Positions 1 to 64,000 of a stretch of DNA of 64,000 bases are shown here, in pieces. Position 1 is the stretch's first letter, and each line of letters opens with the position of its first letter. The translations under genes and the position numbers were made by a program. The DNA comes from Somniosus microcephalus (taxonomy: Eukaryota): NCBI GenBank assembly GCA_052327205.1, contig CM126225.1, positions 11,346,001 through 11,410,000 on the forward strand. The letters are read 5' to 3'. The notes under the pieces are model-generated. The model was given only the letters and a program-made list of their open reading frames with translations. It was not told the origin of the DNA and made no database searches.

Positions 1-2
1 TA

Positions 3-425
3 CAGGAAACTCTCGATTTACCGGCACCTAAATAACCGGAAACCTCTGTTAACCGGCAAAATTCAGGAGTAGGTTCAGGTAAGTTTTACTTCATATTAGT
101 GGCCGTTCCTGGATCTGTGGCCAGGGTTCCTGCACCTGTTGCTATGCAACAGGAACGCTTGGTCTGTGGCCGGGGTTCCTGCACCTGTTGCTATGCAACA
201 GGGACGCTTGGTCTGTGGCCGGGGTTCCTGTACCTGTTGCTATGCAACAGGGACGCTTGGTCTGTGGCTAGGGTTCCTGTACCTGTTGCTATGCAACAGG
301 GACACTTGGTCTGTGGCCGTGTACGGGGCTCTCGTACCTTTTACTATACCTCTCTGTAATCCGGACTTTTTGATAAACCGGCACCACACCAATCCCGTCG
401 GTACCGGATAAAAAAGAGTTTCCTG
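3..425. mobile_element. Tc1/mariner-type (Tigger-like) MITE with an internal 49-bp tandem repeat
   Basis: TA|CAGGAAACTCT...AGAGTTTCCTG|TA; about 4 copies of a 49-bp unit at about 115-320. Confidence 0.85.
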
Positions 426-1269
426 TATTTACCTTATTCCTAAATTAAAAACCGCGGATATGCGAATTTCACTGCCGCGGTTGACAAAAATTGTCGCAGA
501 GTGGAAACCGTGTATACGTGAAACCCGCGTATGGCAAAACCGCGGTTGGGGCGGGATTCCTGTACTTCATTGGCTGTAAAGCGCTTTGGGACGTCACGAG
601 GCTTGTGAAAGGCGCTATATAAATGCAAGTCTTTCAATCCTATTGTTGGAAGGGTCAGGGTGCTTTGGACAATCCTAGAGTAGCTGGTTCAGTTCCACAC
701 GAGGCCGTACACTTACCAACGGAACCATCGGGGAGGCCTCTAGATGGTCTTTTAAAAACAGATACATTTGTAATGCTATGCTGTCCTGAGATACTTTGAT
801 TGGTACAAAGTCAACAAAAAGCCAGTGATGTGCCAGCGTGTCTGAACTGATGGAATTTGAAACACCCTCAGTCCAGGTCCTGGCGCACATAAATCTGCAA
901 ACCCAAACTGCTCAGAATTCCTTCTGTCTTCACTGTTTCCTTTAAATAAGGGCATCTGATGGATAAGGCCCAAAGTTAAAATGTTGCGAGCATCTGTGTT
1001 CTGTTTTGCAGCCTGATGCTGATAATAACTTCTGGCAGCGTGCCATTGTTTAATTTTTATGGTATGAGACTCGCCCCCTCTCAAATATCTCCCTGAAAGC
1101 AGCTCTGTAAACAAAGCATTCCTTTTCACTGCCGGCTGGGTTCTGATGAACCAACAACCAATGAGCAAATATATTCTTAGGATCATGAGTGGAATGCCCC
1201 TCTCTCATGAAACCCCCACCTGCCCATCTACTTCCCATGTTTCTCCATCCCTTCTCTGTGCATATGTTT

Positions 1270-1954
1270 GAGTACGACCACACTTGGAGTGCGATGTACA
1301 GTTCTGGTCTCTCTACAGGAAACTCTCGTTTAAACGGCACCTAAAATATCCGGAATTCTCTATTAACCGGCAAAATTCATACTCCGAAAGCACCTCAATA
1401 ACCGGAAATGTTGCCGAGTCTGAGTCCGAGTCTCCCACGGTGGCCGAGTTAGTCAGTGGGAGTAGTTCTCCAAACTGCCACTACTCGGCTTCTTGGTGCT
1501 GTCAGAAGTCTGAACACCTCAATAACAGGAGTCTGACTCTTTGTTTGTTAAAAATAGCCTCGGTAGATAACCCTCTCCATCATCCGGAATTTTTAATCAA
1601 CCGGCACCATCCTGGTCCCATTGGAGCCGGATACCAGAGAGTTTTCTGTATTACAAAAAGGAAATAGAGGCACTGGGGAAGGTGCAAAAAAGATTTACTG
1701 TACAGGGATGATACCAGAACTGAAAGGTTATAACTATCGGGAAAGACTGAACAGGCTGGGGCTCCTTTCTCCAGAAAAGAGAAGGTTGAGGGGTGACCTG
1801 ATAGAGGTGTTTAAGATTATGAAGTGGTTCGATAAGCTAGAGGTAGAGAAGATGTTTCCACTTGTGGGGGAATCCAAAATTAGGGGCCATGAATATAAGA
1901 TAGTCACTAATAAATCCAATAAAGAATTCAGGAGAAACTTTTTTACCAAGACAG
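1270..1954 (+). mobile_element. CR1 LINE RT C-terminal fragment interrupted by MITEs
   Basis: ORF 1621..1959 contains ERLNRLGLLSPEKRRLRGDLIEVFKIM...RRNFFT. Confidence 0.85.
1316..1648. mobile_element. CAGGAAACT-family MITE nested in CR1
   Basis: TA-flanked TIRs; splits CR1 RT sequence between VQFWS and the following ttacaaaaagg segment. Confidence 0.85.
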
Positions 1955-1956
1955 TA

Positions 1957-2224
1957 TAAGAAACTCTTTTTTTATCCGGCACCGACGGGACCGGCATGGT
2001 GCCGGTTGATCAAAAAGTCCGGATTACAGAGGTATACTTACCAAGGTACGAGAGCCCCGTACACGGCCACAGGTGCAGGAGCTCCGGTTACACGGCCACA
2101 GATCCAGGAACCCCGGTTACACGGCCACTAATATATAGTAAAACTTACCTGAACCTACTCCTGAATTTTGCCGGTTAAGAGAGATTTCCGGATATTTAGG
2201 TGCCGGTAAAAAGAGAGTTTCCTG
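1957..2224. mobile_element. CAGGAAACT-family MITE (inverted relative to 3-425)
   Basis: Ends GAGAGTTTCCTG|TA; internal sequence is the reverse complement of 3-425. Confidence 0.8.
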
Positions 2225-2239
2225 TAGTGTGAATGTGGA

Positions 2240-2580
2240 ATAACAACAGAAAACACTGGAAAAACTCAGCAGGCCAGGGCAGCATCCGTGGAGAGAGAAA
2301 CAGAGTCAACGTTTCCGGTTGATGACCTTTCGGCAGAATTGGAAAAAAGCAGGAAAGGGAACAGATTTTAAAGCAAGTTTAGGGGCTGGGAAATGGGGGA
2401 GGGGATGAAAGAACAAAAGGGAAGGTCTGTGATAGGATAGAAGGCAGGAGAAGTAAAGAGGGATTAAGAGATATTCATTATGGTAATGGGACAGGTTAAG
2501 AAACAAAGGATGGCTCTAGATGGGGTGTGAATTGCGCTGGCAGAATGAAGGACAGCTGCCATGTGGGAGGGAAGAAAAAA
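2240..2580 (-). mobile_element. Penelope-like element 3' terminal remnant
   Basis: Close match to 42015-42310, the end of the GIY-YIG-bearing element. Confidence 0.75.
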
Positions 2581-3669
2581 AACCTGTCCCATTACCATCT
2601 CCTCTTGCCTTGAATATCTCTTAATGCCTCTTTACTTCTCCTGCCTTCCACCTCCGATTCCCCCCCGACCTCCCCTCCTCCAGGCCTCCGATCCCCCCTC
2701 TGGCCTCTGACTTCCCCCCCTCTGGCCTCTGACTTCCCCCCCTCCAGCCCCGATGCTCCTCTGGCCCGCAACCACCACACCCTCCCCCCTCCAATGCGCC
2801 TTCGACCCCCCCTCTGGCCCCGATCATCCTCCGACCCGACCACCCTCCCCACCCCATTTGCTTCCCCCCTCCTCTCTGCGGCCTAGTGCCGCAGGCCTAC
2901 CCACCTGCAGCCAACCAACCTCTCTAGCTGGCTGCGGGCGGGACACAGAGCTTTCAAATGCTAATCAGGCCCTGTCGTTAAATTCGGCAGGGCCTGCGGG
3001 AGTTTCTCGACTGCTTTCTAGGCTCCCCCCGCTACCGACCCGTCACCAGATTAAAATTCCGGCCAATGGGTGTAAAACAGGCGTTACCGCCAAAGAGCAA
3101 TTTCACCCCCCGGGTGCTATCTTTCTACAGCCGATGGTTTCACTACTGCAGAGGATGCTGGGATAGCTCCACGTTGAGGTTCTCCCTCAATGAAGGAGTG
3201 GTCATCTTTGACAGGATGTGCTAGACAACATCTTAAATGCACAGTGGGCCTTATGAGGGCTGATTTTCCTGGGTGGTCACCGGTTGGAGGCAAGTGTGTG
3301 CGCAGTGCACCAGGTGTGCGCTTTGCCCGTGGCAGACTGCTAGCACCCAGAGTTCCTGGTGGCTCTCATTAGAATAAAGAGAGCGGAATTCAGGCGCACA
3401 CCTAAGTGGTGGGTAGTGATCAGGTGGCAGGATGTTCCGCCACACCTTGGGCCTTAAGGCCCCAGGCTTCTTAAAGGGGCAAAGAGCAGCAGGAACCAAA
3501 ATGCCAAGAACTTTGCAGAATCATTGTTTGCTGGCCATGAGGTTCTGGGAAGAAGGTTAGTGAGTGTTTTGGCTGCTCCTAAAGTGCTCAAAAGTAAAGA
3601 TGCCTGAAGGTTTTGTTAAAAATGCTTTAAGTGTATTCTTGACTGAACTGTGCCCTGGTAGATAAGTGC

Positions 3670-4120
3670 TGTCCGTATCCTAAGTCGCACCAAGTCCCGT
3701 TCACCCATCACCCCTGTGCTCGGTGACCCACATTGGCTCCTGGTCCAGCAACACCTCAATTTTAAAATTGTTGTTTTCAAATCTCTCCATGGCCTCGCCC
3801 CCATCCTATCTCTATAACTTCCTTCAACCCTACAATGCTCCGAGATCTCTGCACTCCTCCAATTCTGGCCTCTTGAGCATCCACTATTTTAATCGCTCCA
3901 CCATTGGTGGCCGTGCCTTCAGCTGCTTAGGCCTAAAACTCTGGAATTCCCTCCCTAAATCTCTCCGCCTCCCCACCTCTCGCTCCTCCTTTAAGACGTC
4001 CATGAAAACCTACCTCTTTGTCTGTCCTAATATCTCCTTAATATGGCTCGGTGTCAAATCTTGTTTGATAACGCTCCTGTGTTGCACCTTATGCGCTATA
4101 TAAATGTAAGTTGTTGTTGT
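3670..4120 (+). mobile_element. L2 LINE 3' fragment
   Basis: PITPVL..HWL-like start, GGRAFS..LWNSLP..FKT.MKT.LF motif, tail gcgctatataaatgtaag(ttg)n. Confidence 0.8.
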
Positions 4121-6199
4121 GAGGGACCTCACCCCCTTCAAGAAGTGAGTCAACCAAGAAGACTGGGGATTGCCCTTAGGTAGGTAAGATCCCCACCCTT
4201 ACCTTCCAACTTTTCCTTGTCCCACCCTATGTTAATGACCTCCTCCAGAAGTACGTCCTGTGCTCATCCCCACTCTCCCAACTCTGGCTCGCTCCTCCTT
4301 CTTCCGTTTGGCCACCTGAGGTTGCTCCTTCAGCCAGTTCTCCGCAGCCTGCTCCCTCAACACCTCTGCAATGACAGCCCCCTCCCTGCCTTCAATGTCT
4401 CCCAAAGATTCTTCCCTTCGCCCATGCTTCTCGCCTCCCCTCTTTTTTTCCTTTCTCCCTTCCTGCTCATCACACACGGTGCTGTAAAGCGCTTGAAGAA
4501 GTCTCTCTGTATGCGAGGAGACTACGGAGATAGAAGTTATTGTTGTAGTTGAGATTTAATTGAATTCCTATGTAAATGTTGATGCAGTGGGCGCGGGCGG
4601 ATGAGGTAGTAGCAGACCTCGACTATTTCAAAGGTAATGGTTCCTAAGCAGACAGTGCCTGGGATTTCATTCACCCCATTTCCCCCCGCCCCCCCCCCCC
4701 CCCGAAGGATACAGGGAAGGTCAAGTGTGTCCGAATATTAGTAATGGGTGAAACAAAAAAATGCGGCAAAAGCTGTGAGATAGACAGCAGAGGGCTAGAC
4801 TCCACCCGGAGTCAATATTTACCAGACAGGCTAACATCTGCTTCTTCTTAATGACAGCACATCTGGCTGTAGCCAATGAGAATCTGCTCATGTTACAGAC
4901 AATTGTAAGTTTTCAAAAGTCTAGCCATTTATTTGCTGGCACAAGTTCTGGTAGATTCAATGGCTGTTCGTTTGTTTGACTAATGAATAATGAACTATTT
5001 CGACCCTCTAACGCTGTTCCACATGCCTTGCTGTTCTAGCTTCTGCTCGCTTTGTTTAAACTATTTTTTTTTTAAATTACATGTAATATCGGCAACTCCC
5101 TTTTTATCCTGTTGTGTTCTGTATGTGAGAATCTTTGCAATGACCAGAATGGGCAGTCCTAACTTCTTGGCTGTAATACCAGGAAACTTGAGCCCCTGAA
5201 TGGCTGGGTGATCTGTCAGTCTCGGGCACATGCAGTGCTTTAGAAGACTGCAATGTTGCCCAATAATATACAGAAGGACTGAACAGAAAGCATGTCCAAA
5301 ATGAATGCTGTGGTTTATAGATTATTAATACAGGGAGAAGTTGATTGAAAGAGGGGACAGCAAAAACAACAATTACTGCCTTTAATGCAGCAATGGCCCA
5401 AGAAGCTTCACAGAGTAGAAATGGATCCTCAGCAGTAAGAGTGGGAGAGTTAGGGGAGGTGACTAAAGACACGGGCCAGGAATTTTCTTGTATCTGCTCC
5501 CGATCTGCTGGCACAACTTCACTGGAAGTGCAGCTTACAAGGAAATTCCTGGTCATGGTCAAGGAAGTAGGTTCAGAGGAGACTTTTGAAGGTGGGGAGA
5601 CAAGCAGCAAGAGGGAGGCTTTAAAGTGGCAGAGTTCCAAAGAGAGGGCAAGGCTCTGTCACTGATGGTGGAACAAAGGGAGGGAGATGCACAGGAAGTC
5701 AGAGATGGAAGAGCAGAGGCCATGAGCTTGGTCTTAGGGCTGGAGGAGGCTCCAGATGCAAGGTGGGGCGAGGCCATGGAGGGATTTGTAAATAAGGACA
5801 AGGATGTGGAATTAAATGCATTGGAGAATGAGGAACAACAAGATGGAGTGAATGGTAGAGCAAGATGGAGAGCAAAAGAGAGAGGTGGAGAGAGCGAAAG
5901 AGAAAATGGGAAAGCAAGAGAGACAGAGAGAAAAAAAAAGGTGAAAGGAACAAAGAGTGAGAGAACAAGAGATAGAGAGAGAGAGAGAATAAGACAGAGC
6001 AACAAAAAGAGAAAATGAGGGGTAGCAAAACTAACGAGAGAGTAAGGAAAAAAGAACGATTGAGAGGTTGTAGAAAAAGAGAGGATAAGAGAGAATAAAA
6101 GACAGCAAGGGAGAGAATTACAGAATGTGAGAATGTGAGTCGGAGACAAAATGAGATAAACTGAATGAACAACAACATTAGAATGAGAGATATAGATAG

Positions 6200-6540
6200 G
6201 AACATAGAAACAGAAGTAGGTTATTTAGCCCCTTGAGCCTGTTCTGCCATACAATGAGATCATGGCTGATCTGTGACCTAACTCCATATTCCCGCCTTTG
6301 CCCCATAGCCCTTAATACCTTTGGTTAACAAAAATCTATCAATCTCAGATTTAAAATTAACAATTGACCGAGCATCAACTGCCGTTTGTGGAAGAGAGTT
6401 CCCATTCTCTTTGTGTGTAGAAGTGTTTCCTAACCTCACTCCTGAAAGGCCTGGCTGTAATTTTTAGGCTATGTCCCCTAGTCCTAGAATCCCCCAACCA
6501 GCGGAAATAGTTTCTCTCTATCTACCCTATCAGTTCCCCC
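6200..6540 (-). mobile_element. CR1 LINE 3' fragment
   Basis: Reverse-strand CR1 3' UTR and RT end. Confidence 0.75.
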
Positions 6541-6635
6541 AGATAGAATTAGAGATTGAAAATGCATGACGGAGAAAGACAGAGCGATCAAGAGAATGAA
6601 GCAACAGAGAGACACAGATAGTACAGGAGTATGTT

Positions 6636-7455
6636 GGAAAGTGTGAGGTTATGCACTTTGGCAGAAAAAATCAAAGAGCAAGTTATTATCTAAATGGAGA
6701 GAAACTGCAAAGTGCTACAGTACAAAGGGATCTGGGGGTCCTGGTGCATGAAAAACAAAAAGTTAGTATGCAGGTACAGCAGGTGATCAGGAAGGCCAAT
6801 GGAATCTTGGCTTTTATTGCAAGGGGGATGGAGTATAAAAACAGGGAAGTCTTGCTGCAGTTATACAGGGTATTGGTGAGGCCACACCTGGAATACTGCG
6901 TGCAGTTTTGGTTTCCATATTTAAGAAAAGATATATTTGCTCTCGAGGCGGTTCAGAGAAGGTTCACTCGGTTGATTCCAGAGATGAGGGGGTTGACGTA
7001 TGAGGAAAGGTTGAGTAGGTTGGGACACTACTCATTGGAGTTCAGAAGAATGAGAGGCGATCTTATCAAAACATATAAGATTGTGAGGGGGCTTGATCGG
7101 GTGGATGCGGTGAGGATGTTTCCACTGATGGGTGAGACTAGAACTAGGGGGCATAATCTTAGAATAAGGGGCTGCCCTTTCAAAACTGAGATGAGGAGAA
7201 ACTTCTTCACTCAGAGGGTAGTAAATCTATGGAATTTGCTACCCCAGAGAGCTGTGGAAGCTGCAACATTAAATAAATTTAAAATGGAGATAGACATTTT
7301 CCTAGCAGATAAGGGAATTAGGGGTTACGGGGAGCGGGCAGGGAAGTGGACGTGAGTCTAGATTCAGATCAGCCATGATCCTATTGAATGGCGGAGCAGG
7401 CCCGAGGGGCCGTATGACCTAATCCTGCTCCTACTTCTTATGTTCTTATGTTCTT
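6636..7455 (+). mobile_element. 5'-truncated CR1 LINE (RT C-terminus, 3' UTR, (ttcttatg)n tail)
   Basis: ORF 6651..7355: DLGV...YRVLVRPHLEYCVQFW...RRMRGDLI...RNFFTQRVVNLWN. Confidence 0.95.
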
Positions 7456-8072
7456 ATGAGTCAAATTCTGTTTTGGAACAGTTGTGTTTCGAAGTGCAGT
7501 TGAAATCTTCTCCATTTTGTACCAAGGTTTGACTCTGGAGGAAAATGACAACTGCAGCAAGAAATTTAATTACATGATACAACTCAGGACAGCCAAAAGA
7601 CAGTCCTGTTAAAAAGTGGTATCTCGCTGGCATCAAAGGCAGCTGTACAGCCTATGGTTATTGAGCAGTAAATTACATCAATTCTGGGGCCATTTAGTGC
7701 TGTAAGCTGTTTTATTGATATCAATGGCCGTTTGCAGTAGCAGCTGCAGTGTCTGTTGTGTTAGAGATGAGGCTGAAGCCAAGGGACAGGATACGACATT
7801 GAGATGCAAAGCTCGGTATGACAGTGCACCATCTGCCACGTCCCACTTGCAGCAACGTGACCACAATGTTCAATGGGGTAACTTTTGCGAGACTTAGATC
7901 CTGGGGCAGATTTCTTTAGCCACCTGGAAAATGGGGAGCGCAGCAAATCAGGAGCACTGACCTCCGCGTCCAATCTCGGATCTGCACTCCCGCTGACTGA
8001 GACTCCAGACCAGGAGTGGAGTCTTGCCAAATGTACCCTAATGTTCTTGATGCTCTTCAAAGACAGCAGCTA

Positions 8073-8402
8073 CAGGAAACTTTCGATTAACCGGCCACTA
8101 AATAACCGGAACGCTCTATCCACCGGCAAAATTCAGGAGTCGGTTCAGATAACTTTTTTTACTTTTAGTTCCTTTTTTTACTCCATTTGTGGTTGTGCAA
8201 GCGTGTAGCTGAAGCTGTTGCTAAGCTACAGAGACGCTTGCAACTTGTGCCGATTGTTTTGAAGCTGTTAAGCAACAGGGTTTGTTGCTTTAGACGGAGC
8301 TCTGAGCTCCGTATCTTTTAGTATAGCGTTTGGTTATCCGGCATTGTTGATGGACCGGCACCAGGTCGGTCCCGTCCGTGCCGGATACCAGAAAGTTTCC
8401 TG
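8073..8402. mobile_element. CAGGAAACT-family MITE
   Basis: TA|CAGGAAACTTTC...GAAAGTTTCCTG|TA. Confidence 0.85.
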
Positions 8403-8997
8403 TACTATACTTAACTCATGTAGGAACGGGCTACGGTACTCAATGTTTTCAGAGAATGTGTTACAGTCCTTAATGTTCTTTCCAGATATCCATTCTGGAT
8501 TGAATTACGGGATGTGTACTAACTTACAAGCAGGAACAGGAGTAGGCCATTTAGCCCTTCTCCACCATTCAGTTAGATCATGGCTGATCTACACCTCAGC
8601 TCCATTTCCCTGTCTTTGCTCCATGTCCCCTGATACCCTTACCTAACAAAAATCATTTGATCTCATTCTTGGAAGCTCCAATGGTCCCAGCATCCACAGC
8701 CTTTTGGGGGGAGAGAGTTCCAAACTTCTGCTACCCTTTGTGTGAAAAAGTGCTTCCCCGATTTTGCTCCTCAAAGTCCTCGCTCTAATTTTAACATTAT
8801 GTCCCCTTGTGCTTCATTTCCCCACCAGACGAAATAGTTTCTCCGTATCTACCCTATCAAATCTTTTAAACACCTCCATCAGATCACCCCTCAATCTCCT
8901 AAACTCAAGGGAATACAAGCCATGTTTATGCAAACTGTTCATCAAAGTTTAACCTTCTAAGCCCCAGTATCATTCTGGTGAATCTCCAAGGTCAATA

Positions 8998-9331
8998 CAG
9001 GAAACTTTCGTTTAACCAGAGGTTAAATGTCCGGAAAGCTCTATCTACCGGCAAAATTCAGGAGCCGTTTCCTATAAGTTTTTTTTACTTCTCGTTGCTT
9101 TTTTTTTCCAGTCAGGCTCTGCAAGGTCTAGCTGAAGCTGTTGCTTAGCTACAGAGACACTTTTAAGCTGCGGCCGACTGTTTTGAAGCTGTTGCTAAGC
9201 AACAGGGTTTGTTGATTCACACGGAGCTCAAAAGCTCCGTATGTTTTAACATTAGCGCTGGTTTCTACCGCAGTTTTGATGGTACGGCACCAGCTCGGTC
9301 CCGTCAGTGCCGGATACCAGAAAGTTTCCTG
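8998..9331. mobile_element. CAGGAAACT-family MITE nested in a minus-strand CR1 fragment (about 8520-9375)
   Basis: TA-flanked TIRs; internal similarity to 8073-8402. Confidence 0.85.
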
Positions 9332-9829
9332 TATATCGTTCCTTAACACAGCACTCCAGCTGGGGTCTGACCAAGCTTGTGATTCCATGTAGTACTTAAA
9401 GACTTTGTAATTCCACCTAATTGAAAGAAAGGAAATGCTCTTAATGTGTGAATGAAATGATTCAATTACATTGATTTTGTGTTTGTTCTATTCTTTCTAA
9501 GGGTTCGATATAGTAACAGCTGTGACTCATGTCCATTGATTTTGCACTTGTCCTACTCCTGACAAGTATAACTGAGGGGGGAAAGGATAAAAACTAGATG
9601 GGGAAAAGTTCTTTCTTGTCTTTGAAGGGACAGTACTGAGGGTGTCCCTGGAACATGTGCACCAAGGGTGGCAGCAAGAATACAGGCCGAGAAAAGAAAA
9701 ATTGTACAGATATTTTCCCAATTTCTCCTCCTCAGTTCACCTCCTCTCCTGAAAGTGCTGACTCTTACTGATATAGGTTCAGTAGGTGCCCACAGACCTC
9801 CAACACCTTGTCTTAATGTATTTGCCTTA

Positions 9830-10125
9830 ACAACAGCAACTTGCATTTATATAGTGCCTTTCACAGGAACTTTCGCAAACAAAGTTTGACACTGAGCCAC
9901 ATAAGGAGATACTAGGACAGGTGACCAAAAGCTTGGTCAAAGAGGTAGGTTCTAAAGAACATCTTAAAGGAGGAGAGAGAGGGAGCAAGGCGGAGAGGTT
10001 CAAGGAGGGAATTCCAGAGCTAAGAGCCCAGACAGCTGAAGGCACGGCAGCCAATGGTGGAGCGATGGAAATCGGAGACGCGCGAGAGGCCAGGATCAGA
10101 GGAACGCAGAGATCTTATCAGGGTT
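9830..10125 (-). mobile_element. L2 LINE 3' fragment
   Basis: Reverse complement of the L2 end seen at 3670-4120. Confidence 0.7.
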
Positions 10126-11250
10126 TAAAAAAAAAAAATTAATTCATGGGATGTGGGCATCCCTGGCAAGGCCAGCATTTATTGCCCATGCCTAATGGTA
10201 GGGCTGGAGAAGGACACAGAAATAGGGAGGGGCGAGGTCATGGTGGGATTTGAAAACAAAGATGAGAATTTTAACACTGAGGCGTGGCCGGACCGGGAGC
10301 CCAATGTAGGTCAACGAGCACAGAGGTGCTCATTAATAGTTAATGTCGGTTAATGGCCACACTAGCACGCGCCTGGCCCCTTGCTAGTGATTGGAAATTG
10401 GAGTTCTGACAGATTTTGCGCCTGCTTAAATCAGGGGCTTTGAGGCTGATTGTAGCTCCTTCACTATTACCCTGACTGAGATCAATCAATGCTCCAGAGA
10501 TCAAGAGCAAATCTGGGATCTTCCTGTTCTGTAGGTCGCAGTACATCATTGGATGGTGCTCTGAACCACTGAGCCACCAGAGAAGCTTTATAAATTTTGT
10601 ATACACATCAGCTGGATGGAGTTGGATACATTTGAACATTAGAGTAATATACAAATAATATACAAAATGATGATACACCAAAAATACCTCTCCACTCCGG
10701 ACGTCACCCTTCAGATGTCACATTCAAAGAATGCAGGCCACTGCGGCCACCGCACCCCCACGCCCCCCCTCCCGATTGCAACTCACGCCTCAATCGCCAC
10801 TCCCCCTCCTTGATCGCCGCTCCCCCCCCACTGATTGACTCTCCACTCCTCTGATCACCATTGCCCCCCCCGATTGCCACTCCCCCCCAAATCGCCAATC
10901 CTCCCTCCCATCGCTGCTGCTCTCCACCCCCCAATCGCTGCTCCACCCTGATCTTCACACCCCCTCCCCCGCCTGAGTTCTCGAGCAGCCCTGCACGATA
11001 AGGTTAGCTGGCTGCAGTAATCAACCATCGGCAGAATAATGACTGACTCTGAACGTCCTGTTGGATCATTTGCAATGGTGACCTTCCCCTTCTGAACAAG
11101 AACAGGGAACGCCAGCAGTCTGAACTATCTAAACCCACAGACCCTGCTCATCGATTAAACTGTGAATCAGTTACTCCAGAATCCGCTGCCCTCTCTCCTC
11201 ATGAAGATGGTAACAGGAGTAAGATAACAGTAACAGAGGGCCCATTCCGT

Positions 11251-11705
11251 GTCAGCTGCGGCTCAGCGGGTAGGACTCTCGTCTGAGTCCGAAGGTTGTG
11301 GGTTCAAGTCCCACTCGAGACTTGAGCTCAAAATCTAGGCTGACACTCCAGTGCAGCGCTGAGGAAGCGCTGCACTGTCGGAGGCGCCGTCTTTCGGACG
11401 AGATGTTAAACCGAGACCTCGCCTGCCCTCTCAGGTGGATATAAAAGATCCCATGGCACTTTTCAAAGAAGAGCAAGGGAATTCTCCCAGTGACCTAGCC
11501 AATCTTAACCCCTCAACCAACATCACTAAAACCGATTATCTGGTCGTTATCACATTGCTGTTTGTGGGAGCTTGCTGTGCACAAATTGGCTGCTGCGTTT
11601 CCTACATTACAACAGCGACAACACTTCAAAAAGTACATCATTGGCTGTAAAGCGCTTTGGGCCGTCCCGAGGTCATGAAAGGCGCTATAGAAATGCAAGC
11701 TCTTT
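11251..11705 (+). mobile_element. tRNA-headed DeuSINE-type SINE (SacSINE1/AmnSINE-like)
   Basis: Box A/B-like head (ggctcag..gg; ggttcaagtccc), Deu-like core (gcactgtcggaggcgccgtctttcgga...taaaagatcccatggcact) and L2-like tail. Confidence 0.8.
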
Positions 11706-12149
11706 GTTTCTTCTTCTTTTATTCCTCATTAGGACAAAACACGCCTGAGATCCAATGATGACCTGGGCGCCTTCTGGAGCTGTCCAGCTCTAGGCTAACA
11801 CATTGGCCAGCAAGGAGCTTGTTTTCCCAGGGTTGGGTTGGGTGGTTTCAGATTGGCTCCGAGGCCTGTCCAAAATTAGTGAAACCCGTTAAAAGAAAGG
11901 GCAGGCCACTCCAGATGGTGGCGGCCAATTTTGGTCAGTGATGTCAGCACCGCGACTTGGTATGAAGGAGACCCAGAACGAGAGTTGTTCTTTGAGCATG
12001 AGGTAATTCCAAGACTTATTAAAAAAAAAGAGTAATAATTTCGTAATTGGAAGATTAGATGTTGGGCGAGAAAGTTTTCCTCCTAGATGCTGCTTACCCC
12101 TTAAGTGAGCTCTAGTCTACACATGGGAGAGGGGGTAGGAGACTCTTAC

Positions 12150-12231
12150 CTCTGGAGAACACCACACCAGCTGCAGTTGAACCGGTCCTCTGCATTGACA
12201 CAGGCGTTACAACTCAGGTGTTGCAGACACA
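12150..12231 (-). CDS. PLXDC1: PLXDC1-like internal exon, 82 bp (start of PSI domain)
   Basis: Read by hand as (M)[27 protein letters not shown], the PSI cysteine pattern; CLQH and VLQR favour PLXDC1 over PLXDC2; cacAG / GTaaga sites. Confidence 0.88.
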
Positions 12232-12669
12232 CTGTGAGTGAGAGAGAGGAGATGATGGTATGAATTCAGTGAACTATTAGAGAAAACAGACAGTGAGAAC
12301 AGTTAAAAGGATCCCTGGAATTAATCACAGCGCTAAAATAGTAAGGAGGAAACTGCCCAAAACCAGCCTGGAATCATTAAATGACTGAGTGTTAAAGTGA
12401 AACCCTCTGTGGGATTCAAAACATCAGCTGCTTCCGCTGTAGACCTTTGATCCAAAAATGTTTCAGAAATTAGGTGAAATGTTCTCCAGCTTAATGTCAG
12501 TAGAACTTAAGCTAAGTTTTTTGGCTCCCCTCCGCACTTCCGTTCCTCTGGCCTTGACTTCATCAACCTTCTTGGCTGCCACCCTGAACTGAATTTCCTT
12601 CCCACATTGGATCCATCGCCAAGACCACTTTCCTTCGCCCCGAATAGATTGCTTGCCTTTGGCCCTACC

Positions 12670-13045
12670 TAGAACATGAGAACATAGGAATTAGGAGTAG
12701 GGGTCGGCCATACGGCCCCTCAAGCCTGCTCCGCCATTCAGTAAGATCATGGCTGATCTTCGACCTCAACTCCACTTTCCTGCCCGATCCCCAAATCCCT
12801 TGATTCCCGAAGAGTCCAAAAATCTATCGATCTCTGTCTTAAATATACTCAACGATCGAGCCTCCGCAGCCCTCTGGGATAGAGAATTCCAAAGGTTCAC
12901 AACCCTCTGAACGAAGAAATTCCTCCTCATCTCTGTCCTAAATGGCCGACCCCTTATTCTGAGACTGTGACCCCTGGTTCTAGACTCCCCAGCCAGGGGA
13001 AACATCCTCCCTGTCAAGCCCCTTAAGAATTTTATATTTTCAATA
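12670..13045 (-). mobile_element. CR1 LINE 3' fragment
   Basis: ORF 12766..13017: MFPLAGESRTRGHSL...RNFF.QRVVNLWN. Confidence 0.9.
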
Positions 13046-13548
13046 GCATGATGAGCTAGATGGGCTGAGTGGCCTCCCTTGTCTTTATGATCTTTGTGAT
13101 ATGATCAGTATTGTCTATAGTAGAAATACTAACTCATTCCACAGCTACACCTAAGACAGATGTGAACGTTGATTTAATGAATTCTGTACCTGTTCCTTTT
13201 GCAGGATGACTGACGGGGGAGCTGCCTGTGTCATTGTTACCCATTCATAGAAACCTGCATTGAGGATGTTTCCCAGCGCATCTGTTCCTCTGTTTCACTG
13301 ACGAAATAGAGAACATTTAACCCACCATGGACTAGTCTGTAAATAATGGATATACCTGGCAGTCCGAACATGCCCAGGGGTGAAGATTTGCTGTGTTCAT
13401 CACTGCTCATTGACCTCCTTTCTTTAAATAGTTCACATAGGCCACTAGCTACTCAGCACAGCTTATGCAGCTCTACCAGCCGCCTCATAACGCCTGCCTC
13501 CTCAAATCAGCGTTCAGGGAACACCAATTACAGAAGCCATGCCAACAT

Positions 13549-13777
13549 TGACATGAATCTTGTCAGTCATGTGAAAATGACTTATGAAATAATACTGGGT
13601 GGCCTGCTGGTGGCGCTGTCCAGGGAGAGTATAAATACTCGGGCATGGGCCCAGCTTGCTCAGGACATTCTTTAACAGGAACTAGTGAAGGACACAACTA
13701 GATCTCCATGTTGAAAAACAGTTGATTAAAGCCTTGTTTAATACTTAGACCAAGTGCCCAGTAGTTTTCTTACGGCA
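13549..13777 (+). mobile_element. Solo LTR, ~229-bp family
   Basis: TG...CA ends, TSD AACAT/AACAT, internal TATAAA and ATTAAA; homologous to 31261-31487 and 33807-34035. Confidence 0.85.
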
Positions 13778-14079
13778 AACATCATGTTTGCTCACTGGGG
13801 CCTACTGATGAGTCCAGGTAGTTATGGTGGGCAGAGATTGTCAATGTTGTCTGCAGTAGGTCAATCCAAAACTGCTACATAAGGGGGACGTGAGTGTTAA
13901 GTCTGTGTGTTATATTGCGAATTACTACACAGACCACAAGAGTAAACTTTAACAGGACTTTACTGGTTGAAGGTCAGGGCGGAACTGCCCAATAAATCAT
14001 TACACAGCACTTATATACTGGTGTGGTCACCACCGGTATTACAGTATACAGCAGCCAAGATAAAGTAGTGCAACTCTTA

Positions 14080-14768
14080 GGCCTAGAAATTCACTGGCCT
14101 TAGCGCCACTTTTGAGGCGCTAGAGGGCCTAGCGCCGAAGTTATGGCCAGTTTAGAAATTGACAGGGGCCCTAAATCGGCGTTAGGCCGGTAGCGCTGCA
14201 CCGGCACCGATGACGTCATCGGTGTGCGCAGCGTCCCGGTTGCCATGGTAACCCGCCCGAACTCGGAAATTGAGTTGCGGCCGCCTCGCCCGTGGCAGCC
14301 GCAAGCAACGTTCTGGCAGAGGTGCCTTCCAGAACTTTGCGCCGGCGCATTAAAGGCCCCGCGGCGGCCGGCCGCTTTCCCGCCGGCCGCCTGGCCGCAG
14401 CTCCCTCCCCGGACTTCCCCCCCCCGCCCCCCCGGAACAGAAGCAAGCCCGGCACTTGTCCGAGGTGCCGGGCTCATTTTTAAAAAGATTATCGCGGGCC
14501 GCGGCCGGGTGCAGGCAGCTCCTCCTTAACGGAAGGAGGAGGCCTGCACTTCCCGAGCCTGCCGCACCACAGCGGGCGCCGCAGCGCCGGAATAGCGCTG
14601 CAATGCGGCGCGTGGCGCCAGTTTTGAGGCGCTGAGACCCCTCAGTAGCGCCAGCAGCCGTTTGGGCGCGGCGCTACTGAATTTTTGGCGCGCGCGCAGG
14701 GGGACTTAGCGCCGGCACTAACTTCCGGCGCTAAAGCCCTCGCTGCGCCAAAACCGAATTTCTAGGCC
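14080..14768. mobile_element. PIF/Harbinger-like MITE inserted into the 3' LTR of copy 1
   Basis: Perfect TIRs GGCCTAGAAATTC...GAATTTCTAGGCC; TTA duplicated on both sides; the other LTR shows the empty site (actctta|aaatag). Confidence 0.92.
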
Positions 14769-14923
14769 TTAAAATAGTTCCCTTAAAGGTAGAACGGTTC
14801 TCTTAAAGGTGGAACGGTTACATACACTACAATCCTCCCTTTTTAGCTTAACAGTATATGTTCCCCATTAAACATAACATCATAACATATATACACAACT
14901 TCATGTGAAAACAGTTCACAGAT

Positions 14924-17830
14924 TCAGTCTCTGCGGTGGCGCCTCCTGCGCTTCCTGATTCGGTCCGGATAACGCCTCGGTGGTGTAGTAGTTTTCGATG
15001 GTGTAGTAGGTTCTTGTTGCTGGGGTGACTCATCTAATAGTCCTTCACTGGACTTAACAGCTTGAACTTCTGTAGCTTCAGAACCAGCTTGAACTTCCGT
15101 AACTTCAGAACCAGCATTGCTGACTTCTAAAAGCTCGAGTACCTTGGGAAGTTTTTCTACTTCCAAACTGATTTGACTCAGTTCGGAGGGACCACGTGCG
15201 TGACCTGGTAGAGGTGATAATGGTTCAGATGGGTCATCATCTTCTGCTTCGTCTTTTCCTTTTCTGCTTCTTGGAGACTCTCTGGGCTCCACTCCCAGCT
15301 GCATGCACAGTTCCTCCTCCTCTTCCTCCTGTTGCCATAGTAGCGCCACCATCTCCCGGTGTTTCTTAGACTTTTCGTGATTCTTCATGGTTTTTGCACT
15401 TTGGAAGATTTCCCCACAAGCTGGGCAGAACAGGTCATGGTAATATTCGGTGTCGTCCTGAACTAGGCCAGCGAGAGGGTCTTCTATTTCCTCCATGCCC
15501 AGCTGGACGTTAGCCAGCTTTTGTTCCAAATCCAGACATCTCTCCTGAAGAGACTTCTTCATGTGTTCAGCTTCATCCAGCTTTTTCTGGGCTTCCTGCA
15601 AGTCTTTTACTAATGACATCATTTGTGATTTCAATACTTCAACTTCATTCGGAGATTGATTGATCGGACTAGTCAATCCCTCTACTGGAGCAGCTGTTTC
15701 AGCATTCTGTTGTTCTACATTGACGTGAGTCAGCGTACTCTTGGCATCCAAGGGCTGCTCTGCTGCAATCTTCTCAGTCTGTGTTGCAACCTCAGCTATT
15801 TCAATAACTTTTGAGAGCTCCGAACCCCTTTCCTTTGAAGATTGAAGCTCGTGTTCAAGTTTTTCCCATTTCAGAGTCTTGTCCCTCAGCATATGAAGGA
15901 GTTGGCTGACCGTTAACTCTTCTGACATCAGACGTTTCCCAGTATCGTCGTCATGTGTTTTTGACGTATAGGCTGCAGGGCTGTTTGTAACCTTGCACTG
16001 GGGCTCCTTTGCTACTTTTAATTCGCCATCAACCGCAGCCTCCACCATTCGAATTTCAACAAATGAATCGTCCGGTGATGCTGCACCCAACTTCAGTAGG
16101 AGCTCGGAATTCATGGCAACCAAATCAGCCTTTTCTGCCTGCAACCTGCTAACAAGCGCCTTCAGTTGCTGAACATCTTGCTCCACCAGATTAGAGCACG
16201 CACCTTCAGAAACCGAATCAGCTTTGATTCGTTTGGCCTCCTCGCGCAGACGGTTTGTGTGTTCCTGCTCCATTTTCTCCATCAGCTGCTTCTGCTGTCT
16301 TTCCAGATTCTCCCACTCTGTGTCAAAGAACTTTTTCGTTGCATTCATCTCTTGCTCAAAACGGCGAATCATTTGTTCTAATTGCTGTTGTAGTTTGAAT
16401 TGGAGTTGAGTTCGAGCCCGGTGTTCCTCAGAAATGTGCATGTCTGTAGACTGGACAGACTCAGAATTCTCTGTCAAACTATGTTGTTGTTGTTCAGTGG
16501 AATTCTGTTCTGATACTTTGTTCTCCTCTGAAGCATAAGCATTTATGCACTCCTTCGTTTCTCCATCATTAGTCTGCAAGTCCATTTTAGACTTGTCTTT
16601 TGCACATGGGCTGGTCTTACCATCATCAGTTCCAGAGTCTGAGCTGATTGTCTTCACCGAGTTCTCACTCTTTATTGCTTTTAGGGAGTGCCAGTCCATA
16701 TTTATTTTCCTGATCCACTCCCGTCCCAGAAGTGGTGGACCTCCCTCAGGTAGTACATATAAGTCCATTCCTTGGTGTTCTTTGCCCTTGTGTCTCACCT
16801 TGACTTTTATCTTTCCGATGGGGTATACTCTTTGCCCCGTGTATGTCTGCAATACAATCTTGGTATCTCTCAAGGGTATATGTGAGAATAGCCGCTTGTA
16901 GTCCCTTCGGTTTATGACTGTTAGGGCTGATCCTGTGTCCAATTCCATTTTCACGTGGACTCCGGCTATCTTGAGCGTGACCCAGATAGTTTGTAGGTCA
17001 GCTTCCTTACTCACATTGTGAATTCTCAGACTACCCAGTTCCTGGCTGTTGGAGTCTGAATCCGAATTCTGTTCATCCGAACTCTTCTCAGCCACCTTAT
17101 TTACCTTTCTGCACTTTTCCTGCGGTGACTTTTTGTTGCTGGTCTTCTTACCTGACCGGCATACGTTAGCTATGTGACCAAGCTTGCCACATTTTCTACA
17201 TTCCTGGTTTTTAAACCAGCATTGGTTCTGATCGTGTGTTGTCTTTCCACAACGATAACATTTCGTTGTACCCAAAGCCATTTGATCTACGCCGAGTACC
17301 GCGGCCTTCAGCTGCATTTCCGCCGTGCCTCTCGCTGCGGCTTCGTGCGATGCTGCAATAGAGACAGCCTTATCAAGTGTAAGATCATTCTCTTTGAGCA
17401 GTCGCTTTTGTGTTCCTTCCTTTGCCAACCCACACACGAACTTGTCTCTCAGTGCCTCTGTCAGATTTTCCCCAAACTGACAGTATTTCGCTAGCCTACG
17501 CAGTTCAACCAAGTACTCCGCGTTGCTTTCCTCTTTCAGTTGCGTTCTCGCATAAAATTTAAATCGTTCTGCTAACATCAGCGGTGTGGGGTTCAAATGA
17601 TCCTTCAGGACAGCAACAATATTAGCGAAAGTCTGATCCGCCGGTTTAGCTGGTGATAGAAGATGCTTCAATAGCCCGTATGTCTTCGCACCCATTGAGT
17701 TTAGTAAGGTTAGTGCTTTATCATCATTTGATATTTTATTTGCCTTACAATATATCTCTATGCGTTCTACATACGTGGCCCAATCTTCCACATCGGGATC
17801 GAAATCGTTGATGTTACCACGCTTAGGCAT
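14924..17830 (-). CDS. 968-aa chimeric ORF: Gag + 2 CCHC knuckles + aspartic protease, fused to STK10/SLK-, OPTN- and DNAJC21-like segments
   Basis: Gag motifs ([19 protein letters not shown]), [14 protein letters not shown] and [14 protein letters not shown] knuckles, protease ELDTGSA...LLGREW; no YxDD RT, RNase H or DDE integrase motifs; C-terminal half matches recalled host protein sequences. Confidence 0.9.
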
Positions 17831-18224
17831 CTTCGCAATCTTTTTTTTTTGAGAAACAACGACGAAATTTTTCTTTAACTTTTTTTTTCAAAAAAAAATG
17901 GCGGTTTCCCGCGCTTATCTTCTTCCCCGCCTCCGAGAATGGCGGTTTCCCGCGCTTGACTTCTTCCCCGCCTAAATGGCGGCTTCCCGCGTTTCTTCCT
18001 CTGGCGGGAGGTGTAAAGCTTTGCCCTCGGGCGACGACCGCTGGCTTTCGGGGTTCGCAGCCTGCGCGCCGGCTTCAGTTTATTCTGAAAGCGCGAGAAC
18101 AGCTGATTGAGTTCCTTGTTCCCTTTCCCGACAGGGGCAACCGGGCGCTGGGGACAACCAGTTGGCGGCGGACAGTTCCAGCTCTTGGTCCTTTGCGGAA
18201 AGCTGCTGTAAGCCGCTGGGCGGA

Positions 18225-18500
18225 AATCTCGCTCGGTCTCCCTCGCTCGGTCCCGTTCTCCCTCGCTCGCTCGGTCTCCCTCGCTTGCACGGTCTCCCTC
18301 GCTCGCTTGGTCCCGTTCTCCCTCGCTCGCTCGGTCTCCCTCGCTCGCACGGTCTCGTTCTCCCTCACTCGCTCGGTCTCCCTCGCTCGCTTGGTCCCGT
18401 TCTCCCTCGCTCGCTCGGTCTCCCTCGCTCGCACGGTCTCGTTCTCCCTCACTCGCTCGGTCTCGTTCTCCCTCGCTCGCTCGGTCTGTCTCTCCCGCTC
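18225..18500. repeat. CT-rich tandem repeat expansion (ctccctcgctcgc(t/a)cggt units) in the 5' leader of LTR copy 1
   Basis: Visible tandem units; much shorter in the equivalent region of copy 2. Confidence 0.85.
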
Positions 18501-19660
18501 GCTCGGGCTCTGTCTCTCCCGCTGGCTGTAACAGCGATTGCCGTATTGCTGCATTCGCCCTCCCCAGCGGTTTTCAATCGTGCCTCCCAGCCCTCTTGCA
18601 GTCCGGTCCTTTCTCCCCCGGCTGCGGCTGAGTTCTCCGCGTTTTTTTATTTTTTTTATTTTCTCCCGCGTCTTACGATCCCGGTCGCTGCGCCACGTGG
18701 CCTCGGTAGCTGCCCGGCCTTTTTCACCGGTCGCGGTCGAGCTGTCTCTCGATGCTGTTGCGTCTCCCAGCCCACTTGTAGCCCGGTCTCTCACACCGGC
18801 TGCGTTCCTTCACCGCGGCTTCCGTGCCCTACGCTGCCCCAGTCTCAGCGCCTCTGGCCCCGACTTCTGTCCGGCTCCTTTCCCCGGCCGTGGTCGAGTT
18901 CTCCGCCCTTATATCCTCCGTTTTTTTTTATTTTCTCCCCTACTCACAGTCAACGTGGCCGACTTGCTTCTCGTCGCTGATCGGCTCACCCACCACCGTG
19001 ATAGAAGGGACGATCACTGCCTGTTGCTGATGGAAGGCTTCGTGTCAGAATTCTTCCTTCTTCCTTTGCTCTGCAGACTCGAGTCTTCTCTCAGCAGAAT
19101 GACGAGGGCGGATGCCTCTTCTCGACGCCCGTTAAACTGCCTTGGATGTATCTCTGCCGCAGGGTAAGATCGAACTCGTCACCACTGTTAAGTCTGTGTG
19201 TTATATTGCGAATTACTACACAGACCACAAGAGTAAACTTTAACAGGACTTTACTGGTTGAAGGTCAGGGCGGAACTGCCCAATAAATCATTACACAGCA
19301 CTTATATACTGGTGTGGTCACCACCGGTATTACAGTATACAGCAGCCAAGATAAAGTAGTGCAACTCTTAAAATAGTTCCCTTAAAGGTAGAACGGTTCT
19401 CTTAAAAGTGGAACGGTTACATACACTACAGTGAGCCTTAATTTGTTGAATTTAGCGCCACCTCCTTTTTTGAGCAGCTGACAAGAGACCCAGTCTGCCT
19501 CTGATAACTCCTCGTGCTGCACCCTGTTGTGCTACCAGCTCTCACCCTGTTCCCTTCGGCGAGGCCCCATTAGGAAGGGGTTAAAGACCACTTTAAAGTG
19601 GTCCGGTTGACCGGTTTACCCACCATGAATTTGCCAACAAAATATCACCCAAAGTACATT

Positions 19661-20424
19661 GGCCCAGAAACTCGGGTCTCCCCGGGTGAGTACGCACGGG
19701 GTACTCACCCGTTGGCCCGATGGAAGTGTCGGTTTCCTGCATGCACTGCGCATGCGCGGGAAACCGGCACTTCCGTTCCTCTGAACGAAGGGGTTCAGAG
19801 GTCGAACGCGTGCGCGGGGGAGGCTGCGCGTGCGCATCAAACTTACGTTTTTTTTACAGGTTTTCCCGGGAGGGTAAGCCTGCAGAAGTTAGAAATGTAA
19901 AAAGCAGGCGTAAGGCCTGCTTTTTATAAGGTAAGTGGTGAATTAGTTAAAATTAAAACATTTTTTCCACAGGTTTGTTATTTTTAAATACTTTAAAGCA
20001 AGGTAAGTTTATTTTTAGCCCCGTTAGAATATAAAATTATTTTTTTCAAAAATTTAAATTATTGTTTAAAATAGTTGTTTCATGTAATTTATAGTTTATT
20101 TTAAAAATGTAATTAAAAAAAAAATTTATTTGAAGGTTTAGTGCTATTTTGGGGCCGTAGTATTTATAAGTCTTGACAGCACTTTCTGTCAGACTTATGA
20201 ATGGAGCATTCCCTGCTCCGATTGGCTCCCCATGGCCCACGTGATCCCAGGGGACGCATCGAACTAACTGCGCCCCTGGGATACGCAAGCACTGCGCGCC
20301 GGCAGCTGGACCAGGCCCTGGATCAGAATTCCACGGGGCCCTACAGCACAACGGCCGGCGCGCTAGGTAAGTGCAGATCGGGGGCTTGCACCCGCGGGAA
20401 GCACCCGACCCGAATCTCTGAGCC
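19661..20424. mobile_element. PIF/Harbinger-like MITE
   Basis: Imperfect TIRs GGCCCAGAAACTCGGGTC...GACCCGAATCTCTGAGCC; ATT on both sides; GC-rich arms around an AT-rich core. Confidence 0.75.
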
Positions 20425-21884
20425 ATTATCTATCAAATTATAAACAAGATATCAATCGGACTCTCTGGGGTGGATTCTGAATGCCCTCTCCTGGTGTTAA
20501 CGGGGCGGTAACCACCTCAGAAATGGAGTTAGTAGCCTTACCGCCCCCCGTTAACATCGGCGATGTGGCCAGCGCCATTTCAAAAGGAGCCTACTGCCAG
20601 GTGTCCAAAGCGCCCGCCTGATTCAGACAATAGGCCCCTTTTAATATGGGGATTGGGATCCTATGACACAAATCGGAGCCCGATTGCCATTTTAGGTCGG
20701 AACTGGTCAGGGCCTGCGTGCGCAGACTCCCACCAGTTCCACACGTGATGGGAGAGAAGAGGCCCGGCCAAAGGTAAGTCTTGAATCATTTCTGTGGGGC
20801 CGGAGGAGCAGGAGTGAACCTCTGGTCCCACAAAAATAACCTGGGGCCGCTGCCACCCTGGGACCCCCCACCCTCCACCCATTGTGACTCCCCCCCCCAT
20901 CCTCTGCATGACCTGCCTTGCTGGTGGTAGCGCTGGCCCGATTTTCAGGCTTCAGCCTGATGAGCTGGATCGAGGCGCCTGCAGCTCGACTGCTGAATTT
21001 GAAAGAGGCCGGAGCCTCAAAATCACGGGGGCCTCTTCGCTGCTGGAATGGGTGGCCAATCAAAGATCAAAATCTACCCCTCTCTCTCTCTCTCTTTCTC
21101 TCTATGAGATAGCGCCCCTCCAGCACTAGACTGCAAATACTTCCAGGGAGTGAGATGTGGCTATCTGGTTCCACACTTCTGATAGAATGCATGATGTGTT
21201 CATGCTATATCACCACGCAATCCTTTTTCTCAGTTCTCTACCTCCTTCCTGTACATCCGTTGGCTTTTCCTCCTTTACATTTTTCATCTTTTTGGTGCTT
21301 TTTAAAAAAATGATGTTCATCACAATGAAAGGTGTCGAGGTTTTGGCACCCAGGGTTAGAGTCAAACACGCCGAGATCAGGAAGCACACGGCCAAAACAC
21401 ACAGAGTAACACTGACCCCCCAACGATGTGCTTTAACCCCTTGCTCCTCAGAAGAGTATCCACTATTGAACCAGAGTGGACGTTCCGATTTTCTGCACCA
21501 GCAATCATTACAGCCCGAAAGAAAGTGCCAATTAGTGCCAGATGGAAGGCAATTTTCAGCTGTGGCCTACAGCCAGCAAATTTCATACTATAAATATGGT
21601 TGGATTTTAGTCCAGATACAAAAGGTGCTAAACAACTGTGCCATCTCGTCCCCATTTCCTCTTCAGTTCAGTCAGCTCTCCCCTCCTTAAAAGCCTGGTT
21701 AGTAGCATTACTGTGTCAGCTTCTGAGTGCAATAAGAATGCGCCATTCAATTAGGAACTAGAGAGAACTACAATGATCCCTCGCAACAGGAGAACATAGC
21801 ACATGGAGGCCAGTCGTGATGGCAGAGTGAATAAAACAGGAGTCCTCCCTGACCCAAGATAAAGTTCAAGCCCCGTAAAAGTCA

Positions 21885-22013
<129 letters not shown>

Positions 22014-23122
22014 TCACACAAGAAACAGGCCAGCCGATGGGATGAGATTCCAGCCGGGAACTCACACCCGGGTATCCGCTATTGCGTGCATGACCTTTTT
22101 TGAGCCCCTCAATTAGATTCCAGACTGTAATTTAAACCCTTTTATTCTACATCGAAAGCATCCAATAAATCAGATTCTATAAATCAGTCTCGGGTATCTG
22201 TTATTTTACATATAAACCATTTCAATTCTTCAATTAGCTTTTAGCTTGCAACTCACTCCCAGTTATCTGATTTCTATATACAAACCCGCAATGTACTCTG
22301 AAATATCTCGCCGGGTTCTCCGGTAACTCCACTTTTCTGCTCATTGTAACATTTTATGATGATAGCCGATTTACACAAAAATATTTCTTATTGTAAATTG
22401 TGTTATAAAATAAATAATAGTTTATTAATTAGTAAAAGGTCTCCATCTAACTCCCTGAAGTCAGTTTAAAAATCGGGATTAATTAGTTTTGGTACTTTAA
22501 AAATATCATGATCTTGGAAAGTAAAAAAAGATCCCATGGCACTTTTTCGAAGAAGAGCAGGGGAGTTCTTCCTGGTGTCCTGGCCAAAATTTATATCTCA
22601 AACAACATCACTTAAAAAAAAACGGAATTATCTGGTCAGTTATCTCATTGCTGTTTGTGGGAGTTTGCTGTGCACAAATTGGCTGCCGCGTTTCCTACAT
22701 TACAACAGTGACTACACTTCAAAGTATTTAATTGGCTGTAAAGCGCTTTGGGATGTCCTGAGGTCGTGAAAGGCGCTATAGAAATGCAAGTTCTTTCTTT
22801 CTTTTATGATAATGCTGAGTGGGTATTTATTGTGTGGCTATTCGCCATGCCAGTGAGTACCCTAAAAAATCTCCTGATCTATCCGGGAGCATCAGGAATC
22901 ACCTGTGCCGGGTCTTGATTCCCAATATTGTCCTGTCCTGAGCAGTGCACTCATGAGGTTTCCTTGCGACACAGGGGATCGGGCCAAGGACAGGCGATCA
23001 GGATCTCCCTGGAGATTTGCAAAGTATGTGATTAAACCATTCCAATTCAACTTGTGCCAAAATATTTAGTGGCATGGCTAAAATAATGACAAAAAATGAT
23101 TGTTATGCCCTTGGAAATCAAT

Positions 23123-23774
23123 GGCCTAGAAATTCAGTGGTGCCCCGTTTGGGGCGCCAGCCTCGCCAGGGCGCTAAAAGTAGCGCCCCGGAAGTAGTCG
23201 CGGCCGCCCGCCGGAAATTGACTTTGCGCACCCCAGAGGGAAGCACGGCGCTACTCGAGGCGCCCCGCATCCCTCTTGGGGCGCTGCAACTCAATATCGT
23301 TGCGCAACGTGCCGCAGCACCACACGCTGCAGCACGGCGCGCTGCGGTACTGCAGGCCTTCCTCCCCTTCTTAAAGGGGAGGGGCCTGCTGGAGCGCGAT
23401 CAAAGATCGCGAGTGCCGGCAAAAGAGCCCGGCACCGAGGAGAAGTGCCGGGCTCTTGGAACACAGCCGGCACTCCACGGGGGGGAGCTCAGGAGGCCGG
23501 GGACGGCTGCGTGGAGAGGTGCTGGCAGGCGGCCAGCAAAATAAATGGCCACCCTGCAGGCGTTAAAGCAGGGGGCGCAACTAAATTTTGTGATCGGGGC
23601 AGTAGCGGGGCGCTGCGCACACCAATGACGTCATCGGTGGCGGCGCAGCGCTAACGGCTAGCGCCGCCATTAGCGTACTGCTAAATTTAGTGGGAGGCGT
23701 GGCCAGTGGCGTCCAACCCACTAAGTGCCCTCTTAAGGCGCTAACGGGTGGCGCAGCCCACTGAATTTCTGTCA
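23123..23774. mobile_element. PIF/Harbinger-like MITE related to 14080-14768
   Basis: Starts GGCCTAGAAATTC, ends GAATTTCTG; shares the internal atgacgtcatcggt motif and GCGCTA motifs. Confidence 0.7.
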
Positions 23775-24084
23775 TAATCACCAGAATACACTTAATAATT
23801 ATCATGTTACAAATTGCTTGCTGGGGACATTAAAGCATCCTTTAGTGGAAGAATTGGAGTAAAGTAGGCAGCAATTGTCTCTGGTTAATTTACTGGTTGA
23901 TTCTAGAGTTGAATTACTCCAAGCAGAAACATAGATAATGCCGATGTTTTGGCCTTTACCAATATGGTGCACGACTAGCTCGTAATAAGCGCGCACTTCC
24001 TGCCCACCATATTGGAGGCTTAGAAGGCCGTTTAGCGCCAGAAAAACGGGTGCTGTGCCCAAATTTCCAGTTGTTCTAGAAAAT

Positions 24085-24545
24085 TAAGAACATAAGAAAT
24101 AGGAGCTGGAGTAGGCCATTTGGCCCATTCAATAAGATCATGGCTGATCTTCTACCTCATCTCCACTTTCCTGAACTATCTCCATATCCCTTGATTCCTT
24201 TAATATTCAAAAATCTATCGATCTCTGTCTTGAATATACTCAACGACTGAGCCTCCACAGCCCTCTGGGGTAGAGAATTCCAAAGATTCACCACCTTCTG
24301 AGTGAAGAAATTTCTCCTCATCTCAGTCCTGAATGGCCGACCCCTTATCCTGAGACTGTGACCCCTGGTTCTAGACTCCCCAGCCAGGGGAAATATCCTC
24401 CCTGCATCTACCCTGTCAAGCCCTGTAAAAATGTTGCATGTTTCAATGAGATCACCTCTCATTCTTCTAAACTCCAGAGAATATATGCCTAGTCTACTCA
24501 ATCTCTCCTCACAGGACAACCCTCTCATCGCAGGAATCAATCCTT
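24085..24545 (-). mobile_element. CR1 LINE 3' fragment
   Basis: ORF 24157..24540 is a CR1 RT C-terminus. Confidence 0.9.
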
Positions 24546-24925
24546 CATAAAGATCGTATAGCCTGGAATATTTAGCACCTGATCAGGCTCAGGTTGTAAC
24601 CAGGTCTCTGTAATGGCTACAACATCAGATTGCACAGTTGTCAAGTAATCATTAAAATACAAAAGTAACAATTAGCTCATGGCCATTTGTGTTTTTACAT
24701 CTTCTGCTTTTAATCTAATTGAAGGATTAAGCATTAATCACAAACCATCAGTAGAAACTGACCTGACCCTGCACTTCATTAATTATGTTTCACTGCTGGG
24801 AAAAAAGCATTGCTCTCCAAATCACTTCTCCTTTACAACATTCAGGAACAGATGTACACCGCTAATCATCGCGTGTTGGCTGACTTTTTTTTAATTGTTA
24901 ATTTTCTCCCTTCCACTGTTCCACA

Positions 24926-25390
24926 GTGTCAGCTGTTGCTCAGTGTGCAGCTCTCTCACCCGAGTCAGAAGTTTGTGGGTTCACAGTCCCACTCCAGAGA
25001 CTTGAGTACATAAAATCTAGGCTGACACTCCCAGTGCAGTACTGAGGGAATGCTGCACTGTTGGAGGTGCCGTCTTTCGGATGAGACATTAAATCGAGGC
25101 GGTGTCTGCCCTCGCAGGTGGATGTAAAAGATCCCATGGCACTATTCGAAGAAGAGCAGGGGAGTTATCCCCGGTGTCCTGGGCCAATCTTTGCCCCTCA
25201 ACCAACACCTCAAAACTGATTATCTGGTCATCATCCTATTGTTGTTTGTGGGAGCTTGCTGTGCGCAAATTGGTTGCTGCGTTTCCTACATTACAACAGT
25301 GGCTACACTTCAAAAGTACTTCATTGCCGGTAAAGCGCTTCGGGATGTCCTGAGGTCGTGAAAGGCGCTATAGAAATGCAAGTCTTTCTT
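24926..25390 (+). mobile_element. DeuSINE-type SINE
   Basis: Full-length homologue of 11251-11705. Confidence 0.8.
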
Positions 25391-25414
25391 CTAAGGGCAC
25401 GTTTCCATGGTTGT

Positions 25415-25720
25415 GAGTACAGGGGTCACAGTCTCAGGATAAGGGGTCGGCCATTTAGGACTGAGATGAAGAGAAATTTCTTCACTCAGAGGGTGGTGAA
25501 TCTTTGGAATTCTCTACCCCAGAGGGCTGTGGAGGCTCAGTCGTTGAGTATATTCAAGACAGAGATCGAAAGATTTTTGGATGTTAAGGGAATCAAGGAA
25601 TATGGGAATAGTGCGGGAAAGTGGAGCTGAGGTAGAAGATCAGCCATGATCTTATTGAATGGCGGAGCAGGCTCGAGGAGCCGAATGGCCGACTCCTGCT
25701 CCTATTTCTTATGTTCATAT
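25415..25720 (+). mobile_element. CR1 LINE 3' fragment
   Basis: RGHSLRIRGRPFRTEM..RNFFTQRVVNLWNSLP plus 3' UTR. Confidence 0.9.
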
Positions 25721-26039
25721 GTACACCTTGATACTAGAGCAAAGAGGCCATTACCCATCATGTGTAAACCTTAGTGAGTCTCAATAGGCTATGCAGCTGT
25801 GGATGGTTTCATGGATGAGCCCCATTTGTGCTCACATGATGTCCACTCAAGTGCAATTCCAGCAGTTGTCACTGAGAAACGATCTGGACCAGGAAGCTAG
25901 GCTGATAATCTTCTCCCTAACCAAGAGGCACTAACAGAGCAGAATGCAGGGTCAAGCCTGGACCTGCTGTCCTTACCCGGTCTGGCCTATAGGTGACCCC
26001 AGTCCCACACCCGTGTGGTTGACCACGAACTGCCCTCTG

Positions 26040-26482
26040 AAATTTTAGCTATGAGGAAAGATTGGATAGGCTGGGCTTGTTTTCATTGGAATAGAGGAGG
26101 CTGAGGGGTGATTTAATTGACGTGTATAAAATTATGAGGGGCCTAGATAGAGTGAATTTGAAGGACCTATTTCCCTTAGCAGAAAGGTCAATAACCAGGG
26201 GGCATAGATTTAAAGTAATTGGTAGAAGGATTAGTGGGGAGGTGAGGAGAAGTTTTTTCACCCAGAGGGTGGTGGGGGTCTGGAACTCACTGACTGCAAG
26301 GGTGGTGGAGGCAGAAACCTTCACTGCATTTAAAAAGTGCTTGGATATGCACTTGAAGTGCTGTAACCTACAGGGCTACAGACCAAGAGCTGGAAAGTGG
26401 GATTAGGCTGGATAGCTCTTTTTCAGCCGGCACAGACATGATGGGCCGAATGGCCTCCTTTCTATGATTCGATGATTCTATG
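26040..26482 (+). mobile_element. CR1 LINE 3' fragment (second subfamily, (attctatg)n tail)
   Basis: ORF 26122..26406. Confidence 0.9.
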
Positions 26483-28754
26483 AAAGTGGCCTAGCAAACT
26501 GCTTAGTTGTACAAAAATCACGACACAGTATTTCAAGACGGCCGCCCACCACCACCTTCTCGGGGCAACTAGGGATGGGCAATAAGTGCTGGTCTTGCCA
26601 CCTCAATAAGGCCATAGAGGGGGCTGATGTGATAAATGGAAATGTCACACGGGACACCGTACTGAGGTGGTGACGGTTTGGTGGGCAAGTGCCTGTCAGA
26701 GTCTTGATAGGATTGTCTCTTTATAAAATTACCAATCACACAGTCACGCCTGCAACTGCACACATCTACCACTAGCCAGAGCTTAATCAGCTGCAGATCC
26801 CCATATGTATTAATTATATATTAATTGCTGATTTTATGAAATAAGAGATTGGTTTGCAGGAACGTATGAGTATTTAGCGTGTAAAATTCATCCACTGATG
26901 ACTATTTACTTACAACCTGGCTAAAACTACATACAGTACAATGACCACTTGGAAAATATGGACACCTGCAAGGAACAGGCAGCTGATGCAAGTGCCCTAG
27001 GTGTCCATAATTCACAGGTTTCACTCTATATACCTACTGCATCACTAATGCACTCTGAGGGTAATTTGCTTTGTCCTGACTTTCCATGGGCCTCGGCACA
27101 AGAGATCCATTAATAGTCCAGTTAAAAAGCCACACATCTTTTAAAAGTGCCAAATTAGCAGTTTGTCTCAGTCCTCTGGTTTATTGATTGTGATGCCCCT
27201 TAGGTTCCCTGAGCACACTGCCTTCAGTGTAGATTGTTTTTGCTCTCGTTCTCGAATCTCATTTCTTCTGTTTTGTTTAAAACTACACTGTGACCCTGGA
27301 ACTCAATTCTCCTTGTCTTCATCTTCGAATCCATTACGGGTGCAAGTTTCAATCATTAGATCGCAGCTTCTTTCGAGGGTTCGGAAGCCCAAGCAATATT
27401 CACTTGCGACCCTTCCGATCCAACGCTGCTTAACTCAATGGACTTTGACATTATTTTATTCACTTGCCCAAAGGATAGAGTAGAAGCACTCAGAAAGAAT
27501 TGAAAGTCTTATTTCTCACAAATGCAAAACAGCACTTGTACTAACAATTTCAACTATCGCTTCCCATTTGTCACAGAGAGGGCATCTGAAAAGGATACAT
27601 TCTCTTTATCCCTCTTCCCTCCCCACCCCACTTTGTACAGGGACAGAAGCTGGAACTCACAGGCTGGCTGTACTTTGCACAAGCAGACTGCCTCGCTCCC
27701 TCTCCCCCGCTCCCCGCCAACCCCCCCCCCCAATGCTCCCCACTCAATCCTGCACAAGGAAGGAAGCAGTATACAAACTGTCTCCCTCCCTCTCTCCCTC
27801 ACAACCTCCCTCCCTCACTTGCTCGCTCTCTCCCTCCCTCCCCATCCCAACTGCACAGGGAGAGAGGCAGTGTATAAACAGACTCCCTCTCTCTGTCCCT
27901 CTGTCCCTCACTCACTCACTGGTTCGCTCGCTCTTCCCATTATCACACTGCTGTTTGTGGGAGCTTGCTGTGCGCAAATTGGCTGCCGCGTTTCCTACAT
28001 TACAACAGTGACTACACTTCAAAAAGTACTTTATTGGCTGTAAAGTGCTTTGGGACGTCCGGTGGTCATGAAAGGCGCTATAGAAATGCAAGTCTTTATT
28101 TACATTTGGAGCTCGGGCTTCATGTGTGTCGGGCACTGCTCACACCTGTGGAGCTAGAGGCTGACCTCACTCTCTAATGTGAGGTCCACTCACTATAATA
28201 AATATTCAGCATGCTGTGTGTTAAGCACTTGGAGCGGCACAAGATCAGAGAAAAAACGTGCCTTTTGGGTCCTCAGGATGTCCCATGAGAACATAAGAAT
28301 TAGGAGCAGGAGTAGGCCATCCGCCATTCAATAAGATCATGGCTGACTCTCCCGCCTGATCCCCATATCCCTTGATTCCCCTCGAGTCCAAAAATCTATC
28401 GATCTCAGCCTTCAATATACTCAACGACTGAGCATCCACAGCTCTCTGGGGCAGGGAATTCCAAAGAATTCCCAAAGTGCTTTCGAGCCAAAGAATTACT
28501 TTTTTGAGGTGCAGTCGCTGTTGTTGTGTTGGCAAGGGAGACAGTCAATTCGCGCACAGTAAGATTCCACCAACAGCAATGAGATGAAGATGAATGACCA
28601 GGTTAGCTGTTTTGCAGGTCTTGGCCAGGACAGAAGCAGTGTTCCCCAGCTCTTATTCGACTGGTGCTGTGGGATCTTTTACATCCAGCTGTGGAGGCAG
28701 ATGGGGTCGGTTTAACATCTCATCCAAATGATTACCGCACCTGGAGCACTGCGC

Positions 28755-30116
28755 TCAGTTCCGGGCCCCGCACCTCAGGAAGGATAGATTGGCCTTGGAG
28801 GGGGAGGAGCGCAGATTCACCAGAATGATACCGGGGCTTAAAGGTTCAAATTATGAGGACAGGTTGCATAAACCTGGCTATTTAGAAGGTTGAGAGGCAG
28901 TCTAATGGAGGAGTTTCAAATGATAAAGTGATCCTATTGGGTAGATACAGAGAAACTATTGCCTCTGGTGGGAAAGTCCAGAGCAAGAGGGCATAACCTT
29001 AAAATTAGAGCTAGGCCGTTTAGGAGTGAAATCAGGAAACACTTTTTCACACAAAGGGTAGTGGAAATCTGGAACTCACTCCCCCAAAATACTGTGGGCT
29101 AGGGGCACGCATGGCCACATAAGTACATCAATTATGGTTGGTAATGAAGAAGAAAGCTGCAGACTGCAGGAAGAAATCAATGGACTAGTCAGGTGGGCAG
29201 AACAGTGGCAAATGGAATGCAATCTGGAGAAGTGTGAGGTAATGCATTTGGGGAGGGTTAACAAGGCAAGGAAATACATTATAAATGGTAGGACACTGAG
29301 AAATGCAGAAAATCAGAGGGACCTTGGAGTGCATGTCCACAGATCCCTGACGGTAGCAGGACAGGTAGATAAAGTGGTTAAGCAGGCATACAGGATACTT
29401 GCCTTTATTAGCCGAGGCGTAGAATATAAGAGCAGGGAGGTTATGCTTCAACTGTATAAAACACTAGTTAGGCTGCAGCTAGAATACTGCGTGCAGTTCT
29501 GGTCACCACATTACAGGAGGGATGTGATTGCACTAGAGGGGGTGCAGAGGAGATTTACGAGGATGTTGCCAGGGCTGGAGAATTTTAGCTACGAGGAAAG
29601 ATTGGATAGGCTGGGGTTGTTTTCTTTGGAACAGAGGAGGCTGAGAGGAAACCTAATTGAGGTGTATAAAATTATGAGTGGCCTAGATAGAGTGGATAGG
29701 AAGGACGGGATGGATGGGCGGCGCGGACACGATGGGCCGAAGGGCCTCTTTCTGTGCTGTAAAACTCTATGACTCTATGACTCTATGACCTATTTCCCTT
29801 AGCAGAAAGGTCAATAATCAGGGGGCATAGAATTAAAGTAATTGGTAGAAGGATTAGAGGGGAGCTGAGGAGAATTTTTTTCACCCAGAGGGTGGTGGGG
29901 GTCTGGAACTCACTGCCTGAAAGGGTGGTAGAGGCAGAAACCCTCATCACATTTAAAAATACTTGGATATGCACTTGAAGTGCCGTAACCTACAAGGCTA
30001 CGGATCAAGTGCTGGAATGTGGGATTAAGGAGAGCTCTTTGTCGGCCTGTGCAGACAAGATGGGCCGAATGGCCTCCTTCTGTTCTGTAAATTTCAATGA
30101 TTCCATGATTCTATGA
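28755..30116 (+). mobile_element. Cluster of CR1 fragments; the main copy (29130-30116) carries a ~80-bp CR1 tail inserted at about 29707-29786
   Basis: ORF 29134..29772: LQEEINGLVRWAEQWQM...LEYCVQFWSP; the RT sequence resumes after (actctatg)n. Confidence 0.9.
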
Positions 30117-31260
30117 ATTATGCTCTGTAGTCTGGGGAACAATGCCACCTGGTAGAAGTGGAGGGTTGTTTCATACTACTGCTGCTTTTGAATCGCTGCC
30201 CCTCATTTACATATGAATCAAGGCTTTAATCAGTCTGGAGCACAACTGTTGCCCAGGCTCTAAGCCTGGAGCATATCCGGGCTCACGTTACACAGCGCTG
30301 TGTGGATGGTGAGCTCGGTGGTCCTCAGCGCCCCCCGATGGGGGGGGGAGTCAGCACCCGATGCACTACTGTCGCTGAAGGTTGCATTGACAGCCCCCTA
30401 CGTTTTAACGTCAGAGTGAATACAATTGTGGCAATAACATTGGACAAAGAGTAGGTTTTATTTGAGGTCATTTAATTGCCCGCGTTATGCTTTTATACAT
30501 CAAGGTGTCTTCTGCTCGCCCAATCCTAAAAAGTGAAGAAGACTTGTCGTCTCATTTCTGAATATCATATTAAAAAAAGCTGAAACTCAAAACATCAAAC
30601 ACTCCAAGCCCCAAACTGTAAACATTAGACTTGATGGGCCGAATGGCCTCCTTCTGTGCTGTACTATTGCAACACCAGCAAACGATTTGGAGACAAACCA
30701 CAGTTTCTATTTGGCTGCAAAGTGCTCAGTGGCTGGAGCTCAGAATTTGCCTGTTGTCTTAATTTAAGAGAAGAACATTGTGATCTTTGGCTTTGGATTA
30801 CTAAAGCTGATTCTCATGGTCTAAACATTAGCTTCAAGGGAAATGCACTAACCCAGAAAGCAGAACATGTTGAATTTGCTTTGCTGAATTCTTTTTTGGG
30901 GGGGATCACCCCTCTAGTTTCCTCCTTTGTTTTCTCGCTTGAGGTGGGGGTAAGGTGCGATCAGCAACACGCACCCTCTGGTACTTTACTCAAGTGATCA
31001 GCCTTCATGTACAACCCTTCGTGTCAACAGGTTACGTGACTGTAGAGATCATTACAGTCGAGCATGATCTTATTCTCACCCGCAAATCCACACACAGGCA
31101 CGGGGTAATTTTAATCTAAGCCGTCTGTCGGGAAACCCACAGGATCGGGTGGAATGCCGGTTTTACATCCCGCCCAATAATACTCTCCGTTAACTTAGAT
31201 TAAAATTTCCCCCACACTCTTTCTAGCAGGGGTCACTGGTCAGTGACGGGAGATGCAAAC

Positions 31261-31487
31261 TGACATGAATCAGTCATTCATGAAAGAAAGACTTATGAAA
31301 TAATACTGAGCGACCTACGGGTGGCGCTGTCCAGGGAGAGTATAAATACTCGGGCACGGGCCCAGCTTGCGCAGGACATTCTTAACAGGAACTAGTGAAG
31401 GACACAACTAGACCTCCATGTTGTAAAACAGTTAATTAAAGCTTTGTTTAATGCATAGATTAAGTGCCTAGTAGTTTTCTTACGTCA
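31261..31487 (+). mobile_element. Solo LTR, ~229-bp family
   Basis: TGAC...GTCA ends, TSD CAAAC/CAACC (1 mismatch). Confidence 0.8.
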
Positions 31488-31509
31488 CAACCATTTTGAT
31501 TTTTCCTCT

Positions 31510-32135
31510 ATTCACAACAACAACAACTTGCATTTATATAGCACTGTTACATAGTAAAACATCCCAAGGCACTTCACAAACAAAAGCTTGGTCAAAGAGG
31601 TAGGTTTTAAGGAGCGTCTTAAAGGAGAAGAGAGAGGCCATCAATATAAGAGAGTCACCAATAAATCAAATAGGGAATTCAGAAGAAACTTCTTTACCCA
31701 GAGAGTGGTGAGGATGTGGAACTCGCTACCACAGGGAGTGGTTGAAGCGAAAGTATAGATGCATTTAAGGGGAGGCTAAATAAGCATATGAGGGAGAAGG
31801 GAATAGAGGGTTATGCTGATACAGTTAGATAAGGAAAGGCGGGAGGAGGCTCGAGTGGAGCATAAATGCCGACATGGACTGGTTGGGCCGAATGGCCTGT
31901 TTATGTGCCGTATATCCCAGGTAATCCTGCGTAGGTAGAAATGCAGAGAGGTTTAGGGAGCGAATTCCAGAGCTTGGGGCCCAGGCAGCTGAAAGCACAG
32001 CCGCCAATGGTGGAACGATTTAAATTGCCGATGCGCAAGAAGCTAGAATTGGAGGAGCACAGAGAACTCGGGGGGTGTAGAGCTGGAGGAGGACACAGAA
32101 ATGAGGAGCAACAAGGTCATGGAGGGAATTTAAAA
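31510..32135. mobile_element. Minus-strand L2 fragment interrupted by a plus-strand CR1 3' end (about 31635-31925)
   Basis: L2 tail motifs flank RNFFTQRVVRMWNSLP-type sequence. Confidence 0.7.
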
Positions 32136-33806
32136 TGGCGCAGAAGACAGCTGTATTGCTTCTACTGTCAACCCAGCTAAAGAAACAAAGTCGATACAGA
32201 CCAGCAATCAAATCTGATCCAGGTCTCTGCCATGATCTCATTGAATGGCGGAACAGGCTCGAGGGGCTGAATGGCCTCCTCCTGTTCCTGTGGTCCGAGG
32301 TGGCACAGTTCCACACTGGCAGTGCACGTACAAACTGAGCCAATAGGGTGGCCAGTTATCTGAAATCTGAGCAAAGTCAAAGCTGGCTCATCCAAGACCA
32401 ACTTGCTGCTTAACCTCACCTGGGGAAGGCCACAGACAAACAAATGGAGGAAGAGAAGACAACCAGTTGACTGGCCTCCAATCACAGAACTACCGTAATT
32501 TAACAAATGGCGGGGGTGGGGGACGGATTTTCAACTGCAGCCCGCCCCTTTCTCACCTGGAAAAAGGGGTCTTAGCAAAGGAAATGAGGTGGGAGGATGG
32601 GGGGGAAACCTTGGTTAGCCCTTGGATACTCAAGGTCCGCATGATGCAATTTTCTGGCGAGTCTGTAAATGGGCGAACAGCAAGCCCGGTTATTTTGGGC
32701 GGGCAGCTGATTAAATATGGAAGTCAGGGTCCAATGCCACTGTAGGACGTAATCGCAATTTTGCAGTACCAGGCAGCGAGCGGCCTAATCTGTGGTCCTT
32801 AAAGGGACCACTGGTAGCTGCTCCATATATAGGGTCCCAAACCTTTTAAATTTACGTTTTGTCGGGCCAGGATGAGTAGCAGTGCTCTCTCCCTTGTGTA
32901 ATTCTGATGGTCCACTACACTCTCTTTTCTAACGTGTTTCTTATTTGTGTGCCTATAATTAAATATCAAACACACTTCTCTCCAATCTCCCCCCCCGCCC
33001 CCGCCATCTCCACCCCCACCACCGCCTCCAGGGCACAGACTACCCAAGCCCAAGAGAGTGAGTGACCTACTTCTAGCGTCTGCCAATGTCAGTCTGATCT
33101 AATGCCAGGGTGTGTGTTGAGTGCGGCCCAGGGATGACCCTCCAATTTTCCTTCTCTCCTCGGGGGGTCTCCACAGGAGACCAGGAGCTCAGCGGGTGGG
33201 TGGGTGGGCCGTTGGCGGTGACCTAACTCCCAACTGCCGTGGCAGACGATGCCTCAAGCCTGCTCGAAGTAAAATCCGAGGTTTCTTAAAGGCGATAACA
33301 TTTCTGAATAATATAATAAAATCATAAAGTGAATGATTTTTTTTCTGTGAAAGTATTTTAGACTAAATGTGACCCGCCATTCGGCTCTGGGTAGTTTTGC
33401 TCCGAGGCAATACTTACAATTTGCAACTGTTCTGTACCAATAAAAGGCAATAAAAAGCATCTTAATGCATCTCAAATATTTTTGGCAGACAAAAGAAAAC
33501 AAAATGCTGTGCCAAGGGATACGGAAAATGCTTACGGCTGCAACTGGGAGAAGTCTGAAGTTACCCTGTTGATTAACTGAGAGAATGTGCAAATAACTGG
33601 GTCAAGGCAGAACCGTGCCAATAAAAGCAAATTAAGATAATGGAACTGTTTTTCGGCAGGACACTTTCTGCAAGGGGATTGTTATGAGATACAACTTGTC
33701 AGAAAGGTCTTAGAAATAGAAACTGATGAACAGGCTCGCTGTACAAGAGGCGGGTCAACTTCTTCTTAACCAGAAATTGGAAGGTTTTAATCCCACGGTT
33801 ACCTAC

Positions 33807-34035
33807 TGACGTAAGAAAACTACTAGGCACTTGGTCTAAGCATTAAACAAAGCTTTAATCAACTGTTTTACAACATGGAGGTCTAGTTGTGTCCTTCACT
33901 AGTTCCTGTTAAAGAATGTCCTGAGCAAGCTGGGCCCCTGCCCGAGTATTTATACTGTTCCTGGACAGCGCCACCCGCAGGCCGCCCAGTATTATTTCAT
34001 AAGTCATTTCCACATGAATGACAAGATTCATGTCA
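33807..34035 (-). mobile_element. Solo LTR, ~229-bp family (inverted)
   Basis: Reverse complement of the other two copies; TSD CCTAC/CCTAC. Confidence 0.85.
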
Positions 34036-34664
34036 CCTACCATCTATATTTTTGTGGGATGAGCTTTGTTGGTCCTTAGTTGGGAAGTCTAAAGAAAGGG
34101 AAGAAGAAGACGACAACACTTCTTTTTTTTCCCCGCGCATTATGTGATCATACTGAATTTCTTACCTGAAGGAGGATGGGAATCACCACAAAGATAGAGA
34201 ATGGGGAGTAGGATATCCTATGGAAGACTAAACCAACATGAGATGGAGACGGGTCTCCATAAATCCCTTCACAACCTCACTCTTCTCTATCTCTGGAACT
34301 TCCTCCAGTGTTACAAACCCCTCCTCTTGAACTTTCTGCTCCTCTGTCTCTGGCCTCTGGTGAGTTACCCCATTCCTTCACCTCACCACTCGCGGCCATG
34401 CATTCACCTTCTAAACCCTCCCCAAATCCCTCTGCCTCACCTCTCTCAACACTTCTAATATCTACCCTCATACGAACATAGGAACGGGAAGAGGCCATTC
34501 AGCCCCTCGAGCCTGTTCCGTCACAAAAATGCAAGTTCTTTCTTATTTCCTTGGGTTGGCGTCCCTTTTTTTGCCCATGCCTCTGCGAAGTGTCTTGGAA
34601 CACTCTTCTACGTTAAAAGCGCTATATAAATGCAAGTTGTATTTCTTCCCCACCTGTACACATA

Positions 34665-35339
34665 GTGGGAAAAATTCAGTATCGCCCCGTTTGGGGCGCC
34701 ATTATCGGCCGTGCGCAAAGTTTAGCGCCTGGCGCTAATTATCGCCTCCAACGGCAAACTTGGCTTTTATCGCCCCTGGAGGTGATTGGAGCGCTAAATC
34801 AGGCGCTTCACACCTCTCTTAAGGCGCAAAGGCCGAGGAGCGAGGCGCTACCTCAGAGCGCTGGCGAAGCAAGGAAGGACAAATCAAAATGAACCTGCAA
34901 AGTGCTGCTCAGTACCCAAAACTCCTTCACACAGCGTTGAATCTCTCCAGAAGACTCTCTCTCTCTCTCAGAATGCGTGGTGCAAAAATGTCACCGACAA
35001 AAAAAGGCAGGAAGCGGTCGTCTTTAAATAGCGCTCCCCCAGTCCCTTTCTGACAGCATAACGCTCCCCTCAACCTGTCGTTGCTAGCGGCAGGCGGTAA
35101 GGCAGGGGGCGCCACTCAATATCTGGTCCGGGGCGCTACCGGGGCGTTGCGCACTCGACTGACGTCACGATCTGCCGGTGCAGGAGATCGTGGCGGTAGT
35201 GTTTAGTGCCACCGCAAAATGTCTAGTTAATTTCGCCAGCGGCGCAAACATCGCCGCGCCCGGACGCTAGTTGCTTTGCGCCCCATTAGCGCTCTCTTAA
35301 GGCGCTAGTGGGAGGCGCAAACAACTGAATTTTTCCCCC
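34665..35339. mobile_element. PIF/Harbinger-like MITE
   Basis: TIRs GTGGGAAAAATTCAGT...ACTGAATTTTTCCCCC; ATA on both sides. Confidence 0.8.
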
Positions 35340-35551
35340 ATAGTACTTGTACCAAAAAGCTTGCTGCTTCCTCTGTGGAAGCAGCTATCAGTTAAACGCT
35401 TGTTTGCTGAGCTTGAAAGATGAGTGTGTGGAGGGAATGATAAAATTTGCCCATTTCTGGGCTTTGACAGTGAGTCAAAATGCCGCATTATCCTCTCGGT
35501 TTCATTTGCCATATTGATTTATTGAGCAGGCTCGAAAGGCAGTTTACTTAC

Positions 35552-35651
35552 CAGGAACGTGCGGTGCCTCATGGTCTATCATGAAGGCATCAGACAGCCC
35601 TACTTTGACAGGATGCTGAGCAGAATTTATCTGAGTCACAGTTATTGGAAC
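35552..35651 (-). CDS. PLXDC1: PLXDC1-like internal exon, 100 bp
   Basis: Not in the ORF track; read by hand as [33 protein letters not shown]; ctctAG / GTaagt splice sites. Confidence 0.9.
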
Positions 35652-35943
35652 CTAGAGAATAGATTAAAAAGCAACATTAGCACCCAACCATTCATTTCAT
35701 CTGTGTAGGCTGACAAGGCGGTGAAATGTCCGTTCTTTACTCTCCATCTCTTCACCCCTGGAGGATATGAAGCTTTATGGCATGTTCTTTTCCAATCAGG
35801 TCAGACGCCACACAGAATGAGCAACATGCCTTAAATTCAGTCACTCTGAGTATTTAAAAAAGAGCTTGAACCAAGCACTTATTTTGACTTTTTCATCTTT
35901 AAATTTACAGGGCTCTTTTCTTTCATGCATTCTCAATAAAAAT

Positions 35944-36124
35944 NNNNNNNNNNNNNNNNNNNNNNNNNNNNNNNNNNNNNNNNNNNNNNNNNNNNNNNNN
36001 NNNNNNNNNNNNNNNNNNNNNNNNNNNNNNNNNNNNNNNNNNNNNNNNNNNNNNNNNNNNNNNNNNNNNNNNNNNNNNNNNNNNNNNNNNNNNNNNNNNN
36101 NNNNNNNNNNNNNNNNNNNNNNNN
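35944..36124. other. Assembly gap (N run)
   Basis: 181 N. Confidence 1.
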
Positions 36125-36800
36125 AGTGAGTGTGTGTGAGTGGGTGTGAGTGGGTGTGAGTGTGTGTCACTGTGTGTCACTGTGTGAGTGAGTGTGAGTG
36201 AGTGAGTGCGAGTGTGAGTGAGTGTGTGTGTGTGTGATTGTGAGTGATTGTGTGAGTGAGTGTGAGTGAATGTGTGAGGGAATATGTGAGTGTGAGAGTG
36301 TGAGTGTGTGAGTGTGTGAGTGAATGTGTGAGTGTGAGTGACTGTGAGTGTGTGAGTGAGTGTGAGCGTGACTGTGTGAGTGAGTGTGTGACTGTGAGTG
36401 TGAGTGAATGTGAATGAATGTGTGAATGTGAGTGAGAGTGAGAGTGAGAGTGAGTGTGTGAGTGTGAGTGTGACTGTGAGTGAGTGTGTGTTTGTGAGTG
36501 AGAGTGAGTGAGNNNNNNNNNNNNNNNNNNNNNNNNNNNNNNNNNNNNNNNNNNNNNNNNNNNNNNNNNNNNNNNNNNNNNNNNNNNNNNNNNNNNNNNN
36601 NNNNNNNNNNNNNNNNNNNNNNNNNNNNNNNNNNNNNNNNNNNNNNNNNNNNNNNNNNNNNNNNNNNNNNNNNNNNNNNNNNNNNNNNNNNNNNNNNNNN
36701 NNNNNNNNNNNNNNNNNNNNNNNNNNNNNNNNNNNNNNNNNNNNNNNNNNNNNNNNNNNNNNTGAGTGTGAGTGAGTGTGAGTGAGTGTGAGTGTGTGTG
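36125..36800. repeat. (GT/GA)n compound microsatellite containing a second N gap (36513-36762)
   Basis: Directly visible. Confidence 0.95.
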
Positions 36801-38349
36801 GGGGTACTGTATGTGATGAAGAACAATTTTAGAATGGAATTACAGAAGGGTGCAGCTTCCCATAGCTGGAGTGCCAGTGGAAGGCTATGTGTGGGTGGTG
36901 GACTGCCCAACAAATGAACAAATGATTGGTAGAACATTGAAGGATGCCTCATTAAAATAAATCTCAATGAACTGTTTCAATGCCTATGACCCATGGGTTA
37001 ATTATTGAAATCTAGAACTGAAAATCCTTACAAATCGGATGGTACAGTGGCTAGCACACTGTCCTTTCTCTGTTATGAACTAGCCTTCAAAACTGATGGG
37101 TCAGGTTTGCTCTTTCTGCTGGCTGTAAGTTCCCAAGTGAAATGGCTTCGTGGGAGTTTGGATCCAATACCAGTGAATCCAGAGCGTGAACGTATCCACA
37201 AGTTGGCATTAAAGTGGTAGATGTGGAAACCGGATTAGCCACACTGCTGTAGTAGGAAGTCACTCCTCTGACATTGGGAGTCAGGGCACATGGTTAGGAC
37301 AGAGTAGATATATCTACACTCTACATTAGGGATCACCAAGTGGCAGCCCATTGGCCACATATGACCTCTGATCCCCGGACATCCGGATCTCAAAACCCTA
37401 GCAATTCAGACCTATGCGTGCTTATGTTTCTTATTTGCTGACTTGTCCTGTTTGAAGGTTGTGGGCCTGGAGGTTTGGCAAAGGCACTCCATGATTCTGT
37501 TGCCTCAGAACACCAAGATCTGTTGGTATCAGAAGATTGAGGTATGTGCAAATGAATCGGAACGTGGATTTGATCTTTATACGTGGGAGCGTATACGTCG
37601 GACGCTCCACGTTATTCACCTACATGAGCCACAAAGACAAAAGTCTTGGGACGCTCCTGCTCTGCATCTAACCTGTTCTATAGCTGATCTGGGAGTTCTG
37701 GTTTCTGACACTGGATGCCAGAAGTTTAATTCCCCAGCACTGACATCTCTCATCGTGAAGAACACAAAACACTTCAGACTTTTCCTCTTTAAAGTATTTT
37801 AAAATCTAAGAATGCCAGCTGCAGGCTACTTTTACAAGTTTCTTTGGAATGAACCATCCATATTCCTTGATGACAGTTTCTATAGCAATTGTCTCATTTC
37901 ACATCTACAGAATAGCTAGTTGAGAGCAGGTCTCTTGATTGAATCTAACAGCAGTTCCTTTTATGTGAAGTGTTGCCTCCAGGGTTAGGAACCAAATTAC
38001 CACAATCTATATTCACCATCATCAAAAGCAACAGTTTCTAAAAGGTTTGGCGTGATTATTTCATTGCCACATTAAAAAAAAACAAGAGAAAACTAAAGGT
38101 CCATCAGTAATAAAGGAAAAACAACAGTGTATTAGCATCTGATTAGTGTATGTTAGTGCAGTCTAGATATTCAGATAATGGAATAATAAAGGGTTAGGCT
38201 TGGGTTTAAAGAGAGGTTCTGATGCATATCATGCTTTCTGCCCATGTAACTCATGCATACATTGTGCCAGCAATGGGTTCTGTGATATTCTTAGTGATAA
38301 TCTGAAATAACTGAATCCAAAATCCAGACTGATTTGGTGTCAGCTTTCC

Positions 38350-38790
38350 ATAAGAACATAAGAAATAGGAGCAGGAATAGGCCACTTGGCCCCTCGAGCC
38401 TGCTCCGCCATTCAATAAGATCATGGCTGATCTTGGGCTCAAAGCCACTTCCCCGCCCGCTCCCCATAACCCTTCACTCCCTTATCTTGCAAAAATCTGT
38501 CTATCTCCACCTTAAATGTATTTAATGACCCAGCCTCCACGGCTCTCTGGGGCAGAGAATTCCACAATTTACGACCCTCTGAGAGAAGAAATTCCTCCTC
38601 ATCTCAGTTCTAAAAGGGCGACCTTTTACTCTGAAACTGTGCCCCCGAGTTCTAGATTTCCCCACGAGGGGAAACATCCTCCCTGCATCTACCCTGTCGA
38701 GCCTCCTCAGGATATGTTTCAATAAGATCACCTCTCATTCTTCTAAATTCCAATGAGTATCGGCCCAACCTGCTCAACCTTTCTTCCTAA
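38350..38790 (-). mobile_element. CR1 LINE 3' fragment
   Basis: ORF 38522..38731 plus CR1 3' UTR. Confidence 0.88.
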
Positions 38791-40614
38791 GTTCCGACAT
38801 TACAACAGTGACTGCACTTCAGAAGTACTTCATTGGTTGTAAAGCACGTTTGGGACATGCAGAGGTCACGAAAGGCGTTATGTAAACGCAAGTTTTTCTT
38901 CTTTCTTCCTTTCTTGCGGCGGCGTAACGCTACTTCCTGCTTTACTGCTACAATAGGGGAAGCGAGGAACTTTGGTTCCAACGCTTTGCGAATGATGAGT
39001 GTGGCTTTAATTGTGATGTGGGCTTACTGAAGGGGGCAGCCTCATGGGGGTGGGTGGGGGAGTGGGGGGGAAGAAGTGGGGGTGGAGGTCATTGTTTTGT
39101 ACCGTTTTATTACTCATTTAACTTCACTGTGCTTGCTATCAAAGAATGAGAGCCGCCCAACCACTTATCCATGAAATCAGTAAACCTCTCGGTGAGGGTA
39201 TTAGATGTTGGACTAGGGCTGAACACATGAAATCTCTTTGGTTCAGGTACATATACGAGAGAAAGGGAAAGTGATTTCCATTACAGAGACCAATTTTGGT
39301 GGTTCTTTTGGAGGGGAGGAGAGAGTCAACGCTAAATGCCTCTAGACACTGTTTCAAAGATTATGATGACACTGCCACAGCCGTTTTGGATGCCCCACTT
39401 GTTTGACAAAGTAGCTCTCAATTCCTTTTCCAATAATTCTTTTGGTGAATTTCTCAGGTGCGGGATAAGAGTGCTGCGGAATGGTACACTTCCACTTTGG
39501 GAACCACGGGGGCAGCACTGAGCACTCCCACATCAGGTAAAGTTACTTCTCCTCTGGCCCAATATGCCGTAAGCCCCAACTCAGAAGAGCACCTCCATTT
39601 TCCACACCACCCTGAATAAGGTTGCCAAGTTAGTGCCAATTTGTCGTCAGTTCTCTGCAGTGGCCTGATGCCCACTGGGGACTAGGTCAAGACTAGTTGA
39701 ACTCAGTTAACGTACAATCGTAAAATGAGTGGAGAGAGATTTTCATCATATTTGTATCGGCTTGACTTGTATCCATTTGGACAGTGTACCTAATCGACTG
39801 GACCACCCAAACAAACAACATTATTACCCAGTGTGCCTTCCATTCTCTGCCACTTGGCTCCATAACCTCATAAATTAAATATCTCTTACTTTTAGAATTC
39901 TATAGGCACCAAAACCCAAAAGCAGGCTCCCATTTATAGTCAGGAATTTCTGGCCTGCAGATCTCCACCAAACATTCCAGCAGAGACCAGCAACCACTCA
40001 CGGCGTGCTATAATTCAGGCCTAATTGGCACATATTGGGCAGTTTCCCTGAGAGAGGCCGCACAAGGAAAGATGGCACGAGAACAGGAAATGTCATACAG
40101 GTGCAATAACCACTGTTCTCCTGTGGTTCCAATTTGGGTGCATTTGGGGCTAATTATTAAAACATTTACAATTCCACTACGGCGCTTAACCTTTCAAGGT
40201 TTCTCTCGCCAACAAACTATGAGTTGCAAAAAGAAAACAATGATTTTTTTTTTGTTCCCAAGTTGAGCAATTTCTGCATTCCATCTTTAGCTGAAACCTT
40301 AGATCTCCAGCGTTCATCGATGTTTTATCGTTGACTATGCCAAGATTTTGTGCTATTTCAGACCATCTCAAGACGCGAGTTTCATACCCCTTGTATTCAG
40401 TGTGCAAATCACTCCAGCGGCTAAATGCACTGTGTGGTTGTGGCCATACAGACCGACACATTCACTGTTTAATCCCTAAACTGTGCTTCGTTAACTGATC
40501 TCAGATGCCACTGGGTTTATACGACCGATTTCAGCAGTCCTGGATCAGGGAGGGGGGAGAAAAATATCTGGCTGTGTTTGAGCCCCTGATCACTTTCTAA
40601 TAAATCCCGCTGGA

Positions 40615-41030
40615 TGAGAACATAAGAACGATAAGAATTAGGAGCAGGAGTCGGCCACACGGCCCCTCGATCATCGACCTCAACTCCACTTTCCCGCCCG
40701 ATCTCCATATCCCTTGATTCCCCTAGAGTCCAAAAATCTATCGATCTCAGCCTTGAATATACTCAATGACTCAGCATCCACAGCCCTTTGGGGCAGAGAA
40801 TTCCAAAGATTCACAACCCTCTGAGTGAAGAAATTCCTCCTCATTTCAGTCTTAAAAAGCCGACCCCTTATCCTGAGACTAGGCCCCTTAGTTCTAAACT
40901 CTCCAGCCAAGGGAAACAATCTCTCAGCATCTACCCTGTCAATCCCCCTCAGAATCTTATATGTTTCAATGAGATCACCTCTTATTCTTCTAAACTCTAG
41001 AGAGTATAGGTCCAATCTACTCAATGACTG
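40615..41030 (-). mobile_element. CR1 LINE 3' fragment
   Basis: ORF 40680..41024. Confidence 0.9.
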
Positions 41031-41642
41031 AGTGATAAAAGGATCAGGTTCAGTTGCAATACCTCATAGTCGAATAACCTACCGATGCTCACTGCTCATG
41101 CATGAAGATGTTCAATGATTGGGGTAACTTTCCACTGACTTAACACACCAAGCAGGGAGCCTCACCTTCCAGAAGCACAGACCAGGAATTCGAGCGTGCA
41201 ATGTACACAATTGTCTAACTTATGTTGGAAATCGTGCACATTGCACACCCAAATTTTCGATACACGCACCTGGAGGGATTGCAAATTTGGAACATTTCCA
41301 TTCTCCCTCCAGTACTGTATATCCTGATGGATGCTTTGGATGTGATTTATAACACTTCCAATGCTTTTTTAAAAATATATTTGTTGTTCAGGTGATTGGG
41401 GCATTACCAGATGATACTCTCTTCTCTAAATGAATCCTGATGTCTTTCTGTCTGGGCTGAGATGACCTTTTTCCTGCCCTTTGTCATAGGACAGAGTGGA
41501 GCTGCCAAAGTTAGTCAACAGAATGACAGGTGATCGCGGGGTATAAGGAGACTTGCTACCCCTCTATTCCCCCCTCCCCCTTCCCCCGCTATTTTCAGTG
41601 GGAGTGAAGTCATTGGCTCTCCCCATCCCAGCTTGCCCCTTA

Positions 41643-41879
<237 letters not shown>

Positions 41880-42014
41880 TTATCAGGAACGACTGAAGAG
41901 ATTTGGGCTTTTTAACCCGGAAAGGAAACGCCTGCGAGACGATCTTATATAAGATTGCTAAGGGTATAGAGAAAGTTAACGTGGCCTAGCAAACCACACA
42001 CAGTTGTATCAGAC

Positions 42015-42902
42015 ATAACAACAGAAAATGCTGGAAAAACTCAGCAGGCCAGGCAACATCCGTGGAGAGAGAAATAGAGTCAACGTTTCGGGTCGAAACC
42101 CTTCTACAGAACTGAGAGAAAAGGCAGGAAATGAAACAAAAGGCAGTTTGGGGGTTGGGAAATGGGGGAGGGGATGAAAGAAGAGACATTAAGAGATATT
42201 CAAGGTGAGACGAGATGGTAATAGGACAGGTAAAGAAACAGACAATGGCTCTAGATGAAGTGTGAAATGCGCTGGCAGAGTGAAAGACAGCTGCCATGTG
42301 GGAGAGAGAAAAAAAAAGGAAAAGTCACAAACCAAAAGTGTGGATAAAAAATATAAAAATATAATAGGGGTCGAGGTTATGATCTGAAGTTGTTGAACTC
42401 GATATTGAGTCCGGAAGGCTGTAAAGTGCCTAATCGGAAGATGAGGTGCTGTTCCTGGAGTTTACGGTGAGCTTCCGTGGAACAATGCAAGAGGCCGAGG
42501 ACGGTGAGGTCAGAGTGGGAATGGGGCGGTGAATTAAAGTGACAGGCGACCGGAAGCTCGGGGTCACCCTTACGGACTGAACGGAAGTATTCCGCAAAGC
42601 GGTCACCCAATCTGCGTTTGGTCTCCCCAATGTAGAGGAGACCGCATCGTGAGCAGCGAATACAGTGTACTAGATTGCAAGAAGTACAAGTAAATCGCTG
42701 TTTCACCTGGAAGGGGTGATTGGGGCCCTGAACAGTGGGAAGGGGGGAGGTATAAGGGCAGGTGTTGCATCTCCTGCGCTTGCACGGGAAGGTGCCGGGT
42801 GAAGGGGAAGGGGTGCTGGGGGTGACAGAGGAGTGGACTAGGGTGTCTCGGAGGAAGCAGTCCCTACGGAATGCTGAAAGGGGAGGGGAGGGGAAGATGC
42901 GT
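42015..42902 (-). mobile_element. 5'-truncated Penelope-like element with GIY-YIG endonuclease, inserted in a SINE
   Basis: ORF 42377..42706: FTCTSCNLVHCIRCSRCGLLYIGETKRRLGDRF...PVACHFN...GTLQPSGLN; TTGTATCAGAC duplicated at 42004-42014 and 42903-42913. Confidence 0.9.
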
Positions 42903-43129
42903 TTGTATCAGACCGTTAGTTGCGGTTCAGGAAGGCCGCCCACCCCCACCTTCTCAGGGCAACTAAGGATGGGCAATAAAAGCCGGGCTTGCCAGCGACA
43001 CCAATAAGAATGAATTTAAAAAAAACTTCCTAGAGGTATTATAAAATGGTGAATGTCGTGGAAACAGGTGAACCCAGAAGAAATCCATGTCTAGGAGTAC
43101 ATATCAAGGTAGCATAATAGGTGTACGGT

Positions 43130-43535
43130 AGCATAGTAGTTCTGTTACTGGACTAGTAACCCAGAGGCCTGGGCTAATGATTGCAGGGGCAAAAAGTTCA
43201 AATCCCACCATGGCAGCTGGGCAATTTAAATTCAGTTAGTTAAATAAATCTGGAATAAGAAGCTACGGAAACTACTGGATTGTTGTGAAACCCCATCTGG
43301 TTCACTAATGTCCGTTAGGGAAGGAAATCTGCTGTCCTTACCCGGTCTGGCCTATATGTGATTCCAGACCCACAGCAATGTGGTTGACTCTTAACTGCCC
43401 TCTGAAATGGCTGAGCGAGACACTCAGTTGTACCAAATCATTAAAAGAAGAATTGTGGACTAAGGTAGCTCATGAGCAATTAGGGATGGGCAATAAATGC
43501 TGGCCGTGCCAGTGATACCCACATCCTGTGAACAA
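43130..43535 (+). mobile_element. tRNA-headed SINE, second family
   Basis: gcatagt..ttactggactagtaa...gttcaaatcccacc head; homologous to 44588-45345. Confidence 0.7.
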
Positions 43536-44587
43536 ATAAAGAAAAACAGTTGAAGATTAAGGTGTTGGCCAGAAAGTAATTTATTTCAGTGGGATGATTG
43601 GAGATCTAGCCCAAATTAATTGGTTGTAAAAAATGGTAAGCTAAAAAGATGGACTGTTTGTTTTGTTACAGCTGGTTCCAACGTTGCTACAACAAAGATG
43701 ATTTTGTCCTTTATCTATATTTATCCTGGTACAATCTTTTGATCCCATACCTTTCCAGATACTTGTCAGATTATTAAAGCTCTCTCTTTGCAGCTGTGAA
43801 GATCTTCAGCAGAACCAGCAGTAAATTAAAAACCGACACGAATCTTAACATTTTACTTGGAGAGATCTCAAAATCAGAATTCTACGACACTGGAATTTGA
43901 CTTTTAATCTAACAGTAATTCTTCTCGTTGTGCAATCCAAGTTATTATTAAACTCAATTACAGGGACAATTGCATTTGGACAGATGAAGTATTGTAACTC
44001 TGAGTCTTTATTGGTCTATTCAGAGAAAGATGTTTTCATTGCCAACGATTGCTACATGGTGGGATCACTGGCGTAGAAATAAAGAGCATTGTTATATTTA
44101 AAAGATCACAAGATAAATAAAGCTGAGGGAGGCCATTCAGTTCAATTTAGCTTATCCATCCACATAAACCTTCAATCCTCCAACACAGAATCCAGAGGTG
44201 TCTTAGATATTTATATTACAGATTTAGTGTTGGTATGAAGTGGTTCTGACGCTAAAGCTATGACCTGACCCTCAAGTGAAGTGGAGTGAGATTTCCTCCT
44301 CTTGGGAATCTTACTCTACCTCACTGCAGTGTCAAGGTTGGATCCTTGACACAGGGGTACGGTGGCATATATTGGTTATATTACTGGACTAGTAATCCAA
44401 AGGTCTGGGCTAATGTGCGTGGTATTTACAACGTAAAAGCCGATGAGCGGTCTGCGCGGGATCTTTTGAGAAGACTGCGCGGCTGCACACGTGCAGCTCA
44501 ATGGGAACATTGCTCCTGCCTCTATCCGCCCCGCCCAGTGAAAAAGCCTTTAACCCCCCCCCTCCATCTCCAATATTCTTATAACTG

Positions 44588-45345
44588 TAGCATAGTGGTT
44601 AGTTTACTGGACTAGCAATCCAGAGACCTGGACTAATGATCCAGAGACATGAGTTCAAATTCCCAGCCACGGCAGCTGGGGAATTTAAATTCAGTTAATT
44701 AAATAAATCTGGAATACAGGAAAGTTTGGTTTATCCGGAGGTTGTATGGCTGGAAACCTCGATCTAACGGCAGAAATCAGCAGCTGCTTTGTTAGGTTTT
44801 TTTTCTTTTTTTTTCTTCTCCTAGCATTTTTTTGAACAGTCAGTCTCTGGAAAGCCTCTCTGAAGCTGTTGCTAAGCTACAGAGACGCTTCCAAGGTACG
44901 GGCCGACTGTTTACAACCTGTTGCTAAGCAACAGTGTTTGTTGTCAGATACGGAGATGAAAACCTCCGTATCCTTCAACATTAGCGTTGGTCTGTCCGGA
45001 AGTTTTCATAGATCGGCATCACGCTGGTCCCGTCGGTGCCGGATATCGCGAAGTTTCCTGTAAAAAGCTAGTATCAGTAATGGTGACCATGAAACTACCG
45101 GATTATCGTAAAAACCCATCTGGTTCACTAATGTCCTTTAGGGAAGGAAATCTGCCGTCCTTATCTGGTGTGGCCGATATGTGACTCCAGAGCCACAGCA
45201 ATGTGGTCAACTCTTAACTTCCCTTCTGAAATGGCCTAGCAAGCCACTCAGTTGTCAAGAAGGCGGCTCACCACCACCATCCCGAGGGCAATTAGGGATG
45301 GGCAATAAATGCTGGCCTTGCCAGTGAGAGCCACATCCCATGAAT
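44588..45345 (+). mobile_element. tRNA-headed SINE (second family) interrupted by a CAGGAAA-type MITE at 44717-45060
   Basis: SINE halves rejoin at ggaaTA|aaaagcta; the MITE has TA-flanked TIRs. Confidence 0.8.
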
Positions 45346-46140
45346 GAATGAATAAATCCTGACTCCAGGTGTGGTTGCGTTTGCACTATAGGGGTGATGC
45401 AGCGATCCGGCATTCCCAGTGGGGAACAGTGCTCGGAAGCAGGGCACCTTAGGAAATCGTGGGCACTCAATCTGTGATTTCCCATCCAATAATGAATGGA
45501 AAGTCACAGGCTATGTGCGTGTGTAGGTCAGTTCAAGAAGATAACCAATACGGTGGGCATCAATCATTTTAATGATCAAATACAATTAGTTACATATAGT
45601 AACAAGGCAGTAAGAACAAAAGATGGATATTACCCCAATCCTTCGGAGAACAGACGATCATGGATTCAAACTGTCCCTTTATTCTTTGCTCCTGTCCTGC
45701 CCTTCACGCTTAAGGTAGTTCTTTATATACCTACAACTCCATGTGGCAGCCACATGACCATGACATCATTCACCCTCAGCCAATCAGTGACACGGTAACC
45801 CCTTTAACCCATATGCTTCCTGTAAAGTCTGTGTGTTGTATAGCGAATTAATACACAGACTACAAGAGTAAACTTTAACAGGACTTTACTATTCGAAGGT
45901 CAGGGCGAATCTGCCCAATCACTCATTACACAGCACTTATATACCGGTGTGGTCACCACCGGTATTACAGTATACAGCAGCCAAAATAAAGTAGTGCAAC
46001 ACCTAAAATAGTTCTCTTAAAGGTGGACGGTTACATACAATAGTTCTCTTAAAGGTAGAACGGTTACATACACAACAATCCTCCCTTTTTAGCTTACAAC
46101 ATACTTATTTCCCATTAAACATAACATATATCCAACTTCA

Positions 46141-46260
46141 TGTAAAACAGTTCACAGATGTAGTCTCTGCGGAAAACAGTTCACAGATTCAGTCTCTGCG
46201 GGAAAACAGTTCACAGATTCAGTCTCTGCGGAAACAGTTCACAGATTCAGTCTCTGTGGA
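46141..46260. repeat. About 4 tandem copies of a ~29-bp unit (aaaacagttcacagattcagtctctgcgg) in the 3' region of LTR copy 2
   Basis: Single copy at the equivalent site of copy 1 (about 14908-14936). Confidence 0.85.
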
Positions 46261-46526
46261 GGCGTCTCCTGTGCTTCCTGACTCGGTCCGGACAACGCCT
46301 CGGTGTTGTAACAGTTCCCTGTGGTGTAGTCAGTTCACGTTGCTGGAGTGACTCATCCAATAGTCCTTCAATGGACTTAACAGCTTGAACTTCCATCACT
46401 TCTGAACCAGCATTGCTGACTTCTAAAAGCTTGAGTACCTTGGAAAGTTTTTCTACTTCCGAACTGATTTGGCTCCGTTCGGAGGGACCACGTGTGTGAT
46501 CTGGCAGGTGATAATGGTTCAGATGG

Positions 46527-49187
46527 TCATCTTCTGCTTCGACTTTTCCTTTTCTGCTTCTTGGAGACTCTCTGGGCTCCACTGTCAGCTGCCAGCTGCA
46601 TGCACATTTCCTCCTTCTCTTCCTCCTTTTTCCGTAGTAGCGCCACCATCTCCCGGTGTTCCTTAGACTTTTTGTGATTCTTCATGGTTTCTGCACTTTG
46701 GGAGTTTTCATCACAAGCTGGGCAGAACAGGTCATCGTAATATTCGGTGTCGTCCAACAGGTCATGGTAATATTCGGTGTCGTCCTGAGCTAGGCCAGCG
46801 AGAGGGTCTTCTATTTCCTCCATACCCAGCTGGACGGTAGCCAGCTTTTGTTCCAAATCCAGACATTTTTCCTGAAGAGACTTCTTCATGTGTTCAGCTT
46901 CATCCAGCTTTTTCTGGGCTTTCTGCAAGTCTTTTACTAATGACCTCATTTGTGATTTCAATACTTCAACTTCATTCGGAGATTGATTGATCGGACTATT
47001 CAATCCCTCTACTGGAGCAGCTGTTTCAGCCTTCTGTTGTTCTACATTGACGTGAGTCAGCGTACTTTTGGCATCCACGGGCTGCTCTGCTGCAGTCTGC
47101 TCAGTCTGTGTTGTCACCTCAGCTATTTCAATAACTTTTGAGAGCTCCGAAACCCTTTCCTTTGAAGATTGAAGCTCGTGTTCAAGTTTTTCCCATTTCA
47201 GAGTCTTGTCCCTCAGCATATGAAGGAGTTGACTGACCGTTAACCCTTCTGACATCAGACGTTTCCCAGTATCGTCATCCTGTGTTTTTGACGGATAGGC
47301 TACAGGGCTGTTGGTAACCTTGCACTGGGGTCCCTTTGCTGCTTCTAATTCTCCATCATCTGCAGCCTCCACCATTCGAATTTCAACAAATGAATCGTTC
47401 GGTGGTGCTGCACCCAACTTCAGTAGGAGCTCGGAATTCATGGCAACCAAATCAGCCTTTTCTGCCTGCAACCTGCTACCAAGCGCCTTCAGTTGCTGAA
47501 CATCTTGCTCCACCAGATTAGGGCACGCCCCTTCAGAACCCGAATCAGCTTTGATTCGTTTGGCCTCCTCGCGCAGACGGTTTGTGTGCTCCTGCTCCAT
47601 TTTCTCCATCAGCTGCTTCTGTTGTCTTTCCAGATTCTCCCACTCTGTATCAAAGAACTTTTTCGTTGCATTCATCTCTTGCTCAAGACGGCGAATTATT
47701 TGTTCTAATTGTTGTTGTAGTTTGAATTGGAGTTGAGTTCGAGCCCGGTGTCCCTCAGAAGTGTGCATGTCTGTAGGCTGGACAGACTCAGAATTCTCTG
47801 TCAAACTATGTTGTTGTTGCTCAGTGGAATTCTGTTCTGAAACTTTGTTCTCCTCTAAAGCATAAGCATTTATGCACTCCTTCGTTTTTCCAACATTAGT
47901 CTGCAAGTCCATTTTAGCCTTGTCTTTTGCACATGGGTTGGTCTTACCATCATCAGTTCCAGAGTCTGGGCTGATTATCTTCACCGAGTTCTCACGCTTT
48001 ATGGTTTTTAGGAAGTGCCAGTCCATATTTATTTTCCTGATCCACTCCCGTCCCAGAAGTGGTGGACCCCCCTCAGGCAGTACATATAAGTCCATTCCTT
48101 GGTGTTCTTTGCCCTTGTCTCTCACCTTGACTTTTATCTTTCCGATGGGGTATACTCTTCGCCCCGTGTATGTCTGCAATACAATCTTGGAATCTCTCAA
48201 GGGAATGTGTGAGAATAGCCTCTTGTAGTCCTTTCGGTTTATGACTGTTAGGGCTGATCCTGTGTCCAACTCCATTTTCACTTGGACTCCGGCTATTTTG
48301 AGTGTGACCCAGATAATTTGTAGGTCAACTTCCTTACTCGCATTGTGAATTCTCAGACTATCCAGTTCTTGGCTGTTGGAGTCTGAATCCGAATTCTGTT
48401 CATCTGAACTCTTCTCAGTCACCTTGTGTATCTTGCTGTGCTTTTCCTGCGGTGACTTTTTTTTGTTGCTGGTCTTCTTTCCTGACCGGCATACTTTAGC
48501 TATGTGACCAATCTTGCCACATTTTCTACATTCCTGGTTTTTAAACCAGCATTGGTTCTGGCCGTGTGTTGTCTTCCCACAACGATAACATTTCGTTGTA
48601 CCCGAAGTCACTTGATCCACGCTGAGTACCGCTGCCTTCAGCTGCATTTCCGCCGTGCCTCTCGCTGCGGCTTCGTGCGATGCTGCAATAAGGACAGCCT
48701 TATCAAGTGTAAGATCATTCTCTTCAAGCAGTCGCTTTTGTGTTCCTTCCTTCGACAACCCGCACACGAACTTGTCTCTCAATGCCTCTGTCAGATTTTC
48801 CCCAAACTGACAGTATTTCGCTAGTCTACGTAGTTCAACCAAATATTCCGCGTTGCTTTCCTCTTTCCGTTGCGTTCTCGCATAAAATTTGAATCGTTCC
48901 GCCAACATCAGTGGTGTGGGGTTCAAATGATCCTTCAGGACAGCAACAATATTAGCGAACGTCTGATCCGCCGGTTTAGCCGGTGATAGAAGATGCTTCA
49001 ATAGCCCGTATGTCTTCGCCCCCATTGAGTTTAGTAAGGTTATAGCTTTATCATCATCTTCTATTTTATTGGCCTCACAATATATCTCGATGCGTTCTAC
49101 ATACGTGGCCCAATCTTCTACCTCGGAATTGAAATTGTTGATGTTACCACGCTTAGGCATCTTCACAATCTTTCTAAGAAACAACAA
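46527..49187 (-). CDS. 886-aa chimeric Gag-protease-(STK10/SLK)-(OPTN)-(DNAJC21) ORF; likely start is the MPKRGN ATG at about 49160
   Basis: Colinear and highly similar to 14924..17830; a 7-nt difference near 46585 changes the C-terminal frame. Confidence 0.9.
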
Positions 49188-51851
49188 CGAAGTTTTCCTT
49201 TAACTTTTTTTTTCTAAAATGGCGGTTTCCCGCGCTGATCTTCTTCCCCGCCCACTTTCAAGATGGCGGTTTCGCGCTTGTCTTCTTCCCCGCCTAACTG
49301 GCGGCTTCCCGCGTTTCTTCCTCTGGTGGGAGGGGTAAGCTTTGCCCTCGGGCGACGACCGCTGGTTTACGGGGTTTGCAGCCTGCGCGCCGGCTTCAGT
49401 TTATTCTGAAGCGCGCGCGCGCGCGCGCGCGAGAACAGCCGATCGCGTTCCCTTTTTCGGCAGGGGCAACCGGCGCTGGGGACAACCAGTTGGTGTCGGA
49501 CAGCTCCAGCTCCCGGTCCTTCACGGCAGCCGCTGTAAGCCGCTGGCCGGAACCTCGCTCGGCCCCGCTCCCCCCTCGCTCGGGCTCTGTCTCTCCCGCT
49601 TGCCGGCATGGTCTCGCTCGCTCTCTCTCTCGGGCTCCGTCTCTCCAGCTCGCTCGGCTCTCCCAGACCTCCCGCAGTCCGGTCCTTTCCTCCCCCGGCT
49701 GCGGCCGAGTCCCTCGCAGTTTATTTATTTATTTATTGCCTCCGCGCCTTATGATCCCGGTCACAGCGCCTCGCGGCCTCGGTAGGTGCCCGGCCTTTAA
49801 CCCGCTGCGTTCCTGCTTGTAGTCCGGTCTCTCACACCGGCTGCGTTCCCTGCACCGCGGCTGCCGTGCCCTACGCTGCCCCAGTCTCAGCGCCTCTGGC
49901 CCCGACTTCTGTCCGGCTCCTTTCCCCTGGCCGTGGTCGAGTTCACCGCCCTTATCCTCCGTTTCTTTTTTATTTTTCCCCCTACTCACAGTCAACGTGG
50001 CCGACTTGCTTCTCGTGGCTGATCGGCTCACTCACTACCGTGACAGAAGGGACGACCACTGCCTGTTGCTGATGGAAGGCCTCGTGTCAGATTTCTTCCT
50101 TCTTCCTTGCTCTGCAGACTCGAGTCTTCTCTCAGCAGAACGGCGAGGGCGGATGCCTCTTCTCGACACTTGTTAACTGCTTCGGATGTATCGCTGCCGC
50201 AGGGTAAGATCGAACTCGTCGCCACTGTAAAGTCTGTGTGTTGTATAGCGAATTAATACACAGACTACAAGAGTAAACTTTAACAGGACTTTACTATTCG
50301 AAGGTCAGGGCGAATCTGCCCAATCACTCATTACACAGCACTTATATACCGGTGTGGTCACCACCGGTATTACAGTATACAGCAGCCAAAATAAAGTAGT
50401 GCAACACCTAAAATAGTTCTCTTAAAGGTGGACGGTTACATACAATAGTTCTCTTAAAGGTAGAACGGTTACATACACAACACTTCCATTTTTTATTTTT
50501 CCCTGAATCTTTCCAGCAGATTTCCATCAGAAATAACTTAAAACAAACTGCAGTAACTGAGGAGAGTCCCGCTCCATTATTTTTTTCCCCAGCTGAGTGG
50601 TTCCTGAGGAATTTTGGGCTCTCTGCTTAAAAAGTGTCTGGGCAGATGAAACTTGGCTTTGCATAGGGCTGTTGTCATAGTTCAATGGGCGTAAACCCCA
50701 AGCAGCTTGATACTACCTCCTGGAGGTTGCCCAATATCTCATGCCTAAGTTCACCTGAATACAGTCCATTGAGGCAAAGCATCGGCATAAAATGTGCATT
50801 ATAACAGAGCTGTGCTGAGGGGGACATAGTGCCAATCAGCAAAACTCATTAGACTATTGCATTTCGTTGCTGCCAATTTTCTACCCTTCTGAAAGCACTG
50901 ACTCGCAGCTAGAGCACAGTTCCATGTCACCCACTCATCCAAGTGGCCATTATTTATGTGTGGACTTTACATCGTGAGTGTTGGCAGGATAAACGACAGT
51001 GCCAATCCTGATCTTGTCTTCACCCAACATCCACACGCACGCCGTCTGCTGAACAATGATCAGTAGGAGGGACCATGGGTGGTCACCCCACCACCTGAAC
51101 CCAAAGGCATTGCGGGGAATCAGTTCCCTTTACTGGTAGCCTCGCTGAGATCAGCCAACTCCGTGCCAAATGGGGATTGAACTTGGGACCTTCCTGGTCT
51201 TCATAGCTCAGCTGCTCCCTGCCTTAACCAGTTGAGAGACTATGCCATTTACAATCAGCCCTCTGAACTCAACACATGATTTTAATATCTCACAGATGTA
51301 GTAGAGCAATTAGACAAGAGCTTTAGGGATTACACAATTTAATATTTTTTTAAAGAAAGAGCTCCAGCATTGTGTAATTATTTTTACTGAAATCGCTATT
51401 ACTCTTCAAAAAATGCCCCGCTCCTGTAGAAGAAAAATATTTGAACTCATTGCAATAATTTTTGAATTTTGGAACCATGGGAATGGTAAGTTCGCTGAAC
51501 CTGATCAAAGCGGGATTGTTGTTTTATTTTTCACTTCATCGAGCGCTGACTGCCCTCCGACCCCTTCGGTCATGATGATGTCATTGCGCTCTGCGCCAGG
51601 GAATGTGGCCTTCTCTTGTTAGAAAAATAAAAATAATGAGTCAGTCTCTGGAGCTCCTCAATGCTCTTTGCAGGTAGAACAAACTTGTTATGACAGGAGA
51701 CTCAGCAGGAGAGAGAAGAAAATATTCGCCGAGAAGGATACTTTAAAATATTTTTGCCTTTTAAGTTTCGTTTTAATTTTAGGTGCTGATTTTAGTTAAT
51801 AAAAACTGCTTTCTATTTTTTGATAGTGATCCAGTGGGTGGAAATTTAGGT

Positions 51852-54800
51852 TGTATAGAGCCTTGGTCACTGGTATAGAGCCTTGGTCACTGGTATAGAG
51901 CCTTGTTCACTGGTATAGAGCCTTGGTCACTGGTATAGAGTCTTGGTCACTGGTATAGAGTCTTGGTCACTGGTATAGAGTCTTGGTCACTGGTATAGAG
52001 CCTTGGTCACTGGTATAGAGCCTTGGTCACTGGTATAGAGTCTTGGTCACTGGTATAGAGCCTTGGTCACTGGAATAGAGCCTTGGTCACTGGTATAGAG
52101 TCTTGGTCACTGGTATAGAGTCTTGGTCACTGGTATAGAGCCTTGGTCACTGGTATAGAGCCTTGGTCACTGGTATAGAGCCTTGGTCACTGGTATAGAG
52201 CCTTGGTCACTGGTATAGAGTCTTGGTCACTGGTATAGAGCCTTGGTCACTGGTATAGAGCCTTGGTCACTGGTATAGAGTCTTGGTCACTGGTATAGAG
52301 TCTTGGTCACTGGTATAGAGCCTTGGTCACTGGTATAGAGTCTTGGTCACTGGTATAGAGTCTTGGTCACTGGTATAGAGTCTTGGTCACTGGAATAGAG
52401 CCTTGGTCACTGGTATAGAGCCTTGGTCACTGGTATAGAGCCTTGGTCACTGGTATAGAGCCTTGGTCACTGGTATAGAGCCTTGGTCACTGGAATAGAG
52501 CCTTGGTCACTGGTATAGAGCCTTGGTCACTGGTATAGAGCCTTGGTCACTGGTATAGAGCCTTGGTCACTGGTATAGAGCCTTGGTCACTGGTATCGAG
52601 CCTTGGTCACTGGTATAGAGCCTTGGTCACTGGTATAGAGTCTTGGTCAGTGGTATAGAGTCTTGGTCACTGGTATAGAGCCTTGGTCACTGGTATAGAG
52701 CCTTGGTCACTGGTATAGAGCCTTGGTCACTGGTATAGAGCCTTGGTCACTGGTATAGAGCCTTGGTCACTGGTATAGAGCCTTGGTCACTGGAATAGAG
52801 CCTTGGTCACTGGTATAGAGTCTTGGTCAGTGGTATAGAGTCTTGGTCATTGGTATAGAGCCTTGGTCACTGGTATAGAGCCTTGGTCACTGGTATAGAG
52901 CCTTGGTCACTGGTATAGAGCCTTGGTCACTGGTATAGAGTCTTGGTCACTGGTATAGAGTCTTGGTCACTGGTATAGAGTCTTGGTCACTGGTATAGAG
53001 TCTTGGTCACTGGTATAGAGTCTTGGTCACTGGTATAGAGTCTTGGTCACTGGTATAGAGTCTTGGTCACTGGTATAGAGCCTTGGTCACTGGTATAGAG
53101 TCTTGGTCACTGGTATAGAGTCTTGGTCACTGGTATAGAGTCTTGGTCAGTGGTATAGAGCCCTGGTCACTGGTATAGAGCCTTGGTCATTGGTATAGAG
53201 TCTTGGTCAGTGGTATATAGTCTTGGTCAGTGGTTTCGAGCCTTGGTCACTGGTATAGAGCCCTGGTCACTAGTATAGAGCCCTGGTCACTGGTATAGAG
53301 CCTTGGTCAGTGCTATAGAGCCTTGGTCACTGGTATAGAGCCTTGGTCACCGGTGTAGAGCCTTGGTCACTGGTATAGAGTCTCGGTCACTGGTATAGAG
53401 TCTTGGTCACTGGTGTAGAGCCTTGGTCACTGGTATAGAGTCTTGGTCACTGGTATAGAGTCTTGGTCACTGGTATAGAGTCTTGGTCAGTGGTATAGAG
53501 TCTTGGTCACTGGTATAGAACCCTGGTCAGTGGTATAGAGCCCTGGTCAGTGGTATAGAGCCTTGGTCACTGGTATAGAGTCTTGGTCACTGGTATAGAG
53601 CCTTGGTCACTGGTATAGAGCCTTGGTCACTGGTATAGAGCCTTGGTCACTGGTATAGAGCCTTGGTCACTGGTATAGAGCCTTGGTCACTGGTATAGAG
53701 CCTTGGTCACTGGTATAGAGCCCTGGTCAGTGGTATAGAGTCTTGGTCATTGGTATAGAGCCTTGGTCACTGGTATAGGGCCTTGGTCACTGGTATAGAG
53801 CCTTGGTCACTGGTATAGAGTCTTGGTCACTGGTATAGAGTCTTGGTCAGTGGTATAGAGTCTTGGTCAGTGGTATAGAGTCCTGGTCAGTGGTATAGAG
53901 CCTTGGTCACTGGTATAGAGCCCTGGTCACTGGTATAGAGTCTTGGTCACTGGTATAGAGCCTTGGTCATTGGTATAGAGTCTTGGTCAGTGGTATAGAG
54001 TCTTGGTCAGTCGTTTCGAGCCCTGGTCACTGGTATAGCGCCCTGGTCAGTGGTATAGAGCCCTGGTCACTGGTATAGAGCCTTGGTCACCGGTGTCGAG
54101 CCTTGGTCACCGGTATAGAGTCTTGGTCAGTGGCATAGAGTCTTGGTCACTGCTATAGAGCCTTGGTCACTGGTATAGCGTCTTGGTCACTGGTGTAGAG
54201 CCTTGGTCACTGGTATAGAGCCTTGGTCACTGGTATAGAGTCTTGGTCACTGGTATAGAGTCTTGGTCAGTGGTATAGAGTCTTGGTCACTGGTATAGAA
54301 CCCTGGTCAGTGGTATAGAGCCTTGGTCACTGGTATAGAGTCTTGGTCACTGGTATAGAGTCTTGGTCAGTGGTATAGAGTCTTGGTCACTGGTATAGAA
54401 CCCTGGTCAGTGGTATAGAGTCTTGGTCACTGGTATAGAGTCTTGGTCACTGGTATAGAGTCTTGGTCAGTGGTATAGAGTCTTGGTCACTGGTATAGAA
54501 CCCTGGTCAGTGGTATAGAGTCTTGGTCACTGGTGTAGAGCCTTGGTCACTGGTATAGAGCCTTGGTCACTGGTATAGAGTCTTGGTCACTGGTATAGAG
54601 TCTTGGTCACTGGTATAGAGTCTTGGTCAGTGGTATAGAGTCTTGGTCAGTGGTATAGAACCCTGGTCAGTGGTATAGAGCCTTGGTCACTGGTATAGAG
54701 TCTTGGTCACTGGTATAGAGTCTTGGTCAGTGGTATAGAGTCTTGGTCACTGGTATAGAACCCTGGTCAGTGGTATAGAGTCTTGGTCACTGGTGTAGAG

Positions 54801-55209
54801 CCTTGGTCACTGGTATAGAGCCTTGGTCACTGGTATAGAGTCTTGGTCAGTGGTATAGAGCCCTGGTCAGTGGTATAGAGTCTTGGTCAGTGGTATAGAG
54901 CCTTGGTCACTGGTATAGAGCCTTGGTCACTGGTATAGAACCCTGGTCAGTGGTATAGAGTCTTGGTCACTGGTATAGAGTCTTGGTCAGTGGTATAGAG
55001 CCTTGGTCAGTGGTATAGAACCCTGGTCAGTGGTATAGAGCCCTGGTCAGTGGTATAGAGTCTTGGTCAGTGGTATAGAGCCTTGGTCACTGGTATAGAG
55101 TCTTGGTCACTGGTATAGAGCCCTGGTCAGTGGTATAGAGCCTTGGTCACTGGTATAGAGCCTTGGTCACTGGTATAGAGCCTTGGTCAGTGGTGTAGAG
55201 CCTTGGTCC
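51852..55209. repeat. 20-bp minisatellite (tggtatagag[c/t]cttggtcac), about 168 units, derived from CR1 RT sequence
   Basis: Uninterrupted 20-bp period; the right flank continues as CR1 RT coding sequence. Confidence 0.97.
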
Positions 55210-55490
55210 ATTCCCATCTGGAGTTCTGCGTTCAGTTCTGGGCACCGCACCTCAGGAAGAATATATTGGCCTTGGAGGAGGTGCAGCGTAGAATCACCAG
55301 AATAATACCGGGGCTTAGAGGGTTAAATTATGAGGACAGGTTATGGCTTGTATTCCTTTGAATATAGAAGATTGGGGGTGATCTGATCGAGGTGTTTTAA
55401 AGGAGAAAACGATTTGATAGGGTAGTTACAGATGAACTATTTCCTCTGATGGGGAATAATCTTCAAATTAGAGTCAGGCCATTCAGAAGC
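55200..55490 (+). mobile_element. Degenerate CR1 LINE RT fragment
   Basis: Reads as HLEFCVQFWAPHLRK..LALEEVQRRITRIIPGL. Confidence 0.85.
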
Positions 55491-56671
55491 GTTTATTGAA
55501 TTCAATTTGACAACTTGCCATGGTGGGAGTCGAACTCATAGCCTCTGGGCTGCTGGTCCAGTATGACAAGCACTCAGCTAGTGCACTCTCTGTCCTTCAT
55601 CCAATGTCAACACACTCGTACATTTCAGCAGCAGTCACTGGATAGTAATGAAGAATGGCTGAATTTCCCCTCCACCGCCCCCCCCCCTCTTACCCTAACC
55701 AAGAGGGGCTGAGGTCAGTCATAACGTCCACTGATCGCTGTCTGAGATGAACCGATGCGTACCAGGGATCAATCATGGGATTGTGCTGATCTGTTCAGCT
55801 CCGTTTCACACTGGCCAACGCACTTACCAAGTGGGAATTCGCTATTTTTTTTTTCAAATCGTATTCCCAGACACATGCTGTTGCCAAACATTTTCCATTC
55901 AGTCCACACTGAGTGTCATTCATCTCGAAGGTGGACGCTGACTGAATTTTGAAACCCTAGCGGCGATTGAATTCACAGCCATTCTGCGCCAGCGCTCCAT
56001 GCTAACGCCACTGACAGCTCCCAAAATACCATCCAGGACCAAAAGTGGGGGGGGGTGGAGGGGGGCCACTGATCTGCACCAAGCTGTTCACTGAGGGAGG
56101 ATCAGAACCAACACCAGCCAAGCAACCTCTTGGTTGGTTTTTAGGCCCAATGGTTGCGGGGGAAATGATTCAAAAAGTAAATCTCTTCAACACGTCTTTT
56201 TTTTTTTTTAGTTTGGCTGAAAAGATGTTTTTTTGTCTCAACAAGATGGCGGGAGTACTTTCTGCAAACTGCACGCTGACAACTATTACCTTCTCCTTAA
56301 ATCTCTCTCCCAGCCATGTCTGGAATGCAGTAACCAGTAAAATTCCAAGCAGTTGTTTGTGCCAAAACCATGGAAAGAACAGACAGATGACCTGGGGGAG
56401 AGCAAGATATGAAGCAGTGCTGCTCTTTGGGTGCCTCGGCACCATTTCCAGGAATACAGACACGCGGGAGTTTTACTAGGTGTAGCGTTCTGGCCACAGA
56501 CACGGTCCAGACATCACAACCACATGTGAATTAAATTTCCCATTTATAAATCTGCGCATTTTGTTATGTCTCCTACTGAAAAAGAAGTGTTTGTAAACTT
56601 CAAAATTATACGCTTAATGCTTGTAAATAAATAATTCAAAACTGTAGATCATTTGTCTCTCCCTTCAATTC

Positions 56672-57260
56672 GTGTGCTCTCCTCAGTCCTGTCCCTCTAT
56701 CCCTGTGCTCTCCCCAGTCCTGTCCCTCTATCCCTGTGCTCTCCTCAGTCCTGTCCCTCTATCCCTGTGCTCTCCTCAGCCCTGTCCCTCTATCCCTGTG
56801 CTCTCCCCAGTCCTGTCCCTCTATCCCTGTGCTCTCCTCAGTCCTGTTCCTCTATCCCTGTGCTCTCCTCAGCCCTGTCCCTCTATCCCTGTGCTCTCCT
56901 CAGTCCTGTTCCTCTATCCCTGTGCTCTCCCCAGTCCTGTTCCTCTATCCCTGTGCTCTCCCCAGTCCTGTCCCTCTATCCCTGTGCTCTCCTCAGCCCT
57001 GTCCCTCTATCCCTGTGCTCTCCTCAGTCCTGTTCCTCTATCCCTGTGCTCTCCTCAGCCCTGTCCCTCTATCCCTGTGCTCTCCCCAGTCCTGTCCCTC
57101 TATCCCTGTGCTCTCCCCAGTCCTGTCCCTCTATCCCTGTGCTCTCCCCAGTCCTGTTCCTCTATCCCTGTGCTCTCCTCAGTCCTGTTCCTCTATCCCT
57201 GTGCTCTCCTCAGCCCTGTCCCTCTATCCCTGTGCTCTCCTCAGCCCTGTCCCTCTATCC
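56672..57260. repeat. 31-bp minisatellite (ccctgtgctctcctcagtcctgtccctctat), continuing at 58729-58810
   Basis: About 19 tandem units seen directly. Confidence 0.95.
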
Positions 57261-58728
57261 TGTAAGATTCGCAAAATTTGTGCATTTCCCCGAAGGTTAT
57301 TATTGATAAAAGGGACCCTGCATGGACATTTCTTTTGAAATTAAAAAGGGTACCCAAGATGGCGTCCGTGCCTCGTGGCAGAAAGCCTGCGGATCTCCAA
57401 AATGGATTTTGCAGCCCAGGCAGTTTGAGGGAAATCGAAACTAAGGCTGCAGGTTTCTTGTGAAAAGAACTTTGTGATTTGGGACCCAGACAAACTGTGA
57501 ATTATGTATTAGGCTGAATTAGAGGCAGATCTGAATTCAATGAGGCCTACAGTTAAAGCCATCAAACAGTCTGCATACATAATCGGAAACAGATTAAACA
57601 CATCCATCGAGGCTGGACAAGCCCATCAAGGACTTTCAGGACAATACGAGTCAATTATCGGGCCGGTAGATGCAATTACCGGCCATCCAAAAACCCATCA
57701 GTATAGAGCGCTACCATTATTTTAACTAGCCTGCCAAAAATAAAACAAAGAACTAACCTGATTTGGCGGGCAGATAAGGGTTTTCGACAAAGGTATAATT
57801 GAAGGCCCCCAGGTAGCATAGGGTGGGGGTAGTCGGAAGAAGAAGACTGCTGCTTGGCTGCTGTCGGTATCGCCACTCCCCGGTCCTTCGGCCCCTCGCC
57901 CTCGTGGCTGCCACTTTTTCCCCCGTCCCGCGCTTACCCCCTGGCCTTTGCCCGTGCCCTCTCCAACTCCATCTGGACTCGCCCCGACACCAGGTCGGGC
58001 GAACACGGGCAATTCAGGCCAGGCGAAGCGGGACGCGACGAGGGGAGGAGGAAGATCACCCGGGGAAGGCCAACTGAGGGTAGGCTTCGAATTATCGGGC
58101 CTTCAGCCTCAGCCGGCCTGCGAGTATCTTCATACAAACTCAAGCTGTTGGCGAAGAATCATCCCTGCAAGGTAAAGTATCCAAGCAGAGACTGTAACTT
58201 TGGGGTACTTGTACCTGGACAACGCCCTTGCAGCACCCGGAGCCCACGTGACGACGGCAGGCTCCAGAGAGCACCAAGAGCGAACCCCGAACCCAACCGC
58301 TGTTTTGAGTCTAACAAACCCCTTTCATTGGGGAACATGAATTCTGACCCCTCATAGATTAACCTAGTTAGGCATAGGGGGTGGGTTAAGGATAAGGGGA
58401 TTGTTAAGATAGTTGTTTTCCCTCGATGTGCCGCGTGTTCCCCATTCCCTGTATAAGTATATAATATTATTATGACTCTCTTGTAATTCTTGCCTGTAGC
58501 AGTGTACACTAATAATTTTCCATAAGTTTGTATCAAGTTTTTCCTCTTCAATAAAATCTTGGTTTTGTTTGTATCCAACCACCTGTCTACTCGAGTCTTC
58601 TCTGTATTGCTGCCTGTATCTAAGTCCGGTGTCCAGAACCCAGGGGACGAGCGATTCGAACCGCTCAAGGAAGGTAGTCAGAGGCGAAGCTGACTGACCC
58701 GAACACGCCTGTGCAAAAACCCCCTACA
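57261..58728 (+). mobile_element. Long solo LTR (1468 bp; ERV- or Gypsy-type) inserted in a minisatellite
   Basis: Starts TGTAAG and ends CTACA; 4-bp TSD ATCC; AATAAA at about 58550; the 31-bp minisatellite resumes in register after it. Confidence 0.8.
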
Positions 58729-59029
58729 ATCCCTGTGCTCTCCTCAGTCCTGTCCCTCTATCCTTGTGCTCGCCCCAGTCCTGTCTCTCTATCCCTGTGC
58801 TCGCCCCAATTCCCTCACCAGTCCTTTGCCTCTGAACCCCCTTCACTCCCTGGTCCTCCCCCGGTGGCTTTGCAGACAAATGCTTTGCTCAGTGTGATAC
58901 GGACTCGTACAGATCAGGTTCGATCGCTGGTCTGTGCTAACTTGCTTGATCTCAACTGTAGACCGGGGAAAATGCTGCACTTGGGGGTGGGCAGGGGTGA
59001 AGACAAAAATAAAACCAACCAGAATTCCT

Positions 59030-59150
59030 TCTCTAACTTTTTCCACTTCTGACGAAGGGTCATCGACCTGAAATGTTAACTCGGTTTCTCTCTCCACAGA
59101 TGCTGCCTGACCGGCTGAGTATTTCCAGAATTTTCTCTTTTTATTTCAGA
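59030..59150 (+). mobile_element. Penelope terminal-repeat remnant with a hammerhead-like core
   Basis: CTGACGA-agggtc-atc-gacct-GAAA at 59049-59073; reverse-complement similarity to 42015-42115. Confidence 0.65.
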
Positions 59151-59357
59151 TTTCTTGCTCTTGATTTGCTATCCTGGTTCTTGCTGGGAGGTGTGCCCAT
59201 GTGTGGAAGTCAGGTGAGGACTGGCTTAGGCCTGGGTATAAAGTCCTGCAGGATAACATTCACTCTCTAGACTAAAGTGAGAAGAATGAGCGCTTGGGTG
59301 TGTCTGGCTGGAACCCCTGGCTCTGTGCCCCAAGCAAGGAGGCAGAGAAAGGTAGAA

Positions 59358-60190
59358 GGGGAAAAATTCGGTTGGTTAGCCCCTCCCGTTCCTGCCTTGG
59401 GGGGGGGGGGCTAGGAACTTAGTACCGCTCATGCGGCGATTTTACTGGCGCTCGCGAAATTGACCAGTTGTTTTGCGGCGGTGCTAAACACTACCGCCAC
59501 GATCTCCTGCGCCCGCAGATCCTGACATCAGTCGAGTGTGCAACGTCCCAGTAGCGCCCTGGACCGGATACTGAGTCGCGCCCCCTGCCTTAGTGCCTGC
59601 TCCTAGGACCAACAGGTAGAGGGGAACATTTTCAAGTTGGGAAGGGGCTGGGGGAGCGCTATTTAAAGGCGGGCGCTTCCTGCCTTTTCTTGTTGGCAAA
59701 ATTTTTGGTACACGCAGGTTGAGAGGGAGCGAGACGTCTGGAGAGATTTAACGCTGTCCTAAGGAGGTTTGGCCCTCAGCATCACTTTTGAGGTTTCTAA
59801 GCGCCGAGCTCTTTCCCTGGGCCTATCCATTAGTGGTTCCAACACAATTGCTTTCGAGGTCTCTCCAGGCCGAGATTCAAGGCTGCAATGAGCAGGGTGT
59901 GGCTGGCCAGCAAAATGGCCCCTCCCCTTTCAGAACTGGACGGCGCCAGTCTGTCTGGCTTCCATGGTAACGGACATCGCCTGAGCTTCGGTAGCATTCT
60001 GAGGTAGCGCCTCGCTCCCTGACGTTAGCACCTTAAGAGAGGTGTGTAGTGCCTGATTTAGTGCTCAAGTCACCTCCAGGGACGATAGAGGCGAATTTTG
60101 CAGTCGGAGGCGATAATTAGCATCGGGTGCTAAACTTTGCGCCTGTCCGATACTAGCGCCCTAAAATGGGTGACACCCAATTTTTCCCCC
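59358..60190. mobile_element. PIF/Harbinger-like MITE, inverted relative of 34665-35339
   Basis: GGGGAAAAATT...AATTTTTCCCCC ends; internal reverse-complement similarity. Confidence 0.75.
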
Positions 60191-60206
60191 TTAATGTGTG
60201 GCCTCA

Positions 60207-60506
<300 letters not shown>

Positions 60507-60729
60507 TTATCTCACTGTCAAGTGCTTACATGCCACAAGAAAAGCGGTTCTTTTCTTTTTTTGAGGGGGCCCAAGTAAATGATAAAACTGTTTCCGGACT
60601 ACCTTAGGTTTGTTCCCGTTACTGCGCTTATAGGAGCAAGTGTGGAATGTTTACATGGTGGATCTCCCACTGCACTGATTGCAGGCAGTGGACGTGGGGA
60701 GCAAGCGAGCTGGGGAGACATGACGGGTA

Positions 60730-61265
60730 GTCATAGAAACATAGAAGATAGGAGCAGGGGTAGGCCATTCGGCCCCTCGAGCCTGCTCCGCCATTCAATG
60801 AGATCATGGCTGATCATCCAAATTCAGTACCCTGTCCCTGCTTTCTCCCCATATCCCTTGAGCCCTTTAGCCTCAAGAAATATATCTAACTCCTTCTTGA
60901 ATATATTTAATGAATTGGCCTCTACAGCCTTCTGTGGCAGAGAATTCCACAGGTTCACCACTCTCTGGGTGAAGAAATTCCTCCTCATCTCAGTCCTAAA
61001 TGGCTTACCCCTTATCCTTAGACTGTGACCCCTGGTTCTGGACTCCCCCGCCATCGGGAACATTATTCCTGCATCTAGTCTGTCTGGTCCTGTTAGAATT
61101 TTATAAGTTTCAATGAGATCCCCTCTCATTCTTCTAAACTCTAGCGAATATAAGCCCAATCGACCCAATCTCTCCTCATACGTCATTCCTGCCATCCCAG
61201 GTATCAGTCTGGTGAATCTTCGCTGCACTCCCTCCATGGCAAGCACATCCTTCCTCAGATAAGGA
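60730..61265 (-). mobile_element. CR1 LINE 3' fragment
   Basis: ORF 60824..61348: YLRKDVLAMEGVQRRFTRLIPG... Confidence 0.92.
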
Positions 61266-61654
61266 TAGTCGCAGGGGATGCAGCTAGACAAGGAGGTGAG
61301 AGGGACATCAGGGTCAATGGGGCAAGTGGGATCGGGCAACAGAGTCACGTGGAACTGGTGGATGAGCCTGTTGTTAGCTCTCTTTCATGTGTTTCCCAGG
61401 TGGCTGTAGGGGTGGAAGGTTGTATTGGCAGGGAATACTCTCCCCATTTGCGCTCATTGCTTTTGCAGTTTGACTAGCCATTGCTTACCACACGACTAAT
61501 AAAACCACATCGTTTCCATGAACCCCACTAAGTCATACACTGATTTGGCCAAATATCAATGTTCTTTCATCATCACTGGTCACTATTCTGGAATACCCTA
61601 TTTAACTCAATTGTGGGAGCACTATCACTATAAGCACTGCAGGGGTTCAAGGGA

Positions 61655-62470
61655 AAATGGAATTCAGTCCAGAGAAGTGTGAGGTAATGCATTTGGGGAG
61701 GGTTAACAAGGCAAGGGACTACATAATAAATGATAGAATACTGAGAAGTGTAGAGAAACAAAGGGACCTTGGAGTGCATGTCCACAGATCCCTGAAGGTA
61801 GCAGGACAGGTAGATAAGGTGGTTGCGAAGGTATACGGAATGCTTGCCTTTATTGCCCGAGGCGTAGAATATAAGAGCAGGGGGGTTATGCTTGAACTGT
61901 ATAAAACACCTGTTAGGCCACAGCTAGAGCACTGTGTACAGTTCTGGTCACCACATTACAGGAAAGATGTGATTACACTAGAGAGGGTGCAGAGGAGATT
62001 TACGAGGATGTTGCCAGGACTGGAGAATTTTAGCTATGAGGAAAGATTGGATAGGCCGGGGTTGTTTTCTTTGGAACAGAGGAGGCTGAGGGGAGACTTG
62101 ATTGAAGTGTATAAAATTATGAGGGGCCTCGATAGAGTGGATAGGAAGGTCCTATTTCCCTTAGCAGAGAGATCAATAACCAGGGGGTATAGTTTTAAAG
62201 TAATTGGTAGAAGGATTAGAGGTTAGTTGAGGAGAATTTTTTTCACCCAGAGGGTGGTGGGGGTCTGGAACTCACTGCCTGAAAGGGTGGTAGAGGCAGA
62301 GACCCTCATCACATTTAAAAAGTACTCGGATATGCACTTGAAGTGCTGTAACCCACAGGGCTACGGACCAAGAGCAGGACAATGGGATTAGGCTGGAGAG
62401 TTCTTTTTCAGCCGGCACAGACATGATGGGCCGAATGGCCTCCTTCTGCGCTGTAAACTTCTATGATTCT
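61655..62470 (+). mobile_element. CR1 LINE 3' fragment
   Basis: ORF 61657..62226 RT C-terminus, 3' UTR and tail. Confidence 0.93.
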
Positions 62471-62915
62471 AACCCATCATAAAGGTTAACAGGGACACTA
62501 CAATGCAACGTTCATTCACTCATTCATTCATACAGAGAAAAAAACGATCTCATAGAAGAACAAATCACTCCCACGTGGGTACAAGCATGACTTAGCCGCA
62601 ATAAAAAAATTGATAAGATCCTATGAAGTATGGAAAGGCCATTGAACTCATCAACCCTGCTCCTTCTACAGACCAAATATAATGGGCTCTGCCTGCACAT
62701 TTCATCTCCTGAGGGGAACTTCTGTGTAAATACTTCCTAATCCTCGAAGGGTGTGAAACAAAACTACAGATATTCAACTGTTCCTGCACCTTTACTGTTC
62801 AACATTGCCCTGCTGTCTTCGACGGACAACACAAGTGACAATTTGTGGGTAGTTCTATGCTGTGGACTCATGCTCGCTAGGAATAGGGTTAAAAATGCCA
62901 AAAAAAAGTAAAAAT

Positions 62916-63380
62916 GACTTGCATTTATATAGCGCCTTTTATGACCTCAGGATGTTCCAAAGCGCTTTCCAACCAATTGAATCCTTTTTGAAGCGTAGAC
63001 TACAAGTGCAGTCACTTTTGTAATGTAGGAAACGTGGCAGCCAATCTGCGTACAGCAAGGCCCCACAAACAGCAATGAATGAATGTTCAGATAATGGGTT
63101 TTAGGTGTTTGTTGAGGGATAACTATTGGCCAGGACACCAGGCAGATCTCCCTTGGTCTTCTTGGAATGATCTTTAATGCCCACCGGAGATTGCAGACAG
63201 GGCCTCGGTTTAACGTCTCATCCAAATGGCAGCACCTCCAGACAGTGCAGCACTCCCTCAGCACTGCACTGGGGGCATCAGCCTAGATTGCATGCTCAAT
63301 TCTCTGGAGTGGGACTTGATACCCACGACCATACCTGACTCTGAAGCGAGAGTGCTGCCAACTGAGCCATGGCTGACACC
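62916..63380 (-). mobile_element. DeuSINE-type SINE
   Basis: Reverse complement of the 11251-11705 family. Confidence 0.8.
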
Positions 63381-64000
63381 TTAAAACTTCACTTAACAGT
63401 TTACAACTACAAAGACAGAGAGGGAGAAGACTTTTAGCCTATCAACATCCACTTCATTCAAAAGGCTGCACCTCCACCACCGTGTCCCCAACACCTGTCA
63501 AATTCACATTCTTTTGAGGGTGTAGTTACTTAAAGATGAAACCGTCTCCTATTTGTTCTCTGTCTAATATTTAGGCGTATAGTTTTCCAGTTCATATTCT
63601 AAGCCCCTGTAAGTGTTACGCTCTTAATCGATATGTTAACATTTCATTAGTGTAAATGGCCGATCTAAGCCTCTGACCCTCACAGATTTGCGAGCTCGAT
63701 GCAGCCCTGAGAAATCCTATTATCGTAAATACAAAACCAGTGTTTCTGAGAATAAATGAGCCTTCGTGCTTCAGTACATTCTCTAGATGTCATACCCAAT
63801 ACATATGGACAATTGGTTCCACCATTGGGGGGGCGGGGGTGGGGGGGGGGGGGAGGGAGGACATTCTTGTGGTGGGAGTGCGCTCCCCTTGATCCAGTTG
63901 CAACTATTGAATCAGGAGGCCATTGTCCTACATCTGGTAGCAATGATTAACACTGCACACCACAAGAAGTACCAGTACCAGCGCAGACCGTACCACAGCA

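Follow-up and report, generated by a model that had tools for sequence, protein, structure and literature searches.

A young, high-copy Gypsy-type non-autonomous LTR retrotransposon of a shark carries sequence from three host genes, of which the first was likely captured from a circular RNA

Oncogene-transducing retroviruses are replication-defective, carry host sequence fused to gag, and depend on a helper. Comparable elements have been described outside the retroviruses. Maize Bs1 is an LTR retrotransposon with partial exons of three unlinked host genes, whose copies have switch points in common and were mobilised anew (PMC5131818, PMC13317346, PMC7264820); one to five copies are given for it in PMC5131818. 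LTR-mediated retrocopies in animals, as presented by Tan et al. (2016, PMC5131818), consist of partial mRNAs between the arms of LTR elements, with microsimilarity at the switch points; they include multi-gene chimeras (four genes in mouse) and non-autonomous re-mobilisation, are mostly in sense and in frame, and occur at one or a few copies each. The main text of that paper does not use the word "circular". CircRNA-derived pseudogenes, for example the 33 of mouse circRFWD2, carry a non-colinear exon junction and are enriched for LTR sequence in their flanks, by a mechanism that the text of Dong et al. (2016, PMC4897178) calls mysterious.

Here we analysed a 64,000-nucleotide stretch of the Somniosus microcephalus genome (contig CM126225.1; hereafter, the window). 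An earlier sequence-only reading had proposed an intact mobile LTR element at 13895..19430 in which the reverse transcriptase (RT), RNase H and integrase were replaced by an in-frame mosaic of three captured host mRNAs. We confirmed that the element is real and found it to be richer than first read: a second copy at 50482-45821 and the integrase-type tail of the first element had been overlooked. The element comprises LTRs, a primer-binding site (PBS), a polypurine tract (PPT), a 5-bp target site duplication (TSD) and one Gag-protease-cargo ORF of 968 aa, all on the minus strand. Its features, and the second copy, are as follows.

19431..19435, minus strand: 5-bp TSD, 5' side (CTCAC, the same on both sides)
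19186..19430, minus strand: 5' LTR, 245 bp, TG..CA
19175..19184, minus strand: PBS-like decamer, one base past the 5' LTR, common to full-length relatives
17831..19174, minus strand: 5' leader with an 18/24-nt tandem array (about 18227-18530)
14924..17830, minus strand: single ORF, Gag-protease-cargo-tail, uninterrupted by stops
17153..17830, minus strand: Gag, with two CCHC knuckles (starts at 17260 and 17200)
16697..16981, minus strand: aspartic protease (Pfam)
16426..16671, minus strand: 3' part of STK10 exon 9 (96% nucleotide identity to host)
16218..16429, minus strand: STK10 exon 11-12 piece, PKK coiled coil, crossing the exon 11/12 junction (95-97%)
15486..16226, minus strand: optineurin (OPTN) piece, six host exons, exactly joined (95-98%)
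15479..15496, minus strand: 18-nt remnant of STK10 exon 8, with an 11-nt word common with the OPTN end
15251..15478, minus strand: DNAJC21 C2H2 zinc finger, inserted within STK10 exon 8 (assigned at the protein level)
15029..15250, minus strand: end of STK10 exon 8 and start of exon 9 (94-98%), with a 27-nt internal duplication
14924..15028, minus strand: integrase C-terminal tail, mosaic of two types known from full-length relatives
14832..14844, minus strand: PPT
14769..14831, minus strand: 3' LTR, first part
14080..14768, no strand: MITE within the 3' LTR, about 689 bp, with 13-bp TIRs and a TAA duplication
13895..14079, minus strand: 3' LTR, second part (100% identity to the 5' LTR)
13890..13894, minus strand: 5-bp TSD, 3' side
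45821..50482, minus strand: second copy, of another subfamily, about 90% identical, with its cargo from the same three genes

The two LTRs of the first element differ at 1 of 245 bases, the MITE insertion aside. This MITE, presumably of the PIF/Harbinger type, splits the 3' LTR, and the label "intact" therefore needs correcting, while the LTRs, PBS, PPT, TSD and ORF stand. The second copy has LTRs of 257 bp without a single difference (0/257), its own TSD, and an ORF of 877 aa that stops where DNAJC21 meets STK10. Pfam searches of the 968-aa ORF returned an aspartyl protease (aa 284-371, E 2e-7), PKK (aa 480-539, E 5e-16) and zf-C2H2_jaz (aa 800-825, E 3e-7); zf-CCHC (E 0.004) and Retrotrans_gag (E 0.16) both fell short of the Pfam cut-offs. 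A six-frame comparison of the window element with a full-length relative revealed no remnant of RT, RNase H or integrase, and the only significant match was Gag-protease, at 90%. Hence, as had been proposed, pol is replaced in frame and without a stop by non-retroelement sequence. The nearest proteins are Gypsy-type K02A2.6-like polyproteins of fish and invertebrates.

STK10 contributes four pieces to the window element, 89-90% identical to shark STK10. The coiled coil had been attributed to STK10 or SLK; the STK10 part of this claim held, and SLK was ruled out as the donor (49-70% for SLK-type proteins vs 87-90% for shark STK10). The extent of STK10 had been underestimated, with aa 388-468, aa 859-934 and the 18-nt exon 8 remnant all missed. 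The exon 9 piece is preceded by a 90-nt deletion at the protease/STK10 junction, relative to earlier stages, and the exon 11-12 piece by a 417-nt deletion with 4-nt microhomology. The exon 8/9 piece lies downstream of exon 12 sequence, that is, in permuted order. The optineurin assignment was borne out: the piece is 80% identical to shark OPTN at the protein level, crosses five host exon junctions, all exactly, and starts, at the 5' end, with 8 nt of microhomology to STK10. One OPTN exon matches at 86% owing to a 21-nt deletion. The DNAJC21 finger, too, agrees with the earlier assignment, at 57-59% protein identity; the donor rests on this figure because the host finger exon was not found in C1 tiles 2.44-2.74 Mb, where the assembly has gaps. 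A search with the PF21884 profile found two C17 exons, neither of which matches DNAJC21, and a protein search of this piece against longer proteins gave nothing at E 1e-12, which is weak evidence. Microhomology of 4-11 nt was seen at most cargo junctions.

The genome retains each step as a separate multi-copy family: a gag-pol parent, stage 1 with STK10 only, stage 2 differing from it by the loss of 417 nt (3 of 16 loci, by pattern matches), stage 3 with OPTN added (six loci), and stage 4, to which both window copies belong, with DNAJC21 added and 90 nt lost. Genome-wide, exact junction counts gave 2,074 for the whole lineage, 898 for the back-splice junction and 110 for the window subfamily; 3,961 first-look candidates do not represent a copy number. 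Twenty copies of the window subfamily were fetched, and the 15 that could be parsed all had perfect, differing 5-bp TSDs and LTRs with 0-4 differences. Divergence of the STK10 cargo from the host rises through stages 1-4 (1.2, 2.0, 2.9 and 3.5%), and a tree of this cargo recovers nested clades with modest support (0.78, 0.77 and 0.86), the second window copy being on a long branch. For the parent, 13 of 16 pattern matches run on into RT; it is about 5.3 kb long, has one gag-pol ORF ending near the PPT, and its gag-protease shares 96-99% identity with stage 1 and 90-92% with that of the window element. A pol-deleted element without cargo was not among the 16 pattern matches. When a distant polyprotein served as query, the 30 best gag-pol loci proved to belong to another family (64-71% nucleotide identity) and were rejected as the parent; a 66-nt DNA query gave no matches and was uninformative as a search. 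An atlas search with the insert of one sister branch gave no family. An autonomous partner had been expected, and a full-length gag-pol relative with near-identical LTRs is indeed present: the 5' LTR of the window element is 94-98% identical to the LTRs of four of five full-length relatives compared, and 87-88% to those of the fifth. Judging from the LTRs in common and the mosaic tail, the element is likely mobilised in trans by such relatives.

Serial capture of spliced host RNA by template switching, as previously suggested, fits the exact exon joins and the microhomology, but the first donor was likely not an mRNA. Stage 1 joins host STK10 exon 12 to exon 8 base for base at the splice sites, in the host a GT donor after exon 12 and an AG acceptor before exon 8, and this junction is present with at most one mismatch at 21 of the 23 loci tested. 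Only exons 8-12 match the insert, with nothing from exon 7 or 13; together they amount to 1,245 nt without an in-frame stop. The distance from entry to exit is exactly 1,245 nt in 14 of 20 stage-1 loci and 1,188-1,279 nt in the other six. A single 11-nt site in exon 9 holds both switch points, and host and parent match over 11 nt at entry and at 7 of 8 positions at exit; microhomologies elsewhere are of 8 and 7 nt at OPTN and of 4 and 11 nt at deletions. The exact junction is kept in stages 1-2 and replaced in the window copy, which has only the permuted order left. The exact exon 12-8 junction and the one-lap insert suggest a circular RNA as the likely donor of STK10, the first cargo.

Taken together, we consider it highly probable that a Gypsy-type element without RT and integrase gained STK10 (likely from a circular RNA), OPTN and DNAJC21 in series, with help in trans. 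RT template switching would have added these pieces in frame, one after another. At the 3' end of the element, RT would have jumped onto a co-packaged STK10 exon 8-12 circle, gone round it once, and returned at the same 11-nt site, to which the protease/RT linker matches as well. A stop after one lap might reflect destruction of the template by RNase H, or the use of one homologous site for both entry and exit. The back-splice junction would have been replaced by later pieces from mRNAs. Selection would likely act less on the amino acids of the cargo than on Gag-protease and on keeping a long frame open, for translation in cis and for RNA stability.

We weighed other origins for the locus. The exon 12-8 junction might instead derive from a linear RNA, through trans-splicing or as the transcript of a tandem duplication since lost. 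Non-colinear junctions also arise by other routes, according to the relevant part of PMC4897178. Moreover, no circle was evident in RNA: one run had 0-2 reads on the stretch of STK10 found only in the host and stage 1, and RNA contigs of two relatives have linear STK10 order only (contigs drop rare forms). STK10 introns 7 and 12 share no inverted repeat at E 1e-5. Against this, the host locus carries exons 8-12 once in the 120 kb examined, and switch points on a duplicated linear transcript need not sit one unit apart, whereas the insert is exactly one lap; we therefore regard a linear donor as very unlikely. That the locus is a chimera of the assembly, or one domesticated host gene, is next to impossible. 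The assembly does have gaps and 1-nt indels, but all 40 scored matches, spread over many contigs, span the 1.5-kb cargo from end to end at 98-100%, TSDs are distinct among copies, and short-read contigs of one DNA run read across both the OPTN/DNAJC21 and the DNAJC21/STK10 junction, which together ruled out both alternatives.

What maintains the open frame bears on two further alternatives. pN/pS was 0.18-0.26 in gag and 0.14-0.22 in protease (p<0.006), indicating purifying selection, although the higher pS of protease (0.38 vs 0.13 for gag) and the mosaic tail suggest that these low values may partly reflect exchange with full-length relatives. For the cargo, pN/pS was 0.56-0.71 in all pooled comparisons, not significantly below 1 (p 0.12-0.23). 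The cargo might be an accessory protein under selection, its coiled coils, zinc finger and FVEI motif (which we take to be the LC3-binding motif of optineurin) aiding the particle or blunting host defence. Ten of 11 rearrangements on the path to the window copy are in frame, cargo values are consistently below 1, FVEI is kept in both window copies and six stage-3 loci, and a stranded RNA run showed a sense bias of about 5-25-fold over the ORF (a second run was weakly stranded). The RNA reads were mostly 90-95% alike, so this expression is at the level of the family, not of the window copy. Still, we think this function improbable: no cargo value differs significantly from 1, the DNAJC21 piece has 12 replacement changes to one silent, and cargo has been repeatedly deleted or replaced, with unrelated inserts in sister branches and a frequent 318-nt in-frame deletion in RNA. 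Equally improbable is that host modules fused to the element, the autophagy motif of optineurin among them, were themselves selected for helping the defective element to out-replicate its helper. Alternatively, cargo and frame could be neutral hitch-hikers, with only cis signals mattering and in-frame junctions arising from coding-sequence microhomology. In line with this, cargo constraint is not significant, and subfamilies with an ORF shortened by about 90 codons are common and have moved recently, as the second window copy attests; the stop lies at the DNAJC21/STK10 junction in that copy and four other loci, and an ORF of at least 950 aa was found in 8 of 20 evaluated sister copies, in an assembly that carries 1-nt indels even in host OPTN exons. 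We nevertheless judge neutrality rather unlikely, given that Gag-protease is constrained, the early stop is still within the last tenth of the ORF, and 10 of 11 in-frame events have a probability of about 1e-4 at a one-in-three chance each (an estimate inflated by codon-phase bias). Selection on Gag-protease and a long frame remains our preferred reading.

The series makes it possible to ask directly whether captured sequence persists because of the protein it encodes or only because it leaves the frame open, and element transcripts confound the expression and annotation of STK10, OPTN and DNAJC21 in this shark. With regard to novelty, the papers searched (subscription journals and libraries such as Repbase and Dfam were outside the search) hold no description of the family, whereas its general type is known from Bs1 and LTR-mediated retrocopies. 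Two CCHC arrays in Gag, together with the single gag-pol ORF of the parent, recall Mag-clade Ty3/Gypsy elements as characterised in PMC2577118; the arrays are also a trait of Micropia/Mdg3, and pol is missing from the window copy. The shark element has in common with oncogene-transducing retroviruses that it is defective, carries host sequence joined to gag and likely needs a helper; it differs in having no env, and none of its cargo fragments includes a kinase, J or ubiquitin-binding domain. A transducing retrovirus was rejected, there being no Retroviridae-type gag-pol-env helper, only Gypsy-type relatives and a parent with a single gag-pol ORF. STK10 and OPTN are intronless partial host RNAs between element arms, as in the retrocopies of Tan et al., but the shark family is not confined to single or few copies. 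It resembles Bs1, as far as that element is portrayed, in its three host genes, common switch points and re-mobilisation, and differs in being a vertebrate lineage of at least 2,074 copies that keeps its intermediate stages and parent, joins its cargo to Gag-protease and shows a back-splice junction in its first capture: a multi-gene exon-shuffling series, each step of which is kept in thousands of mobile copies. Like circRNA pseudogenes, stage 1 has a non-colinear exon junction, and the element arms recall their LTR-enriched flanks; here, however, the insert, probably derived from a circle, is fused in frame to Gag-protease, 898 copies keep the junction, and one can see the parent as well as both switch points with their microhomology and the length of one lap. 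For the writing of circular RNAs back into genomes, a question left open in the account of Dong et al. (PMC4897178), the shark family offers a specific, testable mechanism.

The Gypsy-type element under study had been described by the sequence-only reading as intact, with LTRs, PBS, PPT and TSD. All of these parts are present, the PBS as a PBS-like site, but a MITE of ~689 bp, at whose insertion TAA was duplicated, interrupts the 3' LTR; elsewhere the LTR pair mismatches at 1 of 245 bases.

Features of the element, and segments of its ORF aligned with sawshark proteins
19430-13895, minus strand: whole element, LTR to LTR, 5-bp TSD on either side
minus strand: 5' LTR, 245 bp
minus strand: PBS-like site (candidate) and PPT, both present in the element
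minus strand: leader with tandem array, 1.35 kb, between the PBS-like site and the ORF
17830-14924, minus strand: single ORF, 968 aa
aa 388-468: STK10 400-478
aa 468-539: STK10 616-687
aa 540-782: OPTN about 133-384
aa 859-934: STK10 322-388

The MITE (14080-14768) is GC-rich with 13-bp TIRs; it has partial relatives at 23421-23666 of the window and in a gag-pol parent copy (L122), the latter at the same kind of site (71%). The single ORF with Gag, two CCHC knuckles and protease was borne out: Pfam models for aspartyl protease, PKK and a C2H2 finger matched above cut-off, and two CCHC arrays, which fit the Mag or Micropia/Mdg3 clades (PMC2577118), are plain by eye although the CCHC and gag models scored below cut-off. 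Pol had been read as replaced outright, and a six-frame search against a full-length relative detected no RT, RNase H or integrase remnant in any frame, Gag-PR (PR, protease) being the sole match.

A protein search with aa 390-968 returned 118 matches, every one with an optineurin, STK10/SLK or DNAJC21 domain set and with sharks at the top. The order of STK10 is permuted in the element, because aa 388-539 match STK10 400-687 but the later aa 859-934 match 322-388. In the shark's own genome (6.45 Gb), the OPTN piece corresponds to six consecutive host exons on contig C17, joined at splice sites with 95-98% identity and one 21-nt deletion, and the STK10 pieces to host exons 8, 9, 11 and 12 on contig C8 (94-98%), in a numbering which we take over from the human gene. 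These alignments upheld the proposed resemblances to optineurin and to the STK10/SLK coiled coil, as well as the claim that these segments are intronless; they cross exon junctions. The proposed DNAJC21 finger held at the protein level: piece 15478-15251 is probably DNAJC21, being 57-59% identical to DNAJC21 of sharks and rays, and contains the C2H2 match. Protein identity carries this assignment because the host finger exon was absent from the contig C1 tiles (2.44-2.74 Mb), which contain assembly gaps; exons 1-4 alone were found, at 2.65-2.68 Mb, and later exons were missing from the 300 kb examined, beside assembly gaps. Host STK10 intron 10 has an apparent GC start rather than GT (L072:3682).

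Of 150 candidates scored against the STK10 stretch absent from the window copy, 98 matched, and most of these are intronless. At the 20 loci examined, Gag-PR is followed by STK10 exon 9 (3' part), 10, 11, 12, 8 and 9 (5' part), then by an integrase tail (stage 1). A PR-end pattern had 16 exact matches, of which 13 run on into RT and are gag-pol parents; the other three lack 417 nt of stage 1 (stage 2). The full-length partner sharing LTR and gag, for which the earlier reading had called, was thus found: parent gag-PR is 96-99% identical to stage 1 and 90-92% to the window copy, whose LTR has 94-98% identity to the LTRs of four parent copies out of five compared. Searching with OPTN sequence beyond the end of the window's piece, we recovered stage 3, which has STK10 and more of OPTN and lacks DNAJC21, at all six non-host loci examined. 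By stage 4 (the window copies), OPTN had lost its end and exon 8 a part through a deletion across an 11-nt shared word, DNAJC21 lay within what was left of exon 8, and the PR junction was 90 nt shorter. Divergence of the STK10 cargo from the host rises from 1.2% (20 loci) through 2.0% (2) and 2.9% (6) to 3.5% (26) over stages 1-4, and a host-rooted tree nested the stages in that order (support 0.78, 0.77 and 0.86), both on a set without L126, which is truncated, and without three scaffold copies that are nearly identical. Four small-scaffold copies (L014-L017, on C151, C53, C45 and C44) share an identical alignment profile and are probably not independent insertions but segmental duplicates or redundancy of the assembly. 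The second window copy (50482-45821), 26 kb from the first and ~90% identical to it, belongs to a different subfamily; its two LTRs are identical and its STK10 cargo is 7% from the host.

In the host, a GT donor follows STK10 exon 12 and an AG acceptor precedes exon 8, and stage 1 joins the two exons base for base, in frame. Of 23 loci, 21 have this junction with no more than one mismatch; the remaining two are a locus with a 1-nt deletion close by and a truncated one. Host exons 8-12, single copy in 120 kb, sum to 1,245 nt and contain no in-frame stop; 14 of 20 loci have an entry-to-exit distance of 1,245. Entry and exit are one site in exon 9, with an 11-nt match to the parent PR/RT linker and a 7/8-nt match to one parent tail type. 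The 11-nt match is not rare in itself, since each of the two parent tiles compared has four such words in common with the circle. From these features we infer that the first capture, of STK10, was one lap of a back-spliced exon 8-12 circle, run by reverse transcriptase. The lap may have ended because the template had already been removed by RNase H, or because the product went into one homologous site before pol was lost. Two results count against the circle: it was not seen in the RNA data, and the introns flanking exons 8-12 yielded no inverted repeat.

Exact copies genome-wide number at least 2,074 for the STK10/tail junction, at least 898 for the back-splice junction and at least 110 for the OPTN/DNAJC21 junction of the window's subfamily; all are lower bounds, and reversed controls gave 0 for each. 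The DNAJC21 piece was present at 12 of the first 22 STK10/tail places listed (21 examined), and stage 4, broadly defined, may account for about half of the lineage. LTR pairs show 0-4 differences in stage 4 (15 of 20 copies parseable), 1-6 in stage 1 (7 of 10) and 1-2 in the parent (4 of 8), each parsed copy having a separate 5-bp TSD, one with a mismatch; therefore all stages moved recently, side by side. In its tail the window copy combines two parent types as a mosaic, which, with the parent-like LTR, suggests ongoing co-packaging with parents. Two DNA runs with different organism labels, one possibly the assembly's own source, cover 30 of 30 bins. Contigs from one of them span two cargo junctions, which, with the copies' own TSDs, answers the concern about a chimeric assembly.

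Raw reads of RNA run X15 show a ~5-25-fold sense-strand bias over gag, PR and cargo; run X16 is weakly stranded. X15 was joined by species label, and 21,620 of its 31,084 placed reads are only 90-95% alike, so the RNA evidence is at family level. In pairwise comparisons, gag has a pN/pS of 0.18-0.26 and PR one of 0.14-0.22 (p<0.006), a signal that exchange with parents may have inflated. For the cargo, pN/pS is 0.56 in comparison with the host (p 0.12) and 0.71 when one window copy is set against the other (p 0.23). On the path to the window copy, 10 of 11 rearrangements are in frame. At the eleventh rearrangement, DNAJC21 to STK10, the ORF ends ~90 codons early in the second window copy and four other loci, and the first copy's subfamily, which has small indel differences there, reads through. 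The ORF reaches at least 950 aa in 8 of the 20 sister copies, out of 29, that could be evaluated, in an assembly that carries 1-nt indels even within host OPTN exons (L056:4785-4794 and 5346-5375: homopolymer, frame-breaking, likely sequencing errors). These data fit best with selection for Gag-PR and for keeping a long frame open, the cargo serving mostly as filler; a function of the cargo itself is less likely. In X15, X16 and DNA run X10, a 318-nt in-frame cargo deletion is frequent at 15935-16254, and 428 reads share a loose end at 15922 that may mark a further cargo junction.

A sister branch (L207-L210, L221) keeps the back-splice junction and has, instead of OPTN, a ~950-nt Ig-domain insert in STK10 exon 8, with best PDB matches to titin and myosin-binding protein C. 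Two other loci (L211, L225:2702-3181) carry an in-frame insert directly after the protease; an atlas search with it returned no family, and its end is, we presume, similar to the part of KMT2A around the taspase cleavage site. The window also holds a 20-bp satellite (51713-55300, at least ~168 units), a second simple tandem array (56600-57300) and several 3' fragments of a LINE ORF2 (6600-7355, 12766-13104, 29062-29772, 60824-62226), which is likely of CR1 type.

The feature is real, and each of its ingredients has precedent. The earlier statement that no description of such a Gag-PR-cargo family was known stands for the shark family, of which we found no account in the literature searched (comparable cases from fish or mouse may stand in the supplements of the cited papers), but not for the general type. 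One-lap circle capture, in-frame Gag-protease fusion, a preserved ladder and this copy number were not found combined in that literature. LTR-mediated retrocopies across animals show microsimilarity, multi-gene chimeras and re-mobilisation (PMC5131818), and mouse circRNA-derived pseudogenes have LTR-rich flanks, their mechanism being left open (PMC4897178). Maize Bs1 (PMC5131818, PMC13317346, PMC7264820) likewise captured pieces of three host genes, but is present in one to five copies, compared with at least 2,074 in the shark lineage.
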